This document shows, piece by piece, positions 1 to 64,000 of a stretch of 64,000 nt of DNA (positions are counted from its first letter, which is position 1; the number at the start of each line of letters is the position of its first letter). Both the position numbers and the translations under genes were made by a program. The stretch is taken from the NCBI GenBank assembly GCA_032718475.1, contig JAUCBJ010008167.1, positions 3,730 through 67,729 of the forward strand, written 5' to 3'. The notes below the pieces were generated by a model. It was not told the DNA's origin. It ran no database searches and saw only the letters and a list, made by a program, of their open reading frames with translations. The DNA is from Nemertoderma westbladi (taxonomy: Eukaryota > Animalia > Xenacoelomorpha).

Positions 1-526
1 GGGACGAACTGTGTTGCATCGGAGTGGCAAAGAATGCCCATGCCAGCAGGCTCTGAGGGTGACGTTGGAAGGAAGAGACCGAGGGAGGTAGAAGGGTGAA
101 AGGCTATGGGCAGATACCAGGGCAGAAAGGGACACAGTGGATTAACTGGGCTCCTGTGTTTGGATCCGCTCCCGGCAGGGAAAGAGGAAGAGGACGAGTC
201 TGTGGCGATGCCACTGATAGAGAGGACTGCATACTCGGCAGGGGAAGAGGAGGACAACGAGTTCAGGGCGATGCCGCCAATAGCAAGGATCGGCCACTCG
301 GACACTGACTGGGTGGACGGGAGAGTGATGGCCAGCGGGGGGAGAGCCTTCTGGGACAAACCCCATAAGCGGACCTGGGAGCTGGCAATGGACTTTGCGG
401 TGAGTACGATCCGGCTGGGCGAGCAACCGGGGACGGCACCATGAGTAGTGTTTGGAAAACGATGCCGAGGGTGGAGGAGGACATCGATATGGGTAGGGAA
501 GACAACGTCCAGATGTTTACCTACCA

Positions 527-1198
527 GTGGCTCCACAGACCCAGGAGGCCACGTGGACCCAAGGACGACTTGGGCGGGAGACTATGATACACGGTTGCGA
601 TTACTGTGGGAGATTAACCCATCAGCAAAAGAACTGTCTATACCATTACCAGAAGGGGACGGAGTGTCTTTACTGCCGCGAGTCTACACACAAGATGGGT
701 GCATGTCCGAGGTTGCACAACAAATGTTCGAAGTGCAAGTTTAGAGGGCACTTTGAGTGCCAGTGCGAGTGGATGGACAATGAGGAGAAATTCCACAATT
801 TCGAGGAGTGGGCTAACGTCGGAGTCATGACACGACAAAGGATGATGGCCCAGGAGTTCCAGTGGGGTTTCTTCAACATTAATATAGAAGCCCACCAGCA
901 GATTACCAAGAGGAGACTACCATTCATGGCTGAACATGTGCCGCGTGCGATGAAGAAGATCTTGTGGGACGCTACCAGAGGGAGACAGGAGGGACACTCA
1001 GTGGGACCACCTGGAAAGCGATACCGGGAGTTAATAACACCCGCGCCCAAAGAACCAACAATGGGGCTTGGTAAGACGGTATCAGCAAGGATGAGTAGCC
1101 TCAAGGGTAAACAGGAAGGGAGGAAGCGGCCCAGACAGGATGACGATAGGGGCAAGGAACTTAGATGGTTCCCAGAGGGTGCGGGAGGAGCAATGTAG
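527..1198 (+). pseudogene. C-terminal part of a retroelement accessory protein with three CCHC-type zinc knuckles
   Basis: Motifs CDYCGRLTHQQKNC, CLYCRESTHKMGAC and CSKCKFRGHFECQC, then FEEWA..RQR..WGFF, colinear with ORF 8942-10651. The upstream frame is broken by TAG stops. Confidence 0.7.
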
Positions 1199-1906
1199 AA
1201 TTCCAAGACAGGCGATGTCAATGTGCCTGGAAGGCACCACATGGACACACCAGTACAAACTCCTAAGTGCAATTTGACTACATGCAATTAGTATGTATGT
1301 AGGTAAATAATCAATATATACATATATATATCCAATATATATCCAATATATAATCAGTATATACCTATCATAGTCGAATAAAACCTTTTCCAATTAGCTA
1401 CTGGGACTGGGGACTAATTGACTGAAACAGGAGGACGGGACAATGACGTATCTCACTGACATGCTGTACACATGCGTGGGACCCGATAAGAGTGTGAGGA
1501 GAGTGACAGCGCAAACAGGTTGAGTATGGGGGAGTATGGGGAGGGGGTGTTAGGGTATGAGGAATTAAAAATGTGCGAGACTCAAGTGTGGGGAGCGAGC
1601 ATAGAGAGGGATGAGTCCCAAGGGACTGGCGAGAGAGGAAGGGACAACAAAGTCCGAGAGGTCAAATTGTGTGAGGAGTGAGGGCAATCGTCTAAAAAAG
1701 AGACGCCAGATGCCTTGGTACAGCTTAGCTCGCAGATGTACCAAGGATGGGTAGTGATAACAGACCCATGAGGGCCGGACTGGAAAGCCGACCTCGAGAA
1801 GAAAATTCCACCCCACATCCAATATTAGATTGGATTCCAGCGGAATTGAAGAGCACATAAGGTTGATGCTATCTTCTCACCGGGAAAATAGCATGGGGGG
1901 GAGGAG

Positions 1907-2441
1907 TGTAAGCAGATTCAATTCCCTGCACTACCCACCGAAAATTGGACTAGTGGCATTTTACCAATTATAGTTGGGAAGGTGACATTACCAATAATAA
2001 TGTCACCTCATAACCAAGTAAGGCGATACACATCGCCAGCCACAGGGAAAGTTGAGAGGTCAACCATCTCAGAGGGACAAAGGGGTTAGCAAGGCTAGCA
2101 CATGGGGACAGTGGCAACAGAGAGTGGCGAGGTGACAATTAATCAGGTTAAGCCAATGATTGGTGGGGAAAACACATTGGAAGTGATTAGAGCGCATCTA
2201 TTGGAGAGGCCACTCAGTAGAGTAGAGGTGATTAATATGTGTTAATAATATAACCGTTGCACTTATTGATTCTGATTCAGTTGGTTTCTATACAGTTGTA
2301 AGACCGGAACAGTTTTTAACCGTCGTCATTACCATGCTATTATATTTTGACTGTGCTATTATTACGTTCTTTGATTACAACTGACAGTAAGAACTCAGTT
2401 ATTTCAACGGCCTTCGGCCTATTATATATATCCAGACTACA
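1907..2441 (+). repeat. Putative 3' LTR (TG...CA)
   Basis: Starts TGTA immediately after the PPT and ends TACA. Both ends resemble those of the LTR-like sequence at 48762-49804 (minus). Confidence 0.55.
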
Positions 2442-3372
2442 GCTTTAGCAGCCTACGGACGCGGCGACGCCTATAACACACACCAGTCGGGATCCATACT
2501 GCCAACTCCAAGATCCCGTCACAGTTTTGGTTTGAAAATCCCGCTTCTGTAACCTGCTCCTTTCCCTGATTTGGTAAAGTGACCGTTTATTGTTTGATGT
2601 CAAGAAATCAACAAATTTTGAATGTTTTGGCAAAGGCATGTTGAAGTAAACTGTCTGACAGTCCGGAAATCAGCAGTCTGACAGTTTGAAGAAATACATA
2701 CATAAAAAGTCATTAAAGGGACAATAAAGTCATTATGCACAATTCGTAAAAAAGGCGGACAAAAAAAGTCAAATAAACAGACATAAAAAATCACTGCCTT
2801 TTACTTTGTAGACTATCTCTGGTATATTGAATCAGTAGAGTGGTCTTTATGCATTGACAAATAGACTATATATATATATATAAAATAATATGAAAATGAA
2901 TATATATATATATATAAAGTTTACTATAAAATTCTAAGGAAACCAAGGTTAAATTGAAACAAAACATTGAAAGAACCAATTTAACTGCAGTAAAAATTTT
3001 AATTCATTATACATTAATTAAAATCACTGTATTTATCTTATGGCTGCATATGTTTTACTTATACTAGAACACCAACAAGCTGGTGTTAAACAAACCACCC
3101 CTTCCATCTGAATTTAGAATTTACCATACTAAACGAGATGGTCCATAGAAAAAAAAGTAAGAGGGAAACACCGCTTTTTTTCGCTCATTTTCAGTTTAAC
3201 GAAATTCAACTATTCTGTCTGACTGATTTGAGTACACAAGTTTGAAAGTTTTTGATGCGCAATTGTAATCTAGCTAAAGGTAGATTAGGCTTCAAAATGT
3301 GTAAGATATTATACTGTATGTATAAGTTAATTTACTTTTAAGTGTATGGATGATTAAAAAAAATAAAATATA

Positions 3373-4375
3373 GAGGGTCTTTAGCTGGTTATATTCATTA
3401 ATTAAAGATAACAATAGTAAACGTTTTCGACCAACCTTTCTGCATCAGACTAATGTACTGGCAACTACAGTAACATTTCTAACATGCGCTTTAAGTAGAC
3501 ACCTTATAATCCTATGTAACCTACCTAATCCAATTATACCATTCAGTATGTAGACACATGGCCACTACTCCTGGGATTTCCCTATAATAATAATAATAAT
3601 AATAATGATGCATTTGTATAGCGCCGAATTTACAACAATAGAAGTATGCTAAGGCGCTTACGTCACAAGCAATATAACATTAAAACTAGCAGCGCAAGTA
3701 GTACAGAAATTAAAAAATTATAGTCGTCACTAACGATAAAACGTGCAGTTCTAAATGACTAAAACTTATTACAATCGTTAAAAAGTGGAACAAACAGTAC
3801 AAATTGATATATATACTCGCCGTAAATGAAACGTACAGTAAAAAATATGTAGTAAAAAAATCAATTAGCATAGTTAAAAAGTGTAGTTGACGGACGTACT
3901 GAAACAATAAAAACGAGCGATGGGGTAATAAAATGAACACAAACACTAAAAAACGCATGAAGAACAAATTAAAAGAAGCTTACAGTTTTTGGAGAGTTGA
4001 TTGAATATCTAGAGTTGGAATAAAATAATTAGAGAGTTCATGTTTTGGAGTTTATTTATATGCAATTTCAAAAAGATGTGCTCTATCAGCTTTTCCCAAC
4101 CTTATAACCCAACCTGCAACCCTATATTTGTACTTTAGATTGACCGCTTACAACTAACTCGTGTATTTTCCCTATCACAATTACCTTACGTTATACAGTA
4201 CATACATGCACGTTAACCTTTCTGGGATTCACCTATCAGGGATCACCTTTAAAACTTATATATATATATATAGACCCCCACCTTTTCCTGTTAGTTGCCA
4301 GTACATAGTCTGATGCACGAAAACGTTTACTATTGTATCTTTATCTAATATAATATAACCAGCTAAAGACCCTCA
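3373..4375. repeat. Inverted pair of ~90-bp repeats (3373-3470 and 4288-4375), each with a degenerate hammerhead-like motif; possibly a Penelope-like relic
   Basis: GAGGGTCTTTAGCTGGTTATATT...CTGGCAACTA recurs as its reverse complement. Each copy contains TAGT-CTGATG...CGAAAACGTTT-ACTA. Confidence 0.55.
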
Positions 4376-6125
4376 ATACTTTATATTTTTTCTATCATCT
4401 ATACAATATGTTACCGCTGGTGAATGCCTACCACTTCATTCGTTCGTATACTTTTAAATTCGAGGGTTGGTCGAAATTATGGGACATTAGACAATAAGAA
4501 ATCAAGAAATGGAATGAACGTGTTGTTTAATAATTTCAATACTTTCCCATAATTTCCGTGAAACTTCGCCATTTGAAGAAATTTGAAGAACTCATATTGT
4601 CGAGTGTTAAGTCGATCGATAACTACTTTATCATATTGTTTGTAGAATAGTGTATTCCCTGTACTACCAACACTATGCGGAATATATTACTTTACCGCCT
4701 ACTGTGTATTGTATGTACAGTACACTGCTGGAGTTATATCACAACCCATAATGCTCTGTATAATAACCAATACTTACTACCTATAATAATATCACCAGCT
4801 GATACCCAAAAGTTAGTGTTTCATTATTTATTGTTTGTTATTATGTTGTACTGTATATTAAAAAGACGCTTAAAAATAAATTATTACTACAAAATAAAAA
4901 ATATAATTATAATAATAAAATAATAAAATATAAATGATGATAGTTAATGATAGATTAGTTAGATTAAACTAACTAAAATAGAAATAATAGAAATAATAAT
5001 GGTATAATTTTATTTATAATCAAATTATTATTATTATGTATAGATATATTCCACCACCAGCTGATGTTACTTAGGTTACAAAACATAAACAGGGTACAAA
5101 CATAAAAAAGATAATAAAATAAAATATAAATAATAAAAAACGTAATTAATTTATCTTAATCACATACCATATTTAACAAATTCGAGGTTACAATTTACAG
5201 AACACCTAAGGCAGTCCGGCTCCAAGCGGCACTTAGCACAAGAGGCACTTTAGATTTGCGAGTAGCCACTTATAGTTCAGTCCAGTCACATTTTATGCAG
5301 CCCGCTTGCAGCTAATTCGAAATAATTCCTGACAGTCAGTCTGTCAATGTAAATGTTATCAGCTACATTCAACGGCAGTGAAGCACACACACCCCGACTT
5401 TTGGAAAACGGCAAAAGTATAATTATAACAGTTCGCTTATGGCTTGCAGTTTTGACTCGCCCCATAGCCATGTCTGTCTTTCTGTCTTGGAGCTCCAACA
5501 GCAAAGGTCCCATAACCTTTGCGGAATCGATTGTGATTTCCAAGTACAGTAAAAGTCTCTCAATGCGATCCCTGGTGCCATTTAATATAATTATAATTAA
5601 CCTGTCTTTAGCCTAGGTACTAGGTAGTTTTTGTCTAAAGCTGAGGCCGGCAAAAACACGATGGATGTATGTATATTATGGTGTATGGATATGTGTATGT
5701 ATGTATGATAACAACCAAATGGTTTCAAACTATTTGCATGTATTGGAAAATTGTATTAGCATAAATAATTATCAAGATTAAGGAACAGGAAATTAAATAA
5801 CCACAACTACTCTTTCACAGCTGAATAACATTTCACTACTTATTGTCAATTGGAGTTACGTACATTAATTATATAGTTAATTATTATTCTATCTGTATTC
5901 AATCAGTTAGTGTAATGTCAAGCAGTACATCATTTATATACCGTATGTATCTATAGGGCCTATTGTCATCTTTATAATACTGTCATCAACTCAGGTTAAG
6001 GTCAATTGTAAAAGAAAAGGGCTTAGTATATCTGGGCTGGGACGTTTACAACAGCTGTCGATTAAACTAACAAAACTAGAAAACTTAACCAGGGTCCCAG
6101 CCGGGTACCAACGGCTGTTGGGTAG

Positions 6126-8038
6126 TATTAGAAGAGACAGTAACAATACCTGCAATATCCTACTGTAAAGTTTGTGAATCAAATCATAAATCCGGCCTTC
6201 TCACCAAAACAGTAAACTCTAAGTAAGCGAATATATTGCAGTATCTATCTCTTATAACCGGTGAGGCAGAAAACAGTCTACGAGCAGACAAACTTCGATA
6301 AAACAAAATCCCGCGCAGCGAATCCTAAAATCAGGCTGACTCACTGACGGACTAAGGGGCTCGTATACTTTGCCGCGGTGTGATTTATATGGTTGGGCTA
6401 AAGAGACGCTAGCTAGGTACAGAGGCAGACATTTGGAGATGTCTAACTAGCGGGCAAAGCGCAGTACGGACAAAAGTTAATTTTATATATTTTGAGGTGT
6501 AAATAATATCTAACGCGCGTGTGTGATTCTGAACAGTCAAAGCAGTTTTGCTCCTTCATATATATAATTACTGGGTACGGTGTACATTTTACGAATATTC
6601 TAATTTTGTAACTTGTAGGTCCAATACTCACGAATGATAAGGTTCCTTCCCCTCTTGCGTATTTCCAGGACTCAAATTCAGGCATAAGGTTAATGCTACG
6701 CCCAGAATTCGGCAATTTTAATTTACCAGGCCCCTAATACTAAGAAGAAATGTGTTAGTTTACTACAGTAGGCGTACGGTTACAAATAGCTATCCTGGCT
6801 CTTATCTAGAATTTTAGTCACCTAGGTAGGCTGGGTAACTTCCTATCAGGACGTTGGCGGGGACACGGCAGATGTTAGTATATCCCTAATAGCCTCAATT
6901 TATTTGCGCCTAGTCGTAAACTGCCCTACCGCCTGAACGGTACAATCCTAATTTAGGTGAAACACAGCAACCCTCCTAGCCTACAAGTTCTAATGCAATG
7001 GACACCGTTGTACTACAAATAGTCGCAGACGCACCTGTACTTAGCAAGAGTTAGGCGTACAGTTTGCTGCACCCTACCAATGTGTATGCTTTGTACCGGT
7101 GTGCCTACGTCCTATCTGCGTACTAGTATCTGCCTGCTCTTTCCCTCCCCCCGTAGGAATATGAAGGTCTACTGCGGTTTTTTCCTGAATTAAAACAGTA
7201 CAGTCCCTAAGATGTAATTTTAGGCGTACAGCGTGTCACTACTTCTACCTTTGATCTTTGGTCTTACGCTTAGGTAGCAAGGCGTCGAACGCTGTCTAAC
7301 CTTTCAGGCGATGGGCGAATAACTGAGATGGTATTGCGGGTTGTCTCCTGTCTACATTCCCTTGATGTTCCCGTTCATTGCTGCGGCCCGATCTATAGCC
7401 GGCCATCCTGTTCCTAAGTGTGTTCACCGTAGTGAATCATGGTGAAAAGAAAAGCAGGTAGCGGTATTTCTGAATTTATTGCAGATAATAATACAAAATG
7501 TAATCTGAAAACTAATGACAGAATAAACAAATATCAGATAACTCAGAATAATTGTGAGAGATAGATATACTGAAGATTGAGAAGTGAACTAATGAACGAA
7601 ATCGCACCTTTTATACCAAATTTGTGCCGCAATCAATCGAGAAAATTCTCGATTGTTCTATAGGTTCTAACAGGTTTTTAAAGATAGCTATTGGTCCAGC
7701 TAATATATAACTTGCACGACATTGGTTACAATCTAATAACTGCAGTCTCATTGGTTAATCTAGGTACAGACAAATGCAATTTAATTTGTAGCGGTCAATT
7801 TAAATGAGTTGAAATTCTGTACAAAAAATAAATCGCACTTACTAGGATTCGAACTCAATACCTACTACACATATAATTTCCAACGCTCTACCGACTGAGC
7901 TACTGAACCACTTGACTAAAGATCGTACAATAGATATAACAAATACAAATGAGGACTCAAAGCAATCTTTTAGCAAAGTTAATTCGAATAAAAATAAAAT
8001 TTTGAAAATCCACGGCATTTAGGGAATATAATTCTATA
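6126..8038 (-). repeat. 3' LTR (1913 bp)
   Basis: About 11 substitutions versus 23038-24950 by manual comparison. Preceded on the minus strand by a short purine-rich tract GGAGCGG (8045-8039). Confidence 0.95.
7823..7909 (-). ncRNA. tRNA-like Pol III unit inside the LTR (copies at 24735-24821 minus and 28215-28298 plus)
   Basis: A box TAGCTCAGTCGG, B box GAGTTCGAATCC and a downstream TTTTTT. No convincing cloverleaf or anticodon arm. Confidence 0.55.
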
Positions 8039-8941
8039 CCGCTCCATGAAAACAGGATATTATCGTGCATAAAATATACAGTTTTCACCAATAATCAATC
8101 AAACTATAGAATACTTAGGGCGTACTTACATATTTACAATTAAATTTCACAATACTTCCTTTCTACATAATGATTCGATACAAAATAATTACAAATTCAA
8201 ACTTTACGTATTTAAGGCTTTACTAAGTAAGTACAATATAAATCTAAATTAAATTCACCAATATAAATCTATTGCATCTCAATATTGCATAAATTCAAAC
8301 AATTACAAATACAAATAAATGAAAATCATAAGAAAGGCTCGCGAGTCTTCCATCTACTATTGCATCTCAAATATTGCATAAATTCAAATAATTACAAATA
8401 CTTTCGTGCCTAAATGTAGATTGCATAAGTTCGGAATAATTACAAATATGAGTCTTTCTAAGCACAAAACTTTCTAACTATAAACTTTCTAAATACAAAA
8501 TATAACACTGTACAAATGAAACTATAAGAAAGGCCCACGAGTCTTCCATCTACTCTTACTTTCTATTTCACTGTAAATACAAATACTGCTTATAAGATAT
8601 AAATTGCATAATATTCGGAACAATATAAATTGCATAAGTTCGGAATAATCACAAATATAAAATATAAATTCTTACAAAATATAAATCTTACTAAATATAA
8701 ATCTTACTAAATATAGATATAAACTGCATAAGTTTAGAATAATATAAACTCCTTTGCATCTCAAATATGAAACATAAATCTTTCAAATATGAGTTCCTTC
8801 TAAATATAAACTTTCTAAATTTCAAAAATTCGGAACAATACAAATTGCATAAGTTCAGATAAATATAAAAAATATAACTCAAATAAATCACAAATTCACA
8901 AGAAAGGCTCACGAGTCTTCCGTCCACCCTTGCCCTTCCTT

Positions 8942-10651
8942 TTATCGCTTAGTTGATCGAGCCCTGCCGCGTCCTCGAAAACTGCGCACAGGTGACTTTG
9001 CTCGCGATATGGGACTCGTGGGGCGAGTCACTGGTTTCGTTTGGACGTTGAGAGACGGTGCGACTATTTCCTCGCAAATTCGTCTATTTGGCATCCCAAA
9101 ACCTCGACCGATTCCTCGTGACCGATCAGTTGTCACTACAGTTGGTAGAACGTCTGGGAACTCGCGAGAAGCGGACGACGCAGACCCAAGAGCAGCTTGC
9201 GCCCCCTTTTGATCAGCTGGTGTGTGTCCCGATCCTCCTGTTGGTTCTCTAGGAAGCGATACCGTATCCCGAGTAATTCGAATAGTCGGCTCAACTCCCT
9301 TGCGTTCTTCTATATTAATAGACTTCTTTAACTGTTGGCCCACTTTCTGGACCCGTATGATCCTACCCTGTCCGTCCTCCCGAGGGTGACGTGCAGACGG
9401 CGCAACCGGAGTGGCTGGTATATTTTTCGCCTCTAGGACCTCCTCTTCCTCGAATACGCTCGCTCGTATACGTTTGTGGTAAAACGCGGCTCGGTACGCC
9501 CATGCGACGGTTAACCAAGCTCCTTTATTCCGCTTTTCAGTTCGGAAACGATCGAATTCACCATACGTGATGCGATTAACGACTTTCTGAAAATTCCACG
9601 TGTTTTTGTTATCCGGGTGAATCTGTAATAGATACTCGCGCACTACTCGGAATCCACTGTCGTGGGGCAAAATATCGACTACCTCGATAAGTTCGTCATA
9701 TTGGGGCATAGCGGAGATGTATCCTTCCGACATCATCGTTTGGGGATTTACCGCCCAAAATCCAAGATGCGCCCTCATCGGAAATCGTCTTCTTTGTGCC
9801 GATACATGTTCGTCGGCTAAATCTTCCCACTCATCGAATAATTTTCTCACGAGTTTTACAGATTCGTGTTCATAGGGTATGTCTCTCAGTTGGCATTCAG
9901 ATGCTCGATGCCCTTTTATATTGCAATAAGTACATTGAGCCATAAATCTCCAGCAAGTATAAAAGGTATGAGACCCTTGATCTCCACACCATCCACAGAT
10001 TAGCTGAGTCGTAGTAATGTGCTTTCCACTACACTTTGTCATATGATGTCCAGCGACGCCACATTTACCACACATCGTATTGGCAGGGTACCACACTCGT
10101 TCATATATAAGATCTCCAATCGGTCGAGCGCTTCCGCCCACACTATAATCGTAATCATCTGGATCTATGGGTTGGTAGGTTTCTGAGGGTTGTATACAAA
10201 CTATAGCATCTGTTGCTTCAAGTTGTCGAATCTCCGTCTGAGATTTCTTCGGGAGGTTCCTTTCTATCTCAAGAAGTTCCTCTAAAGGATCGTCAGTGAT
10301 CGTAGTAGTTACTTCGAAATCATCACCAAGGTGACCGATAGGAGCGCGCGTCTGCCGTGATTCATCCGTAATCTCCACGATACGTTCTCCTTCATAGGGT
10401 AACAATGTAAACATAGATGGTCTTTCGATAAGAGATCCCGCACAGCGAAGATATACGTCTCGAAATATACTAAATCCTGCTCGAGTAAAGGCATTACGCT
10501 GAGCGTCGGAGTTGTAGAAGGGTTCAAGGAATCGTCTAAACACGTCGGTATGAATTCTCCCTTCCATGTAGAACGTATGATCTTCTCCGAGACAAAGTGG
10601 ATGTCTTTTGAGAGTCCGAGACACAATGTCGGCGATTAGGCAAACATTCAC
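8942..10651 (-). CDS. Accessory ORF, C-terminal part: three CCHC-like zinc knuckles and a basic RG-rich tail
   Basis: Motifs CGKCGVAGHHMTKC, CGWCGDQGSHTFYTC and CTYCNIKGHRASEC; ends RGRGRARSTKR. Overlaps the upstream ORF in the +1 frame and starts with GTG, so it is probably one frameshifted gene with 10536-12650. Confidence 0.75.
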   Translation of the reverse strand: MNVCLIADIVSRTLKRHPLCLGEDHTFYMEGRIHTDVFRRFLEPFYNSDAQRNAFTRAGFSIFRDVYLRCAGSLIERPSMFTLLPYEGERIVEITDESRQTRAPIGHLGDDFEVTTTITDDPLEELLEIERNLPKKSQTEIRQLEATDAIVCIQPSETYQPIDPDDYDYSVGGSARPIGDLIYERVWYPANTMCGKCGVAGHHMTKCSGKHITTTQLICGWCGDQGSHTFYTCWRFMAQCTYCNIKGHRASECQLRDIPYEHESVKLVRKLFDEWEDLADEHVSAQRRRFPMRAHLGFWAVNPQTMMSEGYISAMPQYDELIEVVDILPHDSGFRVVREYLLQIHPDNKNTWNFQKVVNRITYGEFDRFRTEKRNKGAWLTVAWAYRAAFYHKRIRASVFEEEEVLEAKNIPATPVAPSARHPREDGQGRIIRVQKVGQQLKKSINIEERKGVEPTIRITRDTVSLPREPTGGSGHTPADQKGAQAALGSASSASREFPDVLPTVVTTDRSRGIGRGFGMPNRRICEEIVAPSLNVQTKPVTRPTSPISRAKSPVRSFRGRGRARSTKR

Positions 10652-12650
10652 TGACGACTCTTGCTAAATAATATTGTAGGACCGCTCTTGGAGGTGACGT
10701 AATAGCCCAATACACGCATCCTCTCCATTTAAGCTGTGATTCAAACTCACTCATATCTGGAGTATCACCTTCTCCATAAGTCTCAATATACTTGGTTCTC
10801 TTACTTTCCTTATAATCCCAATTGAATAACAGGTAGGAAATGTATCCAGTTCCAGTCTTCTGAGTATTATACTCACGAAAATATCCCTGTTCTATAGACC
10901 ACAAAATAAGAGGTCGAGTGTCGACGTAAGGTGTCGGTAGTCGGTCATCGCTGTCCGTCATGCCGGCGAAGTCGCTAATTAAGTCCTCCCTTACTCCTGA
11001 TCCAATCTTTACAACAGTTTTATCTAAAATCATGTTTCTTACCATCTTCGGTATCATTCTAGCGTCGATATTACAAGCTTGGTCCATCTTCTTTACTATG
11101 TGTCGCTTTGTATTTGCTGGAGGTATCGGCATTCGTTTGTCGCTCCTCTGTCTACTGAAAACGTGCAGGACTCCGTCCGCCGCTCTAATTTGTATAGTCT
11201 TAGAAGTCAAACTCTGTTGATGACTGCCGCCCTCGTTATCGTAAAACATGTAACCATTTTCCTGAAACGATCTAAACGTTCTATTCCATTCATCCAACAA
11301 TTCTTCCGAAGGTTGCCAAATCTTCTCTATGTCCTTATCATCTTCGAAACGAATAACCTTACCTCGCCAATCCGCGGCAATATCTGTATCCGACTCGAAG
11401 GTTCCGGTTCCAATCCATAAACGAATCGTCTTGGTTAAATATCCTTTCAAATTACTCGGAGCTATATCGGCACCAGCTCTATCCAGTTCCTTAAAGTCTT
11501 GAATATGAGGTGGAACGTTGTACACGACCTTTTGAGTAATATGTCTACGTAAATCATATATCTTACTCATATCGCTGAAAACAACTGCAGGAAGAAACTC
11601 CAAGTTTGAAATGATTTCTGGATGATCCACGATGGGTATTTCGTACGTCGTATCCTGTCGGACTGGTATACTAATAGGAAAATTGAGTGTCGTACTCAAT
11701 GGTTTCGTAGTTGAAGTACTATATGGTTGCATTTCTCTTGTCCTCTCCGGGGATGCAATCTGTAGTCTCTGAATAACGTTTTGAGCAAAGTTTATGCTCT
11801 CGAAAACTTCCGGTGTCATCTCCTTAGCTGGGGTTTGATCGTGTGACGTCCAATGGTAAGGTAGGCTCGCGAGTCTTCCGCCCCATTCTTCCATCTCACA
11901 TTTCTCGAAAGCCTTGTAGGCTCTGTATAGGCTAAGAGCTTCTTTCTTTTTGCGGGTTGACTGATTCGCCTCGTCCAGCGTAAGTTCAAATACATCGGGT
12001 TCAACAACCTTAGGTGGGTAAACGACAGTTTCTCCCGCCTTTGGTCCGGTCATAGCAAATGAATGATATGGATTCGATAAAGGATACCCTCCTTCCTGGT
12101 AGCGTAGTTGTTGATGGTTCGAACACCTCGCCAGTATCGGTTCGGGATTTTCCTTATTCAAACGCATCGGAATCGCATTTCGTTGTTCGCGCATACAAGA
12201 ACCGCATTGATAATAAAGTTTATAAACTGAAAATGCTTCCTTGGTTTCTCTATCGTCCCCTCGAGTTCGTCTGTAAAGGTGCATTCCATCGAATTCATCG
12301 CGTACCGCGGGCATAGGTTCGTGCGCCTTTAGGTATTGCATGGTATGATACAAACGACTAATTTCAGTATCGGGGTCTTCGCTAATGTCTCCCGTATCAC
12401 ACAAAGCGTCGTACGGGTAAAGTTCATTGAAGGTTCTGCGCAAACTTTCGATTCTTTCATTTAATGCGTTTTGTCTTCTCTTTAATACATTCGAGTCATA
12501 TTTAGTTCTCGCGAGTTTCGCTGTACTTTCTGATAATTCTTTTATACCAAATATAGTGTAGTCCTTGGCTCCAAATCTTTCGAATGGCGCTGCTGCCTCC
12601 TCTTGGATATCATATCCCCATCTCGGCTCTCCTTGTATCCCTTTCTCCAT
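10536..12650 (-). CDS. Accessory ORF, N-terminal part: DEDDy (WRN/EXD/MUT-7-like) 3'-5' exonuclease-like domain
   Basis: ExoI-like FYDNEG (11246-11229), TIQIR..DGVLHVF, ExoII-like ILDKTVVKIGSGVREDL (around 11030-10980) and YVDT. There is also an N-terminal CGSC...CSNH putative zinc site. Confidence 0.7.
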   Translation of the reverse strand: MEKGIQGEPRWGYDIQEEAAAPFERFGAKDYTIFGIKELSESTAKLARTKYDSNVLKRRQNALNERIESLRRTFNELYPYDALCDTGDISEDPDTEISRLYHTMQYLKAHEPMPAVRDEFDGMHLYRRTRGDDRETKEAFSVYKLYYQCGSCMREQRNAIPMRLNKENPEPILARCSNHQQLRYQEGGYPLSNPYHSFAMTGPKAGETVVYPPKVVEPDVFELTLDEANQSTRKKKEALSLYRAYKAFEKCEMEEWGGRLASLPYHWTSHDQTPAKEMTPEVFESINFAQNVIQRLQIASPERTREMQPYSTSTTKPLSTTLNFPISIPVRQDTTYEIPIVDHPEIISNLEFLPAVVFSDMSKIYDLRRHITQKVVYNVPPHIQDFKELDRAGADIAPSNLKGYLTKTIRLWIGTGTFESDTDIAADWRGKVIRFEDDKDIEKIWQPSEELLDEWNRTFRSFQENGYMFYDNEGGSHQQSLTSKTIQIRAADGVLHVFSRQRSDKRMPIPPANTKRHIVKKMDQACNIDARMIPKMVRNMILDKTVVKIGSGVREDLISDFAGMTDSDDRLPTPYVDTRPLILWSIEQGYFREYNTQKTGTGYISYLLFNWDYKESKRTKYIETYGEGDTPDMSEFESQLKWRGCVYWAITSPPRAVLQYYLARVVSECLPNRRHCVSDSQKTSTLSRRRSYVLHGRENSYRRV

Positions 12651-13330
12651 AATTAGAGGTGTAGTTACATAATCATTACTACTAGAGGGAATACAACAGA
12701 GTTTGTAGTTAGTTGTGAGGAGACGTGAGAGTTTCGTCTGCCCTTTGGGCTCGACAACGCTCTAACCTCCTACCCATAGCCTAAGATCTAGGGTTTCTTT
12801 AATGACACGCTGCTTCTTATCTAAAATTTTTGCCGAAATAAAAACGAATTTGGGCTAAACTGGCTGTGAGTCTAAAATACTCACTTTTTGATCCCAAACT
12901 ATTATCAGAAAATAAGCAGTCAAGAATTAGTAATAAATATAGGGGAGTCTATTTTGACGTAACTTATTGAAACAAGACCGTGTAAAATTTAATTTTAATT
13001 TTAATTAAAATTTAATTAAAATTTTAAGAAAGGCTCGCAAGTCTTCCTCTCTTGTTTCTCTAATTTTAAGTTCCACCCGACTGTACCCTGAAATCTATTC
13101 ACTGGAGAAAATTTTAAAAATTTTTCAAATCCAAATGGATTGTCTAAAATTTCGAAATGTCTCAATATTGTGAGTTCCAAGTAGAATTCCATTTCTTATA
13201 CCTACAAATCCCGCTCCTATGTGACACATAAGGGTACTACCCTCAATGTTCACATATAAAGACAATGGAATTCTACCGCTGTCCTTACTACAGTGTACAG
13301 GTACGTGGAAATCTATTTGTAAACTCCTAA

Positions 13331-15913
13331 TTATTTACTAATATTAGGTGGAGATTTGTAATCTCCAGACTCGTTACGAGTCTCTTCAAGAAGTACGAGA
13401 CGTTGTGTCGGTCTGTCAACTGTACGACCGTCAATTGTCCGTACCGTAACAGTTCTTGTCACTCCATCCATAGATGGATGTGTGGCTAAAATTACACCTG
13501 TTATCCAGAAGCGTCTTTTTAGATTCACTTCTGCTAACAGCACGTGATCTCCCGGCTTTAATGCGCGGGTGTTATTGTACCAGTTTGTTCTGGCAGAAAT
13601 AGAGTGCAAATAATGGTTTTGCCATATTTCCCAGAATTTGTTAGCTAGTAGTTGCGTGATTTTCCACGCTTTTCTACCGTAGCTATCGCCTTCTATTGGA
13701 ATAGAAATAGGCGTCAAAGTTGTCGGTGCCTGCATAAGCAGGTGTGCCGGTGTCAAAGCAAACTGAGATTGTTTGTCATCGGGTACTAATACTATTGGTC
13801 TAGTATTTAGTATTGCCTCGATTTCAACAAACAGTGTTGTCAGTTGGTCGTCTGTCAATATGTGGTTTACTGGAATGACCTTTGCCATGGCTGTCTTTAT
13901 AGATCTAATCAATCTCTCCCAGACTCTGCCTCTCCATGGACTATCTGGAGGATTAAACTTCCAAACAATCTTGTAAGGACGTAGTTCGTTTGAGATTTGA
14001 TCATGATCTAATTTCTTAAAGGCTCTAGCAATCTCATTTCGAGCACCAACAAAGTTTGTCCCTTGGTCTGAGTACAAGCATTTCACTAGTCCGCGTCTGG
14101 CGATAAATCGCCGCAATGCTAGTATAAACGCGTTGGTGGAAAGATCCATCACACGTTCAATATGAACTGCCCTACTGGACATATATGTGAAAATCAGTCC
14201 CCAGCGTTTTACTAGTATACGTCCACGTTTCGTATGTATGGGACCAAAGCAATCAATTCCAGTCTCTGTAAAAGGTGGTCTGAATGCTTGAAGTCGTGCT
14301 TGTGGAAGTTCACTCATTTCTTGGGTACCTATTCTAGAATGTACCTTTTTACAAATAATACACGTACGTGTCACTGAACTTATTGCTTTACTGGGTCTAA
14401 TTAATACAAATCTTGTACGTAAGTAGGAAAGACAGTGGTGTCTTCCAGCGTGTTTCAGATGAAAATGTGCGTCCAGTATCATTGCACGTTGTAGTTCGTG
14501 ATGCTGCGGTATTATTATTGGGTACCTAAAGTTTGTGTTAAAGTCAATGTTTTGAAGCCGAGATTTATGACAAATTAAGCCATTATAAATTATCGGACTC
14601 CAACTCAATATTGGTGACGACTTGATTGGTTGACCTTGATTTATAGATGTGAATTCGCGCGCGAAATATCGCAGTTGGTAATGGCGAATTAATTTAATCT
14701 CACACCTGTCAATCTCAGTCAATGTAAGTCGACGTGTGAAGTCTCGTTTGCCTTTAACGTATTGTACAAAACGTACAATCCACGCTAATTTTCGGCAAGC
14801 GTTTGTCCAAGAATCTGTTAGGTTTACAATACGGTCGACGTAAGTATTTGTGACGTCATCAGGTAAGTCAATGGAGATTTTGGAAGGTTTTGATTTACTA
14901 GAAGGGCCCATGGGTCCGCCGGTAGGTATTCCCTTGTTGACTGTTGATCCGTCCGGGTCTACAAGTAATTTGTCCTTCTTCGTCTTCTTACCTTGATTGT
15001 CAGTACTTTGTAAGTCGATCGTTAATGGTGGTTTGAACTCTATGGGGTCAGTGGGTTTCGGTAAACTTATTTTTCTGCCGATATTAATCCCGGGTCTCAC
15101 CATAGGTTGCAAGTTTGGTATGTCTCTTGAGCGCAGAGTAACACCTGTATTTACATTAGCGTAGGTACTACCCACATCTGTAATACATGAGGTTTCACCG
15201 TGCTTATGGTTGCTCAAGTGCGTCAAAATTGGTAGTTTGTCAATACAAGGCCGCTCCAATAGGGAAACTGCGGCTTTACTGTTAGTGAATACATTACTAA
15301 TGTCCGGTTGAACATTTTGTGACATGTCTGGTAAAATCTTTCGCGGAACATCCGGCGAAATATCTAGTGACGTGTCTGGCAAAACGTCTGGTTGACCGTC
15401 TAGTAACGTATCTGGTTGTTTGTCAATAGAAGGCCGCTCCAATAGAGAAACTGCGGCTTTACTATTTGTCAGTATGTTACTAGTGTCTGGTAGAACATTT
15501 TGTGATATGTCTGGCAAAATGTCTGGTTGGCCGTCTAGTAACGTGTCTGTTTGACCGTCTGGTAACGTGTCTGGTTGACCGTCTGGCGATATGTCTGGTG
15601 TAGAAAGGCTCGCAAGTCTTCCGTTCTTGACCTTTGAAGTTATCGCTTTCCATTTCGCCTTCGGTTTTTTCTTGAGTTTAGCCGCCGTCTTTTTCTTTGC
15701 TTTCCCTTTCTTTGGTTTTTTAATTTCCGCGTCTTTTGGGATAGTGTTAGACTTGTTGTCGTATAGTGGCGGCCAATGTTGTATTGATCCCTGCAAGAAC
15801 CGTGGTCCGTGCTGCCAAAATTCTTTGTTCTCCGGTTTACAAAATTCCTCAGGCATCATTCCTCGCGACGCAATATCGGCTGGGTTTTGTGGTCCGGGAC
15901 AATGTCGCCAATC
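13331..15913 (-). CDS. Pol C-terminus: end of RNase H region, low-complexity spacer, integrase (HHCC, DDE core, Pao-type C-terminal domain)
   Basis: Motifs DWRHCPGPQNPADIASRG, HFHLKH...CIICKK, GIDCFGP, SDQGTNF, WERLI and DGVTRTVTVRT..RPTQRLVLLE. In frame with the upstream pol ORF, separated only by TAA at 15916-15914. Confidence 0.92.
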   Translation of the reverse strand, partial: DWRHCPGPQNPADIASRGMMPEEFCKPENKEFWQHGPRFLQGSIQHWPPLYDNKSNTIPKDAEIKKPKKGKAKKKTAAKLKKKPKAKWKAITSKVKNGRLASLSTPDISPDGQPDTLPDGQTDTLLDGQPDILPDISQNVLPDTSNILTNSKAAVSLLERPSIDKQPDTLLDGQPDVLPDTSLDISPDVPRKILPDMSQNVQPDISNVFTNSKAAVSLLERPCIDKLPILTHLSNHKHGETSCITDVGSTYANVNTGVTLRSRDIPNLQPMVRPGINIGRKISLPKPTDPIEFKPPLTIDLQSTDNQGKKTKKDKLLVDPDGSTVNKGIPTGGPMGPSSKSKPSKISIDLPDDVTNTYVDRIVNLTDSWTNACRKLAWIVRFVQYVKGKRDFTRRLTLTEIDRCEIKLIRHYQLRYFAREFTSINQGQPIKSSPILSWSPIIYNGLICHKSRLQNIDFNTNFRYPIIIPQHHELQRAMILDAHFHLKHAGRHHCLSYLRTRFVLIRPSKAISSVTRTCIICKKVHSRIGTQEMSELPQARLQAFRPPFTETGIDCFGPIHTKRGRILVKRWGLIFTYMSSRAVHIERVMDLSTNAFILALRRFIARRGLVKCLYSDQGTNFVGARNEIARAFKKLDHDQISNELRPYKIVWKFNPPDSPWRGRVWERLIRSIKTAMAKVIPVNHILTDDQLTTLFVEIEAILNTRPIVLVPDDKQSQFALTPAHLLMQAPTTLTPISIPIEGDSYGRKAWKITQLLANKFWEIWQNHYLHSISARTNWYNNTRALKPGDHVLLAEVNLKRRFWITGVILATHPSMDGVTRTVTVRTIDGRTVDRPTQRLVLLEETRNESGDYKSPPNISK

Positions 15914-18900
15914 TTATTTTATTGAACGGTCTAGAATTTCCGCGCGACGGTTAGCTACGAATGTCTTGAATTCAAGTGTGTCGTTGTTTATGTAAAATAA
16001 AACCAACGTCGCGTCAGTCCAATAAAATATCTGTAAACTTGACTGTAGTTCTGTCTGTATAAGGTTCACGATGGTGGTTGACAGGGCTGCGGCTTGTAGC
16101 TCAGCTCGTGGTGTCGTCATATACTTAGTAGGCATTGTTTTTGCCTTAGAAGTAATGAGCGAAACATCGAATTCTTCTGAGTCTACTTGTCTGCGCAAGT
16201 ACGCTGCCACACCAAAGCCGTTGTCACTGGCGTCAGAAAAACAATGTAATTCCAAGTTGTCAGGAAATGTTGTTTGTAATGGAAAGTAGACTCTGGGTAT
16301 GGAATAATCCTCTAGCGAAGATAATTCTGCTTCCCAGGTTTTCCATAAGTCCACTTGGTCTGATGAGATCGGCTCGTCCCATGTCAGTCCATCCTTCCAA
16401 ATACTGCGCATATAAATGCGGGCTTGCAGTATTATTGGACTGATGAATCCTAATGGATCGAACAATCGTCTCAATTTTGACAAGCATGATCTCTTTGTCA
16501 GTGTGTTTTCTTGACTGTCCAGTCTCACCTTCACTCGAAAGTTGTCCGTGTTTGGGTCCCAAAAGAGCCCCAACACCTTGGTCGTCGGTAGTGGTTCGAA
16601 CTCTAGGTCTATGTCACCACCTCCACGCTCAGTCGTTCCGAATGAGTCTACTAATTCGGCACTGTTTGAGGCGAATTTGGTGAGGTTAAAACCTCCGCCC
16701 GCTAAGCAGTCCCGTAATTGATGTGCTACTGTTGTAGCACGTTCTACTGTGTCGCAACTCTGTAAACCGTCGTCGACGTAAAAGTCACGTTCCACAATCT
16801 TAATTATCTCTGGGTCATACATGTGTTTCTGATCCCTAGCGGCTTGCTTTAGGGCGTACATTGTACAGTTTGGGCTGTCCCTGGCACCGAAAACGCGAAC
16901 TTGCATTTGGTAAGTCGCCGGTGGTAGACTTAAGTCTCCTTCCGGGTACCAGAGGAACCTCAAACTGTCTCTGTCTCGCTCTAACGCTCTCACTTGGTGA
17001 AACATAGCTTCGACGTCGCAAGTAAAAGCTACTTGACGCTGACGGAAGCGCATAATCACCCCCATAAGATAATTATTCATGTTTTGTCCATCCATCAACT
17101 CGCTATTGAGGGACATTCCCTCAAACAGAGCCGCACAGTCATTGACTACACGTACTTTGTCTGGTTTGTCGGGGTGTCTCACGTAGTGATGTGGTAAGTA
17201 GTATGTCTGGTCTGTTACTATCTCTGGGTTAGTCATTCGGATAGCGTATCCCTTGGACAAATACGTCTCCATCTGAGTGTTGTACTGGAGATGGGCTTTC
17301 TCGTCCTTTAATAGACGTTGTCGTATTGAGTGTAGACGTCTTAAAGCTAGTGGATAGTTATTTATGAGTTTAGGACGTTGGTCACGCCATAGCATCCCTA
17401 CCTCATAATGTCCGTCCTCCGTCTGGCGGATAGTATCTTCCATGATCCTCAAAGATTGTTTCTCCTGTTCCGACATACATGGTTCGTAGCTACCAGGTTC
17501 AGCTGTATCTTGTTCTAACCACCTGATAGTCTTCTCCGTTAATTCTTTGTCCAATACAGCTTGTTCCACTTGATGATTTCTCAACGCGTCATCATCGATA
17601 TCGACGGGCATTGTTGAGGTTATTTGTGTAGGTAGACTCACAAGCCTTCCGGCGTTATCATCTGTCGTCGATGGAATCTCTGGCTGACTCGTCTTCTCCC
17701 CAAGTTCTAAACTCACCTGGTGGATTAGCTGCTCCTTGTGACTTATCATGCTAGTTACACGTCTGTCATGTTTTGTCGAATGTAGTGTAGTATGGTCCAC
17801 GTCGTGTGAAAAGGAATGAATTGAATTTGTAGTTAATAAACTACATGTACTTTGTACATCGTCTTCCTCGTCACTTATGTCCAGTGTGCGCACAGGCGCT
17901 CGAGTATACCACCCTATCGGCGTTCTACAGGCATATGCGTTTCCCACTATGACTGCCGATGGTCTGGTTTCCCACACTTGATGTAGGTTGAATTGGTCTG
18001 TCCCGATCAGCATTGCTACCGATCTATAATTGACAGGACATTCAGGTACACCAAGGTGTCTGAAATACTTACGGTCCTCCAAGGATTGTTCTGGGACAGG
18101 ACCTAGTAGGTTACTAAAGTCCTTGGTGGCCGCAAAAGTCAAATCCTTAAAGGGTAACAAAGACCTCTCCTTTTCGCTGTGTTGCGATTTTGGAAGAAGA
18201 GTGTCTAAGTTTAACTTAACTCGTGTCACTGGTATTGCAAGTTGTCCGTGCATACTACTTACGGTGTAACTGACGCGCTTACCTTGTCTGAGATCCGTCA
18301 CGACGTCAGCTATCTGCTCATCCACGTAGCTGTGAGATGAGGCTGAATCCAGGATAGCGTAGATTCTCTTGCACCCTTTTGTGCCAGTAATCTTAATCGG
18401 AATTACGCTGAATCCCTTTAGTTGGTCAGTCGTCAGAAGCACGATCGATGGTTGTTCGTCTCCATCGGAATATACGTCGTCGTCTTCTGACTCTTCGTCC
18501 GACGATCCGGATTGTTCTGAGAAACAATCCTTAATATGTGTCACGAAGGTTGGAGTCGTTTTCGATTCTCGATTCTTGTAGGCCGTATTACATTTCGCTG
18601 CTGCTTCCGGGTGTTCCCTGGCGAAGCGTTTTGTCGGCGTGTGGCTGTCTGTGTGGAGCAGACCGTCGTGGTTGCGTCCACAGGATGGACAAGTGTCGGT
18701 ATTTGGGCAATCTTTGCGAACGTGTCCGTGTCGCGTACACCGCCAACAAGAGTCCAATGGCCGTATCTGCAGCCGTCGTTCTTCCGAGTTTAACTCGCGA
18801 AACTGTTGACAACCTCTCAACTTGTGACCGATATACCGCTTGCCTAAATGCTCGCAGTATTGGCAGCCGCTGAAGTCGGTACTGAGTTGCTGTCTAGTCT

Positions 18901-20689
18901 GTTTTATCCCAATGGGCGCAGATACCCTACTACCGTCCGAGAATTGTCGTGTTTCCGTCGGTGTGGCGTAAGTGGCCGTCTTGGTGGATGTTGTCTGGGG
19001 TTTTTGTCGGTTTGAGGATGGCAAGGTGATTCCTTCTGCTACGATGTGCTGGTCAGTGTAGTTGGATCGAGTTTCTACCACTGCTTCCCTGGATATCAAA
19101 AGGTACACATCTTCCAGTTTTAAGAATCCACCCCGCTCTTCCCGCTGGTATTCGATCTTCCTCCACTCCCGACGAAGTCGATGGTGGAGTCGTCCTATGA
19201 TCTTTAATAGGACTGTAGGGGTATTCCCATAGTCAAGTTGTCCAATGGATCTCAAAGTAGTGATAGCGTTCTTTATTTCGTCAGCCAGTTTCAATAAGTC
19301 GACGGGTTTAGTAATAGCCCCTCCCTTACAGAGTTCCTCTATCACTGACCTGGCCATGCTGACTGTACCTCCGTATATCGAAGTTAAACGATCGTACGCT
19401 AGTTCGAAGGCGTCCGGTACACCAACGAAGGTCTCCGCCAAACGTTTAGGTTCTCCCGACAACGTTTGAAGCAGGTAATTAAACTTCTCCCGTGATGTAA
19501 AGGCGCACACGGCGATCTGAGATTCGATATAGTCTACGAAAGTGTGCCAGTGTTTTGAGCTACCGGAAAACTTAGGTGGTTGTTGCACCGGTAGTCCTTG
19601 TCTAGCTGCGAATTTCGCTATCTCCTCGGCAACGTTCAGAGTTTCGCGTCCTTGGTTGGTAATCTGGTTGATGTCCCTTCTTGGCGCTTTTCCCTGATAC
19701 GAAGTATTGGTCGATGGTATTTGTCTTTGCGGAATCTTTGGGTTTCTATTGTGTTCGAATTCGGAATTTCTCGGACTGTCGGTGTGAACTTCCTCCAAGC
19801 GTTCCTCGATCTGAGCCAACTTGTTAACAACTGGTCGCAGGATGTCGGCGAACTGTTGTGTACTGATTGCATCCGTTGGTTGTAACGCCTTCTGTGTTGG
19901 TGTATTCTGTGGAGGATTGTCGATAAATGAATTATCCGAACGCTCACGTTTACATTCGTCGGCCGCTCCTGTTCTAAATACCTCGCGTTCCGGGTAATCC
20001 GACTCGCTTGAAGTACTACTGTCGCCTGGATACGGTGGTCGACGTGCTCGTGTCCGTTGCGTCGTCCGAATTCTAACGTTTCGCTTTGGAACATCGTCCA
20101 CTGGTCTCCGTTGTTCGGTAGGCTCACAAGTCTTCCTCGAAGTCGTAGATTGCGATGTAAACTGGTTGAACGGTCGCGTATCCACTGGTCTCCGTTGTTC
20201 GGTAGGCTCACAAGTCTTCCTCGAAGTCGTAGATTGCGATGTAAACTGGTTGAACGGTCGCGTATCCACTGGTCTCCGTTGTTCGGTAGGCTCACAAGTC
20301 TTCCTCGAAGTCGTAGATTGCGATGTAAACTGGTTGAACGGTGGTCGGACGACAGCTTTTGAATCCAAAGGCCTTGTAGGCCTAAACGTCATTGGGTATT
20401 CGTAGTGCGTAACTGGTTTAGGTGTCAAAGGTGGACTCACCTGTTTTGTCGTTAGTAGTGCAGGTCCAGTCAACAAACTACTACGATCTGTAATCGGTGG
20501 GTTACTTACCTTGACTTTCAAAATAGGCGACGACGTTGCTCTTGACGGTATGAATTTGTCTGGAATAACCAACCTGTGTTCCGTCGCACCATGGATAGGA
20601 GAAATATCACTACTACCCGCAATCGAAACAGGTTCCTTAGTCATAATTGGTGCAAACATAGGAGTTACTTGTGGGAATCGTTGACACAA
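15914..20689 (-). CDS. Gag-Pol polyprotein: Pao gag, zinc knuckles, aspartic protease, reverse transcriptase, RNase H
   Basis: Motifs PPKFSG (gag), CWRCTRHGHVRKDC and CPSCGRNHDGLLH, ILDSAS (protease, about 18350), YLPHH..KVRVVND, FYVDD (about 16775), FDPLGF, FSDAS and TPRAEL. Confidence 0.95.
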   Translation of the reverse strand: MCQRFPQVTPMFAPIMTKEPVSIAGSSDISPIHGATEHRLVIPDKFIPSRATSSPILKVKVSNPPITDRSSLLTGPALLTTKQVSPPLTPKPVTHYEYPMTFRPTRPLDSKAVVRPPFNQFTSQSTTSRKTCEPTEQRRPVDTRPFNQFTSQSTTSRKTCEPTEQRRPVDTRPFNQFTSQSTTSRKTCEPTEQRRPVDDVPKRNVRIRTTQRTRARRPPYPGDSSTSSESDYPEREVFRTGAADECKRERSDNSFIDNPPQNTPTQKALQPTDAISTQQFADILRPVVNKLAQIEERLEEVHTDSPRNSEFEHNRNPKIPQRQIPSTNTSYQGKAPRRDINQITNQGRETLNVAEEIAKFAARQGLPVQQPPKFSGSSKHWHTFVDYIESQIAVCAFTSREKFNYLLQTLSGEPKRLAETFVGVPDAFELAYDRLTSIYGGTVSMARSVIEELCKGGAITKPVDLLKLADEIKNAITTLRSIGQLDYGNTPTVLLKIIGRLHHRLRREWRKIEYQREERGGFLKLEDVYLLISREAVVETRSNYTDQHIVAEGITLPSSNRQKPQTTSTKTATYATPTETRQFSDGSRVSAPIGIKQTRQQLSTDFSGCQYCEHLGKRYIGHKLRGCQQFRELNSEERRLQIRPLDSCWRCTRHGHVRKDCPNTDTCPSCGRNHDGLLHTDSHTPTKRFAREHPEAAAKCNTAYKNRESKTTPTFVTHIKDCFSEQSGSSDEESEDDDVYSDGDEQPSIVLLTTDQLKGFSVIPIKITGTKGCKRIYAILDSASSHSYVDEQIADVVTDLRQGKRVSYTVSSMHGQLAIPVTRVKLNLDTLLPKSQHSEKERSLLPFKDLTFAATKDFSNLLGPVPEQSLEDRKYFRHLGVPECPVNYRSVAMLIGTDQFNLHQVWETRPSAVIVGNAYACRTPIGWYTRAPVRTLDISDEEDDVQSTCSLLTTNSIHSFSHDVDHTTLHSTKHDRRVTSMISHKEQLIHQVSLELGEKTSQPEIPSTTDDNAGRLVSLPTQITSTMPVDIDDDALRNHQVEQAVLDKELTEKTIRWLEQDTAEPGSYEPCMSEQEKQSLRIMEDTIRQTEDGHYEVGMLWRDQRPKLINNYPLALRRLHSIRQRLLKDEKAHLQYNTQMETYLSKGYAIRMTNPEIVTDQTYYLPHHYVRHPDKPDKVRVVNDCAALFEGMSLNSELMDGQNMNNYLMGVIMRFRQRQVAFTCDVEAMFHQVRALERDRDSLRFLWYPEGDLSLPPATYQMQVRVFGARDSPNCTMYALKQAARDQKHMYDPEIIKIVERDFYVDDGLQSCDTVERATTVAHQLRDCLAGGGFNLTKFASNSAELVDSFGTTERGGGDIDLEFEPLPTTKVLGLFWDPNTDNFRVKVRLDSQENTLTKRSCLSKLRRLFDPLGFISPIILQARIYMRSIWKDGLTWDEPISSDQVDLWKTWEAELSSLEDYSIPRVYFPLQTTFPDNLELHCFSDASDNGFGVAAYLRRQVDSEEFDVSLITSKAKTMPTKYMTTPRAELQAAALSTTIVNLIQTELQSSLQIFYWTDATLVLFYINNDTLEFKTFVANRRAEILDRSIK
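20098..20340 (-). repeat. 84-bp tandem repeat (about 2.9 copies) in gag
   Basis: Encodes the repeated 28-aa unit PFNQFTSQSTTSRKTCEPTEQRRPVDTR. Confidence 0.95.
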
Positions 20690-22149
20690 TCTTTTACTAA
20701 TTGTCGTTCCCGTCCGGGTGCTCCTACGCTTCCTTCCTTCTTCCGTTCCTGAATTTGGCGATGTCTTACCTCTATCTGGTCCAAGTCATGTCCGTCTCGA
20801 GATCTCATTGATCGATCGCGGGCCTTTTGATCCAGATCTTCCTCGGCGTTCGCTAATTCTCTCGCCTTCTTCTCGAGTTCGAAATGAAGTTTAGCTGTCT
20901 TCTCTCGTTGTTCCGTTTGTTGTCGTTGCGCCTCAAACTCCGCTTGTCGTATAGCGGATTGAGCTTTTATTTGCCGTGTTTTCATTTCGGCCCGTGCTTC
21001 CGAAACTAACCTTTCTCGCTTTAATTCTGCCGTTTGTCGCTCTAATTCTGCCGCTGCCGTTTGTCGCTCTAATTCTGCCGCTGCCGTTTGTCGCTCTAAT
21101 TCTGCCGCTGCGTTTCGTTGCGCTAAATCAGCCGCTGCCGTTCGTTGGGCAATGTCTACCTCTAACCTTTCTACTTCAGCTGCTTCTAATTCAGCTTGTT
21201 CCTGTAGATGAGAGATTCTCGCTACGTTCGCAACGCGTAGCTTCTCTTCCTCTACTGCTGCCTGCATCACTAGAAGTTGAGCTTGTTCCTCCATTTCTCG
21301 TCGTTGTCGGTAGAATTCTTGCTGTTGTCGAGCAACTTCTGACGTGACCATACTTCCCTCGCCGATTTCGCTACGAATACTTACCAACGATTGATTTAGT
21401 ATTCCTGGTACTAGTTCGATTTGTGCGAGTGAAGTTTCCCTCGTATATTCCGGCACGGTTTCCAAATCGCCGACGTCTTCGCCGCACATACGTAAGTGGT
21501 CCGTCAGATGTTTCAATTGTCCATCTAGTCGGTACAGTTCCTGTTCTTCCTCGGGCTGCAATAATTCGTCCGAAACTGACTCACCTAACAACTGGTCCGC
21601 TTGTTCCTGTTGTATCTGCCTAATCGTCGACTTAAACTGAATCAGTTTCTCTCTAGCGATCATTAGTTTCTCGAGGATTCTAAGTTGTGTGTCCATATCC
21701 TGTCTCTGTCTAGCTAGATCTTGTAGACTGATAAGGTTATCTACGGACTTATGTACTCTACTTTGTACTCTAACCTGGAGGGTGTAGAACTCAAACCGAG
21801 ACATCGGAGCGGTCAACTCGTCTAATATGCGTTGGCCTTCTCCAATACTCCTGGTAATATGCGCCATGTAACCGCCGACGCTTCTAACCACACTCTCCTG
21901 GCTTCCTGCTGAACTTACCATGTCCGTTTCCCTGTATCTAGGTTGCGGAACAGTTAGAAAGTCCTCGGTCCTGCCGTCGCCTCGTACTACGGCATCCGGT
22001 ACTCCCGTTGGATGTACTGGTGACGCACACGGTGTAGGTTCGGTAGGCTCGCGAGTCTTCCCCTGTAGATCTTCCGCTGCTGACTAATCCGCGTCACATG
22101 AGTCATAGTCGGTAGGTGTATTCTTCGTATAGTCTTGTTTGTCACTCAT
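20665..22149 (-). CDS. Gag N-terminal coiled-coil region (ORF1), interrupted by one in-frame TAG
   Basis: E/Q/R/A-rich helical sequence with AAAELERQT repeats. The ATG at 22149 is in frame with 21921, with a TAG at 22086-22084. It joins the next ORF by a -1 shift between about 20785 and 20665. Confidence 0.8.
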
Positions 22150-22951
22150 TTCGGTAGTTGTAAGTCAAGTAAAGTGAGTGTCAAAGTATCAAACTTACCG
22201 TATTTTATCTAAACGGTACTAATTACAGTCATATAAAATTAGCCTACCGGCCGATTTTATAGCAGATGGATAAAATTAGCCTAAACGGCCAATTTTACAG
22301 CAAATAAATGTCACGGTATAAGTATATAATAAAATTAGCCTAGCGGCCAATTTTATAACAAATAAATCGGATAACGATATGCGTTATCAAAAGGTAAATA
22401 AAATACAATAATACGGACTAATTCAGCAATGAACAAAGAAATCGTACGGAATGCATAAATACTTGAGACAGTGGAACCCACAATAATTTTAACTAATACG
22501 GTAATGCCTAACTTATGTATGCAACTTTTCGAATTCACCCACTCCAATAATTCTCCAGAAAAACAGATTCCCAGATACAAACCGGACGTGAACCTTTCCG
22601 TTTTTAACGTTGCGGACGAAGCGCGATTTTCCCAACCAAAGTTGTTGAGTTATCTATCTCCCAAACTTGCTAAACACGGTCTTGCTCCCGTTACAGTCTA
22701 GAAATGAGTTCTGAATCCTGAAAAACAAAAGAGTTAGGTTTTACTTTTACGAAAATTTTTGTACCGGTACAATATGGTATTTAAACCCTTTTAAACACCG
22801 GTATTCAATTCCAAAAAATATTTTACACGCGGTTCAAATCAAATTTTATTTCAAAAAAAAATTAGCACTTAGCTAATCAAATATAAATTTTTACCTCAAA
22901 ATACAAAATTTTCAAATAACTTTAGTCCTACCGAACCGTAGTTCAGTAAAA

Positions 22952-23037
22952 CATATTCCTACTATTTTAGGAAATATGTTAAATAATACCATATTCCTAC
23001 TATTATAGGAAATATGTTAAAATAATCATATTCCTAC
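22952..23037 (-). promoter_or_regulatory. Non-canonical primer-binding region: three copies of GTAGGAATATG (37-38 bp period) abutting the 5' LTR
   Basis: Plus-strand CATATTCCTAC at 22952, 22990 and 23027. No TGG-starting tRNA PBS is present. Confidence 0.6.
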
Positions 23038-24950
23038 TATTAGAAGAGACAGTAACAATACCTGCAATATCCTACTGTAAAGTTTGTGAATCAAATAATA
23101 AATCCGGCCTTCTCACCAAAACAGTAAACTCTAAGTAAGCGAATATATTGCAGTATCGATCTCTTATAACCGGTGAGGCAGAAAACAGTCTACGAGCAGA
23201 CAAACTTCGATAAAACAAAATCCCGCGCAGCGAATCCTAAAATCAGGCTGACTCACTGACGGACTAAGGGGCTCGTATACTTTGCCGCGGTGTGATTTAT
23301 ATGGTTGGGCTAAAGAGACGCTAGCTAGGTACAGAGGCAGAGATTTGGAGATGTCTAACTAGCGGGCAAAGCGCAGTACGGACAAAAGTTAATTTTATAT
23401 ATTTTGAGGTGTAAATAATTTCTAACGCGCGTGTGTGATTCTGAACAGTCAAAGCAGTTTTGCTCCTTCATATATATAATTACTGGGTACGGTGTACATT
23501 TTACGAATATTCTAATTTTGTAACTTGTAGGTCCAATACTCACGAATGATAAGGTTCCTTCCCCTCTTGCGTATTTCCAGGACTCAAATTCAGGCATAAG
23601 GTTAATGCTACGCCCAGAATTCGGCAATTTTAATTTACCAGGCCCCTAATACTAAGAAGAAATGTGTTAGTTTACTACAGTAGGCGTACGGTTACAAATA
23701 GCTATCCTGGCTCTTATCTAGAATTTTAGTCACCTAGGTAGGCTGGGTAACTTCCTATCAGGACGTTGGCGGGGACACGGTAGATGTTAGTATATCCCTA
23801 ATAGCCTCAATTTATTTGCGCCTAGTCGTAAACTGCCCTACCGCCTGAACGGTACAATCCTAATTCAGGTGAAACACAGCAACCCTCCTAGCCTACAAGT
23901 TCTAATGCAATGGATACCGTTGTACTACAAATAGTCGCAGACGCACCTGTACTTAGCAAGAGTTAGGCGTACAGTTTGCTGCACCCTACCAATGTGTATG
24001 CTTTGTACCGGTGTGCCTACGTCCTATCTGCGTACTAGTATCTGCCTGCTCTTTCCCTCCCCCCGTAGGAATATGAAGGTCTACTGCGGTTTTTTCCTGA
24101 ATTAAAACAGTACAGTCCCTAAGATGTAATTTTAGGCGTACAGCGTGTCACTACTTCTACCTTTGATCTTTGGTCTTACGCTTAGGTAGCAAGGCGTCGA
24201 ACGCTGTCTAACCTTTCAGGCGATGGGCGAATAACTGAGATGGTATTGCGGGTTGTCTCCTGTCTACATTCCCTTGATGTTCCCGTTCATTGCTGCGGCC
24301 CGATCTCTAGCCGGCCATCCTGTTCCTAAGTGTGTTCACCATAGTGAATCATGGTGAAAAGAAAAGCAGGTAGCGGTATTTCTGAATTTATTGCAGATAA
24401 TAATACAAAATGTAATCTGAAAACTAATGACAGAATAAACAAATATCAGATAACTCAGAATAATTGTGAGAGATAGATATACTGAAGATTGAGAAGTGAA
24501 CTAATGAACGAAATCGCACCTTTTATACCAAATTTGTGCCGCAATCAATCGAGAAAATTCTCGATTGTTCTATAGGTTCTAACAGGTTTTTAAAGGTAGC
24601 TATTGGTCCAGCTAATATATAACTTGCACGACATTGGTTACAATCTAATAACTGCAGTCTCATTGGTTAATCTAGGTACAGACAAATGCAATTTAATTTG
24701 TAGCGGTCAATTTAAATGAGTTGAAATTCTGTACAAAAAATAATTCGCACTTACTAGGATTCGAACTCAATACCTACTACACATATAATTTCCAACGCTC
24801 TACCGACTGAGCTACTGAACCACTTGACTAAAGATCGTACAATAGATATAACAAATACAAATGAGGACTCAAAGCAATCTTTTAGCAAAGTTAATTCGAA
24901 TAAAAATAAAATTTTGAAAATCCACGGCATTTAGGGAATATAATTCTATA
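23038..24950 (-). repeat. 5' LTR (1913 bp)
   Basis: Direct repeat of 6126-8038, flanked by the TSD GGTAG. Confidence 0.95.
24387..24666 (-). promoter_or_regulatory. LTR Pol II promoter (three CCAAT boxes, TATA box) and poly(A) signal
   Basis: CCAAT at 24666, 24637 and 24606 (about 30-bp spacing), TATAAAA at 24527-24521 and AATAAA at 24392-24387. All are conserved in the solo LTR. Confidence 0.6.
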
Positions 24951-26071
24951 GGTAGACTTAATGGAACATTTCACAAACTTTCGTTGGAGGCTTGTACGTA
25001 CATTATATTGGTTTCATCCGATGTTTTTATTAGGCTAACTAAGAATTTATTCGGTAGAAATAATTAATGTTCTTTATTTTATTTATTTAATACAGTAAGA
25101 CCACTTCGCAGAATAAACTGCTCTTAGTGTCCATTACCCAGGTTGCGGATAGGGATAATATTACACACATCGCAGTAATTGTGATTATGATTTGTTTGCC
25201 TAGGCGAATGTGTTTTACATTAGATGGGAGGCAGTTTGTTTGGTTGATGCAGGTCATCTTGTTCAAGCCATCTTGTTGGCGTTCTAGTATTCTATAGTTT
25301 TTTTATTCATCAAGATCAACGAGATTCCGCGAATATATCCATAGAGACCAACTTAATTGTTTTCATTTCTTGTTGGACTCTCTTGGTTTGGTACAAGTCT
25401 ACTATAAAAAGGCAGCAAGCTGGCTGGAAGTTGCCCGATCGAAGAATCCTAGCCAAGCCTATTACAAATGAACTAAGTCAGGTTAGGCCTACCTCCACAG
25501 CAGCATACTTAGCGGTTGGCGGGTTTTTAGCTTTAAGAGGAAATGTCGTTAGTAATAACAAGAAAATATCAGAAATTGCTTTCACAGGTATTGGAGGCTC
25601 ATTATTCAATGCAGGCATGTGAAATGGCGGAATCCAAACCAATATATGTTTGTCCACATCTAACTCATAAAATAATTACATATTATAAGGTATATCTTAA
25701 TTATTCTACATCTGAATAGTAATATGGGATCTGAAGTTAAGTGTAAGCTGAAGCTATTGGCTAATTTGTGATAAAAGTGGTTTCTGGTGGCCTTTTTGTC
25801 CTTTACGTTGATGGCGGCACTTAATAATTGACATACTACAGTAAGTAATAATTGCGGTAGCCTATGCAAATATCGCTTATGGTCAAAGGTTCCACATGGG
25901 TCTAAAAATCCACTGGGTCAGAGCTTCAACAACTAGGTTAAAGCTTACACAAATGCATTCACAAATGCCAAAAACACATTCAGCACCTTCGTGCTACTAT
26001 TGTACGTTTTCTGTTTTACAGTGACTATGTTCAACGCATGTCCTATCATCATAATGATGATGGGAGGATGG

Positions 26072-26775
26072 TAACTCCACCTACTCGCTCCAGAAGTCGA
26101 AGAAATCCTGTCAAGTACCTAACTGATCTAGACTTTGCTGATGATCTACTTTGATGCTTTACTCTCAGAATCACTAAAGGGAGCCCAATGGCTCGTCAGC
26201 TCATTAGAACAGGCTGCCTCTAGTGCCCGTCGATTTATTAACTCCACAAAGATAAAAATTTTGACAGTTAACTTTGAAAGTCCTCAACCAATCTCTGATC
26301 GGATAAGTATAAGCTCAAAGGATGGTATAATTGAGCATGTGGACGACTTCTGTTAGCTGGGATCATGGATCCGGAAGCATAGAATACGTAATTGAAAGGC
26401 ATGGATCAGTCGCATTGAATGGGCTTTCCAGGATTTGGAAGTCCCACAGAATTCATCAGAAACTTAAGGTCCGATTATTTAGAGCAGCAGTAGTTCCAGT
26501 ACTCCTCTATGAGAGTCCTTCCTTGGCTCTAAATGTTGAGGACACCAAATCTCTGTATGGCACTGTGTCAAGTACAATACACACATCCCCAACCAGAGAC
26601 TACATAACATTGGAGGTATCTCATTGGTTCCATCAAGCTTCACACTAGAACAAAGTCGCCTCTGCTTTGCAGGATGAGGATCAGCCTGTGCACAAACTTG
26701 TGCTTTGGCAGCCCCATGGAGAAAATAATCATGGTGGACAGCCCTTCACTTTCGTGAAACGCCTCGTAAAGAATA
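26072..26775 (+). pseudogene. Degenerate 5'-truncated RTE-clade LINE reverse transcriptase fragment
   Basis: Motifs LTDLDFADD, INSTKIKIL and KVRLFRAAVVPVLLY, with frameshifts. Paralogue of 45290-46106. Confidence 0.8.
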
Positions 26776-27281
26776 GTAGAGTAATATATTAGAGTAGTAG
26801 CATATTAGTAGTTTTACAGTATGTTAACTGCTTTGGTTTACACCCCGTCAGCGACTGTAAATCCAAACACCAATGTTGTAACTGCATCATGATAAGCATC
26901 ATCATACACTAATGTGTTTCTCCAAGTCTTCACTTCATGATTGAACTAACAGGGGTCATTCTGTGAAACTAGCTAGTGCATATCTAACTTCACCCAGGTA
27001 TACACCAGAATACCACTGGTATACACCACTGGATACCTTGATTGTGGATCCAAAATGGTTCTACATTAAAATTATTTTGTTCATGACTACAAGTTGCCAT
27101 GTCTTAAAACATGTACAATGACTGCAGATTCATTTGATGATTCAATGACCACTGAGGAACGCTTTCTGGTCCAGTTTTACTTATTCAGACAGTATTTATC
27201 AGAATCTGTTACTCTTACATCATAGAATGGACTGCAGAAAAACCTTAATGAAAATTACCATGCGACTGTCTTACCAAGTGA

Positions 27282-27558
27282 CAATAATATCTGTCCACTC
27301 TGCCTCCCACCATCGCCAACCAATAATATCTGTCCACTCTGCCTCCCACCATCATCGCCAACCAATAATATCTGTCCACTCTGCCTCCCACCATCGCCAA
27401 CCAATAATATCTGTCCACTCTGCCTCCCACCATCGCCAACCAATAATATCTGTCCACTCTGCCTCCCACCATCACCAACCAATAATATCTGTCCACTCTG
27501 CCTCCCACCATCGCCAACCAATAATATCTGTCCACTCTGCCTCCCACCATCGCCAACA
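27282..27558. repeat. 39-bp minisatellite, 7 copies
   Basis: Unit CAATAATATCTGTCCACTCTGCCTCCCACCATCGCCAAC; one unit has an extra CAT. Confidence 0.95.
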
Positions 27559-28085
27559 TTGGTCACTGGGCTGATACTTTAGTTGGTGGAGAACGGGATA
27601 TTGCTCTTATTATTATCCCTAAATTGACCGACCCAAATTTATCCGACCAAATTTGGAATGTTACAGATCACACTGTTGGTTATTCAGATTGACCTATAGT
27701 TGTTGAAATTTACTTTGATCATATTTTCCAGGACCTTATTATAGTCAACATAATGTTGTGACCTCGCTGATCTTAAACAAACATAGGATTTTGACTCGAG
27801 TTCAGGATGTTTCCCCTCCTGAACTTCCTCTACCAACCCATTCCCCTGATCACTAACAAATTGGTTTAGATCTGGAGTTTTCCTGCCCCATAATATTATA
27901 AAAACTGAGATTGTTGAGAATCTTATCAATATATTTCTGCTGCAAGGGCCATCCATCTTCAGTAACGAAACAATATAAACAAATACAAAATAAAGTTATA
28001 TTATTTACGTAGTTACAAATACCAAAACTAACAATTTAAATTAAATATTAATTAGGCCTGCCACAACTGCACCAATAATGTCTGC

Positions 28086-29946
28086 TATAGAATTATATTC
28101 TCATAAATGCCGTGGATTTTCAAAATTTTATTTTGTTCGAATTAATTTGCTATAAAGATTACATTAAGTCCTCATTTGCATTTACCATATCTATTTGTAT
28201 AACATTGTTCAAGTGGTTCAGTAGCTCAGTCGGTTAAGCGTTGGAAATTCGTGTAGTAGGTATCGAGTTCGAATCCTAGTAAGTGTGAATTATTTTTTGT
28301 GCTAAGTTTCAACTCATTTAAATTAACCGCTACGAATTAAATTACATTTGCTCAAGGTAGATTAACCAATAAGATTGCAGTTATTAGATAGTAACCAATG
28401 TCGTGCAAGATACGCAAGATCGCTGGACCAATGATTATCTTTAAAACCCTAGTAGAACTCATAGAACAATCTAGATTTATCTCGATTGATTGCAGCACAA
28501 ATTTGCTATAAAAGGTGCGATTTGTTCATTAGTTATCACTTAATCTCAATCACTATTTCACTCTTGTTACATTTATTGTATATTAGTTATTGTTTAATTT
28601 GTAATAAAGTTAGAAATATTTATACGTCTGTTTTTTACTATGTTTCACACGGTGAACCCAACTGAAGGACAGATGGCAGGCTAAACATCGGACAGCGGCA
28701 ATAGACGGGAACATCGGAGGAATGTAGAAGGAGACAACCCGCAATACCCATTCTTAAGTTATTCGCCCATCGCCTGAAAGGTTAGACAGCGTTCGATGCC
28801 TTGCTACCTAAGTGTAAGACCTAAGATCGAAGGTAGAGGTAGTGACACGCTGTGCGCTAAAAATTACATCTAGGGACTGTACTGTCTTAATTCAGAGAAA
28901 CCCGCAGTGGACCTTCACATTCCTACGGGGGGAGCGCAGGCAGAACGATACTAGTACACAGATACAGTAGGACGCAGGCACACCAGTACAAGGCATACAC
29001 ATTGTAGGGTGCAGCAAGCTGTACGCCTAACTCTTGCTAAGTATAGGTGTGTCGGGGACTGTTTGTAGTACAACGGTGTCCATTTGCGTTAGAACTTGTA
29101 GGACAGGAAGGGTTACTGTTTTTACCTGAAATAGGATTGCACCGTTCAGGCGGTAGGGTAGTTTATTACTAGGCGCAAATAAATTGAGGCTATTAGGGAT
29201 ACTAACATCTACCGTGTCCCCGCCGACATTCTGATAGGAAGTTGCCGTGCCCACCTAGGCAACCAAAATTCTAGATAAGAACGCCAGGCTAGCTATTTTG
29301 TAACTGTACGCCTACTGTAGTAAACTAACACATTTCTTCTTAGTATTAGGGACCTGGTAAATTAAATTGCCGAATTCTGGGCGTAGTATTAACCTTATGC
29401 CTGAATTTGAGTCCTGGAAATACACAAAAAGGGGAAGGAGCCTTATCATTCGTGAGTATTGGACCTACAAGCTATAAAATTAGAATATTTGTAAAATGTA
29501 CACCGGACCCAGTAATTATATATGTGAAGGATCAAAACTGATTTCGACTGTTAGAATCAAGACACACACGCGTTAGAAATTATTTACACCTCAAAATATA
29601 TAAAATAATTTTTGTCCGTACTGCACTTTGCCCGCTAGTTAGACATTTCTGCACCTAGCTAGCGTCTCTCTCGCCCAACCATATAAATCACACCGCGGCA
29701 AAGTATACGAGCGCCCTTAGTCCGTCAGTGAGTCAGCCTGATTTTAGGATTCGCTGCGCGGGATTTTGTTTTATCGAAGTTTGTCCGTTCGTAGACTGTT
29801 TTCTGCCTCACCGGTGATAAGAGACTAATACTGCAATAGTTTTGCTCACTTAGAGTTTACTGTTTTGGTGAGAAGGCCGGATTTATGATTTGATTCACAG
29901 ACTTTACAGTAGGATATTGCAGGTATTAGGTACGTCTCTTCCAACA
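28086..29946 (+). mobile_element. Solo LTR of a diverged subfamily of the BEL/Pao element
   Basis: Reverse-complement homologue of 6126-8038 over its whole length. Termini TATAGAATT...CTTCCAACA. TSD TCTGC at 28081-28085 and 29947-29951. Confidence 0.92.
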
Positions 29947-30028
29947 TCTGCATTGCAGTCAGCATGTTTCCCTAATAATATCAGGCCTACAACAGTACAT
30001 CCTCTCCCCCTTTGGATTAAACATACAC

Positions 30029-30289
30029 AATAATAATAATAATAATTGGTTATTTATATAGCACTTTTCCACTGCTCGGCATACTCAAAGCGCTTTTATT
30101 ATCATTACCCCATCAAAGCCAGGTTCCCATTATACCGCTGGGTTGGCATAGGCAATAATGTCTAAAGTGTCTTGCCTAGGGACACAACAGTGAAAAATTT
30201 GTACAGCCTCTAGTCGGATTCGAACCTGCGCCACCAAACACTATTGTGTAAGCAGTTCAGGCGCCATATCCACTCGGACACTGCGACAT
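30029..30289 (-). mobile_element. tRNA-derived SINE with a (TTA)n tail
   Basis: A box (TGTCCGAGTGG), B box GGTTCGAATCC, central GTGTCCCTAGGCAAGACACTT and a TTA-repeat tail. Same family as 57936-58223. Confidence 0.85.
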
Positions 30290-31145
30290 CCATTCTGTGA
30301 TACCGGTGAGTACCCTGTCCAAAAACCCGTTTAATTGATTATTATTATTATTACTTATTGATTTCTATCTATCCCCTCTCTCTCTAAACTACGTTTAATG
30401 CACCTCACCACTACAGGTGTCGCCACCTCTGAGAAACTCTTGGCCAGTGGAAAATAGACCGTGGTCAGACCAAAGTGCGGTCCAAAAAAAGACCAAAGTG
30501 TCGACCTACCTTCATACCAAAATATTTTGCAGAATCTGATTGAAATTTAAAAAATTAGGGGGGGGGGGGGGGGCTCCGATTTTCTAAAAATGGTTGTTGT
30601 ATTAGGGGAGATGGTGTACAATTTTAGATTATATATTTTGTTAGAAATGTTGTTAAAAAATAGCGTTGCACCTGCTGCTTTTAGGTAGTACCAATAATTG
30701 CCTTAGCGATTAAAATGAGAATAATATAATAAATAATATAATATATTATTAATTTTTCTTTAACTTTCAATATTAATATCATTGTAGATATATATTGTTC
30801 TAATCACCTCAAATTTTTCAGCTTATTTTACTCTAGAAGGTCGAATTTCAGTTATGACGTATTACCTAATTTTACAGTGAGTAATAATACTGAAAAGATA
30901 TAGTAACTATTGAACTAAAATACCGGTACAATATTAAGAGAATGATGGAATGCCTGTCGTATTGAGAATAATTGATCATTGAGTGACAGGTGGCAACACT
31001 AAACACCCCTGAAATATGTTGATAAAATTAAAATAATTGAATAACCGTTTTATCTATCTACAATGTTCATATAAATTGAGGGAAATTTATATGATTCAAG
31101 AGAAGGAGCAAAGTATAGTATTTAAGAAACAAGTGCAGTGTGACA

Positions 31146-31820
31146 ATGCCATATATGCTTTATATGGTATTGTTTATGTCTCTAAGAAGAGCAACAGCAA
31201 CAGCATTAACATGCGCTAATATTTCCACTGTAACATCGTGCAAAGCGGGTTTCACTTTTCAGTACACATCAGATAATGAAGAAGTCCAAGATTATTATCA
31301 AGACAGGGCCTTGGATTTGATAATGGCGAACTGGGGTGAAGCTGAAGGTGGAGGTGTCATGGAAACATACACAAAATACAACTGCACCTGCTGCTATGTT
31401 TTATTCATCCGATTTTCTGGGTTTACCTCTGATGGAGATGAAGTCAAGATGGAGTGGGAAGATTACGGTTGCAGAGCTCCGACAGATCTTTGCTGGGACT
31501 TAGCTCCTGAGCAATGTGTTCATCTCATGGGTGAATTCGGTCTAGAGAATGCCGGCCAATCAGCGGTGCCAAATTTGGAATTGCTGCTCAACATATTAAG
31601 GTTCCTAAAGTACGGTCTAACAGTCACCTATTCCACTTGCAAAACCAAATGTTGTGATTCCACATGTTCTCCACTTGTATGGGAGTGGCCTACCGAAGCT
31701 CCAACTACCACTATGAGCACAACAACAGCCTATAGCAACGGTTACGGGACTGCCAAGGCTGTGCCTATTCTGTTCTACTTCTTTGTCTGTTTCTGGTCTG
31801 TGGTGATGGAGTCCCTTTGA
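31146..31820 (+). CDS. Secreted or GPI-anchored cysteine-rich protein, Ly6/uPAR (three-finger)-like
   Basis: Hydrophobic signal peptide ending ATALTC, many Cys including C-terminal CKTKCCDSTC, a Thr-rich stalk and a hydrophobic C-terminus. Intronless 224-aa ORF. Confidence 0.65.
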   Translation: MPYMLYMVLFMSLRRATATALTCANISTVTSCKAGFTFQYTSDNEEVQDYYQDRALDLIMANWGEAEGGGVMETYTKYNCTCCYVLFIRFSGFTSDGDEVKMEWEDYGCRAPTDLCWDLAPEQCVHLMGEFGLENAGQSAVPNLELLLNILRFLKYGLTVTYSTCKTKCCDSTCSPLVWEWPTEAPTTTMSTTTAYSNGYGTAKAVPILFYFFVCFWSVVMESL

Positions 31821-32097
31821 TCCTTTGAACTTACCTGCATAGTACAAAAAACATAAACAACAAACTTTATCTTCTATAATGGAAATTTTTAGAATTATTA
31901 TGAGCGAAATACTTATGTGATACTGGTTGAGTATCATATCAACAACTATACAACAACAACCTCTACCAACGGTTCCAGAACCGCCATGGCTGTACCATAT
32001 TATTTTGTTCTATTCCTTCGTCTGCGTTCATTGTTTGGTGAAAGAGTCCGTTTGAACTACATCCGTGTAACTATTTCAAAAACAAATTATTTATTTT

Positions 32098-33245
32098 ATT
32101 TATTAAACCCCTTCAATATGACCCCCGTGGTTATTCTGTGTTATAACTCTGAAACAAACGCAGCTGGGAATCTGAAATTTTACAACATTTCCTAAAAATC
32201 CATTGCCTTCCTAATATTTAAAACGGTTTTTAAGAATATTAGGAAGTTTTCTAGTTATAGTACCATTTTTAAACCCTTCTTTTGGGACTTTGTTTCAGAC
32301 GTGTTTTGAAAATGACATTTCATGAAATATGATTTATAACCTATTTCCTAATCTATCAAATATATATCACTTGATTGTGTCTTCATGTTACTTGCTTTAC
32401 ACGGGTTTGAAAGGGTTCTTAATTCAATGGAATAAGTGAAAAGCAACCATTCGGACATGAGCAAGACTAAAAAAATAAAAAATTGTAAAAATTGTTTGTT
32501 TACGGCAATTTTTGTAAACAATGCCCGGTTTATTTTACTAAAAACTCGAAATTTCAACAACTGTTTTCTTAATAACTTCTTAAAGAACCCAACCAAGCAT
32601 AGGCCAATCGTTGTTGTGAACATTTCCTGAAAATTTCATGAGATGTCATTCAGTAGTTCCTCAGAAAAACGTACCTTTGTGTCTAAAAAATACAAAAAAT
32701 ACTTTTCGGGAAATGACATTCAAAGTTTTCAAAAGCTTCCCGCCATTTTTTTTATAAAACGAGGGATTCATTCAAACTGGTTTGCATAAAAATTCCGATA
32801 TAGGGAAGTTTTCCTGGTCGATGATTTCATTTCTGTTTTTTAGTTTGACCAAATCTAGATCTGTCAGTTACGACAGACTTTTCAGACAGACCGACCGACA
32901 GACATTTCGGCACCTAAGGCTTGTCCTATACCTATAAAAACCCGATTTATGTAATCTACGAAAAATTTTGATCTTAAATAGTCTAAAAAATTTTCAAAAA
33001 TTGTTCGAATATTGTTGGGGTACCCTACACCCTTGAGCCAGCAGTGCAGTGTCAATGCAGCAGGCCGATTATAGTAGTATACGGCTTTAATTCCCTGGTC
33101 CAAAATTTGCAACAGAAAAATACGAGTAGAGCAATAATCTAGAAAATTGAATACAATTTGAACAATTTTGGGGGGGGGGGGGTCAATATGACCCCTTTCC
33201 TGTATTTTGTACAACATTTTATAGCCCGGTATTATAATAAGGTTT
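32098..33245 (+). mobile_element. Degenerate piggyBac-like MITE related to 50198-51618
   Basis: Shares subterminal TCAATATGACCCC and CTGAAACAAAC..GGGAATCTGAAATTTTA at the left end, and GTACAACATTTT.ATAGCCCGGTA at the right end. Confidence 0.6.
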
Positions 33246-36200
33246 TAAATATTATAAATTCACTTACCACATAAATTTTTCTCAAATTTATTTAATATTG
33301 TCGAATTTGAATAAGTTTTATGAGCAGTTCAATGAACATTTGCATAATCACACTTTATGATGATTTGCGGGTTTGGCTTTCAATAGTATGCAGTTCAATG
33401 TTTCTGTCGGATCATTTTTTGTGTTGAACGTTGCCCTGTTTACATGTTTAGGTGATGGGTTAGTGCACTGTTTGTGATTGAGATAGGAAAAGCAAATAAT
33501 AAATATTATAATCTGAATTGGTAATATCACATTTGAGGCAAAGTGTTAAGAAATTTTTTTGTCAAATTAAGTAAAGTATTTTTCTAGAAAAGAGTGTTTT
33601 TTCATGTGCTGCGCGAAGGGCACATCGTCGTCTGCTGCAGTAAAATTTACACCACATTAAATTTACGACCTGGGGTGTCTCTCTGTAGATTTTCCGGCAA
33701 ATTGAACGAAAATTGAGGAAATGGTGCACATTTAAAAACAGGCAAAAATGGACTTTTCGAGAAAAAATATTGAAAGATGATTTTCAATCGTGCTGCTCGA
33801 AGCGGAAAATCACTGTAATTTTTTTTTCTATGAAGTGACACATACACATAGGTCAGAGAGTGTATGTGTTAAATTTAAGACAAATTGGTCACAAAATGGC
33901 CACAGGGGGAAATGTGTTTGTCACTGTACCTCAAATGTGATAGAACCTCTGTATTGCTTCATAGTTGAATCAAAATAAATAAATTTTATTCTTAAATTGT
34001 CTTTAAATCTTTTTCGCTCGAATATCAGGAGAGTAAGGAATACTTGTTTGTTTCCCTACGGAACAAAAAGTGTCCCATAGGATTACTAATAACAAACTTC
34101 GATCGAATAATGATAGGCAATGGAAAAATAGGCATGGCGTATGCTAAGCTCGCAAACTATTCACTCTGCTGTAGGGGCTTCCCTCGCTCTTCCAATCCAG
34201 TTTATGGCTTTAGCGTGGGATTCCTTCGCCATATCATTCCAGCCAGGTATTGAATGAGGATTATTGGAACCTTGTCCATATACTGGGTTGGTATGATTAG
34301 CTGATTCAGAAATGGCGTTTGTTGTCACGGTAGCCGGCTGGGTCTTATAGTGTTCTGGCAGCCGGGTACCAAGCGGGGTGGTACAGTTCTACTGAGATAG
34401 GAGTCTGTATTTTCTGGTGATGTAGGTGACGCGTGAGACCTGGACGTTATTGGGGAAAACTAGCTTCTTGTCTTGGCTTCAATAATATAATATAACATCA
34501 TAGGTAGTAAAAGTTACCAGTAAAAGCACAAGGTCTGAGCCCGGTGTGATTGCACAAAGATCTCTGGGGCAATGATGAAACACTGTCAGTAATACAACTA
34601 CCGTAAAAAACTAAACCAGCCTCTCAGCATATGAGATGCCTGAACACTGAAGTATAAATTCTGGTTGAAAAACATGTTGGCCCAATGGCATATGGAGTCG
34701 GGGCGCATCTGGCCCCGACTCTTTGCCTGAAAGGCGAAGCCACGAGAAACGAATTTCCCAACTCTAGCATGGGAAACCAAAAGCCCATTACTCACTGTGG
34801 GACGATCCGAATCGAAATCTATGGTGTAAGTGAATGCGTTCAGATGAGCGAGTACGGTATGAAGGAGACACTTTCACGCGCCGAAAAGCACATCATTCGA
34901 AAGCTACGGACGCGAAAAGTTGGTTTGCACCAAAAATTTTTGAATTTCGTCCAAGCGTTCTCGAGTTATAAGCGTAAACGCGACCGCGTGGGCGTTTTTG
35001 GCACCTCTCAAAATAATTTCTAGCCTCGTGATTGGTCAACAAAACATTTTAAGCCTTCCCATTGGTCAACAAAATTTTTGAGCTCTAAATAACATCTGGT
35101 ATTCCACTCAACTCGAGTGAGAGTAGGTCGTATTATTTGCACAAGACAAACAAAGTATGTCTGACATAGACAGAGTAAGCCATAGAACAATAATCACACC
35201 ATCTGGTTTGGCAACTAAATACCATTGTTCCTACCTAGCGCATAGCCCAGCATTAGTTGAATGGTCACAACTTTCACACCATCTGGTATGTCAACTAAAA
35301 TACATTGAGTCAACCTACTACGTTGTTTATCATTACTTGAATGGGCCCCATAGGAACAATGATAAACGGCATTTTTGAAGTCTTAAAATTTCGTAATGGT
35401 TCGAAAAGATGTGGATATGTTTTATTTTTTCAAAAGCCGTTTGAAAGTGAAAGTTTCTTTGTTACGCAGTGTACGAAATGTGCCGACCGTTTCACAATAC
35501 TACATATTTTCAAATAAATTCAAATTAAATAATTTTGGCAATTTAATAATTTATTTACGAATTTAAATGACTACATGTAAAAAATAATTCCATTCACGAA
35601 GCGGAATAGAAGAGTGGTTAGCGAGCTGGCATTCAACCTACGAGTTAGCAGTTCGATCCCAGATGACGGCAATGTTGATGAATGAAAGTGAAATATAGTA
35701 ATAAAAGAAAGCCGAATTGCGCCGATGTTTTTTGAAACGCAACTTTTTTTTGAAAAGTCGTATGAATGTGAAAATAGGCGTGTTGCGTAGAGCGTGAAAA
35801 ATTACGTTAGTTTGAATTTTACAAAATTTCATTTCAACCAGCAGTTCAAAAGTTATATCCAAAAGAAACATCATGCCAAACATGGCATTACCAAAAACGC
35901 TCATCCCTTTTCAAAAGTACTGTAAATGTGCCGGTTGCGTAGAGTGCCAAAGGTTACGTTTGTTTCTATTTTTCATAATGAAATTTAAGATAACTTTTCA
36001 AAACTTTTAACCAAAACAACAAACCGAATGCGATAAAATTTCACCAACTTATATACGCTCTTACTTGAAAATTTTTCCAATGTTATGTAGGGGAGGCATA
36101 GTTTGACCCCCCCATTCTAAACGGTAATCTACGATGCTGAACGATACTCTACCGTTAGTAGCCTGCCTTAGGACGGTCTGCTTTAGTGAAGCCTTAGGAC

Positions 36201-37352
36201 GGTCTGCTTTAGTGAAGCCAAACTTCCCGATGCCTTCTAAGGTTTGATCCCAACTGCCACGGTGTTTAAACGGTATGCTGTTCTACTATGCCGATGAGTA
36301 TAAGCTTTGCTCTAGATTCCCAACGCCTCATACCGATCATTTGCTTGCAAGGTAGGTAAATTTTATCGGTAAAAACCGTTAGCCATCCTATAATACCGAT
36401 CAGAAATGCTTGGTGTACCGTTTAACTTGAAGCAATTACCGTTAACCACTGTAGGGTACCGTTTAGAATAGATGACAGATCACCCCTACCCTACATAATA
36501 CTCAATGCAAACATAGACATGGTATTTTTTTAAAAATACCTTTTTTGAAGTTTTTTTTTCTGACCAAAAATTAAAAAAAAAATTTTTTTGTAGCCAGTAC
36601 TGCCAATCGATTCGTCATCAAAAATAACGCAAAAAATTTTTTTTTTCAAAATTTTAAGTTACTGTAAATTTTTGGCGACTGGGGGGGGTAAATTTTTTTC
36701 AATCCGCTATAACTCCGGAACGGTTGGTCCAAATTCGATGGGGTTTTCAATTTTCAACTCAATTCGATGTCCTCTATCCGACTGTCCATGTTTCAAAACA
36801 CCAAACATCGCCGTTCAAAAAATAATTTTTTTCAGTTCTAGAATTTTATCAATTTCAAAAAAGTTGCAATATTTTATTAACGCCTTTACGTAATTTGATG
36901 GGGTTTTCGATTTTTATACTAAACGCAATGTCCTGAATCGCAATAGGCTATTTTCGAGTCACCAATGCTAAGACGTCATACTTTTTGAGAAATTTTTTTC
37001 TAGAATAATATGTGTTTATTTACATTTATTGCGGTTTCTTATTACTGGGCGCACATAAATTGATGGAGTTTTCAATTTATTAACTAAACTCGATATCGCG
37101 CATCCAACTAGCATGGTTTCGAAATTCCAAAATAAATTCTTCAATATTTGCAGGTCGATTTTGTTCTAGAATTAAGCAATTATTAAAAGATCGCATTTCT
37201 TAGTAATAATTGCATGCGATATTAGTGTACTTTTATATGATAAGATATATACATCGAAGCACAATATATAAAACTGTAAAATGAATGTTTAATCATGAAC
37301 CACTTTTATTATTTATTAAACAGAAGGACAAATAATTTCTGCCTAAAACAAT

Positions 37353-37385
37353 GGTGGTTCGTGCTGCGTAGCAGCACGAACCACC
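37353..37385. other. Perfect 15-bp GC-rich hairpin, possibly a Helitron/Helentron terminal palindrome
   Basis: GGTGGTTCGTGCTGC-GTA-GCAGCACGAACCACC. Confidence 0.5.
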
Positions 37386-39426
37386 CCCCAAAGTGAAGTA
37401 TTTGAAACAAATTAAATTTTATTTTCGTTAAGTTGGGTGGGTGGGTGGCATATTACATTTTATTTTATTTAAACATCCGATATTTGCTCTTTATGTTATT
37501 GTTTGTATAAAACAACTCACAGCTACTGTAATATCATAAATAGAGGTTGGGCATTGTATACTATTTGCTTTCGCTAAGGTATATGGTAGCATGAATGTTC
37601 TATAATATATAATACAGCAATCGAACTGTTTACATAAAATGGATGACATTTTAAGGGGTGTGATAACAGGGCTGGACTGTACTTTTATGTTATTATCCCT
37701 TTTCATCAATGTGTTGAACTGTAGTACATTTTCTTCTGTTTGGAGAATCAAACAACAAGCTGCATCATAATTATAATATTGCATTCTATAAGTGTGGGGT
37801 GCAGTTCAATGACAGGAATAATATTCTTCAGAATTAAATACATCATTAGCAGGCTTGTGTGAATTACTTACTGTGTTAGTTTAATATGTGAAATCGCCAC
37901 ATAGACAACAGATGGTGAACTATGTAAATAATAGCATGGCTATCAATATTTATGAGGCCTTAAATTATAATTGCAAATAATTTGTAGTTGTTTCAGCTGT
38001 TTGATTTTTAGCGCAGCTGAATGTTTCTGGGCCTTTATAATCGTGACATGTAGAGTTGGTATATATGGGAAATAATATAAAAGTCTAATTGTAAAATCTG
38101 TCGCAGTAATGTTCTGAATTCTGATGCAGATTTCTGCTTCTACATATTACAATAAAGTAAAAACTACATCTTTCTTCAGCTTGAGCTTGAGAACTTTCTA
38201 AGACCAACTAACCCACATTGATGCCGCCATTGGGTCTACAACTAGTTACATTAGCACAACCTACAGTTAGAAGGAGAGAGAAGGCTAATAGGTTTTATCC
38301 TGACCAATCGGTGTCAGGATAGTGCTTTGCTATTGGCTGCGGCCTGTGGATTAATCAGTTTATTGTTTAATCGGTTTGTTTAATCGGTTTAATTAATCTC
38401 TCTCTCACTCTCCATCTATTGTCGGCTGCATAATATTAGGATGTTGTGTCGCCATGTACAGTAGGTATGTAATTACAATGCACTGGGCCCATCTGAAGAA
38501 TACCAGAATTTCTGTCGTTATATTTCACTTGGCAGTTACCCCCATGTGAGAAATACCAGGTTTTCACCAAAAACACAGGTTACAGAAAGGCTGAATCTAA
38601 TCAAAACAATAAACGAATTAGTATATGTACAGGTTATAAGACAGAAATAAGCGATATAAAACACTTAATAAAGATAAATGAAAAAAAATAAAAATCTTCA
38701 TATATAAAATTTCAATCAAAAGTCGACCGAAAAGTGAAATCCTGTTATATTTCACATGGGCGATGCTCTGTACCAATAAATATACTAAACACAATAAATA
38801 GTCCTACACTAATAAATGTAGTAGATTGCGCGGTCAGGTGACTTCCAATTTGGTTCTATTGGCAAGGCTCCCTCCTTGTAAGCTTGAACTTTGTAGCTTA
38901 CAAGCTGGGGTGTTAATCGTTTCCCATTTTTGGCTAATAACTGTTTAAGGTGACATTGATTTTCTGGATGGTGGAGTGCTCTCAGGGCTCGCTCCCGTAA
39001 CACCCACCCCCCCCCCCCCCCCCCCCCCCTATACAATATTTCAGGGAACCTGGAATTTCTATCTCAAAAAATGGTCTTCGTCATCTGGCAAGTGATTGTT
39101 TTAATCACTATGAGGACGGTTTCTTTTCTAGAATACGACCTTCCTGGTTCGTATTATTATTATTATTATTATCGTTCTCATAGGAACAGAATACTTATGA
39201 CCGGTAAGAGACGACAGCAAACACAATTGTTGAAATAGTAGAACACAAGCACAAAAAAAGAAAATAGATAAGTAAACACATGGATATTAATTAATCAAGA
39301 TCAAGTACTAGATACGTATAGTAAAATATCCTGAATTAAATTTCTACTGGACCCATTTATTTCTAGCCCAAACTTTAAGACACCTGATAATTCCCTGCAC
39401 ATAGCTACCCTCGTACTACTACTACT

Positions 39427-40680
39427 TTTTGCTGCAAATGCTAACTGTATACAGAAATGTTATATTTTTATCAGATGATCGTTCAATTTCAGTGCATCTA
39501 ATATTTGTACTTCACGTGTATTGAATAGCCCATAAAGTTGTTTATATATGGCCTAACAACAGTTGTGGTATTACTGAACTCTCAATGGTAACTACCGAAG
39601 CCGGTATTCTTGGGTCTTATTGGCTGTTCTATTTCACTGAGCCTTGTTTGTACCCTTATATAATCAGTGTCCACCCTGACACTATAGGCTTAACCTGATG
39701 CCATCTTCAGGTACTTTACATCAATTTTATAGCCTAGCAAGTCATGTTAGTTACAACGGCTTGCATTATTTTACCTTATTACTTGCAATTTGTCACTTGT
39801 CATTTGCAATTTAACATCTTATTGCTTATTATTTGCGTTTACTATTATTGCATTACTTGTTAATGAATATACTGGACCAGAGATCAAACCAACTCGATTT
39901 CCACACGGTGAGTGCATATTGCGCCCTGTCAGTAATAGATTCGGTTCAATTAATGCGAGTGTGTGTGTCTATAGTACTGCAATATTATTCCCAACTAGTA
40001 AACATCATCTACCAACTATGCAAGTGATACGAGTAAACTGTGCGCTTATCACGCACTAAGCCAATGTAGTGTCCTACCTGTGATATATATAAGTCATACG
40101 TACATTTACTATTACTAGCCAACAACACAATATAATGGAATGGTTTACACGTAACTATCGCGCCCCCTTGAAGCAGTTTGTAAGTGCTGAGGCTTTATAC
40201 TTACAGTAACTAATTCTAGATCCCGTTAAGATATATATATTAGATAATATATATATACCCCCACACTTTCGTGAGTGTTCCTGCTGTGCGGCAGGTATCC
40301 CAAGGCATTGATAGCACTCATAAGAACTACATAAAGACTTGCTGTGGCATCTTTACGTTAGCCTCCCATAAACGCCTTGACACTACTACTATGATCGGCA
40401 TGCTGCATTGCAGCTGCATTTTTAAGAATGCTGTGCCGGCTTATCGACAAAATTGCACCACCACAACTCCCTATCACCCATGACATTTGCTAGATCATCC
40501 GCATCTTCAAGGCCAGTGTCCTTTAAGATGCGTCTCTAGAAAGTCATGGGCTGTCCACCATGCTTAGTCACTCCATGGGGCTGCCAAAGTACAAGATTAT
40601 GCACTGGCTGGCCCTCATGGCGAAAGCAATGTCCTGCAAAGCGGAGGCGATTTTGTTCTAGCGTCAAGCTTGGGGGAACC
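39427..40680 (+). repeat. ~1.25-kb direct repeat, copy 1 (includes the 3' end of the RTE fragment)
   Basis: Near-identical to 44265-45520. Related copies at about 55860-57590 and 57651-58905. Confidence 0.9.
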
Positions 40681-40860
40681 AAATTCCAGACTCAAACCAA
40701 ACGCATTTGCCTAGGCATACTCAGCGCTTATTTCGACCCCATAGGATTCAGCAGCCCAGTTATATTGCGGGCTCGAGACCTCGTTCCACGTATGTGGATG
40801 GAGAATGATAGTAGAAATACGCGTCAGCGCGGATGGCCTGCAAAACGACTTGCCTGCTAG
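40681..40860 (+). pseudogene. BEL/Pao pol fragment (RNase H/connection region)
   Basis: TKRICLGILSAYFDPIGFSSPVILRAR..RMW aligns with TKRSCLSKLRRLFDPLGFISPIILQAR..SIW in the main element. Confidence 0.75.
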
Positions 40861-42472
40861 AAATCGCACAAGAAGAATCTGGCAGATACGGCAAGCAAGA
40901 AGTCAAGCTGGTCTTGACTTACTTTTATTTTAATGGTTAACTCCTAAGTGACATTTGAGTGCGCTGCATATCACACTCAAGCGTGGGAATGGGTTATGTG
41001 AAGTTAACCACTGACCCCCCTTTTTCAAAAATATGCCATATATTCAGCTTGACAGGCTAACAAAATTTATCCCTATATCGCTTCGTCCCCAAAAACAATA
41101 GGACTATGGGATATTTCATGATAAATCGTTTTATACATGGTGCATGAAACTTGATCTTAGTCCTAGAGCAACTATGGACAAAATGACATAAACCATAGGA
41201 CTGTGGGATGTTTCATGATAAACAATTCTATACACAGTGCATGAAACTTGATCTCAGTTCTAGAACATTTTAGAATATTACGAATGGGAGGTTCATGATA
41301 AGCCGTTATACACACGACGCATGAAACCTGAACCCAACTTCAATAACATGTTGCGATAAGTCATTATTAAACATGACGCGCAGCCAACCAAAACCCTTTA
41401 ACTGTATGATGACGGTGATAATACAATTGAATGCGGAATCCATATCCTTTATTTCGGTTAAACCAAACTCTGGGTAAATTCTGGAGACGGCACGCCACTT
41501 CTTGTATAACCCGAGTATAAAGGGAGTAACAAATAAAATTATAATAAACCGTAATAGTCATGATAAGTGATTATTAAACATTGCGCATGACAATAACAAA
41601 CCTTGGTCTTGCTGTATTATGACGGCCCAATCCCACTTGAATGCCGAGTCTTAATTATTACTCCCGCTTCTTGTCAATTGCCAGAGTACAGTAAGAGATG
41701 TCAATTATTAGTTGGCTTGACACTTCAAGAACCAACATAGCTCGATATTGATTAATACAATATCACATCCATATAAATCCGTTCAAGTCACTGTAATAAT
41801 GAGCATTACGGGAACGGTCGCGGTCCATTTGTGAATTTCTCCCAAGGGATGACTAAACTTAGTTTAAGTCACCAGATCACGTAAATATTTATTATGTTAT
41901 TTATTAATAGCCTAATACCACCAACCCTTAATTATGACATTAATACTACAATAGTATAAACACCAATACTATACAGACAAACACTACATTCAAATAATAA
42001 AAAATTAGTGAGTATCCATGGAAACTAATATCAACATTCGGGAAATAGTAGGTTTGTGATAAACATTTGTGTGTATTGTAATATTGTGTGCTTTAGTTTG
42101 CATGACAGCATGAATAGCAACTGTTCTACGTGTGTTTACTGTAGCGAACCGAAACCCTATTGCTGACTAATTGCAATTGCACTACAATACTAGATACCCC
42201 GACAAATAGCCCTTGGATAAGACCGGCCTCGAGCTTTCCCTGCGCGTTAGCCGTTGCGTCATCCACCCGTTCTTCCACGCCTTTTGGATAGGGAATTGAC
42301 GTAGCGCGCGCTAATGTGGCCAGGGGAGGGCTTGGGTCCGTGTCGGGCGGGGGATGGAGGGCGGCTCAGCATCGCCGGCCCTATACAAACTCAAGTTGTC
42401 ATAACAATTATATCGACTCATTGGTTTGCTTTGTTGAATTATCAATATATTTATACATTGTTGATAACAATT

Positions 42473-43419
42473 ATGGATATTTCTAATGATGACTCAATAT
42501 ATAATATTGATACACAGCGACCACGACTCTCGGAGGAATATAACCGGTATATAAAACTGGTATATAAAACATTTATGGATAACCGTCGCCTCATCTATTG
42601 GAACTTGGATGTACCCTACCTTGAAGATAATTTAAGATATGTCGAACAAACACAAATATATGTGACACGCCTCATTATGGATTTATAAGAATAACACATG
42701 GAGAACCCGATTCATTGGATACTTCATGGACACCAGTAGAACTGACCACCGAAGTGGCTAACGCTGAATGGTTACATACAGTTAATGCTATTCACAGTTA
42801 TGGTGTTACGATCTATGATAACGAAGACTCCATACTGGATCCTGAGCTCAGTTCAACTCGGTTGATTCATATCAGCGGCCTCACTGGAGCCACACACGTT
42901 TTTTTACGTATACTTGTCATGGCACCAATAGCGTTTTCCCTGCCTTGACTGCCTATCAACGCCGTGCGAGACATCAACAGTTTGTTAAAGCGGAGGCTTA
43001 TGTCAATGACGCGAATCGACACCCAGTCGTGGGAATAGATGCAGCATTATTGCCGCAACCCGTACTGGACATTTTCTCGGACGAACCAGTTTATAAACTC
43101 GGTTTAGCCATATATCGGGACTTGAATGATGATTTACCTATCGTCCATGACATACCATTAACATTTAACATTAACATTTCTTAAAACCACCCTTGCCAAT
43201 ATTGACAGTCAGTTCTATGTGAAATCACTGTCTCAGCGAGAGCTACGTCGCACCGCAGCGGATGAGCTAGCCAGCGGTTACTTTGCTATATTCCGATACG
43301 CATGTATTTCAAATCTCCATCAATCGGTGATCGAGAGAAGCCTGTTACCAAACCTGGTTTCTCGGTTGGACAAATGTAAACTGACGCCCCCAACTAAACG
43401 GAGGAACCAATCCACCTAG
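42473..43419 (+). pseudogene. Frameshifted homologue of the retroelement exonuclease-like accessory ORF
   Basis: EWLHTVNAIHSYGVTIYDNED..RLIHISGLTGATHVFLR and IDAALLPQPVLDIFSDEPVYKLGLAIYRDLNDD align with EWNRTFRSFQENGYMFYDNEG..KTIQIRAADGVLHVFSR and IDARMIPKMVRNMILDKTVVKIGSGVREDLISD. Confidence 0.72.
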
Positions 43420-44264
43420 AAGCGACCTCAGTAGCCGCCTCTGTCGTGCTCACCCGGTCTGGTGTCGTTACCCAAACTATCCACTCTGGATCAGTTGCTG
43501 TGCGCAAGCTCTTAGCCGCTCCTCTGGAACCGGAAATCCGTCGACCGGCTGTCGTCTCGCGCGCCACGAAACCGGCTGAGTTCCCGTCCTTACCTGGCAC
43601 CTCCACTGGAACATACACTGATCGTCCGAGTTCTCCAATGCCTGACGCGGTGGATATACATCCAGACATGTCCCAACGAGACGCTTTCGAGCGACGACCT
43701 GACATTACCCGTGCCCGACGCCCGCAAAGAAGAGGAAACGACTCTTTATGCGTATTACACCCAAACACCCCAAACGAAAGCGATAATATAAGATTATTAT
43801 TAGTTAGCCTGTCAAACTTTATAAAATCCCCGTAACTGTTCGCAAACTATCATATTTGTAAATAATGAACAATATGTACTTCTTATAGTGAGATTGAAAT
43901 TCAGTACATTAGTACCTAAAGAGATAATATGACTCATTACTTATTTACGTACCTAAAGAGTATCTGTAAATACATCAAACTCTAGTATTATTTGAAAGAT
44001 TGTTTAATACTTACATAGTTTCACCGGAAGTGACTTAACGAAATTTATTGTTTATATATGAGTAAGCTGACCTACCTTAATTAACTTCGTTTAATTTAGT
44101 TGGATTGTTTATCACATTTAATTGTATGTAGCGAGTATTTGATATCAACATGATTTGATTGCTGAAGGTTCGTATATACCTCTTTCGATGTAATTTTAGA
44201 AAAAACTCAACATTGTGTCATTAACACATTGTGTTGTGAACTTGTACGTGATTTTAGGGAACGG

Positions 44265-45520
44265 TTTTGCTGCAAATGCTAACTGTATCAGAAATCTTAT
44301 ATTTTTATCAGATTATCGTTCAATTTCAGTGCATCTAATATTTGTACTTCACGTGTATTGAATAGCCCATAAAGTTGTTTATATATGGCCTAATAACAGT
44401 TGTGGTATTACTGAACTCTCAATGGTAACTACCAAAGCTGGTATTCTTGGGTCTTATTGGCTGTTCTATTTCACTGAGCCTTGTTTGTACCATTATATAA
44501 TCAGTGTCCACCCTGACACTATAGGCTTAACCTGATACCATCTTCAGGTACTTTACATCAATTTTATAGCCTAGCAAGTCACGTTAGTTACAACGGCTTT
44601 GCAATATTTTACCTTATTACTACTTGCAACTTGTCACTTGTCATTTGCAATTTAACATCTTATTGCTTATTATTTGCATTTACTATTATTGCATTACTTG
44701 TTAATGAATATACTGGACCAGAGATCAAACCAACTCTATTTCCACACAGTGAGTGCATATTGCGCCCTGTCAGTAATAGATTCGGTTCAATTAATGCGAG
44801 TGTGTGTGTCTATAGTACTGCAATATTATTCCCAACTAGTAAACATCATCTACCAACTATGCAAGTGATACAGGTAAACTGTGCGCTTATCACGCACTAA
44901 GCCAACGTAGTGTCCTACCTGTGATATATATAAGTCATACGTACATTTACTATTACTAGCCAACAACACAATATAACGGAATGGTTTACACGTAACTATC
45001 GCGCCCCCTTGAAACAGTTTGTAAGTGCTGAGGCTTTATACTTACAGTAACTAATTCTAGATCCCGTTAAGATATATATATTAGATAATATATATATACC
45101 CCCACACTTTCGTGAGTGTTCCTGCTGTGCGGCAGGTATCCCAAGGCATTGATAGCACTCATAAGAACTACATAAAGACTTGCTGTGGCATCTTCAGGTT
45201 AGCCTCCCATAAACGCCTTGACACTACTACTATGATCGGCATGCTGCATTGCAGCTGCATTTTTAAGAATGCTGTGCCGGCTTATCGACAAAATTGCACC
45301 GCCACAACTCCCTATCACCCATGACATTTGCTAGATCATCCGCATCTTCAAGGCCAGTGTCCTTTAAGATGCTTCTCTAGAAAGTCATGGGCTGTCCACC
45401 ATGCTTAGTCACTCCATGAGGCTGCCAAAGTACAAGATTATGCACTGGCTGGTCCTCATGGCGAAAGCAATGTCCTGCAAAGCGGAGGCGATTTTGTTCT
45501 AGTGTCAAGCTTGGGGGAAC
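44265..45520 (+). repeat. ~1.25-kb direct repeat, copy 2
   Basis: Near-identical to 39427-40680. Confidence 0.9.
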
Positions 45521-46106
45521 CAATGAGACACCTCCAATGTTTATAGTGTCTGGTTGGAGATATGTGCATTGTACTTGACACAATGAACGCGGTGTAGCAT
45601 TCTTGTGACTGTGCCATCCAGAGATTTGGTGTCCTCAGCAGTTAGAGCCCAGCATGGACTCCCATAGAGGAGTACTGGAACTACTGCTGCTCTAAATAAT
45701 CGGATCTTAAGTTTCCGATTAATTCTCGTTGACTTCCAAATCCTGGAAAGCCTATTCAAGGCTGCCCATGCCTTTCCCTTACGTATTCGAAGGTCCTCAC
45801 CTGACTTCCGGATCCATGATCCCAGGTAACAGAAGTCATCCACATGCTCAAGCATACCATCTTTTGAGCTTTTGCTCATCCGATCAGAGACTTGCTGAGG
45901 ACTTTCAAAGTTAACTGTCAAAATTTTGGTCTTTCTGGAGTTAATAAAAAGACCAACACTAGAAGCAGCATGTTCTAATGATCTGAGGAGCCGTTGGGCT
46001 CCCTCTAGTGATTCTGAGAGTACTCCTAATTCATCAGCAAAGTCTAGGTCAGTTAGGTACTTGGCAGGATTTCCTCGACTTCTGGAGCCAGTAGGTGGAG
46101 TTATCA
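45290..46106 (-). pseudogene. 5'-truncated RTE-clade LINE (RT C-terminal half)
   Basis: Motifs LTDLDFADELGVL, VGLFINSRKTKIL, FCYLGS, KIRLFRAAVVPVLLYGSPCW and RLRFAGHC. Confidence 0.85.
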
Positions 46107-46799
46107 TCACCCCGAATCCAGCACCCGTGAACCGGACACTGGGACCGGGCTGCCACCGGGCTGCCACCATTGCCGAAACCCGGCTCCTCCATAAATATTG
46201 CCATTCGGACATTCCCTTGTCCGGAACTGCCGCCACCTGTTGCGGGACACCTCCGCCATATTGGACACCATGAGCTCGGGAATCGCCACCAGGGACACCA
46301 TGCCGGGCACGGAACCCTCACCCAAGTGTGTCCGTTGGTCCACCACCTTGGTGACCACCAAACCCATCACCACACGCGCCACTCCCACTCCTGATCGCTA
46401 CCAACGGCGACAACGGCACCCCCCAGCGGCTCTGGAGTACAACCCATAATTCACGGACTGAAACTGAAACTGAATGTAATTTGAGCCTTGCTCGTGCTGT
46501 GCGATGGACCGACCACGCCAGCACCCGGACTTTCGGACACTTACGGACATTATGATAGCCCCAGAAAATATTCCTGGGACTCGAAAGGGGATGGGGGCTA
46601 TTATACATACAGTAGTTTATTACGCCTTGCGACCCATAGATAGCGCTAGGCTAGCATTATTATTATCTTTAGGTTTCTTGCTGTAGTACTGTACACCTAA
46701 GCCTATATGAAGCCACGGCCCTACTGTAGTTGGTGTAGTGGTACCATATATTATATGCGATATATGCATGATACACTAAGGAATGAAACAGGAAATTGA

Positions 46800-48420
46800 A
46801 GGCCTATGTCATATTATATTTTTATCCCATACGGATAAAAAATTCGGACAAAAAAATAGTACTTACTTTTTGTAATAGAAATAGTTATTATTATTTGGTA
46901 TGAATTAATATTCTAGAAGACCATGACAATGATATGTAGCACTCTAATTAATTGGGCACTCCCAGGCAAAAGGGTCCCTACTACGCCCTGAAGACACCCC
47001 CTACAATTTTTTTCTACCAGTGCTTTTCTAGTGTTTTCAAATTTTTTTTTTTTTTTTTTTTTTCCTAGATAAATATATATTGGGCTATAAATTTAACAAC
47101 ATACGAATATAATTATTCACTAATAACTAACTATTCCATAAATTCAACTACCTAATCTACTAGTTCTAGAAATAACGGCTGATTGAATAGAGTTTGTAAA
47201 GGTTTCATCTAGTATTCCTCCTCTCCTTCCTCTCTTTCTTCTCTTTCTAGTGTTTTCAATAATTTTTTGGTATTGGTGAATGTTCTGTGTTTTGCGAACA
47301 ATACTGTGTTTTGGGCATAACCTCTACAAAATTTTCTAAATCTAGCTAGATTTTGTTACTTTTTTTTAAATGTTCTAGAACATAATGTCTAAATAAAATA
47401 CTTTAAAAATTTTGTTCTATAATAAATAAATAATTTATCTAATAATCTATAATAAATGTCTAATAAATATATTTAAAAAAAATAATAATAATCAAAAGAA
47501 ATAGGGTTGGTGGCTCCATGACATACTAAATATAATAATATCAGACATTGATGAAGTAAGAGTAAGGACAAGTTAGATGATACCGGTAATTACTATTGAT
47601 TCTAATTAAATTTAAGAAAGTTATAGTTGGAAGAAGAATGGATGGAGGGAGATAGAGAATCCCAACGAAGGCGACTCAACCCTGTTGTCTAAAATGTCTA
47701 ATAAATTACTTTAAAAATTTTGTTCTATAATAAATAAATTGTTGTTCTAGAACATTTCATAAAAAATCAAGCCTATTTGTTAAATTTTTAACATTTAATT
47801 TTCATTATTTTTTATGTTATCTTTGTTTCCATAAAGAATAGTCAATCAGTTTTGCTAGCTATTCTAATCGAAAACAATTTATAGAACTTGATACTTTCCG
47901 TGCATAAGACAACAATATTTCATGTTAATTTATAACACATAGCCAATATTATTCATTAAATTATATTTATTAAATATAAATACTTAACATAAAATATTTT
48001 AACTAGCTAATAATAACTAGTAGCTAATAATTATAAACAGCAAAAAACAACTTTTTTTAAATGTTCTACAACTAAAAATATTTGTTCTAGAACATTCTTT
48101 AAAAAAATAAATAGACTATTTTTCTAACACATTTTTAAAAAAAATAACAAAAAATAGCTAGGAAAACAACAAAAAACCTAATTAATTAAAAATGTTCTAG
48201 AACAACAATTATTTGTTCTAGAAAAAAATTAATAGACAATATGTTTTAGAACAAGCTAGCATACAAAAAATTGGAGGGGGGTGTGCCCTAAACACAGTAG
48301 TACCATATGTTCTATAACATTATTAGATAGATGTGTATTTCATGGTAGCTTGTGTATTTTTACTAGCTTGTAAAGGATTTCTCGTGCCTTCAGCACGATA
48401 AGCTCCTAAACGGCTTTTAA
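46800..48420 (+). repeat. AT-rich ~1.5-kb duplicated segment (paralogue at 62328-63750)
   Basis: Colinear from AGGCCTATGTCATATT to CTCCTAAACGGCTTTTAA, with internal indels. Confidence 0.85.
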
Positions 48421-48761
48421 ATGTATCTCAAAAATGATTCCAAGTCCTAACACACTTCGTTTACTGCTTTAGTTTTTCTTGGTCGAGATGACTGACTTGA
48501 AATAGCTCGCATAACACACGTTCCTACAACTGCTTATACTTTACGGACGTCCACAACCCTTTCAAGATAGTGCAAAAAAACGGAGATTTCTATTTTCCAG
48601 ATGTTATTAATGTCTTCCTTGGATAAAAAATAGTGTATGGTACACCGTAACACCATAGAAAACCCTCTGGGAAGAGGAAAAAAGAGAAACCAGGTGAGGG
48701 GTGGTTTGGGTCCGTTAGGAACCACAGTATAGCCTCGAAAAATAATCCCAGTCTATAGTCC

Positions 48762-49804
48762 TATAGTCTATCTATCAAGCAAACAGTCGGCCGAAGCCGG
48801 AGGCGAAGGCTCCTCTTTCGATAGCTGCTACCCGAGGGTAGGGGTGGGCGCTACTCCTATAGTCTATATAGGTTGCTAAAAAATAGTCCGAAAAGTTTTA
48901 ATATAGAAAATTTGTCGTAAAATAATTGGTGCGGCTTCATCCTATTGGAAAACTTGGCAATATTGCAAACACCAGGTTACTTTCTATTTCCAAATGGGGG
49001 TGGGAGTGATTGGACGCAGGAAGTTCGCTGATACCTTGTCCTACGACTCAAAGGTATGACCGAGGTCGCGCCAATGTTGCTGGCAGAGTGTGCAAGCACT
49101 AGAGGGCTGGTTGGCCCAGAGCTCTTTCTCTGTAGGAACTAACCAACCCACGCTCCTAAGCCCCACCAACACTAAGCGAAGTAAAGGTGGGTATAGGAAC
49201 AGTCCAACCCGGCTGCTGAGAACTGAGCCAAGATAGCGTGCCAAGGGCTGCCATCTACAAGGCCGAGTGATACTGACTGCTGAAATAGTGAAATGTGGCC
49301 CCTTATAAACCCGGTGTTTGGGGTCAATAAGGAGTTGACCCCTAATTATCACTTGCTAAGGATAGTGGTCTTTCCTTAACAAGAATTTGTTAATACACGT
49401 TAAAGTTATAATTGAAATTGACAGGTGAACTATTCCCATTATTATTTAACATAGCTTCCCAGGGATAATGTGTGTAAGCCAATCATAATATGTTTAGGCA
49501 GGCTATAATGAGAGTGATGCTCTCCCATTGGGTGGAGGTAATTGGGAGAGATGCTAGGAAGATATTACTGACTGGTGGGTTTATTGGGTGTTTGAAGCAA
49601 AGAGCAAAGGCGGCCCTTCAAAGGCGGCTATTCCCTCTCTCTCAGGGGTGTAACCCTTGACCCCTATTGTGTGTGTGTTCTCTGGGGTTTCTCCTTCCCA
49701 CTTTGTTGGGGTGACACGAGGTTGATTGATAGTCATCCTCGTGTTCCCCAATATTGCTTAAACCTCACTTTATGGGGTGGTTAGCGGAATTGAATAAGCT
49801 AACA
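48762..49804 (-). mobile_element. Putative solo LTR related to the LTR at 1907-2441
   Basis: Minus-strand start TGTTAGCTTATTCAATTCC versus TGTAAGCAGATTCAATTCC, and a shared CTTCGGCC...AGACTAYA end. TATAAG near 49305. No clear TSD. Confidence 0.45.
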
Positions 49805-50197
49805 TCCCTTGATAATGGTGAATGTTCTATAACCCAGTAGGTATTTTTTTTATGGTAGCTAGTGTTTTTTTTACTTGCTAATATTTTTTGAAAATAAATG
49901 ATTTTACTTTTTTTGTTAACAATTGATAAGTCCAGTAGTATACCGCTTACCGCATCCTAGTAACGAAGCACCTTACTGTAGAATCCAGCAGTGCATACGG
50001 GCTCGTACACAGTGCTGTTCAACAGTCATTTGGTGTTATTTAGTTAAAGTGGTTTTAGTTAATTTGTCGCGACGAATTTAGTTAGTTAAAGCGTTTTTTA
50101 AAGAAAAATAGTTGAACTTTCAACTAAATTCTAACTAAATTCCAAACCTTAGCCATACCACCATTACCGATCACACTGTACTATTCGGCCTTCTTAA

Positions 50198-51618
50198 CCC
50201 TATTAAACCCGGGGGGGGGGGGGTCAATATGACCCCCCCCCCCGTGGTTTTTTTATTATAATTCTGAAACAAACACAGTTGGGAATCTGAAATTTTATGA
50301 CTTTTCCTAAAAATCTATTGTCTTCCTAGTAGTGAAAACCGTTTTGAAAAATGTTGGGTAGTTTTCGAGTTATAGCACCATTTTTTAACCCTACTTTTGG
50401 CACTTTTTTTGTGACGTTTTTTGAAAATTACATTTCATTAAATATTAATTGTAACATCTCTATTTTTGATTTACACCGGTTTTTTGGTGTTAGCAATTGG
50501 ATAGAATTTATATAAATTGATTTAGAAATTTCAAACTTGTTTTTTTCGGCGGGTGCCAAATTTTGGTGCCAGCACCAAATTTTGAAATATTTCAATTTTG
50601 TAAATTGATTGTTTGAAACTTGTTTTTTACGCAATTGGGGTTTTTGGAGTTCTGGTTTCGATGAAATATATACGAGTTGCACCAAGCGTATCAAACTTGT
50701 ATTTTTCAGTGCTGTGTGCAAATTTTGGTGCTAGCACGAAATTTTGAAAATCCATTCAATAGATAAAATTGCTTGTGACAATTTATTTCTTGCATTTTAG
50801 AGGTTTATGGCTGTTCTGAATTCAATGGAATATATAATTATCGAACTAGACATCTCAATCTTGTATTTTTCGGAAGTGAGTGCAAAATGTGGTGCTAGCA
50901 CCAAATTTTGAAAACCATCAAATATATCAATTGATTGTGTCATCTTGTTTCTTGCGTAATACGGGTGCGTAATACGGGTTTGTTAGGGTTCTGAATTCAA
51001 TGGAATCAATAAAAACAGCACTGGACATCGCAAACTTGTACTTTTTGGTGATGGGTACGAAATTTGGTGCTAGCACCAAAATTTGCCAAATTACGCCGAA
51101 AAATACTAGTAGCAATGATCTGGCATATTTGAAATGTATTCCATTAGAATCAGCGCCCTAGAAAACCTGAAAATGTGAATTTATAGCATCGTATAAGTGA
51201 ATTAAAAATTTTGTGTTCTAACTGAAAAGTGCTGGTTACTTGTTCTTTTCATTTTTTTCCTACGCATAGAGGACTAAACAGCCATTTATGGTAATCAAAT
51301 CATTTTTAAATATTTTCCAATGTATTTTGCGCCCCAGAAAACCTGTATTGAAAAACAATTAGCCGAAAAATGTAACTTACAAATTTTGTGAAAATTGTGC
51401 ACTACTTGTAATTTTGGTGCTGCAATATTACCACCCCAGTACATATTTTAGAAATTTTTTTTTCGGTCCGATCCATACTAGTGATACCTACGTACAAACA
51501 AAAAATCAGACGTTTTCGTCAATATTTGTAGATTTTAGAGGGAGGGGTCAATATGACCCCCCCCCCCCCCCCACCCCCCGGTATTTGTACAACATTTTAT
51601 AGCCCGGTACTAATAGGG
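50198..51618 (+). mobile_element. piggyBac-like non-autonomous element (MITE)
   Basis: TTAA|CCCTATTA ... TAATAGGG|TTAA, with subterminal GGGGTCAATATGACCCC palindromes at both ends. Confidence 0.85.
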
Positions 51619-52228
51619 TTAAATATTGGATGGCAATGAGCAATGAGGATGTCAAGAGGTTTGGATGAGAGATGTGGATGGGAATAATATGGGAATTTAT
51701 ATACTGTATCTAAAGTGGTATAGTGCTGCCTACGAAGGCGTGAAAAATATATTACATAGCTGTTGGTACTTTTTGAAATTATAAAAAAAAATGGGAAAAC
51801 ATTGAGATTTCAGGTTTAAACTGTTACAGAATATATTAATGACCAAAAATATTAATGATATTATAACAGTTTTACAGCTTATATTAATTTTTTTCAAAAA
51901 TTACTTGCTAGTAAAAAATACACTAGCTACCACAAAAAAATATCTGCTAAGATTCTAGAACATTCACCAATATCAAAACAAACACTCAAAAACACAAAAA
52001 AAGGTTAAAAAAAATAACAGGGGGAAGTTCATTTTTGGATAGTTTACCTTAGATTGTAGGATTCAGGCTAAAAACAAAACACTGGGAACTTTAAAAATAT
52101 ATAAATACCTTGATAATAATTATTGTAACTAATAGATTTGTACACTAATGAAGTTGAAAAAGTAGTAACTTCCACTAATTGTAAAAAGGTTTGCACTAAT
52201 ACAGAAATTATAATATAATAAAGAAAGG

Positions 52229-53842
52229 ATGTATAAAATACCAACGATTATACTAAATCATAATTGCCGATTATTAACATTAAGAGAAATAGGTATTGTG
52301 AATGTAACTCGGGCTTTGGCAACAGGAATAGTGAATGCAGAATGTCGGAGATGGAAACTGCAGGCAGTTCGAAATGATAATCAATGCAATGTCCTCTGTA
52401 AGTGGCTGAAAGAACTACCAAATGTCCTTCGCATTGATCTACGGAAGTTCATTCTACATGCTTATATTATGGCATTTAAACAGTTGAGGAAGAAGTTCAA
52501 TAAATTATATCCGCCATATAATGCTAATAATGATATACATTTCAGGAGAATAGGGAGATGGCTTCAGAGACATGTATTGCGAAAGAAACCAACTTTGGGC
52601 GGCATTATGGAAACCTACAGAAATCTTTACATCAATCAACGTTTTTGTACAATTGATATAATTGTTAATAAAGATTTTCACAAAGAATTTCAATATAGGG
52701 CAATTGTTGTCCGTCTATTAAGTTGGCTGCCAAAAATGGCAGATGCACTGACGTCAATAGATGTGCTATATTTGTCCCGAGACCTGTTGTCCCGCACACT
52801 GAATACTATATTTATAGGCAAATTTATGTTTCCTTTGCTCGTATCTATAAAAATTCCACACATAACTGAAGACATTCTCAAAGGTATCATATGCAGCTGC
52901 CCCAATCTCAGAGTTCTACATATTCCTTGTTCTGATGTCACCATCGACACCTCTACACTACAGAGTCTAGCACAACTGGAAAGTTTGCAGGTGTTAAATA
53001 TTCAGATGTGTGATGAGATATCAATTGATAAAATAATTGAAATGCAAAAAATGCTGCCAAAGATCGACATTATTACATATAAATCTAGGGAGATACTTGA
53101 GAGAAACATAAGTAACTTTCGTTTCCGCTATTTCAGTGTTTTTAACAGTAATGATACTGATCAATCTATCACTGACTACCTCAAGGAAACTGTAATTCCT
53201 CATTGCCGAGATGATATCGAAGAGCTTGTGTTTAAAGTTTATTTATATCAGGATCTCCAATTATTCGACCAACTTAAAGCATTTCCAAACTTGTCTAAGT
53301 TGATTTTCAAAGTGAACGGTGAAATGTCTCCAGAAATTATAATGGAAACAGCTCATAGAGGTATTACTCTCCCAAATGTCACAGAATTGTTTTTAAGTGT
53401 GTTAATGTCTGAACCAGTCATTTTGGCTGATTTAGGCTACATATTTCCAAATGTAAAGAAATTGAAATTAAACAGGATTCTATTTCTTGAAAACCCCGCT
53501 AACAATATTATAATGAGATTTCTTCGAATGATCGATATACAAATATATAACTACCAAAGTCTAATAATGTTACTAAGAGCTTTGCAACCATCATTAACTA
53601 AAATATCCATTAGCTTTGCTCATAGCTATTCCCATTTTGGTGTGCCACAACCTACCCAATCAGAAGTAAAGGAAGATATCAAGGCAATCATAGATTCTGG
53701 GACTTTTGATGATTTAGAGTCTATCAGCTTGTATCACAGCATATTTGTTAATGATTTATCTAAGGAATTTGTGGAAATATTAGCTGAATCAGTATGGAAA
53801 CGATGTAAGAAGTTGCACCGTTTCACAAAATCAATGTATTGA
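52229..53842 (+). CDS. Leucine-rich repeat (RNI-like/FBXL-like) protein
   Basis: Intronless 537-aa ORF in AT-rich DNA with LRR-type segments CPNLRVLHI, LESLQVLNIQMCDEI, FPNLSKLIF, LPNVTELFL and FPNVKKLKL. Confidence 0.7.
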   Translation: MYKIPTIILNHNCRLLTLREIGIVNVTRALATGIVNAECRRWKLQAVRNDNQCNVLCKWLKELPNVLRIDLRKFILHAYIMAFKQLRKKFNKLYPPYNANNDIHFRRIGRWLQRHVLRKKPTLGGIMETYRNLYINQRFCTIDIIVNKDFHKEFQYRAIVVRLLSWLPKMADALTSIDVLYLSRDLLSRTLNTIFIGKFMFPLLVSIKIPHITEDILKGIICSCPNLRVLHIPCSDVTIDTSTLQSLAQLESLQVLNIQMCDEISIDKIIEMQKMLPKIDIITYKSREILERNISNFRFRYFSVFNSNDTDQSITDYLKETVIPHCRDDIEELVFKVYLYQDLQLFDQLKAFPNLSKLIFKVNGEMSPEIIMETAHRGITLPNVTELFLSVLMSEPVILADLGYIFPNVKKLKLNRILFLENPANNIIMRFLRMIDIQIYNYQSLIMLLRALQPSLTKISISFAHSYSHFGVPQPTQSEVKEDIKAIIDSGTFDDLESISLYHSIFVNDLSKEFVEILAESVWKRCKKLHRFTKSMY

Positions 53843-54874
53843 TGAACTACAATCAACACGTGGCATCTAGTGAATAATGGTGCCGTCGATGAACTATTTC
53901 TTTAAATGTTAGAACAAACTTAACTGTAATAGACTTTGATTAACTCTGACAAGATTAACTGTAGGATCTATGATTAACTCTGGGGGGCACCTTTATTAAT
54001 AATGTAATATATATATAATAATAAAATGTAATATAACTTTTAACCTTCTATCTCCCAGTGTTCCCAATTGGGAGCAGTTTTTTAAATTCAACTGGAAGAA
54101 ATTTAATTTAGGCTTATATTACTTTTTTTAATGTTAATATGTTTAGGAAGAGTGGAATATTGTTTTTAATTTTCAACTTCAAGTGTTTTCAAAGTCCAAG
54201 TTGGTCTTTTGGCATGCCAAATTATGCTGATTTTCATTTTTTTCGATTTTTGGGACATGCAAAAAATATTAATCAAAAATGACAAATATGATATTCAAAC
54301 CAGTGGCGACATTAAAATTAGGTTTTTAAATAATATGACATTATTATTTGAAAAAAAAAATCAGAAAAACGACTTATCTTATGCAAAATTGATGTTCCCA
54401 TTTGGCAACACTGGTGAGAAAATAGAATATCAAAAATGAGAAAATAATTTTACTCGATGTATTACTCAATACGATGTAAAAATCATTTAAAATTACATAA
54501 CGAATATGTTGGCCCTATTTATTTGTGTCCTGCTGTATCAAAAACGACCAGCTATTGTCCCATTTGGGAACACTATGGGAACGTATTTCTGCTGCAAAGT
54601 TATATAGTAAAATTGAACCAAATACTGTTTGACTATTGATGTAGGTAGGACGAATGCAATATAATATAATACATATATAATGTATATATAATAACATATA
54701 ATGTTATAATAATGTACATATAATAATATATAATGTAAAATATAAAATATAGTAAAATTGAACCAAATACTGTTTGACTATTGATGTAGGTAGGTAGGAC
54801 GAATGCAATATGTATAGCTGAAATAAACCTTATTATGCATTTTTTGTCCCAGTTGGGAACAATTTTTGGTGTAT

Positions 54875-55487
54875 AGGCTCGGCTCGGGACGCGAGAATAG
54901 GTCTAATTGAGCACAGTAAGGCGTGTTTACTCGGATCTGGACTCGAAATTAAAACTAATGGAGCACAGTAGGACGTGTTGGCTCGGTTCTGGACTCGAAA
55001 ACATATCTAATGGAGCGCAGTAGGGTATGTTGGATCGGTTCTGGACTCGAAAATATATCTAATGGAGCGCAGTAGGGTATGTTGGATCGGCTCGGGATGC
55101 AAGAATAGATCTAATGGAGCGCAGTAGGGTATGTTGGATTGGATCGGGACGTGAGAACAGATCTAATTAAAGGCAGTAGGGCATTTTGGCTCGGGTCAAG
55201 ACGCGAGAATATATCTAATGGAGCGCAGTGGGTATGTTGCATCGGTTCGGGATGCAAGAGTGATCTAATGGAGCATAATAGGGCGTGTTAGCTCAGTTCA
55301 GGGCTCGAAAATAGATCTAATGGAGCGTGCTGTAGGGCAATTTGGATCGGCTCAGGACGCGAATATAGATCTAATGGAGTGCAGTAGGGCGTGTTGGCTC
55401 AGTTCAGGGCTCAAAATAGATCGAATGGAGCGATGTAGAGCGTGTTGGCTCAGCTCAGGACTCGAAAATAGATCTAAGGGAGCACAG
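54875..55487. repeat. ~52-bp degenerate tandem repeat (about 12 copies)
   Basis: Approximate unit ATCTAATGGAGCGCAGTAGGGCGTGTTGGCTCGGTTCGGGACTCGAAAATAG, recurring at about 55005, 55057, 55109 and onward to 55472. Confidence 0.85.
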
Positions 55488-56273
55488 TGTTCCCAAATGG
55501 GACTGACCTGGTTCTTAATAGTAGAATATAATTTCAACCAAAGCATCTCCCTAAGTTGTTTACTAAATCAAATCAAACAAAATCCGTCACCATCGTTTAC
55601 TAATTCAAATCACCCAAAAAACATCACCAGTGTTCCCAAATGGGACATGAAAGTCGGCCCCAAGACCAATAAAATTTTATAAAAGTCTATAAAATTGGAA
55701 TCTGTTTGTGGTTTTTAATGTTTTGAATCATAACTTTTTACTTTTGTTATTATATAAAATATATTGGATTTGCTGTGCTGCCAGTGTTCCTAAATGGGAA
55801 CAGGTCTTTTTTGAGAAAACTAACAGGCGCAATTAAAAATTTTTTTTTTTGCAATGTTTATTTTGCTGCCAATGCTAACTGTATACAGAAATCTTATATT
55901 TTTATCAGATTATTATTCGGTTTCAGTGCATATAATATTTGTGCTTCGTGTGTATTGAATAGCCCATAAAGTTGTGTATATTGTTGCCTAACAACAGTTG
56001 TGGTATTACTGAACTCTCATTGGTAACTACCGAAGCCGGTATTCTTGCGTGTTATTGGCTGTTCTATTTTTACTGAGCATTGTGTTGTGTATCCGTATAT
56101 AATCGGTGTCCATCTCGACACGATAGGCTTAACCTTGATAACATCTCAGGTAATTTACATCGATTTTATAGCCTAGCGAGCCACGTTAGTTACAGTGGCC
56201 TGCAATATTTTACCTAGTCACTTGCGCTAGTCACTTGCAATTTGTAACTAATCATTTGCAATTTGCAACTTAA

Positions 56274-57275
56274 CCCTTTGAGCCCTAAGGACGTATATAT
56301 ACGTCCTCAACAGTGTCCTAAGGACGTATATATACGTCCTGGTGTTAATTGCTGCTAATGGGGATGATTCAAGTTTAGGTTATTCTAGCAGTGTTTATCC
56401 ATCGCTTAGGACACTATACTATCCGTTTTAGTTAAAAAATAGTGATCTGGTGTTTGAGTTAGAGGTTGGAATTCAACCAATCAGTGATGAGCTCCTTTTC
56501 AGAGAAAGCAGGCTGCTTATTGAAAGCAGATTGATTGTACCTTTTACTGTACAGTAGGATATGGCAGAGGTTTGAATGAGTAGCCCTTGAGAATTCCAAC
56601 CAATCAGAGTTTATTTCCCTGTCAAGCTTTCCACTGTAATAATCTACTTTGTAAATAAATAAATACATGACTGAAAAGTGAAAAGTGAAAACCTGGTATT
56701 CTTCATATTGGTGAATTACGTAATTGTATTTCGTAAATAGAATAATGGGTATGATGATTGTTCCTGTACTAGCATCCTGGTGGATTATTGTGGTAATTCT
56801 GCAATAATGATGCTATATTGCATTTTAGTATTACAATAATTATTCATTTATATTTATCATTCATTCACAGTTTAGGGCTCCAGGGCTCTGCCTTGATAAA
56901 TGCTTTGCAGATTATCATAAATAAGTAATATAGATTATACCGGTACCATAAATAGACCATGAAATATAATAATATATATGATATAGTTCAGAAAAATAAA
57001 TATTTTTTTCATTTTTTAATTTTCAAAAATTATTTTTTTTTAAATTAAAAAAAATTTTAATTAAATTTTTTTTTTTAATTTTTAAAAATTTAATTTTTTT
57101 TAATTAAAAAAATATGAAGAATATCAATCATGACACCTTTTAAGATAAAAGTCAAATCATTTTAAAAATGTGTCATAACTTCTAGATGATTGGCATTGCC
57201 TTAACTGTGTTTTAAAGTTTGCTTAATTTTTAGGTTCTGGGGGGCTATTTAAAAAAGGGCCTAGTAACCAAAGGG
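56274..57275. mobile_element. piggyBac-like MITE (second family)
   Basis: TTAA|CCCTTTG...CAAAGGG|TTAA. Empty site CAACTTAAGT at 58351-58360. The palindrome AGGACGTATATATACGTCCT occurs twice near the left end. Confidence 0.9.
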
Positions 57276-57935
57276 TTAAGTTTGCATTTACTATTATTGC
57301 ATTACTTGTTGATGAATATATTGGACCAGAGATCAAACCAACTCGATTTCCACACGGTGAGTGTATTTGCGCCCTGTCAGTAATAAGATACGGTTCATTT
57401 AATGCGAATGTGTGAGTCCATAGTATTGTTATATTATTCCCAACTAGTAACTATTATTTACCAGCAATGCAAGTGATTCGAGTAAACCGTGCGCTTATCA
57501 CGCACCAGGCCAATGTAGTGTCCTACCTGTGATATATGTAAGTCATACGTACATTTACTAGCCAACAACACAATATAACGGAACGGTCTAAATGGGAACA
57601 GGTCTTTTTTGAGAAAACTAACAGGCGCAATTATTTTTTTTGCAATGTTTATTTTGCTGCCAATGCTAACTGTATACAGAAATCTTATATTTTTATCAGA
57701 TTATTATTCGGTTTCAGTGCATATAATATTTGTGCTTCGTGTGTATCGAATAGCCCATAAAGTTGTGTATATTGTTGCCTAACAACAGTTGTGGTATTAC
57801 TGAACTCTCATTGGTAACTACCGAAGCCGGTATTCTTGCGTGTTATTGGCTGTTCTATTTTTACTGAACATTGTGTTGTGTATCCGTATATAATCGGTGT
57901 CCATCTCGACACGATAGGCTTAACCTTGATAACAT

Positions 57936-58223
57936 GTCTCAGTGTCCGAGTGGATATGTCGCAGTGTCCGAGTGGATACGGCGCCTGAACTGCTTACACA
58001 ATAGTGTTTGGTGGCGCAGGTTCGAATCCGACTAAAGGCTGTAGAAATTTCGCATTGTTGTGTCCCTAGGCAAGACACTTTAGACATTAGTGCCTACGCC
58101 AACCCAGCGGTATAATGGGAACCTAGCTTTGCTGGGGTAATGATAATAAAAGCGCTTTGAGTATGCCAAGCATAATAAAGCGCTATATAAATAACCAATA
58201 TTATTATTATTATTATTTATTAT
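57936..58223 (+). mobile_element. tRNA-derived SINE with TSD TAACAT
   Basis: A and B boxes, TTA tail, TAACAT at 57930-57935 and 58224-58229. Empty site at about 56139-56144. Confidence 0.9.
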
Positions 58224-59718
58224 TAACATCTCAGGTAATTTACATCGATTTTATAGCCTAGCGAGCCACGTTAGTTACAGTGGCCTGCAATATTTTACCT
58301 AGTCACTTGCGCTAGTCACTTGCAATTTGTAACTAATAATTTGCAATTTTCAACTTAAGTTTGCATTTACTATTATTGCATTACTTGTTGATGAATATAT
58401 TGGACCAGAGATCAAACCAACTCGATTTCCACACGGTGAGTGTATTTGCGCCCTGTCAGTAATAAGATTCGGTTCATTTAATACGAATGTGTGAGTCCAT
58501 AGTATTGTTATATTATTCCCAACTAGTAACTATTATTTACCAGCAATGCAAGTGATTCGAGTAAACCGTGCGCTTATCACGCACCAGGCCAATGTAGTGT
58601 CCTACCTGTGATATATGTAAGTCATACGTACATTTACTAGCCAACAACACAATATAACGGAACGGTTTACACGTAACTATCATACCCCTTTGAAGCAGTT
58701 TATAAGTGCTGAGGCCTTATACTTACAGTAACTAATTCTAGATCTCGTTAAGATATATATATTAGATAATATATATATATACCCCCATACTTTCGTGAGT
58801 GTTCCTGCTATGAGGCAGGTATCCCGAGGCATTGATAACACTCATAAGAACTACATAATGGCTTGCTAGACATTTTCAGGTTAGCCTCCCATAAACGCCT
58901 CGACAGTTTAAGATGACTCGATTTGAAATAGTTTCAAAAATTTCAACGAAGTTGATCAGATTTAAAGAGGGTTGGGAAATAGAAGGTTAATTTGTTTGAA
59001 TGCTTTGTCAAAACAAGTAAAATCAAAATATGGAATTGTATTGGTAATTTTATCATTGAACAAATCGCAAAGCAGGTATTAATTATTTTGTCTTTATTTT
59101 TGGCATTGGTGATGGGATTTGTAGGACACTTTCTTTGAATTAGCAAGTTGTCATATGCATACAGCAGGTGAGATTCCAGTTACCAAGATGAATAGTTAGC
59201 AAACGCTGTGCGGTAAACCCCCCTAATCCTACCGTGGTGCACAATTTCTTCTGACAGTCTATCAATTAACCTGCTTGATCAATATGGATTGAGGATATGT
59301 GTAGTTGAAGCCAATGAGTTACAATTCAGTGCCTTCTTCTGGCTGTAAAGAAAAGCCTGTTTCCTAATGAAATTTATTAATCTTATTGTAGGTTTTCTCA
59401 ATGAAACAATCACATATGAACTGTGTCACTACAGAGATATATGCTCTGCTCTGTTTGTGAAGATAATATTTAACACTGTGGCAAACACATGACTAGTAGT
59501 TGTGAAGATAATTGAAAACAGATGTAAAGGATACTGATTCATTAATTTTAATTACTTCCCACGAATTTGGAATCCATAATAATTTAACGTAGCATTTTTC
59601 AAACAATAATAACATTCTTCATGCAAATCAAATGCTGTCGAGGATTGGGGGCATTTACGGTAATGTCTTGAGGAATGTTAACCCTATGTTTTGCGATGTG
59701 TTTCGTTGGGAAAAGAAA

Positions 59719-60560
59719 TGTTAATTCTCTTCATACAGTCATATAAAACATACATTTAAAATAATAATAGGTAGCAACATTAAGAAGTGTACAGAATACA
59801 TGCAGACTGACTAACATTGTCAACTGTCCAACAGCAGAAGAGGCACTTCCGGTGCATAATTACGGCAGCAACTTACAGATAACTGCTTACGTCATGGTAC
59901 TAGTAGTTGGTATACAGTATTACACGATTAAAGTTATACATACAGTATAAATTTTACGACACACTCCCGCCACTAAGTTGACAATGGCATAACATTTACT
60001 TGTTACAATGTAAACTAATTAACAATATTTCACCAAAATAAAGCATATAAAAAATAATATCACCATATAACGTATAATATATTTGATATTACAGATAAAC
60101 AACAACAAAAAATAATCCCAAATTAAATTTTCAAAATAATTTTATTCTTGTTAATTTTATATTTTATCTCAATCACTTTCGGTTTCGCTCTCATCATCGT
60201 AATATTTGGTAATACATTCTTTCGCACGAATCGCACTTTCACGTTTACTTACTATAGGTTTACTTTCAGTTTCATTTACTTGTATTTCTGTCGATATTGG
60301 ACGAGTAATGATATCTTTGATATCCTTCATCTTACACTCTAAAGGATAAAGTCTCTTAATGGGACGTTTCGAATAACCTGTTCCAGTTTTCACGGTGACG
60401 CAATCACCGTGATTTGCCATGGTGAATTGCGGTTATAAGTCCAAGAGGCCATTGCATACGTGTTACGTTGCCTTTAATTGGCTTAATGATGACAACCTAT
60501 CCAATGTTAGGGATAACCTGATTCTTATTTGTAGACCAACGATGATATTCGCGACTTTTG
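59719..60560 (-). mobile_element. 3' remnant of a canonical BEL/Pao element: integrase C-terminus, PPT and ~245-bp LTR
   Basis: Motifs QWPLGLI and VTVKTGTGYSKRPIKRLYPLE. PPT GGCGGGAG followed by TG at 59963; ends ...AATTAACA at 59719. Confidence 0.7.
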
Positions 60561-61588
60561 ATTGTGTGTTAGCTAGTATTATTTATTAGCTAGTAAAAAA
60601 ATATTTAAGATATAATTTAATTTTCAATCTCAATATTTGCATAGAATAATTGATGAGTCTCATGGTATCTAGTAATTTATATTTCATAGTCAAAGTAGGC
60701 CTAGCTATTAATTATTCACTAAAGGTAGCTAGCTAGTTTTTTATACAAAATTTAGGCAGATGCAAAATACAGTTTTTACTATTCAGAAATATAAAAATAT
60801 ATACATTTTTATTATACTCAGTCAGAACAATACCTATACTTAACGTGTTTAATACTATTATTTTCTTGATCTTTTCCAGGGCATACAAAAAAATTTATAG
60901 ATTTATTTATCTTCTTATTAGTCATTTCGAGAATATATTGATGATATTAAAATTGTCCAAATAAAAGGGGCGCTACAAAATTTCTTTTGTAATTTTAAGA
61001 TCACTAGCTACCTTTAAAAACACTAGCTACCATAATAAAAAATAGTAGCTAACCTCTCTCAGAAGGTGAAATGTATGTTAGAACAAGAAACATCATGATA
61101 AATATCCATTAACGTGGTCCACAATTGTATTTTATAATTTTAAGTTCACTAAAAAATAATAGGTAACCTCTCTCGGAAGGTGAAATTTACGTTCTAGAAC
61201 ACAAAACATCATGATAATGATATTAACATGGTCAAAAATTGATCATAAATTAGGTACCAAAAATTTGGTGTTTTAATTTAAAAAACAGTACTGCAGCTAC
61301 CTAAAAAAAACACTAGCTTCCATAAAAAAAAAACACTAGCTAACGTCTCATAGAAGATGACATTTACATTCTAAAATAAAAAACCTCATGATAATAGCCA
61401 TTAAAATTGTAAAATAAATGGTCAAAATGTGGGTATCCATAACATACATAGTAGTGCATAGGATTACCCCTCCTAAAGCTTTGAAACTTATTTCCATAGG
61501 GGTCCTTTATGTTACTTGGTTACAAATACAGTACACAATGTGAAAAGTCACTATTTTTTGTATATCATATTGTGTAAGTCGTATATAT

Positions 61589-62099
61589 TTTATTCTTAAA
61601 TTGTTACTTTTCCGCTCGAATATAACACAAAATCGGGAGAAAAAGTTTCACATTTTTTCCCTAGGGAAAAAAGTAAAGTAAAATATTTTTGTGGAATTTG
61701 TAAAATTTTATTACATATATTGAAAGAGCATCGACGTAGAAAAGGTTTGGAAGTAATTTGAACAAAATCCATTGACACACTCAAAAGTTATTGCAACTTT
61801 AATAATGTCTGCAAGGCGAACTCCAAAACGGAACTCAGTATCCAATATTGGTTTATGTTGTTAAGCGGCTCTCTAGTTACGTAATAATTATTCGGGAATA
61901 CTAAATTATTTTAACATTGAGTAAGGCAACATCGAGAGTTGAAAAGTACAGTAATTTGAATTGCAGTAACTATGGAAGCAATATAGTAAAATACTGCAGT
62001 TCAATTTAACTTATTTTGTAACACTGCTGTACTGTACTGTAGTATATTGCTGTCTTATTAAAGAATTTAGCAACAAAAAAGTAACAATTTAAGAATAAA
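61589..62099. mobile_element. MITE-like element with ~23-bp terminal inverted repeats
   Basis: TTTATTCTTAAATTGTTACTTTT ... AAAAGTAACAATTTAAGAATAAA. Confidence 0.5.
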
Positions 62100-62115
62100 T
62101 GACGTATTACATGGG

Positions 62116-62234
62116 AAAAAAACGTAGAACATTTTTTTTCAAAATTCTCTCAACCATTTATTAACCTCGCTGATTTTGTAATTTTTTAATAAATGGTTGA
62201 GAGAATTTTGAAAAAAAATGTTCTACGTTTTTTT
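62116..62234. repeat. ~49-bp perfect inverted repeat (foldback)
   Basis: AAAAAAACGTAGAACATTTTTTTTCAAAATTCTCTCAACCATTTATTAA and its reverse complement, separated by about 21 bp. Confidence 0.85.
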
Positions 62235-62327
62235 AAATAAAATTTTTGTAAATAAAATGCCTCGAAAATAAGGATAAAAAGTTCTACTTTTTTCTCATGT
62301 AATAAATAATTATTTGTCTCTATTTAT

Positions 62328-63750
62328 AGGCCTATGTCATATTGTACTTTTATCTTATACGGATAAAAAATTCTGACAAAAAAATAGTACTTCCTTTTTG
62401 AATAGAAATAGTTATTATTATTTGGTATCAATTAATAATCTAGAAGTCCATGGACAATGATATGTAGCACTCTAATTAATTGGGCACTCCCAGGCAAAAG
62501 GGTCCCTACTTCGCCCTGAAGACACCCCTTACAATTTTTTTCTACCAGTCCTTTTCTAGTGTTTTCAAATTTTTTTTTTTTTTTATTTCTAGATAAATGT
62601 ATATTGGGCTATAAATTTAACTACATACGAATATAATTATTCACTAATAACTAACTATTCCATAAATTCAACTACCTAATCTACTAGTTCTAGAAATAAC
62701 GGCTGATTGAATAGAGTTTGTAAAGGTTTCATCTAGTATTCCTCCTCTCCTTCCTCTCCTTCTTCTTTTTCTTGTGTTTTCAATACTTTTTTGGTATTGG
62801 TGAATGTTCTGTGTTTTGCAAACAGTACTGTGTTTTGGGCATAACCTCTACCAAATTTTCTAAATCTAGCTAGATTTTGATACTTTTTTTAAAATGTTCC
62901 ATAACATAATGTCTAAATAAAATACTTTTGTTCTATTATAAATAAATAATTTATCTAATAATCTATAATAAATGTCTAATAAATTACTTTAAAAATTTTG
63001 TTATATAATAAATAAATTGTTGTTCTAGAACATTTCATAAAAAATCAAGCCTATTTGTTAATTTTTTAACTTTTAATTTTCATTATTTTTTATGTTATCT
63101 TTGTTTCCATAAAGAATAGTCAATCAGTTTTGCTAGCTATTCTAATCGAAAACACTATTTATAGAACATTATATTTTCTGTGCATAAAACAAAAATATTT
63201 CATGTTAATTTATAACACATAGCCAATATTATTCATTAAATTGTATTTATTAAATATAAATACTCAACATAAAATATTTTAACTAGCTAATAAAAACTAC
63301 TAGCGAATAATTATAATCACTAGCTACCATGATAATTTGTATTTGTTAGGAATTGTTCTTAACGCTAATCAAATAAAGGCTATAGTTCCGTCCGTATGTG
63401 CCAACATTTTCAGTTTGCTCTAAAATAAATAAAAAAACATCTAAATCTAAATAAAAAAAACAGCAAAAAAACATCTTTTTTTAAATGTTCTACAACTAAA
63501 GATATTTGTTCTAGAACATTCTTTTAAAAAAATAAATACTATTTGTTCTAGAACATGTTTAAAAAAATAACAAAAAATAGCTAGGAAAACAACAAAAAAC
63601 CTAATTAATTTAAAATGTTCTAGAACAACAATGCCCTAAACACAGTAGTACCATATGTTCTATAACATTATTAGATAGATATGTATTTCATGGTAAATGG
63701 TGTTTTTTTACTAGCTTGTAAAGGATTTCTCGCTCCTAAACGGCTTTTAA
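62328..63750 (+). repeat. Paralogue of 46800-48420
   Basis: Colinear sequence ending at a TTAA into which a MITE inserted. Confidence 0.85.
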
Positions 63751-64000
63751 CCCTATTAGTACCGGGCTATAAAATGTTGTACAAATACCGGGAGGGGGTC
63801 ATATTGACCCCCCCCTCTAAAATCTACAAATATTTACGAAAACGTCTGATTTTTTGTTTGTACGTAGGTATCACTTGTCTGGATCCGACCGAAAAAAAAA
63901 ATTTTCGAAAAAATGTACTGGGGTGGTTATATTGCAGCACCAAAATTATAAGTAGTGCACAATTTTCACAAAATTTGAAAGTTATATTTTCGGCTAATTA
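63751..64000 (-). mobile_element. piggyBac-like MITE (same family as 50198-51618), truncated by the window end
   Basis: TTAA|CCCTATTAGTACCGGGCTAT is the reverse complement of the 51618 end. The empty site is at about 48417-48420. Confidence 0.85.

Follow-up and report, generated by a model that had tools for sequence, protein, structure and literature searches.

A BEL/Pao retrotransposon of Nemertoderma westbladi with a predicted DEDDy exonuclease and zinc-knuckle gene in the envelope position

Introduction

The LTR retrotransposons Juno and Vesta of bdelloid rotifers are gypsy-like and do not belong to BEL/Pao. For both, and for the Terminons of bdelloids, a DEDDy exonuclease has been published as ORF3, in a paper whose available text names 'Pao' once (PMC5408684). 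An earlier note on the DNA analyzed here knew of no description of such a nuclease gene in a retrotransposon, while allowing that one might exist; as far as the available text of the rotifer paper goes, DEDDy third ORFs of LTR retrotransposons were already in print (PMC5408684), and no such ORF was found for BEL/Pao elements in the literature searched. The Belpaoviridae are described as elements of 4.2–10 kb with LTRs of 0.2–1.2 kb, an 18-nt tRNA primer site (tRNA-Arg or tRNA-Gly) and, where a third gene is present, an env-like one (PMC8742986). The element presented below lies in a 64-kb stretch of Nemertoderma westbladi DNA, referred to as the window.

Results and Discussion

The element measures 18,825 bp and occupies positions 6126–24950 on the minus strand of the window. 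It is bounded by a 5' LTR (23038–24950, minus strand, 1913 bp, termini TA...TA) and a 3' LTR (6126–8038, minus strand, with a short purine run just upstream) that are 99.4% identical, with 11 substitutions and no gaps, and it is flanked by a 5-bp target-site duplication, GGTAG (6121–6125 and 24951–24955); the empty-site joint of the insertion is present in all four runs. On the minus strand follow a gag N-terminal region (20668–22083), a coiled-coil-like open frame of 472 residues without Pfam match that is out of frame with the remaining gag-pol in the present copy, then gag with DUF1759 (Pfam E = 4e-11) and CCHC, protease (DSA), reverse transcriptase (RT; YVDD) and RNase H (15917–20785; Peptidase_A17, E = 5e-42), and finally the integrase with DUF5641 (13334–15913, E = 2e-21), whose frame is parted from the upstream gag-pol frame by an in-frame TAA. 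The BEL/Pao identity given in the earlier note is thus borne out by the LTR pair, the 5-bp duplication, the order gag then PR-RT-RH-IN, the three Pfam domains and the YVDD and DSA signatures, and placement in BEL/Pao is supported by the predicted gag and pol domains and their order. About 420–450 nt into the 5' LTR lie what we take to be a TATAAAA box and an initiator-like string, and near the LTR start there are presumably tRNA-like A and B boxes. A tRNA gene at this stretch was rejected (ARAGORN, 0 genes), and the one match of an Rfam search is due to chance.

Between the integrase and the 3' LTR, on the same strand as gag and pol, lies the announced coding sequence of about 3.7 kb. It consists of ORF A (10539–12761, minus strand; 704 residues from the first Met at 12650) and ORF B (8945–10663, minus strand; 573 residues), which overlap in different frames; at the local base composition, the chance of frames of such length is 3e-20 and 8e-16, respectively. 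The N-terminal 430 residues of ORF A (11361–12650, minus strand) have no family or structure match. ORF B contains the three CCHC-like knuckles that had been reported, CX2CX4HX4C at 10072, CX2CX5HX4C at 9997 and CX2CX4HX4C at 9934, all on the minus strand (Pfam zf-CCHC at E = 0.035, under the curated cut-off), and also, within 8945–10663 of that strand, a conserved W...GF block and a low-complexity basic tail. This tail had been called RG-rich; it is indeed rich in R, S, P and G but holds only few RG pairs. The best ESM Atlas match of ORF B, at 0.83, is a lead only. An envelope reading of the third gene was rejected, as the earlier note had done, since peak 19-residue hydropathy is 1.07 for ORF A and 0.88 for ORF B, giving no membrane segment, and no family match, including to fusion-protein families, was obtained.

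Two further regions of the window are related to this gene. A second, BEL/Pao-derived unit lies between 1.26-kb direct repeats (39427–45523, plus strand). It includes a BEL/Pao RT/RNase H remnant (40690–40803, plus strand; 50% identity, E = 8e-6) as well as a homolog of the exonuclease domain that is broken up over three frames (42634–43311, plus strand; about 30% identity). The third relative is a triple-knuckle ORF (497–1195, plus strand) with 23% identity to ORF B over 109 residues, the element context of which extends beyond the window edge. The occurrence of at least two diverged families with a predicted exonuclease gene in one genome points to an accessory function that is old and has been selected.

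The predicted DEDDy core, of WRN/EXD2 type, extends over 10728–11360 of the minus strand. The motifs from which it had been proposed are all located there on that strand, FYDNEG with the ExoI D-x-E at 11246–11229, IQIRAADGVLHVF at 11195–11157 and the ExoII motif KIGSGVREDL at 11009–10980, and the ExoI D-x-E and ExoII Asp satisfy DEDDy order and spacing. A language-model match to Werner-like exonucleases in the ESM Atlas reached 0.93, with 175 of 256 features in common, to be read against a background in which about 4–10 of 100 shuffled proteins attain 0.9, a calibration that does not extend to protein parts. PF01612 clusters account for 24 of the 30 Atlas matches (PF01612 being found in 38–50% of the members of the two clusters shown). 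YDNE and K.G....D are common to the two copies, about 30% identical, and their similarity exceeds that of 100/100 shuffles. When the pair profile was compared with 30 bacterial WRN-like exonucleases, the ExoII stretch outscored 100 of 100 column shuffles, with an hhalign probability of 7.7% over 21 columns only; the ExoII stretch of the second-unit copy ranked first among 1986 window segments (E = 2.7), and PDB profile searches with the ExoII stretch returned EXD2 at E = 0.82 and 2.1. The searches hence gave a DnaQ-like signal, present in the Atlas and weaker in the profiles. From the Atlas match, the acids shared with the relative and the weak EXD2 matches, ORF A probably carries a DnaQ-like DEDDy fold, in line with the WRN/EXD2-type domain first suggested.

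It may be argued that the domain is something other than an exonuclease, or that a captured fragment is decaying here and resembles the motifs by chance. No significant match to the exonuclease domain was found in Pfam, NCBIfam, PDB or by HMMER, and the curated cut-off of PF01612 was not reached by ORF A or its parts. HMMER with ORF A against 1.84 billion representatives gave no match at E ≤ 0.001; word-indexed homolog searches gave 0 of 7153 candidates near the length of ORF A and 0 of 4282 longer ones for ORF B, and none of 356 at E ≤ 10 when the exonuclease alignment served as query, so that the protein databases searched yielded no sequence homolog for either ORF. In JGI metagenomes, 0 of 44 pattern matches were confirmed, and the three plasmid tblastn matches were all chance. 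Nothing in the window was found by a profile built from 40 bacterial RNase D-like proteins, most of them short, or by a two-sequence WRN-like profile. Forced alignments do no better than shuffles: a MAFFT register to WRN-like proteins, which was rejected, gave 20 of 57 conserved columns against a mean of 15 and a maximum of 21 in shuffles. Against such a reading stand the Atlas value, the retention of the same acids in the relative from the second unit and the frame-keeping variation throughout the family described below, and we consider it improbable. Structural models add little: the single-sequence AlphaFold model (pLDDT 31) gave an uninformative best Z of 3.0 in a fold search, and a model built on a borrowed alignment matched EXD2 with Z 9.4 and rmsd 3.2 over 102 aligned residues, a match that is circular because the alignment came from WRN-like proteins; its ExoIII region has pLDDT <60.

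The ExoIII residue is bound up with the junction of the two ORFs. In the ORF B frame, stops occur at 10753 and 10666, and the ORF A frame is open to 10539, which locates the break to 10750–10539 (minus strand) but no closer; the frame change claimed as a +1 shift is there, its exact position being narrowed to this zone only. Two rival ExoIII candidates lie in this zone or at its border, YGEGD in the ORF A frame just upstream of it and GEDACIGLL in the ORF B frame before the stop at 10666. One alignment puts YGEGD at the ExoIII Y-x-x-x-D; the other has no acid there or, reading across the break, an Asp without the Tyr. With the residue placed differently by rival alignments, the chances that the predicted exonuclease is catalytically active appear evenly balanced. 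An abundant contig over the zone differs from the present copy by gaps whose count is not divisible by three; given also the stop and frame change in gag-pol, the break is probably damage to the present copy. From Met to end the gene spans about 1235 codons, which agrees with the single protein of about 1230 residues proposed earlier, although the present copy has two ORFs and a frame break; in unbroken copies, one large product is rather likely.

The ambiguous ExoIII placement, with a Tyr that may be absent in both copies, would also suit a catalytically dead exonuclease fold turned adaptor, binding or transporting RNA in the manner of Egalitarian, EXD1 or Maelstrom and, as a substitute for an envelope, bringing element RNA into the germ line. 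Egalitarian is among the fold matches of the circular model. Against such a role, the three ExoI/ExoII acids persist in each of the two diverged copies, and the second-unit copy has an ExoIII-like Asp in LSQRELRRTAAD at 43228; we regard it as unlikely.

The accessory gene is not confined to this copy. Contigs from all four runs cover it (all 30 bins in three runs, 29 of the 30 in the remaining one) and it consequently belongs to the family; together with the relatives in the window, among them the diverged one in the second unit, this rules against a copy-private capture of a host fragment. The best-supported 12 of 126 indels all fall outside coding sequence, which makes up 66% of the stretch, and among the contig pieces listed inside the accessory ORFs the gap count is divisible by three in 8 of 10. 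Of the substitutions listed, the three in ORF B are all synonymous and none is in ORF A. Joints at 10495–12511, 10383–12491 and 8351–13048 indicate that some family members are without the domain or the whole gene. The accessory gene is family-wide and constrained.

Two features of the element may be substrates of its product. In Tf1/sushi elements, the partner in priming is not a tRNA: a word located after the 5' LTR base-pairs with LTR sequence of the same element. No tRNA-type (TGG-type) primer site was found after the 5' LTR here, which is a departure from the BEL/Pao profile and not grounds against the pol-based placement. The 12 nt at the primer-site position (23026–23037, minus strand) are a perfect complement of LTR positions 875–886 (chance about 2e-4), and the 12-nt word recurs three times in tandem. 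Unlike in Tf1/sushi, the pairing site lies past the predicted transcription start, by about 430 nt, and priming from it would need splicing, a cut or trimming. The other feature is a 17-nt motif, GGAAGACTYGYGRGCCT, with ten sense-strand copies over 8335–22061 (minus strand; starts 8335, 8531, 8905, 11863, which is in ORF A, 13031, 15606, 20120, 20204, 20288 and 22045). It is confined to the element, three copies being owed to a tandem repeat, and the second unit has none. Its Gs are invariant and its Cs vary, and a single-strand site therefore fits better than a methylated DNA site. As a fold it was rejected (no stable hairpin, 0.4–3.8 kcal/mol), and as a peptide motif too, the copies being in two codon phases.

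RNase D- and RNase T-type enzymes trim single-stranded 3' tails to duplex. We tentatively propose, on the strength of domain predictions, that the family-wide third gene encodes a DEDDy nuclease with three knuckles, which would attach to the RNA of its element and shorten nucleic-acid 3' ends while copying proceeds. The protein would be made from a subgenomic message, would load on the RNA through its knuckles, with the 17-nt motif as candidate site (the Gag knuckles could bind this motif in place of those of ORF B), and its exonuclease would chew single-stranded 3' tails back to duplex. The neediest end would be the self-primer, LTR 875–886 paired to the 12 nt that follow the 5' LTR, whose 3'-OH must land exactly at the LTR edge. 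The protein would act in the particle as an RNA-binding, 3'-trimming helper. A bolder version, to which we give little probability, is that a BEL/Pao lineage swapped tRNA primer and envelope for LTR self-priming and a motif-recognizing knuckle exonuclease that matures the self-primer.

The protein might rather counter silencing, by binding or over-trimming piRNAs or siRNAs, by competing with Nibbler, MUT-7 or EXD1, or by marking the element's own copies through the motif, much as VANC proteins do for VANDAL transposons. Nibbler, MUT-7 and EXD1 are among the nearest structural relatives in two comparisons, the second of them circular, the family is young and abundant, and the ten-fold motif found only in the element resembles the targets of VANC, as they appear in the available text on these proteins (PMC5735166). 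CpG observed/expected is 1.14 in the element and 0.76 in the flanks, but youth alone explains this; moreover the second unit is without motif copies, the fixed Gs and variable Cs fit a methylated DNA site less well than a single-strand site, and in the rotifer paper, as far as available, DEDDy ORFs are not clearly tied to copy number (PMC5408684). This alternative is in our view rather unlikely, if less so than the adaptor. As for size, at 18.8 kb against 4.2–10 kb for BEL/Pao (PMC8742986) the genome is about twice the usual, and a proofreading partner of RT might sustain it, DEDDy domains being proofreaders in A- and B-family polymerases according to the accessible part of the rotifer paper (PMC5408684). 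The gene is separate and not fused to RT, the extra size is largely LTR plus the accessory gene itself, and family copies diverge freely. Nidovirus ExoN offers an analogy for the proofreading of a large genome. Of all the roles considered, we hold proofreading to be the least probable.

Comparison with Known Systems

In its pol and gag the element resembles BEL/Pao, with DUF1759 and CCHC in gag, PR-RT-RH-IN, Peptidase_A17, DUF5641, YVDD and a 5-bp duplication (PMC8742986; PMC3118150, the latter according to its available part), whereas its 18.8 kb, 1.9-kb LTRs, TA...TA ends, self-complementary primer site and non-env third gene are unlike Belpaoviridae. The predicted core shares with WRN-exo, EXD2 and MUT-7 (PF01612) an ExoI D-x-E ending a strand, followed by a Q/I strand, and an ExoII stretch L(P)....l.D..v.K.G.g...D; it differs in some 30 extra residues before ExoII, with identity of 14–20%, below every curated cut-off. 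With the VANC proteins of VANDAL transposons, as the available text describes them, the present case has in common an accessory gene and a short repeated motif, but VANDAL is a plant DNA transposon with an unrelated protein, and motif binding is here only a candidate (PMC5735166). The predicted nuclease gene resembles ORF3 of Juno and Vesta and of the Terminons, which in the available text codes for a 3'-5' exonuclease of DEDDy type, follows pol and takes up the env position, is family-specific and has no membrane segment, as here, and also no coiled-coil segment (PMC5408684). The rotifer ORF3 is called RNase D-like, with DEED, and that text mentions no fusion to a triple knuckle (PMC5408684), whereas the present gene, with about 1235 codons and WRN/EXD2-type clusters as the nearest, is set apart from it by description. 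With this predicted gene, nuclease cargo in the env slot is extended from the rotifer elements to BEL/Pao, in a different and much larger architecture, and as the element holds two candidate substrates, the self-primer and the repeated motif, the role of third-gene nucleases becomes directly testable.

The element and its accessory gene

The BEL/Pao element occupies 18,825 bp of the minus strand (6126–24950), and its LTRs, of 1913 bp each, differ from one another by 11 substitutions and zero gaps; a 5-bp duplication lies on either side. Contigs running from flank to flank without the element occur in all four runs compared, so that its insertion is recent. Pfam assigns gag-pol to BEL/Pao through DUF1759, Peptidase_A17 (E=5e-42) and DUF5641 (E=2e-21), and the RT carries YVDD. 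The window copy is damaged: an in-frame TAA lies between RNase H and integrase, and a frame change sets the first gag frame apart from the remainder of gag-pol. Frame-keeping tandem repeats were also observed in pol and gag (15230–15600, 20097–20348 and 20979–21161; units of 12/24, 84 and 27 nt).

The long sense-strand coding stretch that the earlier note had described after the integrase is borne out. Its first frame, ORF A, which holds the predicted DEDDy domain, lies 3' of the integrase, begins with a Met at 12650 and encodes 704 aa; the second, ORF B, encodes 573 aa and overlaps ORF A by 125 nt in a different frame. The probabilities of such lengths arising by chance are 3e-20 and 8e-16, respectively, and the accessory reading passes from one frame to the other somewhere in 10750–10539 (the break zone). 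The exonuclease motifs and three knuckles quoted in that sequence-only reading could be located, and both ORFs lack a transmembrane segment, as it had stated. Inspection by eye of the N-terminal part of ORF A reveals a CxxC (12183–12206) followed about 25 residues on by C-x2-H (about 12110–12125), possibly a further zinc site.

Spread and constraint in the family

Contigs from four of the nine runs listed were compared with the element; parts of the stretch are present in five listed runs, from four studies. Depth is present in 30/30 bins of the element in three runs and in 29/30 in the fourth, accessory region included, depth here not being equivalent to copy number. The 12 best-supported of 126 indels are all noncoding, though coding sequence makes up 66% of the stretch. 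Among the 32 contig pieces listed (33,317 further pieces lie beyond those), 10 fall in the accessory ORFs, with divergence up to 15%, and 8 of these 10 have gap counts divisible by three, the exceptions being one piece in the ORF B tail and one abundant contig across the break zone. The substitutions listed for ORF B are all synonymous (3/3), and zero are listed for ORF A. The accessory gene is thus real and family-wide, and its variation fits a constrained gene whose frame break is damage to the window copy. In unbroken copies the two ORFs would probably yield one product. Some contig joints remove the nuclease part or the entire gene, so gene-less derivatives exist; the joint 8351–13048 extends from one copy of a 17-nt motif to another and lacks the whole gene.

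Relatives and other features in the window

A second, internally deleted BEL/Pao-derived unit (39427–45523, plus strand) is bounded by 1.26-kb direct repeats (25 substitutions, 3 gaps), with no target duplication seen. What is left of its BEL/Pao RT/RNase H matches at 50% identity (E=8e-6). Further downstream, and in the same orientation, lies a disrupted homolog of the nuclease domain, about 30% identical, both pieces of which score above 100/100 shuffles. The ORF at 497–1195 is a relative of the knuckle region: it is 23% identical and scores 38 bits, where shuffles reach 23 at most. The accessory gene must therefore have existed long enough for its versions in different BEL/Pao families to diverge. 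The protein databases and JGI metagenomes searched returned no homologs from outside the window. Further fragments of the second unit's repeat lie at 30029–30289 and 55790–58905.

The window also contains a single-exon, F-box/LRR-like ORF of 542 aa (52214–53839, plus strand; weak LRR match, E=0.002), non-LTR retrotransposon RT fragments at 45544–46317 (minus strand) and 26067–26771 (RVT_1 E=2e-4, DUF6451), and a 233-aa ORF (31119–31817, plus strand) for a small cysteine-rich, possibly membrane-anchored protein.

Assignment of the predicted nuclease domain

The DEDDy exonuclease proposed in the earlier note is supported by the ESM Atlas, where residues 430–700 score 0.93 against Werner-like exonuclease clusters (175/256 features in common) and 24 of 30 matches carry PF01612, and by YDNE and K.G....D, common to both copies of the domain; on the other side, no profile-search match exceeds a curated cut-off. 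A profile of the two copies compared with 30 bacterial WRN-like exonucleases places the ExoII stretch above 100/100 shuffles, at an hhalign probability of 7.7% over 21 columns, and the ExoII piece of the second copy ranks first of 1986 window segments for the WRN-like profile, at E=2.7. In PDB profile searches EXD2 matches the ExoII stretch at E=0.82 (rank 6/14) and 2.1. Forced MAFFT registers were no better than shuffles, and a single-sequence structure model failed. The model built from a borrowed WRN-like alignment reaches pLDDT 75–89 over ExoI and ExoII and resembles EXD2 (Foldseek E=4e-5; Z 9.4, rmsd 3.2, 102 aligned), agreement that is circular as evidence. We consider a DEDDy fold likely, and an accessory product that is not a nuclease unlikely; the gene probably combines a DEDDy exonuclease with a triple knuckle.

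Two rival candidates exist for ExoIII, YGEGD in the ORF A frame and GEDACIGLL in the other, and the second copy carries LSQRELRRTAAD. Whether the domain would catalyse is evenly balanced in our estimate, and a dead adaptor acting through RNA binding appears improbable.

Primer position, LTR features and the 17-nt motif

The 5' LTR is not followed by a tRNA-type primer site. The 12 nt directly adjoining it (23026–23037) are a perfect complement of LTR positions 875–886 (about 24065–24076 and 7153–7164 in the window; chance about 2e-4), and this 12-nt word forms three tandem repeats. A solo LTR of a related subfamily (28086–29941, plus strand; 86% identical, ends TA...CA, apparent 5-bp duplication TCTGC) retains the pairing site apart from a single C/T change. 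The LTR itself contains tRNA-like A and B boxes (about 24750–24825), which recur at the corresponding position of the other LTRs, including this solo LTR; ARAGORN and Rfam made no call on the stretch, which may serve as a Pol III promoter or as an insulator.

The 17-nt motif GGAAGACTYGYGRGCCT has ten sites in the element interior (8335–22061), on the sense strand only, where 0 are expected by chance; three arose by tandem repeat. The scan gave 14 matches, of which three are reverse readings of the same near-palindromic sites and one is antisense with 3 mismatches. The motif occupies two codon phases, does not occur elsewhere in the window and gave no fold.

Possible function

Our tentative reading is that the accessory protein would be an in-particle helper, its knuckles binding element RNA, perhaps at the 17-nt motif, while the nuclease would trim single-stranded 3' tails back to duplex. 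The self-primer would be the most attractive substrate, and that the element encodes its own primer-maturation enzyme is a long shot. A protein directed against host silencing is a doubtful alternative, and proofreading for the RT a very improbable one. We retain the in-particle helper as the working model.

Comparison with known elements

A nematode Cer element was reportedly once drawn with an exonuclease domain, so that an earlier BEL/Pao precedent is possible. The ICTV profile gives BEL/Pao elements 4.2–10 kb, a tRNA primer and an env-like gene at most (PMC8742986). The accessible portions of PMC3118150, PMC554778 and PMC8556966 do not contain the word exonuclease, and those of PMC2774666 and the hookworm Atlas preprint use nuclease in off-topic senses only. 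In searches of the open literature, the rotifer study PMC5408684 alone was relevant to a BEL/Pao nuclease gene. It reports DEDDy ORF3s, their catalytic residues intact and their function untested, for Juno, Vesta and the Terminons of rotifers, and PMC6431247 restates this.

Follow-up and report, generated by a model that had tools for sequence, protein, structure and literature searches.

Introduction

Self-priming of reverse transcription has been shown in the fission yeast retrotransposon Tf1, whose primer is the first 11 nt of its own transcript. In the accessible part of one study (bioRxiv 10.1101/2022.12.06.519325), Tf1 priming needs a central duplex and two flanking duplexes, and tandem insertion of Tf1 is dealt with in the available text of PMC11042837. 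As far as the accessible portions of the first source and of PMC4600332 go, Tf1/Tf2 (S. pombe), Tj1 (S. japonicus), Tosmo1-3 and the Tf1/sushi group resemble the element described here in having a primer-binding site (PBS) that is the complement of 11 nt within the 5' LTR and no tRNA site. The sources, in the same portions, also give the Tf1/sushi group a potential further duplex between PBS-adjacent and primer-adjacent sequence, a potential that local pairing predicts here too. Neumann et al. 2019 (PMC6317226, accessible part) used a working criterion for a putative self-primer, namely at least 10 bp of complementarity located 0-5 bp from the LTR, and by this criterion self-priming was predicted from sequence for the plant lineages Tcn1 (Ty3/gypsy) and TAR, including Houba as well as Osr-1 (Ty1/copia), which differ from our element in superfamily and host. 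The consulted part of PMC3601003 mentions hairpin priming in chromoviruses only.

The ICTV profile of the Belpaoviridae (PMC8742986) gives an 18-nt PBS for tRNA-Arg or tRNA-Gly as the rule, together with LTRs of 0.2-1.2 kb and a genome of 4.2-10 kb, which agrees with the statement of an earlier note on this DNA that BEL/Pao elements are normally tRNA-primed. Such a PBS is a typical trait of the family and not a basis of its classification. A term search in the available text of a BEL/Pao survey (PMC3118150) and of the Sinbad paper (PMC554778) returned no discussion of the PBS, and self-priming of BEL elements is not reported in the consulted parts of PMC13524379, PMC11662393, PMC5659011 and PMC5603734. 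Nor does it appear in any title or abstract opening of the literature searched, most subscription papers and the Repbase notes lying outside that scope. Here we analyse a window of 64,000 nt from Nemertoderma westbladi (contig JAUCBJ010008167.1, assembly GCA_032718475.1), in which one element is best read as a BEL/Pao retrotransposon that works like the Tf1/sushi group without being a member of it.

Results

The window holds a minus-strand BEL/Pao retrotransposon that is young and, at 18.8 kb, unusually large (Table 1). The element totals 18,825 bp, with LTRs of 1,913 bp each, and is flanked by a 5-bp target site duplication (TSD), CTACC, at 24955-24951 and 6125-6121. Five public runs contain the window or part of it, three of them with at least half of its words. 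All five consist of contigs, and RNA is recorded for none. Eleven contigs of one run (X1), with a loose end at 24951, join both flanks without the element, confirming its outer limits. The copy is broken, by a frame change near 20700 and by a stop (15916-15914) that separates RNase H from integrase. Its LTR termini are non-canonical, with TA at 24950-24949 and 23039-23038. A change of LTR ends from TG/CA to TA is described in the accessible part of PMC5659011 for the Ty1/copia elements TARE1 (tomato) and AcCOPIA1 (onion); TA termini are thus common to these and to our BEL/Pao element, which has TA at both ends, the solo LTR reading TA...CA. The purine tract upstream of the 3' LTR is short and interrupted.

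Table 1. Features of the element and its relatives in the window (positions counted from the first base of the window; energies and RNA structures are predictions).
Feature	Position	Strand	Remarks
5' LTR	23038..24950	-	self-comparison; ends TA...TA
3' LTR	6126..8038	-	11 substitutions relative to 5' LTR
Solo LTR, sister subfamily	28086..29946	+	85% identical; ends TA...CA; TSD TCTGC; one change in candidate primer
PBS unit 1	23027..23037	-	11 nt, abuts LTR; at 23026 only this copy has a twelfth complementary base
PBS unit 2, tandem duplicate	22990..23000	-	from sequence
PBS unit 3	22952..22962	-	downstream context is that of most family copies
Candidate self-primer	24065..24075	-	LTR positions 876-886; exact PBS complement; duplex -15.0 kcal/mol
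Candidate self-primer copy, 3' LTR	7153..7163	-	sequence match
Imperfect inverted PBS copies in spacers	23006..23016 and 22978-22968	-	predicted local hairpins compete with long-range duplex
G-rich run directly 3' of candidate primer	24054..24064	-	best local partner for LTR 3' end; predicted second duplex
Pyrimidine motif TCTCTTCT near LTR 3' end	23042..23049	-	partner of G-run; TCTCTTC recurs in other PBS-joined LTR-end types
Leader hairpin, directly after PBS	22925..22952	-	12 bp, UACG loop; -15.5 kcal/mol, z -6.6, 0/200 shuffles as stable
Rod-like RNA domain (predicted)	23825..24145	-	buries candidate primer when RNA starts upstream of about 24110
Promoter-like module	24490..24666	-	three CCAAT boxes (24666, 24637, 24606), TATAAAA 24527, initiator-like about 24497; boxes kept in solo LTR
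AATAAA	23811..23816	-	250 nt downstream of candidate primer; kept in solo LTR
AATAAA	24392-24387	-	105 nt past 24497; kept in solo LTR
Upstream gag-region ORF	20665..22083	-	coiled-coil-rich; frame differs from next ORF
gag-protease-RT-RNase H ORF	15914..20785	-	DUF1759, Peptidase_A17 (Pao); YVDD and RNase H acidic residues; stop precedes integrase part
Integrase part	13331..15913	-	same frame past stop; Integrase_H2C2, DUF5641
Accessory ORF 1	10536..12761	-	C-terminal part WRN/DnaQ-exonuclease-like by language-model features only
Accessory ORF 2	8942..10663	-	three CCHC-type knuckles; overlaps accessory ORF 1 in another frame

The Pol of the element was classed as Pao-type on a Peptidase_A17 match (5e-42) together with DUF1759, DUF5641 and Integrase_H2C2, in the order protease-RT-RNase H-integrase between the LTRs. 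Among the 120 RT-RNase H relatives listed, identities were 39-44% (31% in one case), and all 120 carry PF05380 and are BEL/Pao polyproteins. The named relatives are mostly from marine invertebrates, the best among those 120 (39-44%) occurring in bivalves, sea urchins and corals. Sinbad, Suzu, Tas, BEL, Pao, Dan and Flow are the named BEL/Pao clades. No chromodomain family matched the element Pol, which does not qualify as that of a Ty3/gypsy chromovirus, and no relative of Pol was found in the metagenome contigs searched. In-frame tandem repeats lengthen gag-pol at 20097-20342 (84-bp unit), 21012-21142 (27-bp) and 15311-15601 (24-bp).

By language-model features only, accessory ORF 12761-10536 may encode a WRN-like 3'-5' exonuclease-like protein: its similarity to PF01612 clusters was 0.93, in a score class into which shuffled proteins fall 4-10 times in 100, with 177 of 256 features shared and WRN-like 3'-5' exonucleases making up 24 of 30 matches. 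Compared by eye with what we take to be the consensus, the ORF has motifs 1 and 2, and an Asp is missing from the third catalytic motif. The ORF had no match in Pfam HMMs, PDB sequences, 1.84 billion representatives or longer proteins, and two single-sequence structure models were unusable (pLDDT about 30). An exonuclease has reportedly been described in the Cer (BEL) elements of C. elegans; the accessible text of the literature searched gave no confirmation of it.

The earlier note had placed directly after the 5' LTR, on the element strand, a 12-nt site whose exact complement lies within the LTR. Its coordinates proved right: the exact 12-mer is found at 24076-24065 (-) and 7164-7153 (-), with the complement at 23026-23037, and the solo-LTR copy at 28915-28926 (+) has one mismatch. 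The site follows the 5' LTR with a gap of zero and without TGG, the LTR ends being fixed by the 5-bp TSDs. As had also been claimed, the 3' end of the duplex falls at the LTR boundary, since the base next to the LTR is the first of the site and no extension into the LTR is possible. The pairing over 12 nt is exact in this copy but does not extend to the family, in which the match is 11 nt: the twelfth base varies, as it is unmatched in units 2 and 3 and in single-unit copies, and 23025-23026 vary in contigs, giving a family duplex of 11 bp. This 11-nt PBS at the LTR boundary is complementary to the 5' LTR and not to a tRNA 3' end, which places it within the working criterion of Neumann et al. 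There is no 18-nt PBS complementary to a tRNA-Arg or tRNA-Gly 3' end, the site being 11 nt long and lacking TGG.

A feature that the earlier note had not noticed is that the PBS is triplicated in this copy (23037, 23000 and 22962; period 37-38 nt). The inverted copies in the spacers are predicted to form hairpins with the PBS at -8.4 and -8.0 kcal/mol. An exact complement in the LTR was found for 48 of 116,248 background 12-mers outside the LTR family (4e-4), the rate for 11-mers being 1.2e-3, and Markov models of orders 1-2 gave an expectation of 1.3-1.6e-4 for a 12-mer match in the LTR. When the 908 positions of the leader were scanned, the sole 12-nt match to the LTR was at offset 0.

Contigs from four runs (X1-X4), representing three samples since X1 and X2 are one sample, were compared over 22925-23115. 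In X1-X3, depth over the duplicated spacers (22967-23022) was 130-1,900, against 47,000-73,000 over PBS unit 3, depth being summed over contigs and not a copy number; this contrast suggests that most family copies have one PBS site. The family is high-copy and polymorphic. Across the joints and loose ends of X1-X4, at least four different LTR ends are joined directly to the same PBS, and all keep TCTCTTC a few bases before the end. A TGG PBS in other copies, named in the earlier note as evidence that would speak against self-priming, follows the LTR end in none of the 22 loose ends and four joints listed (23 further entries fall outside that list).

From the single position at which the solo LTR departs from the site, a 23029 T>C change is expected in some PBS copies. 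This allele was found at a depth of 251.6/738.4 in X2 (2 contigs) and 88.1/262.6 in X3 (1 contig); the substitution table of X1 gave 0/194.7, and X4 has no cover there. A single-unit loose end at 23030 with the same change was present in X1, X2 and X3. Among four listed substitutions it is the only one inside the 11-mer (about 1 in 33 if unweighted), and neither the PBS change nor the LTR change sits at a CpG. No substitution is listed at the matching position of PBS unit 3 (22954), where most depth is, so that an allele of this type is probably rare among single-unit copies. The LTR allele of the solo-LTR variant was not among the 40 of 155 variants listed. Thus, of the compensatory change sought in the earlier note, the predicted PBS allele exists, but no contig is long enough to link it to the LTR allele. 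The G at the changed PBS position pairs with either LTR allele, making the change tolerable to any partner.

Folding was predicted on RNAs of 1.2-1.6 kb, and these predictions are weak evidence. For RNAs starting at 24075, 24076, 24080 or 24096, predicted pairing of the site with a PBS unit was 0.98-0.99, the local hairpins notwithstanding. For starts at 24110, 24140, 24180 and 24250 it was 0.21, 0, 0 and 0, and for a start at 24497 it was 0, because the predicted rod-like domain (about 24145-23825) buries the site. The energy of this domain was -121 versus -87 +/- 5.5 in crude shuffles, and that of its solo-LTR counterpart -108 versus -92 +/- 5.9.

For pairing with the LTR end, windows at the G-run ranked 1-2 of 1,853 in the 5' LTR and 1-3 of 1,801 in the solo LTR, forming a single region in each. 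These windows were picked after viewing the sequence and were then varied over 90 settings: the result holds when the end segment includes the whole pyrimidine motif and windows are short (mostly 0-3 rival regions), and is poor for the shortest ends (up to 35 rivals) and the longest solo-LTR windows (up to 8). Whole-RNA ensembles did not favour this second duplex (0.6-0.7 expected pairs). A third pretzel duplex was not found, the best partners reaching -7 to -8.6 kcal/mol versus -15.5 for the leader self-hairpin. An extension of the duplex upstream of the site was set aside: it reaches -24 kcal/mol but ranks only 161 of 1,893 and 379 of 1,841 windows. A primer made by splicing is not needed, the complement being contiguous, and unpairing a putative 24179-24097 intron in an RNA starting at 24497 freed no site, nor did two controls. 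By motif reading, 23061 (-) near the LTR end is splice-donor-like and 22718 (-) in the leader is strongly acceptor-like; splicing would remove the PBS from the mRNA.

Where the RNA starts and ends determines which geometries are workable. Several LTR motifs read as CCAAT, TATAAAA, initiator and AATAAA signals, their use as promoter being putative; the promoter-like module lies 420 nt upstream of the candidate primer. A second TATA at 23301 is kept in the solo LTR. No TATA-like element is present at -30 from the candidate primer site; the sequence at that point is AT-rich and variable, most depth carrying T>C at 24103. The strongest putative promoter (24527/24497), followed by AATAAA after 105 nt, resembles a normal U3-R-U5 junction. 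Were these upstream ends (the 24497 promoter and the first AATAAA) in use, cis cleavage at 24065 would separate R from the template. A cis cut at 24065/24064 would work only if the RNA ends beyond that point, hence near the second AATAAA. Were R defined by the first promoter and the first AATAAA, the primer would have to come in trans; with the first promoter and the second AATAAA in use, the primer could also be the site's copy in the 3' LTR.

Several further observations concern the LTR. Depth in X4 was 7,000-26,000 over its first ~470 bp (24478-24993) versus mostly 400-2,500 elsewhere, so that this segment may be common to another repeat and the long LTR may be composite. A degenerate LTR-end-plus-PBS motif lies at 23080-23065 (-), about 40 nt inside the LTR end, and another LTR-end type in X1-X4 has a 9-nt PBS-like copy within U5; such copies inside LTR ends suggest that the LTR may have grown via priming at a downstream duplicate of the site. 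Near the LTR start, 24830-24735 (-) is a tRNA-like stretch with A-box-like and B-box-like motifs followed by a T run, also found in the 3' and solo LTRs, which may be a SINE head or a Pol III promoter inside U3. It had no ARAGORN or Rfam match; as a source of the primer this stretch (~24820-24740) was rejected, having no PBS complement either and folding no better than shuffles. The viral contigs searched gave no match to the LTR.

Elsewhere in the window, there are a 1.26-kb duplication of 97.6% identity (39427-40682 and 44265-45523) and, at 45362-46317 and 55790-58905, an RT-like LINE fragment and related fragments. Considered as a second test case, the duplicated pair was rejected, lacking LTR-type ends or a TSD at its aligned limits. 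An open frame of 542 codons at 52214-53842 (+) has weak leucine-rich-repeat matches, and tandem arrays occur at 54876-55488 (52-bp unit, about 12 copies) and 27282-27557 (39-bp unit, 7 copies).

Discussion

The core of the earlier note, tRNA-independent self-priming, is supported by the lack of TGG in the listed copies, by the predicted PBS allele in public contigs and by agreement with the criterion of Neumann et al., evidence that consists of DNA only. Minus-strand DNA synthesis is likely to be primed by an LTR-derived piece of the element's own RNA and not by a tRNA. We consider self-priming highly probable when Tf1-like and other self-priming geometries are taken together, and Tf1-like self-priming in this BEL/Pao family probable.

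The Tf1-like model requires an RNA 5' end at about 24076-24096. The RNA would loop back over ~1,030 nt, allowing 24075-24065 to pair with the PBS, and a duplex may form between the LTR end and the G-run after the primer. Cleavage at 24065/24064, for which the element RNase H is the most likely enzyme, as in Tf1, would leave a 3' OH exactly at the LTR boundary; the RNase H acidic residues are present in the element Pol. RT would then copy ~1,030 nt and transfer through the repeat ending near AATAAA at 23816. In such a cycle the PBS would be recopied from the primer each time, passing a change in the LTR site to the PBS, which would account for the paired alleles.

The element differs from the Tf1/sushi group in being BEL/Pao and not a Ty3/gypsy chromovirus, in its loop of ~1,030 nt, in a candidate primer that is only putatively the RNA 5' end, and in lacking a TATA at -30 and a detectable third pretzel duplex. 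With the Belpaoviridae (Semotivirus) it shares the Pao peptidase A17, DUF1759, DUF5641, the RT-RNase H-integrase order and the 5-bp TSD; it departs from their profile in its 11-nt self-complementary site, its 1.9-kb LTRs, its length of 18.8 kb and an exonuclease-like accessory region that replaces env.

Could a host RNA, either an internal tRNA fragment or another small RNA, be the primer, with the LTR site a captured or convergent copy? Priming by tRNA is the stated rule for the Belpaoviridae (PMC8742986), and half-tRNA priming occurs in Ty1/copia lineages according to the accessible part of PMC6317226. A mature tRNA 3' end is excluded here by the lack of TGG. One register of the 11-mer would fit an anticodon loop with CCU (Arg), a reading of our own against what we take to be the invariant tRNA positions. 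However, none of 116 metagenome loci carrying the arm and a T-loop motif in one anticodon-arm register is a tRNA by ARAGORN, and none of six relaxed mitochondrial-mode tRNA calls contains the arm in the primer sense, in a scan of 54 of the 64 parts of a mostly microbial metagenome collection, which is not the host's tRNA set. Moreover, the surroundings of the LTR site are not tRNA-like, and a host primer would leave the paired alleles and the placement of the G-run unexplained; we regard it as unlikely. A chance match in a degenerate PBS region gains something from the length of the LTR (1.9 kb), its several GTAGG/CCTAC words and the rearranged PBS region of this copy, but the background rate of 4e-4 at a fixed position, the family-wide conservation and the finding of the predicted allele make it extremely improbable.

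The pairing might also be real but structural, acting in packaging, dimerisation or a translation switch, with another site or primer used for synthesis. That the site lies within a strongly predicted rod-like domain, and that the PBS can hairpin locally in this copy, looks like alternative conformations. Yet the duplex ends exactly at the LTR boundary, a point set by the position of a primer 3' end, no other PBS-like site follows the LTR, and the same site abuts several different LTR ends, which renders a purely structural role quite unlikely. We give the same low probability to self-priming in another geometry, in which transcription would begin at 24497 and a second RNA would supply the primer in trans, or the 3' LTR copy (7163-7153) would supply it once the 3' end had been cut or trimmed, possibly by the exonuclease-like protein. 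The promoter-like module is conserved in the solo LTR, the element has a 3'-5' exonuclease-like ORF with zinc knuckles, and a primer from the 3' copy would leave the 5' template whole, 24497-24065 serving as R; against this, folding predictions bury the site in RNAs that carry upstream sequence, and the exonuclease call comes from one language-model search, the third catalytic motif presumably lacking its Asp. In its 3'-LTR form, which we hold to be very unlikely, the RNA end would loop to the PBS and the exonuclease-like protein would trim the tail to the 11-bp duplex. Priming would then run from end to start with neither tRNA nor RNase H cut, and the rod-like domain would be a switch exposing the site. 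That the accessory nuclease helps to form the primer is speculative.

The mechanism itself is known; what is likely to be new about the preferred, self-priming reading is BEL/Pao as its carrier, self-priming having so far been described for other retrotransposon groups. If true, tRNA-free priming would occur in all three main LTR superfamilies, BEL/Pao being the third. This would bear on whether self-priming is ancestral or was repeatedly invented, and would explain BEL elements missed by PBS-based annotation.

What the first reader, a model, noticed from the sequence alone, without database searches (positions are those of the whole stretch)
42473..43419. A second, highly diverged copy of the exonuclease gene hidden in short frameshifted ORFs near a Pao pol fragment
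Seen: consecutive small ORFs (42473-42688, 42715-42948, 42945-43184, 43219-43419) join into a homologue of the 704-aa ORF. Matches are YDNED vs YDNEG, HVFLR vs HVFSR, IDAALLP vs IDARMIP, YKLGLAIYRDL vs VKIGSGVREDL and NIDSQ vs YVDTR. A Pao pol fragment lies about 1.6 kb upstream on the same strand (40681-40860). Inference: the exonuclease is an old, lineage-wide part of a Pao clade, because the acidic motif residues are kept despite low overall identity.
Basis: partly seen in the sequence, partly recalled or inferred. Interest (0 to 1): 0.8.

Follow-up and report, generated by a model that had tools for sequence, protein, structure and literature searches.

The report
Broken second retrotransposon-borne exonuclease gene
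A broken, multi-copy gene next to the terminal repeat of a jumping gene is a distant relative of the extra gene carried by a complete BEL/Pao retrotransposon 30 kb away, so two very different element families in this genome likely carry the same kind of predicted RNA-trimming (WRN/Mut-7-like) nuclease gene, an arrangement described before in rotifer retrotransposons.

Summary
Partly confirmed. Two of the four short ORFs are a real, decayed homologue of the 704-aa ORF. Bases 42715-43133 align to aa 441-560 at 38/120 identity, score 92 against a shuffle maximum of 59 (0 of 500). The first and last ORFs show no homology. NIDSQ/YVDTR is a false match: it lies beyond an internal deletion, where one other copy has 476 letters in place of 90. 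The shared region is likely a WRN/Mut-7-type DEDDy exonuclease: ESM Atlas score 0.94, targeted profile alignment E 3e-5. Only the ExoII part has statistical support and both folds failed. The gene lies between a 114-bp Pao RNase H fragment and a purine tract plus LTR (44265-45223) unrelated to the first element's LTR, and it is multi-copy in other runs. So a second, internally deleted LTR family, probably Pao, carries it. 'Old and lineage-wide' is not shown: no homologue was found outside this organism, and 3 of 4 catalytic acidic sites can be read at best. The closest precedent is the DEDDy ORF3 of rotifer Juno/Vesta elements. My searches found no Pao case in print.

The parts
42715..42903 (+). 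Piece B: homologue of 704-aa ORF aa 441-500, with the presumed ExoI motif (YDNE at 42814) and the two following strands
   Evidence: 0 of 1000 shuffles. ExoI naming rests on motif and spacing; it is not significant alone against the WRN-like profile
42904..43034 (+). Unalignable linker that contains the B-to-C frame break; longer than in the 704-aa ORF
   Evidence: Some other copies differ in length at 42899-42912, and contigs in 3 runs fit on both sides of 42904-43029 but not within it
43035..43133 (+). Piece C: homologue of aa 528-560, the ExoII region (K-x-G...D-L)
   Evidence: 0 of 1000 shuffles. Ranks 2nd of 1986 six-frame segments against a bacterial WRN-like HMM, E 0.71
43158..43185 (+). 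Internal deletion junction; the rest of the exonuclease domain (likely including ExoIII) is missing from this copy
   Evidence: Loose ends at 43158 in X1, X2 and X3; the X5 contig has 476 letters for 90
42473..42688 (+). Piece A: probably the 5' part of the same gene, not alignable to the 704-aa ORF; its frame is disturbed by a length difference among copies at 42548-42566
   Evidence: One X2 contig matches 42460-42664 letter for letter, so this stretch is not an assembly error
43185..43835 (+). Pieces D and E: remnants of the 3' part of the accessory gene, with a second deletion near 43455-43460 relative to the X5 contig; Pro/Arg/Ser-rich tail
   Evidence: No significant match to the 704-aa or 569-aa ORF. 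The X5 contig jumps from record position 1313 to 1989 here
42200..42400 (+). GC-rich patch (61%) just upstream of the ORFs; possible internal promoter (inferred)
   Evidence: Composition only
40690..40803 (+). Pao pol fragment (Peptidase_A17 / RNase H region); no integrase remnant follows it
   Evidence: Pfam E 3.1e-5; 19 of 38 identical to the first element's pol; integrase test reached by 241 of 300 shuffles
44256..44264 (+). Purine tract directly before the LTR, similar to that of the first element
   Evidence: ends GGGAACGG against GGAGCGG
44265..45223 (+). 3' LTR of the second family (begins TTTTG, ends GACA)
   Evidence: A solo copy at 57652-58905 has the same ends and a 5-bp target duplication GTTTA; no similarity to the first element's LTR
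39427..40682 (+). Duplicate of the LTR (39427-40382) plus 300 bp of the LINE 3' end that flanks the right LTR; a product of rearrangement
   Evidence: LTR part 20 mismatches and 5 gap positions against 935 matches; flank 5 mismatches in 300; CTACT on the left and after both LTR copies
45224..46317 (-). LINE (RT fragment) into whose repeat tail the LTR element inserted
   Evidence: Pfam RVT_1 E 1.7e-4; very high depth in runs
10536..12650 (-). 704-aa accessory ORF of the complete Pao element; C-terminal WRN-like exonuclease region at about aa 440-670
   Evidence: Atlas 0.94, 24 of 30 hits with PF01612; hhalign E 5.2e-4
8942..10651 (-). 569-aa ORF with three CCHC-type knuckles; overlaps the end of the 704-aa ORF by 116 nt
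6126..24950 (-). Complete 18.8-kb BEL/Pao element: LTRs 6126-8038 and 23038-24950, target duplication GGTAG
   Evidence: 11 mismatches in 1913; DUF1759, Peptidase_A17, DUF5641, Integrase_H2C2; flanks

Best explanation
The region is a dead, internally deleted copy of an accessory gene in the 3' slot of a second LTR retrotransposon family, likely BEL/Pao, and it is a distant homologue of the 704-aa ORF, with which it shares a predicted WRN/Mut-7-type DEDDy 3'-5' exonuclease domain. Shown: the homology, the place between a Pao RNase H fragment and a purine tract plus LTR, the multi-copy state, and the breaks and deletion. Inferred: in intact members the gene is read from its own subgenomic RNA and makes an RNA-binding exonuclease-fold protein, partnered with zinc knuckles as in the first element. 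Its most likely job is to trim or occupy RNA 3' ends that matter to the element, namely host silencing small RNAs or the element's own RNA and primer (about 0.5; untested). This copy cannot make the domain. The present layout most simply arose from duplication of the element's 3' part with 300 bp of flank, plus recombination between LTR copies (inferred).
For: Alignment score 92 against a shuffle maximum of 59, 0 of 500; 38/120 identity, collinear. ORF704 aa 410-690: Atlas 0.94, 24 of 30 hits carry PF01612, 178 and 173 shared features for the named rows. Against an HMM from 10 Bacteroidota stand-alone PF01612 proteins, ORF704 and piece C rank 1st and 2nd of 1986 six-frame segments (E 0.36 and 0.71). 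hhalign of the two-sequence profile gives probability 72%, E 3.3e-5, score 38.2 against a column-shuffle maximum of 18.7 in 40. LTR ends are defined by a solo copy with a target duplication, and a similar purine tract precedes both families' LTRs. Runs X1-X3 lay 271, 331 and 215 contig pieces on 42420-43480, of which 112, 136 and 100 are under 90% alike. One X3 contig with 16 other letters runs through 40690-40940, so the link from the Pao fragment into the downstream spacer exists in another copy too.
Against: No Pfam or phmmer hit to any exonuclease (EXD2 only at E 1.8). The ExoI part alone does not beat shuffles (10.5 against a mean of 11.2), nor does the C-terminal part (E 0.46). B-X-C alone scores 23.3 against a shuffle maximum of 21.7 in 60. 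Piece B alone gave fibronectin-like Atlas hits with under 170 shared features. Both folds failed (pLDDT 31 and 34). The Pao label of the second family rests on a 114-bp fragment beside a rearrangement junction, and no listed contig spans from it to the exonuclease. No RNA data.
Confidence: 0.75

Rival explanations
1. The homology is real, but the gene moved between families (template switching or separate capture), or the second element is a non-Pao LTR element into which a Pao fragment was patched. Sharing would then not mark an old Pao clade.
For: The Pao fragment is 114 bp and sits at a junction with LINE DNA. The two LTRs are unrelated. The second gene has room for only about 80 codons before the aligned part, against 440 aa in the first. 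Exchange of DEDDy ORFs between unrelated retroelements is argued in PMC5408684 (passages).
Against: Same order (pol, spacer, exonuclease, purine tract, LTR), a similar purine tract, and another copy continuous over 40690-40940.
Confidence: 0.2
2. The protein has the exonuclease fold but is a catalytically dead RNA binder, like EXD1 or Maelstrom. It would act by sequestering RNA ends rather than cutting. This is a variant of the mechanism, compatible with the best explanation's anatomy.
For: In all 10 reference proteins the ExoIII pattern is W-x11-YA-x-x-D. The 704-aa frame has W648-x11-Y660, with Arg at the Asp position.
Against: The presumed ExoI D and E and the ExoII D are kept in both copies at 32% identity. 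The ExoIII placement is by spacing only, and it falls near the overlap of the 704-aa and 569-aa ORFs, where the first copy may itself be broken.
Confidence: 0.3
3. The short ORFs are exons of an intron-containing host exonuclease gene.
For: The pieces lie in successive frames, and no RNA run could be laid to test splicing.
Against: Many diverged copies; length differences among copies at the breaks; a deletion through the domain; flanked by a purine tract and an LTR.
Confidence: 0.03
4. The breaks are assembly errors or programmed frameshifts of a working gene.
For: One break lies in a run of 7 T. The best runs hold only about a third of the sampled words.
Against: An X2 contig matches 42460-42664 exactly. 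Copies vary at the breaks. A deletion of several hundred bases removes the end of the domain.
Confidence: 0.03

Closest known systems
DEDDy exonuclease ORF3 of bdelloid rotifer LTR retrotransposons Juno and Vesta, also in Athena/Terminon retroelements (PMC5408684: abstract, passages and Discussion read; PMC6431247: passages)
   Same: An extra ORF after pol in an LTR element, with a DEDDy-type exonuclease, shared by several families of one genome; activity untested.
   Different: Here the carrier is BEL/Pao (certain for the first element, likely for the second); the only 'pao' string in that paper is an author name. The domain is far more diverged (no HMMER hit). The first element adds about 440 aa in front and a three-knuckle ORF behind. 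No sequence comparison with the rotifer proteins could be run.
Cellular WRN-exo / Mut-7 (Nibbler) / EXD2 and bacterial stand-alone PF01612 3'-5' exonucleases
   Same: ExoII region K-x-G-x4-[DER]-D and the ExoI-like [FY]-D-x-E followed by two strands.
   Different: ExoI-to-ExoII spacing is 78 aa in ORF704 against 52 in the 8 of 10 references where it was measured. No acidic residue at the presumed ExoIII site in the 704-aa frame; ExoIII deleted in the second copy.
Dada DNA transposons of Laccaria and Ectocarpus with a DEDDy domain (PMC3706591, passages)
   Same: A transposon-borne DEDDy exonuclease proposed to process 3' ends.
   Different: There the domain lies inside a DDE transposase of a DNA transposon and has all four acidic residues.

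Membership tests
DEDDy (WRN/Mut-7/RNase D-like) 3'-5' exonuclease | ExoI D-x-E at the end of a strand | tested here: inconclusive
   YDNE is present in both copies at a fitting place, but the N-part profile does not beat shuffles
DEDDy (WRN/Mut-7/RNase D-like) 3'-5' exonuclease | ExoII Asp after the K-x-G strand | tested here: met
   hhalign aligns it in both copies; two-sequence profile E 3.3e-5, score 38.2 against a shuffle maximum of 18.7. That this Asp is the ExoII catalytic residue is recalled knowledge
DEDDy (WRN/Mut-7/RNase D-like) 3'-5' exonuclease | ExoIII Y-x3-D | tested here: not met
   Second copy: region deleted. ORF704: Tyr at the right spacing from Trp but Arg in place of Asp (spacing only). 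So this is not filed as an active member
DEDDy (WRN/Mut-7/RNase D-like) 3'-5' exonuclease | DnaQ-like fold | tested here: inconclusive
   Folds at pLDDT 31 and 34; language-model features point to PF01612 at 0.94
DEDDy (WRN/Mut-7/RNase D-like) 3'-5' exonuclease | Metal-dependent 3'-5' exonuclease activity | not testable with these tools
   Needs an assay
BEL/Pao LTR retrotransposon (second element) | Pao-type pol (Peptidase_A17 region) | tested here: met
   Fragment only: 24.4 bits, cut-off 22.3; 40690-40803
BEL/Pao LTR retrotransposon (second element) | Gag, RT and integrase in order | tested here: not met
   Absent from this copy: a deletion derivative
BEL/Pao LTR retrotransposon (second element) | LTRs, purine tract and 5-bp target duplication | tested here: met
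   the left LTR copy is part of a rearrangement and the target lies in a simple repeat
BEL/Pao LTR retrotransposon (second element) | RT phylogeny within BEL/Pao, sister to the first element | not testable with these tools
   No RT in this copy and no whole genome held
BEL/Pao LTR retrotransposon (first element) | DUF1759 gag, Peptidase_A17, integrase with DUF5641, paired LTRs, target duplication | tested here: met
Rotifer Juno/Vesta DEDDy ORF3 group | Clusters with the rotifer retroelement DEDDy proteins in a tree | not testable with these tools
   Those sequences were not obtainable; no outside homologue was returned

The most novel reading that the evidence does not exclude
A whole branch of BEL/Pao elements in this animal lineage has long carried an exonuclease plus zinc-knuckle accessory gene, seen here in two and possibly three families (a third knuckle homologue lies at 596-883). 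It serves either as an anti-silencing factor that destroys or caps host small RNAs, or as the enzyme that matures the element's own primer: the complete element has no tRNA site but a 12-nt leader complementary to its LTR.
Probability: 0.2. Interest if true: 0.75.

Novelty: new variant of a known kind. Interest (0 to 1): 0.42.

Why it matters
It extends retrotransposon-borne DEDDy exonucleases from rotifer Juno/Vesta and Athena elements to BEL/Pao. It also shows that the gene is not a one-off capture in this genome: two families with unrelated LTRs keep the motif blocks at 32% identity, which suggests the gene was once kept by selection. What such enzymes do for a retrotransposon is an open question (PMC5408684, Discussion), and a young complete element (LTRs 99.4% alike) gives material to test it. 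The second copy itself is a dead fragment and adds comparative evidence only.

Tried and rejected
Outside homologues of the exonuclease region were not found: 1008 candidates, none at E 0.01; 0 hits at E 0.001 among 1.84 billion representatives; two-copy profile, 3634 and 119 candidates, none at E 1; metagenome contigs 0 of 55. At this divergence these blanks prove nothing. No related Pao pol loci were found in metagenome (0 of 19) or viral contigs. PDB sequence searches were not significant. Two structure predictions failed, so no fold search was run. Atlas on piece B gave fibronectin-like hits, rejected for low shared features. My idea that piece D matches the start of the 569-aa ORF was rejected (465 of 1000 shuffles), as was a match of 43185-44264 to that ORF (53 of 300). 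No RNA holder was listed. The first reference alignment held one wrong-frame sequence and was rebuilt; 13 polA and 2 RNase D-like references were used only, where the polA-only profile did not rank either ORF. A weak Pfam hit of piece B to a clostridial HA-17 domain (E 0.035, under the cut-off) vanished with other bounds and is taken as chance. Literature searches for a Pao-borne exonuclease found none. The library lacks most subscription papers and Repbase reports, and I did not open any supplements.

Full report
Setting. No whole genome is held. The window appears to be animal DNA (inferred from its LINE and BEL/Pao elements). A complete 18.8-kb BEL/Pao element lies on the minus strand at 6126-24950, with LTRs that differ at 11 of 1913 sites and a GGTAG target duplication. 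It has Pfam DUF1759, Peptidase_A17, Integrase_H2C2 and DUF5641, followed by two extra ORFs of 704 and 569 aa.

Observation. Plain tblastn gives two collinear hits, E 0.006 and 0.086. A frameshift-aware alignment scores 92, against shuffled proteins at 39.6 +/- 4.2 (maximum 59, 0 of 500) and 151 background tiles with a maximum of 46. It covers aa 441-560 against 42715-43133, 38 of 120 identical. The second and third ORFs are each significant (0 of 1000 shuffles); the first (39 of 1000, out of order) and fourth (910 of 1000) are not.

Other copies. Contigs of three coded runs of one organism (X2 and X3 are one sample) cover all 30 bins of 39300-45700. On 42420-43480 they lay 271, 331 and 215 pieces, 112, 136 and 100 of them under 90% alike, with up to about 20 contigs per site; X5 lays 2. 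Depth is not a copy number, but this is a diverged repeat family. One X2 contig equals the window over 42460-42664. Copies differ in length at 42548-42566 and 42899-42912, though only a minority of the depth shows the latter (118 of 894 in X1). Copies part from the window at 43156-43158, and the X5 contig has 476 letters where the window has 90, and about 670 more near 43455-43460; it has a 67-base gap of its own. So the window's copy lost the end of the domain, NIDSQ is not the counterpart of YVDTR, and the breaks look like decay rather than introns or assembly error.

What the protein is. Pfam, PDB and large-database sequence searches do not name it. ESM Atlas features for aa 410-690 give 0.94, with 24 of 30 hits in PF01612 clusters named Werner-like or 3'-5' exonuclease; the top row is an unnamed eukaryotic cluster. 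I then drew 10 stand-alone PF01612 proteins from 20 mostly Bacteroidota genomes. Their HMM ranks the 704-aa frame and piece C 1st and 2nd of 1986 six-frame segments, neither significant alone (E 0.36, 0.71). hhalign gives E 5.2e-4 for ORF704 (score 30.7 against a shuffle maximum of 20.3 in 60), E 0.004 for the second copy read with X at the break (23.3 against 21.7), and E 3.3e-5, probability 72%, for both together (38.2 against 18.7 in 40). This support is for the ExoII region. The ExoI part and the C-terminal part are not significant alone. By spacing, ORF704 has Trp and Tyr where ExoIII should be but Arg for the Asp. Both folds failed. I put the exonuclease fold at about 0.85-0.9, and catalytic activity as open.

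What carries it. 44265-45223 is an LTR: a solo copy at 57652-58905 has the same ends and a GTTTA target duplication, and a purine tract like the first element's precedes it. It is unrelated to the first element's LTR. The LTR plus 300 bp of flanking LINE is duplicated at 39427-40682 with about 2% divergence in both parts, so the left copy belongs to a rearrangement. After it comes a Pao RNase H-region fragment at 40690-40803 only, with no integrase remnant. The distance from the pol motif to YDNE is 2082 nt here against 5219 in the complete element; from YDNE to the purine tract, 1450 against 3204. One diverged X3 contig runs through 40690-40940, but no listed contig spans from pol to the exonuclease. 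The order matches the first element with deletions, so a second Pao family is the likely carrier.

How it likely works. Shown: this copy is broken and truncated. Inferred: intact members express an accessory protein from an internal promoter (a 61% GC patch lies at 42200-42400) that binds and perhaps trims RNA 3' ends. The candidate targets are host silencing RNAs and the element's own RNA. The complete element has a 12-nt leader complementary to its LTR instead of a tRNA site, which makes primer maturation a speculative option. A dead binder like EXD1 or Maelstrom is a serious alternative (0.3).

Known relatives. DEDDy ORF3s are described in rotifer Juno and Vesta LTR elements and Athena retroelements, with untested activity and signs of exchange between element types (PMC5408684: abstract, passages and Discussion read; PMC6431247: passages). 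Dada DNA transposons carry one too (PMC3706591: passages). Nine searches found no Pao case; PMC11599104 and PMC5603734 were seen only as listings, and supplements were not opened. Earlier scan notes report similar exonuclease-knuckle genes in gypsy-type elements of other genomes. They are unchecked, and they lower the surprise.

Verdict. The homology and the LTR link hold; the extent was overstated; the age and lineage-wide claims are untested. New variant of a known kind, interest 0.42.

Noticed in passing
window 596-883 (+), ORF 527-1198: A homologue of the three-knuckle region of the 569-aa ORF (aa 194-302; 26/96 identical; score 87, 0 of 300 shuffles), including conserved residues beyond the knuckles. 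Possibly the 3' accessory gene of a third family, cut by the window start. Cys-rich composition may inflate the score. No exonuclease match in 1-1600.
   Followed up: partly
window 23026-23037 (-) and first element LTR: The 12 bases directly after the 5' LTR are the exact complement of LTR position 875-886, and the leader does not begin with the TGG typical of tRNA sites. This resembles self-priming signatures noted in other scan reports.
   Followed up: partly
window 6126-24950: The complete Pao element has LTR ends TA...TA rather than TG...CA; the second family's LTR begins TT and ends CA. Gag-pol is split into three ORFs.
   Followed up: partly
window 10536-10651 (-): The 704-aa and 569-aa ORFs overlap by 116 nt close to the presumed ExoIII site; they may be one gene with a break. 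Not resolved.
   Followed up: partly
window 11330-12650 (-): The first 440 aa of the 704-aa ORF have no Pfam match above cut-off and hold a Cys/His pattern near aa 149-178; they have no counterpart in the second copy.
   Followed up: no
window 28086-29944; 55790-58905: An inverted, 85% identical solo LTR relative of the first family; a solo LTR of the second family at 57652-58905 with a 270-bp insert, and rearranged LTR pieces at 55790-57590.
   Followed up: partly
window 52229-53842 (+); 31140-31820 (+): An intronless 537-aa leucine-rich-repeat-like ORF (weak Pfam) and a 226-aa Cys-rich ORF with hydrophobic ends and no Pfam match; probably host genes.
   Followed up: no
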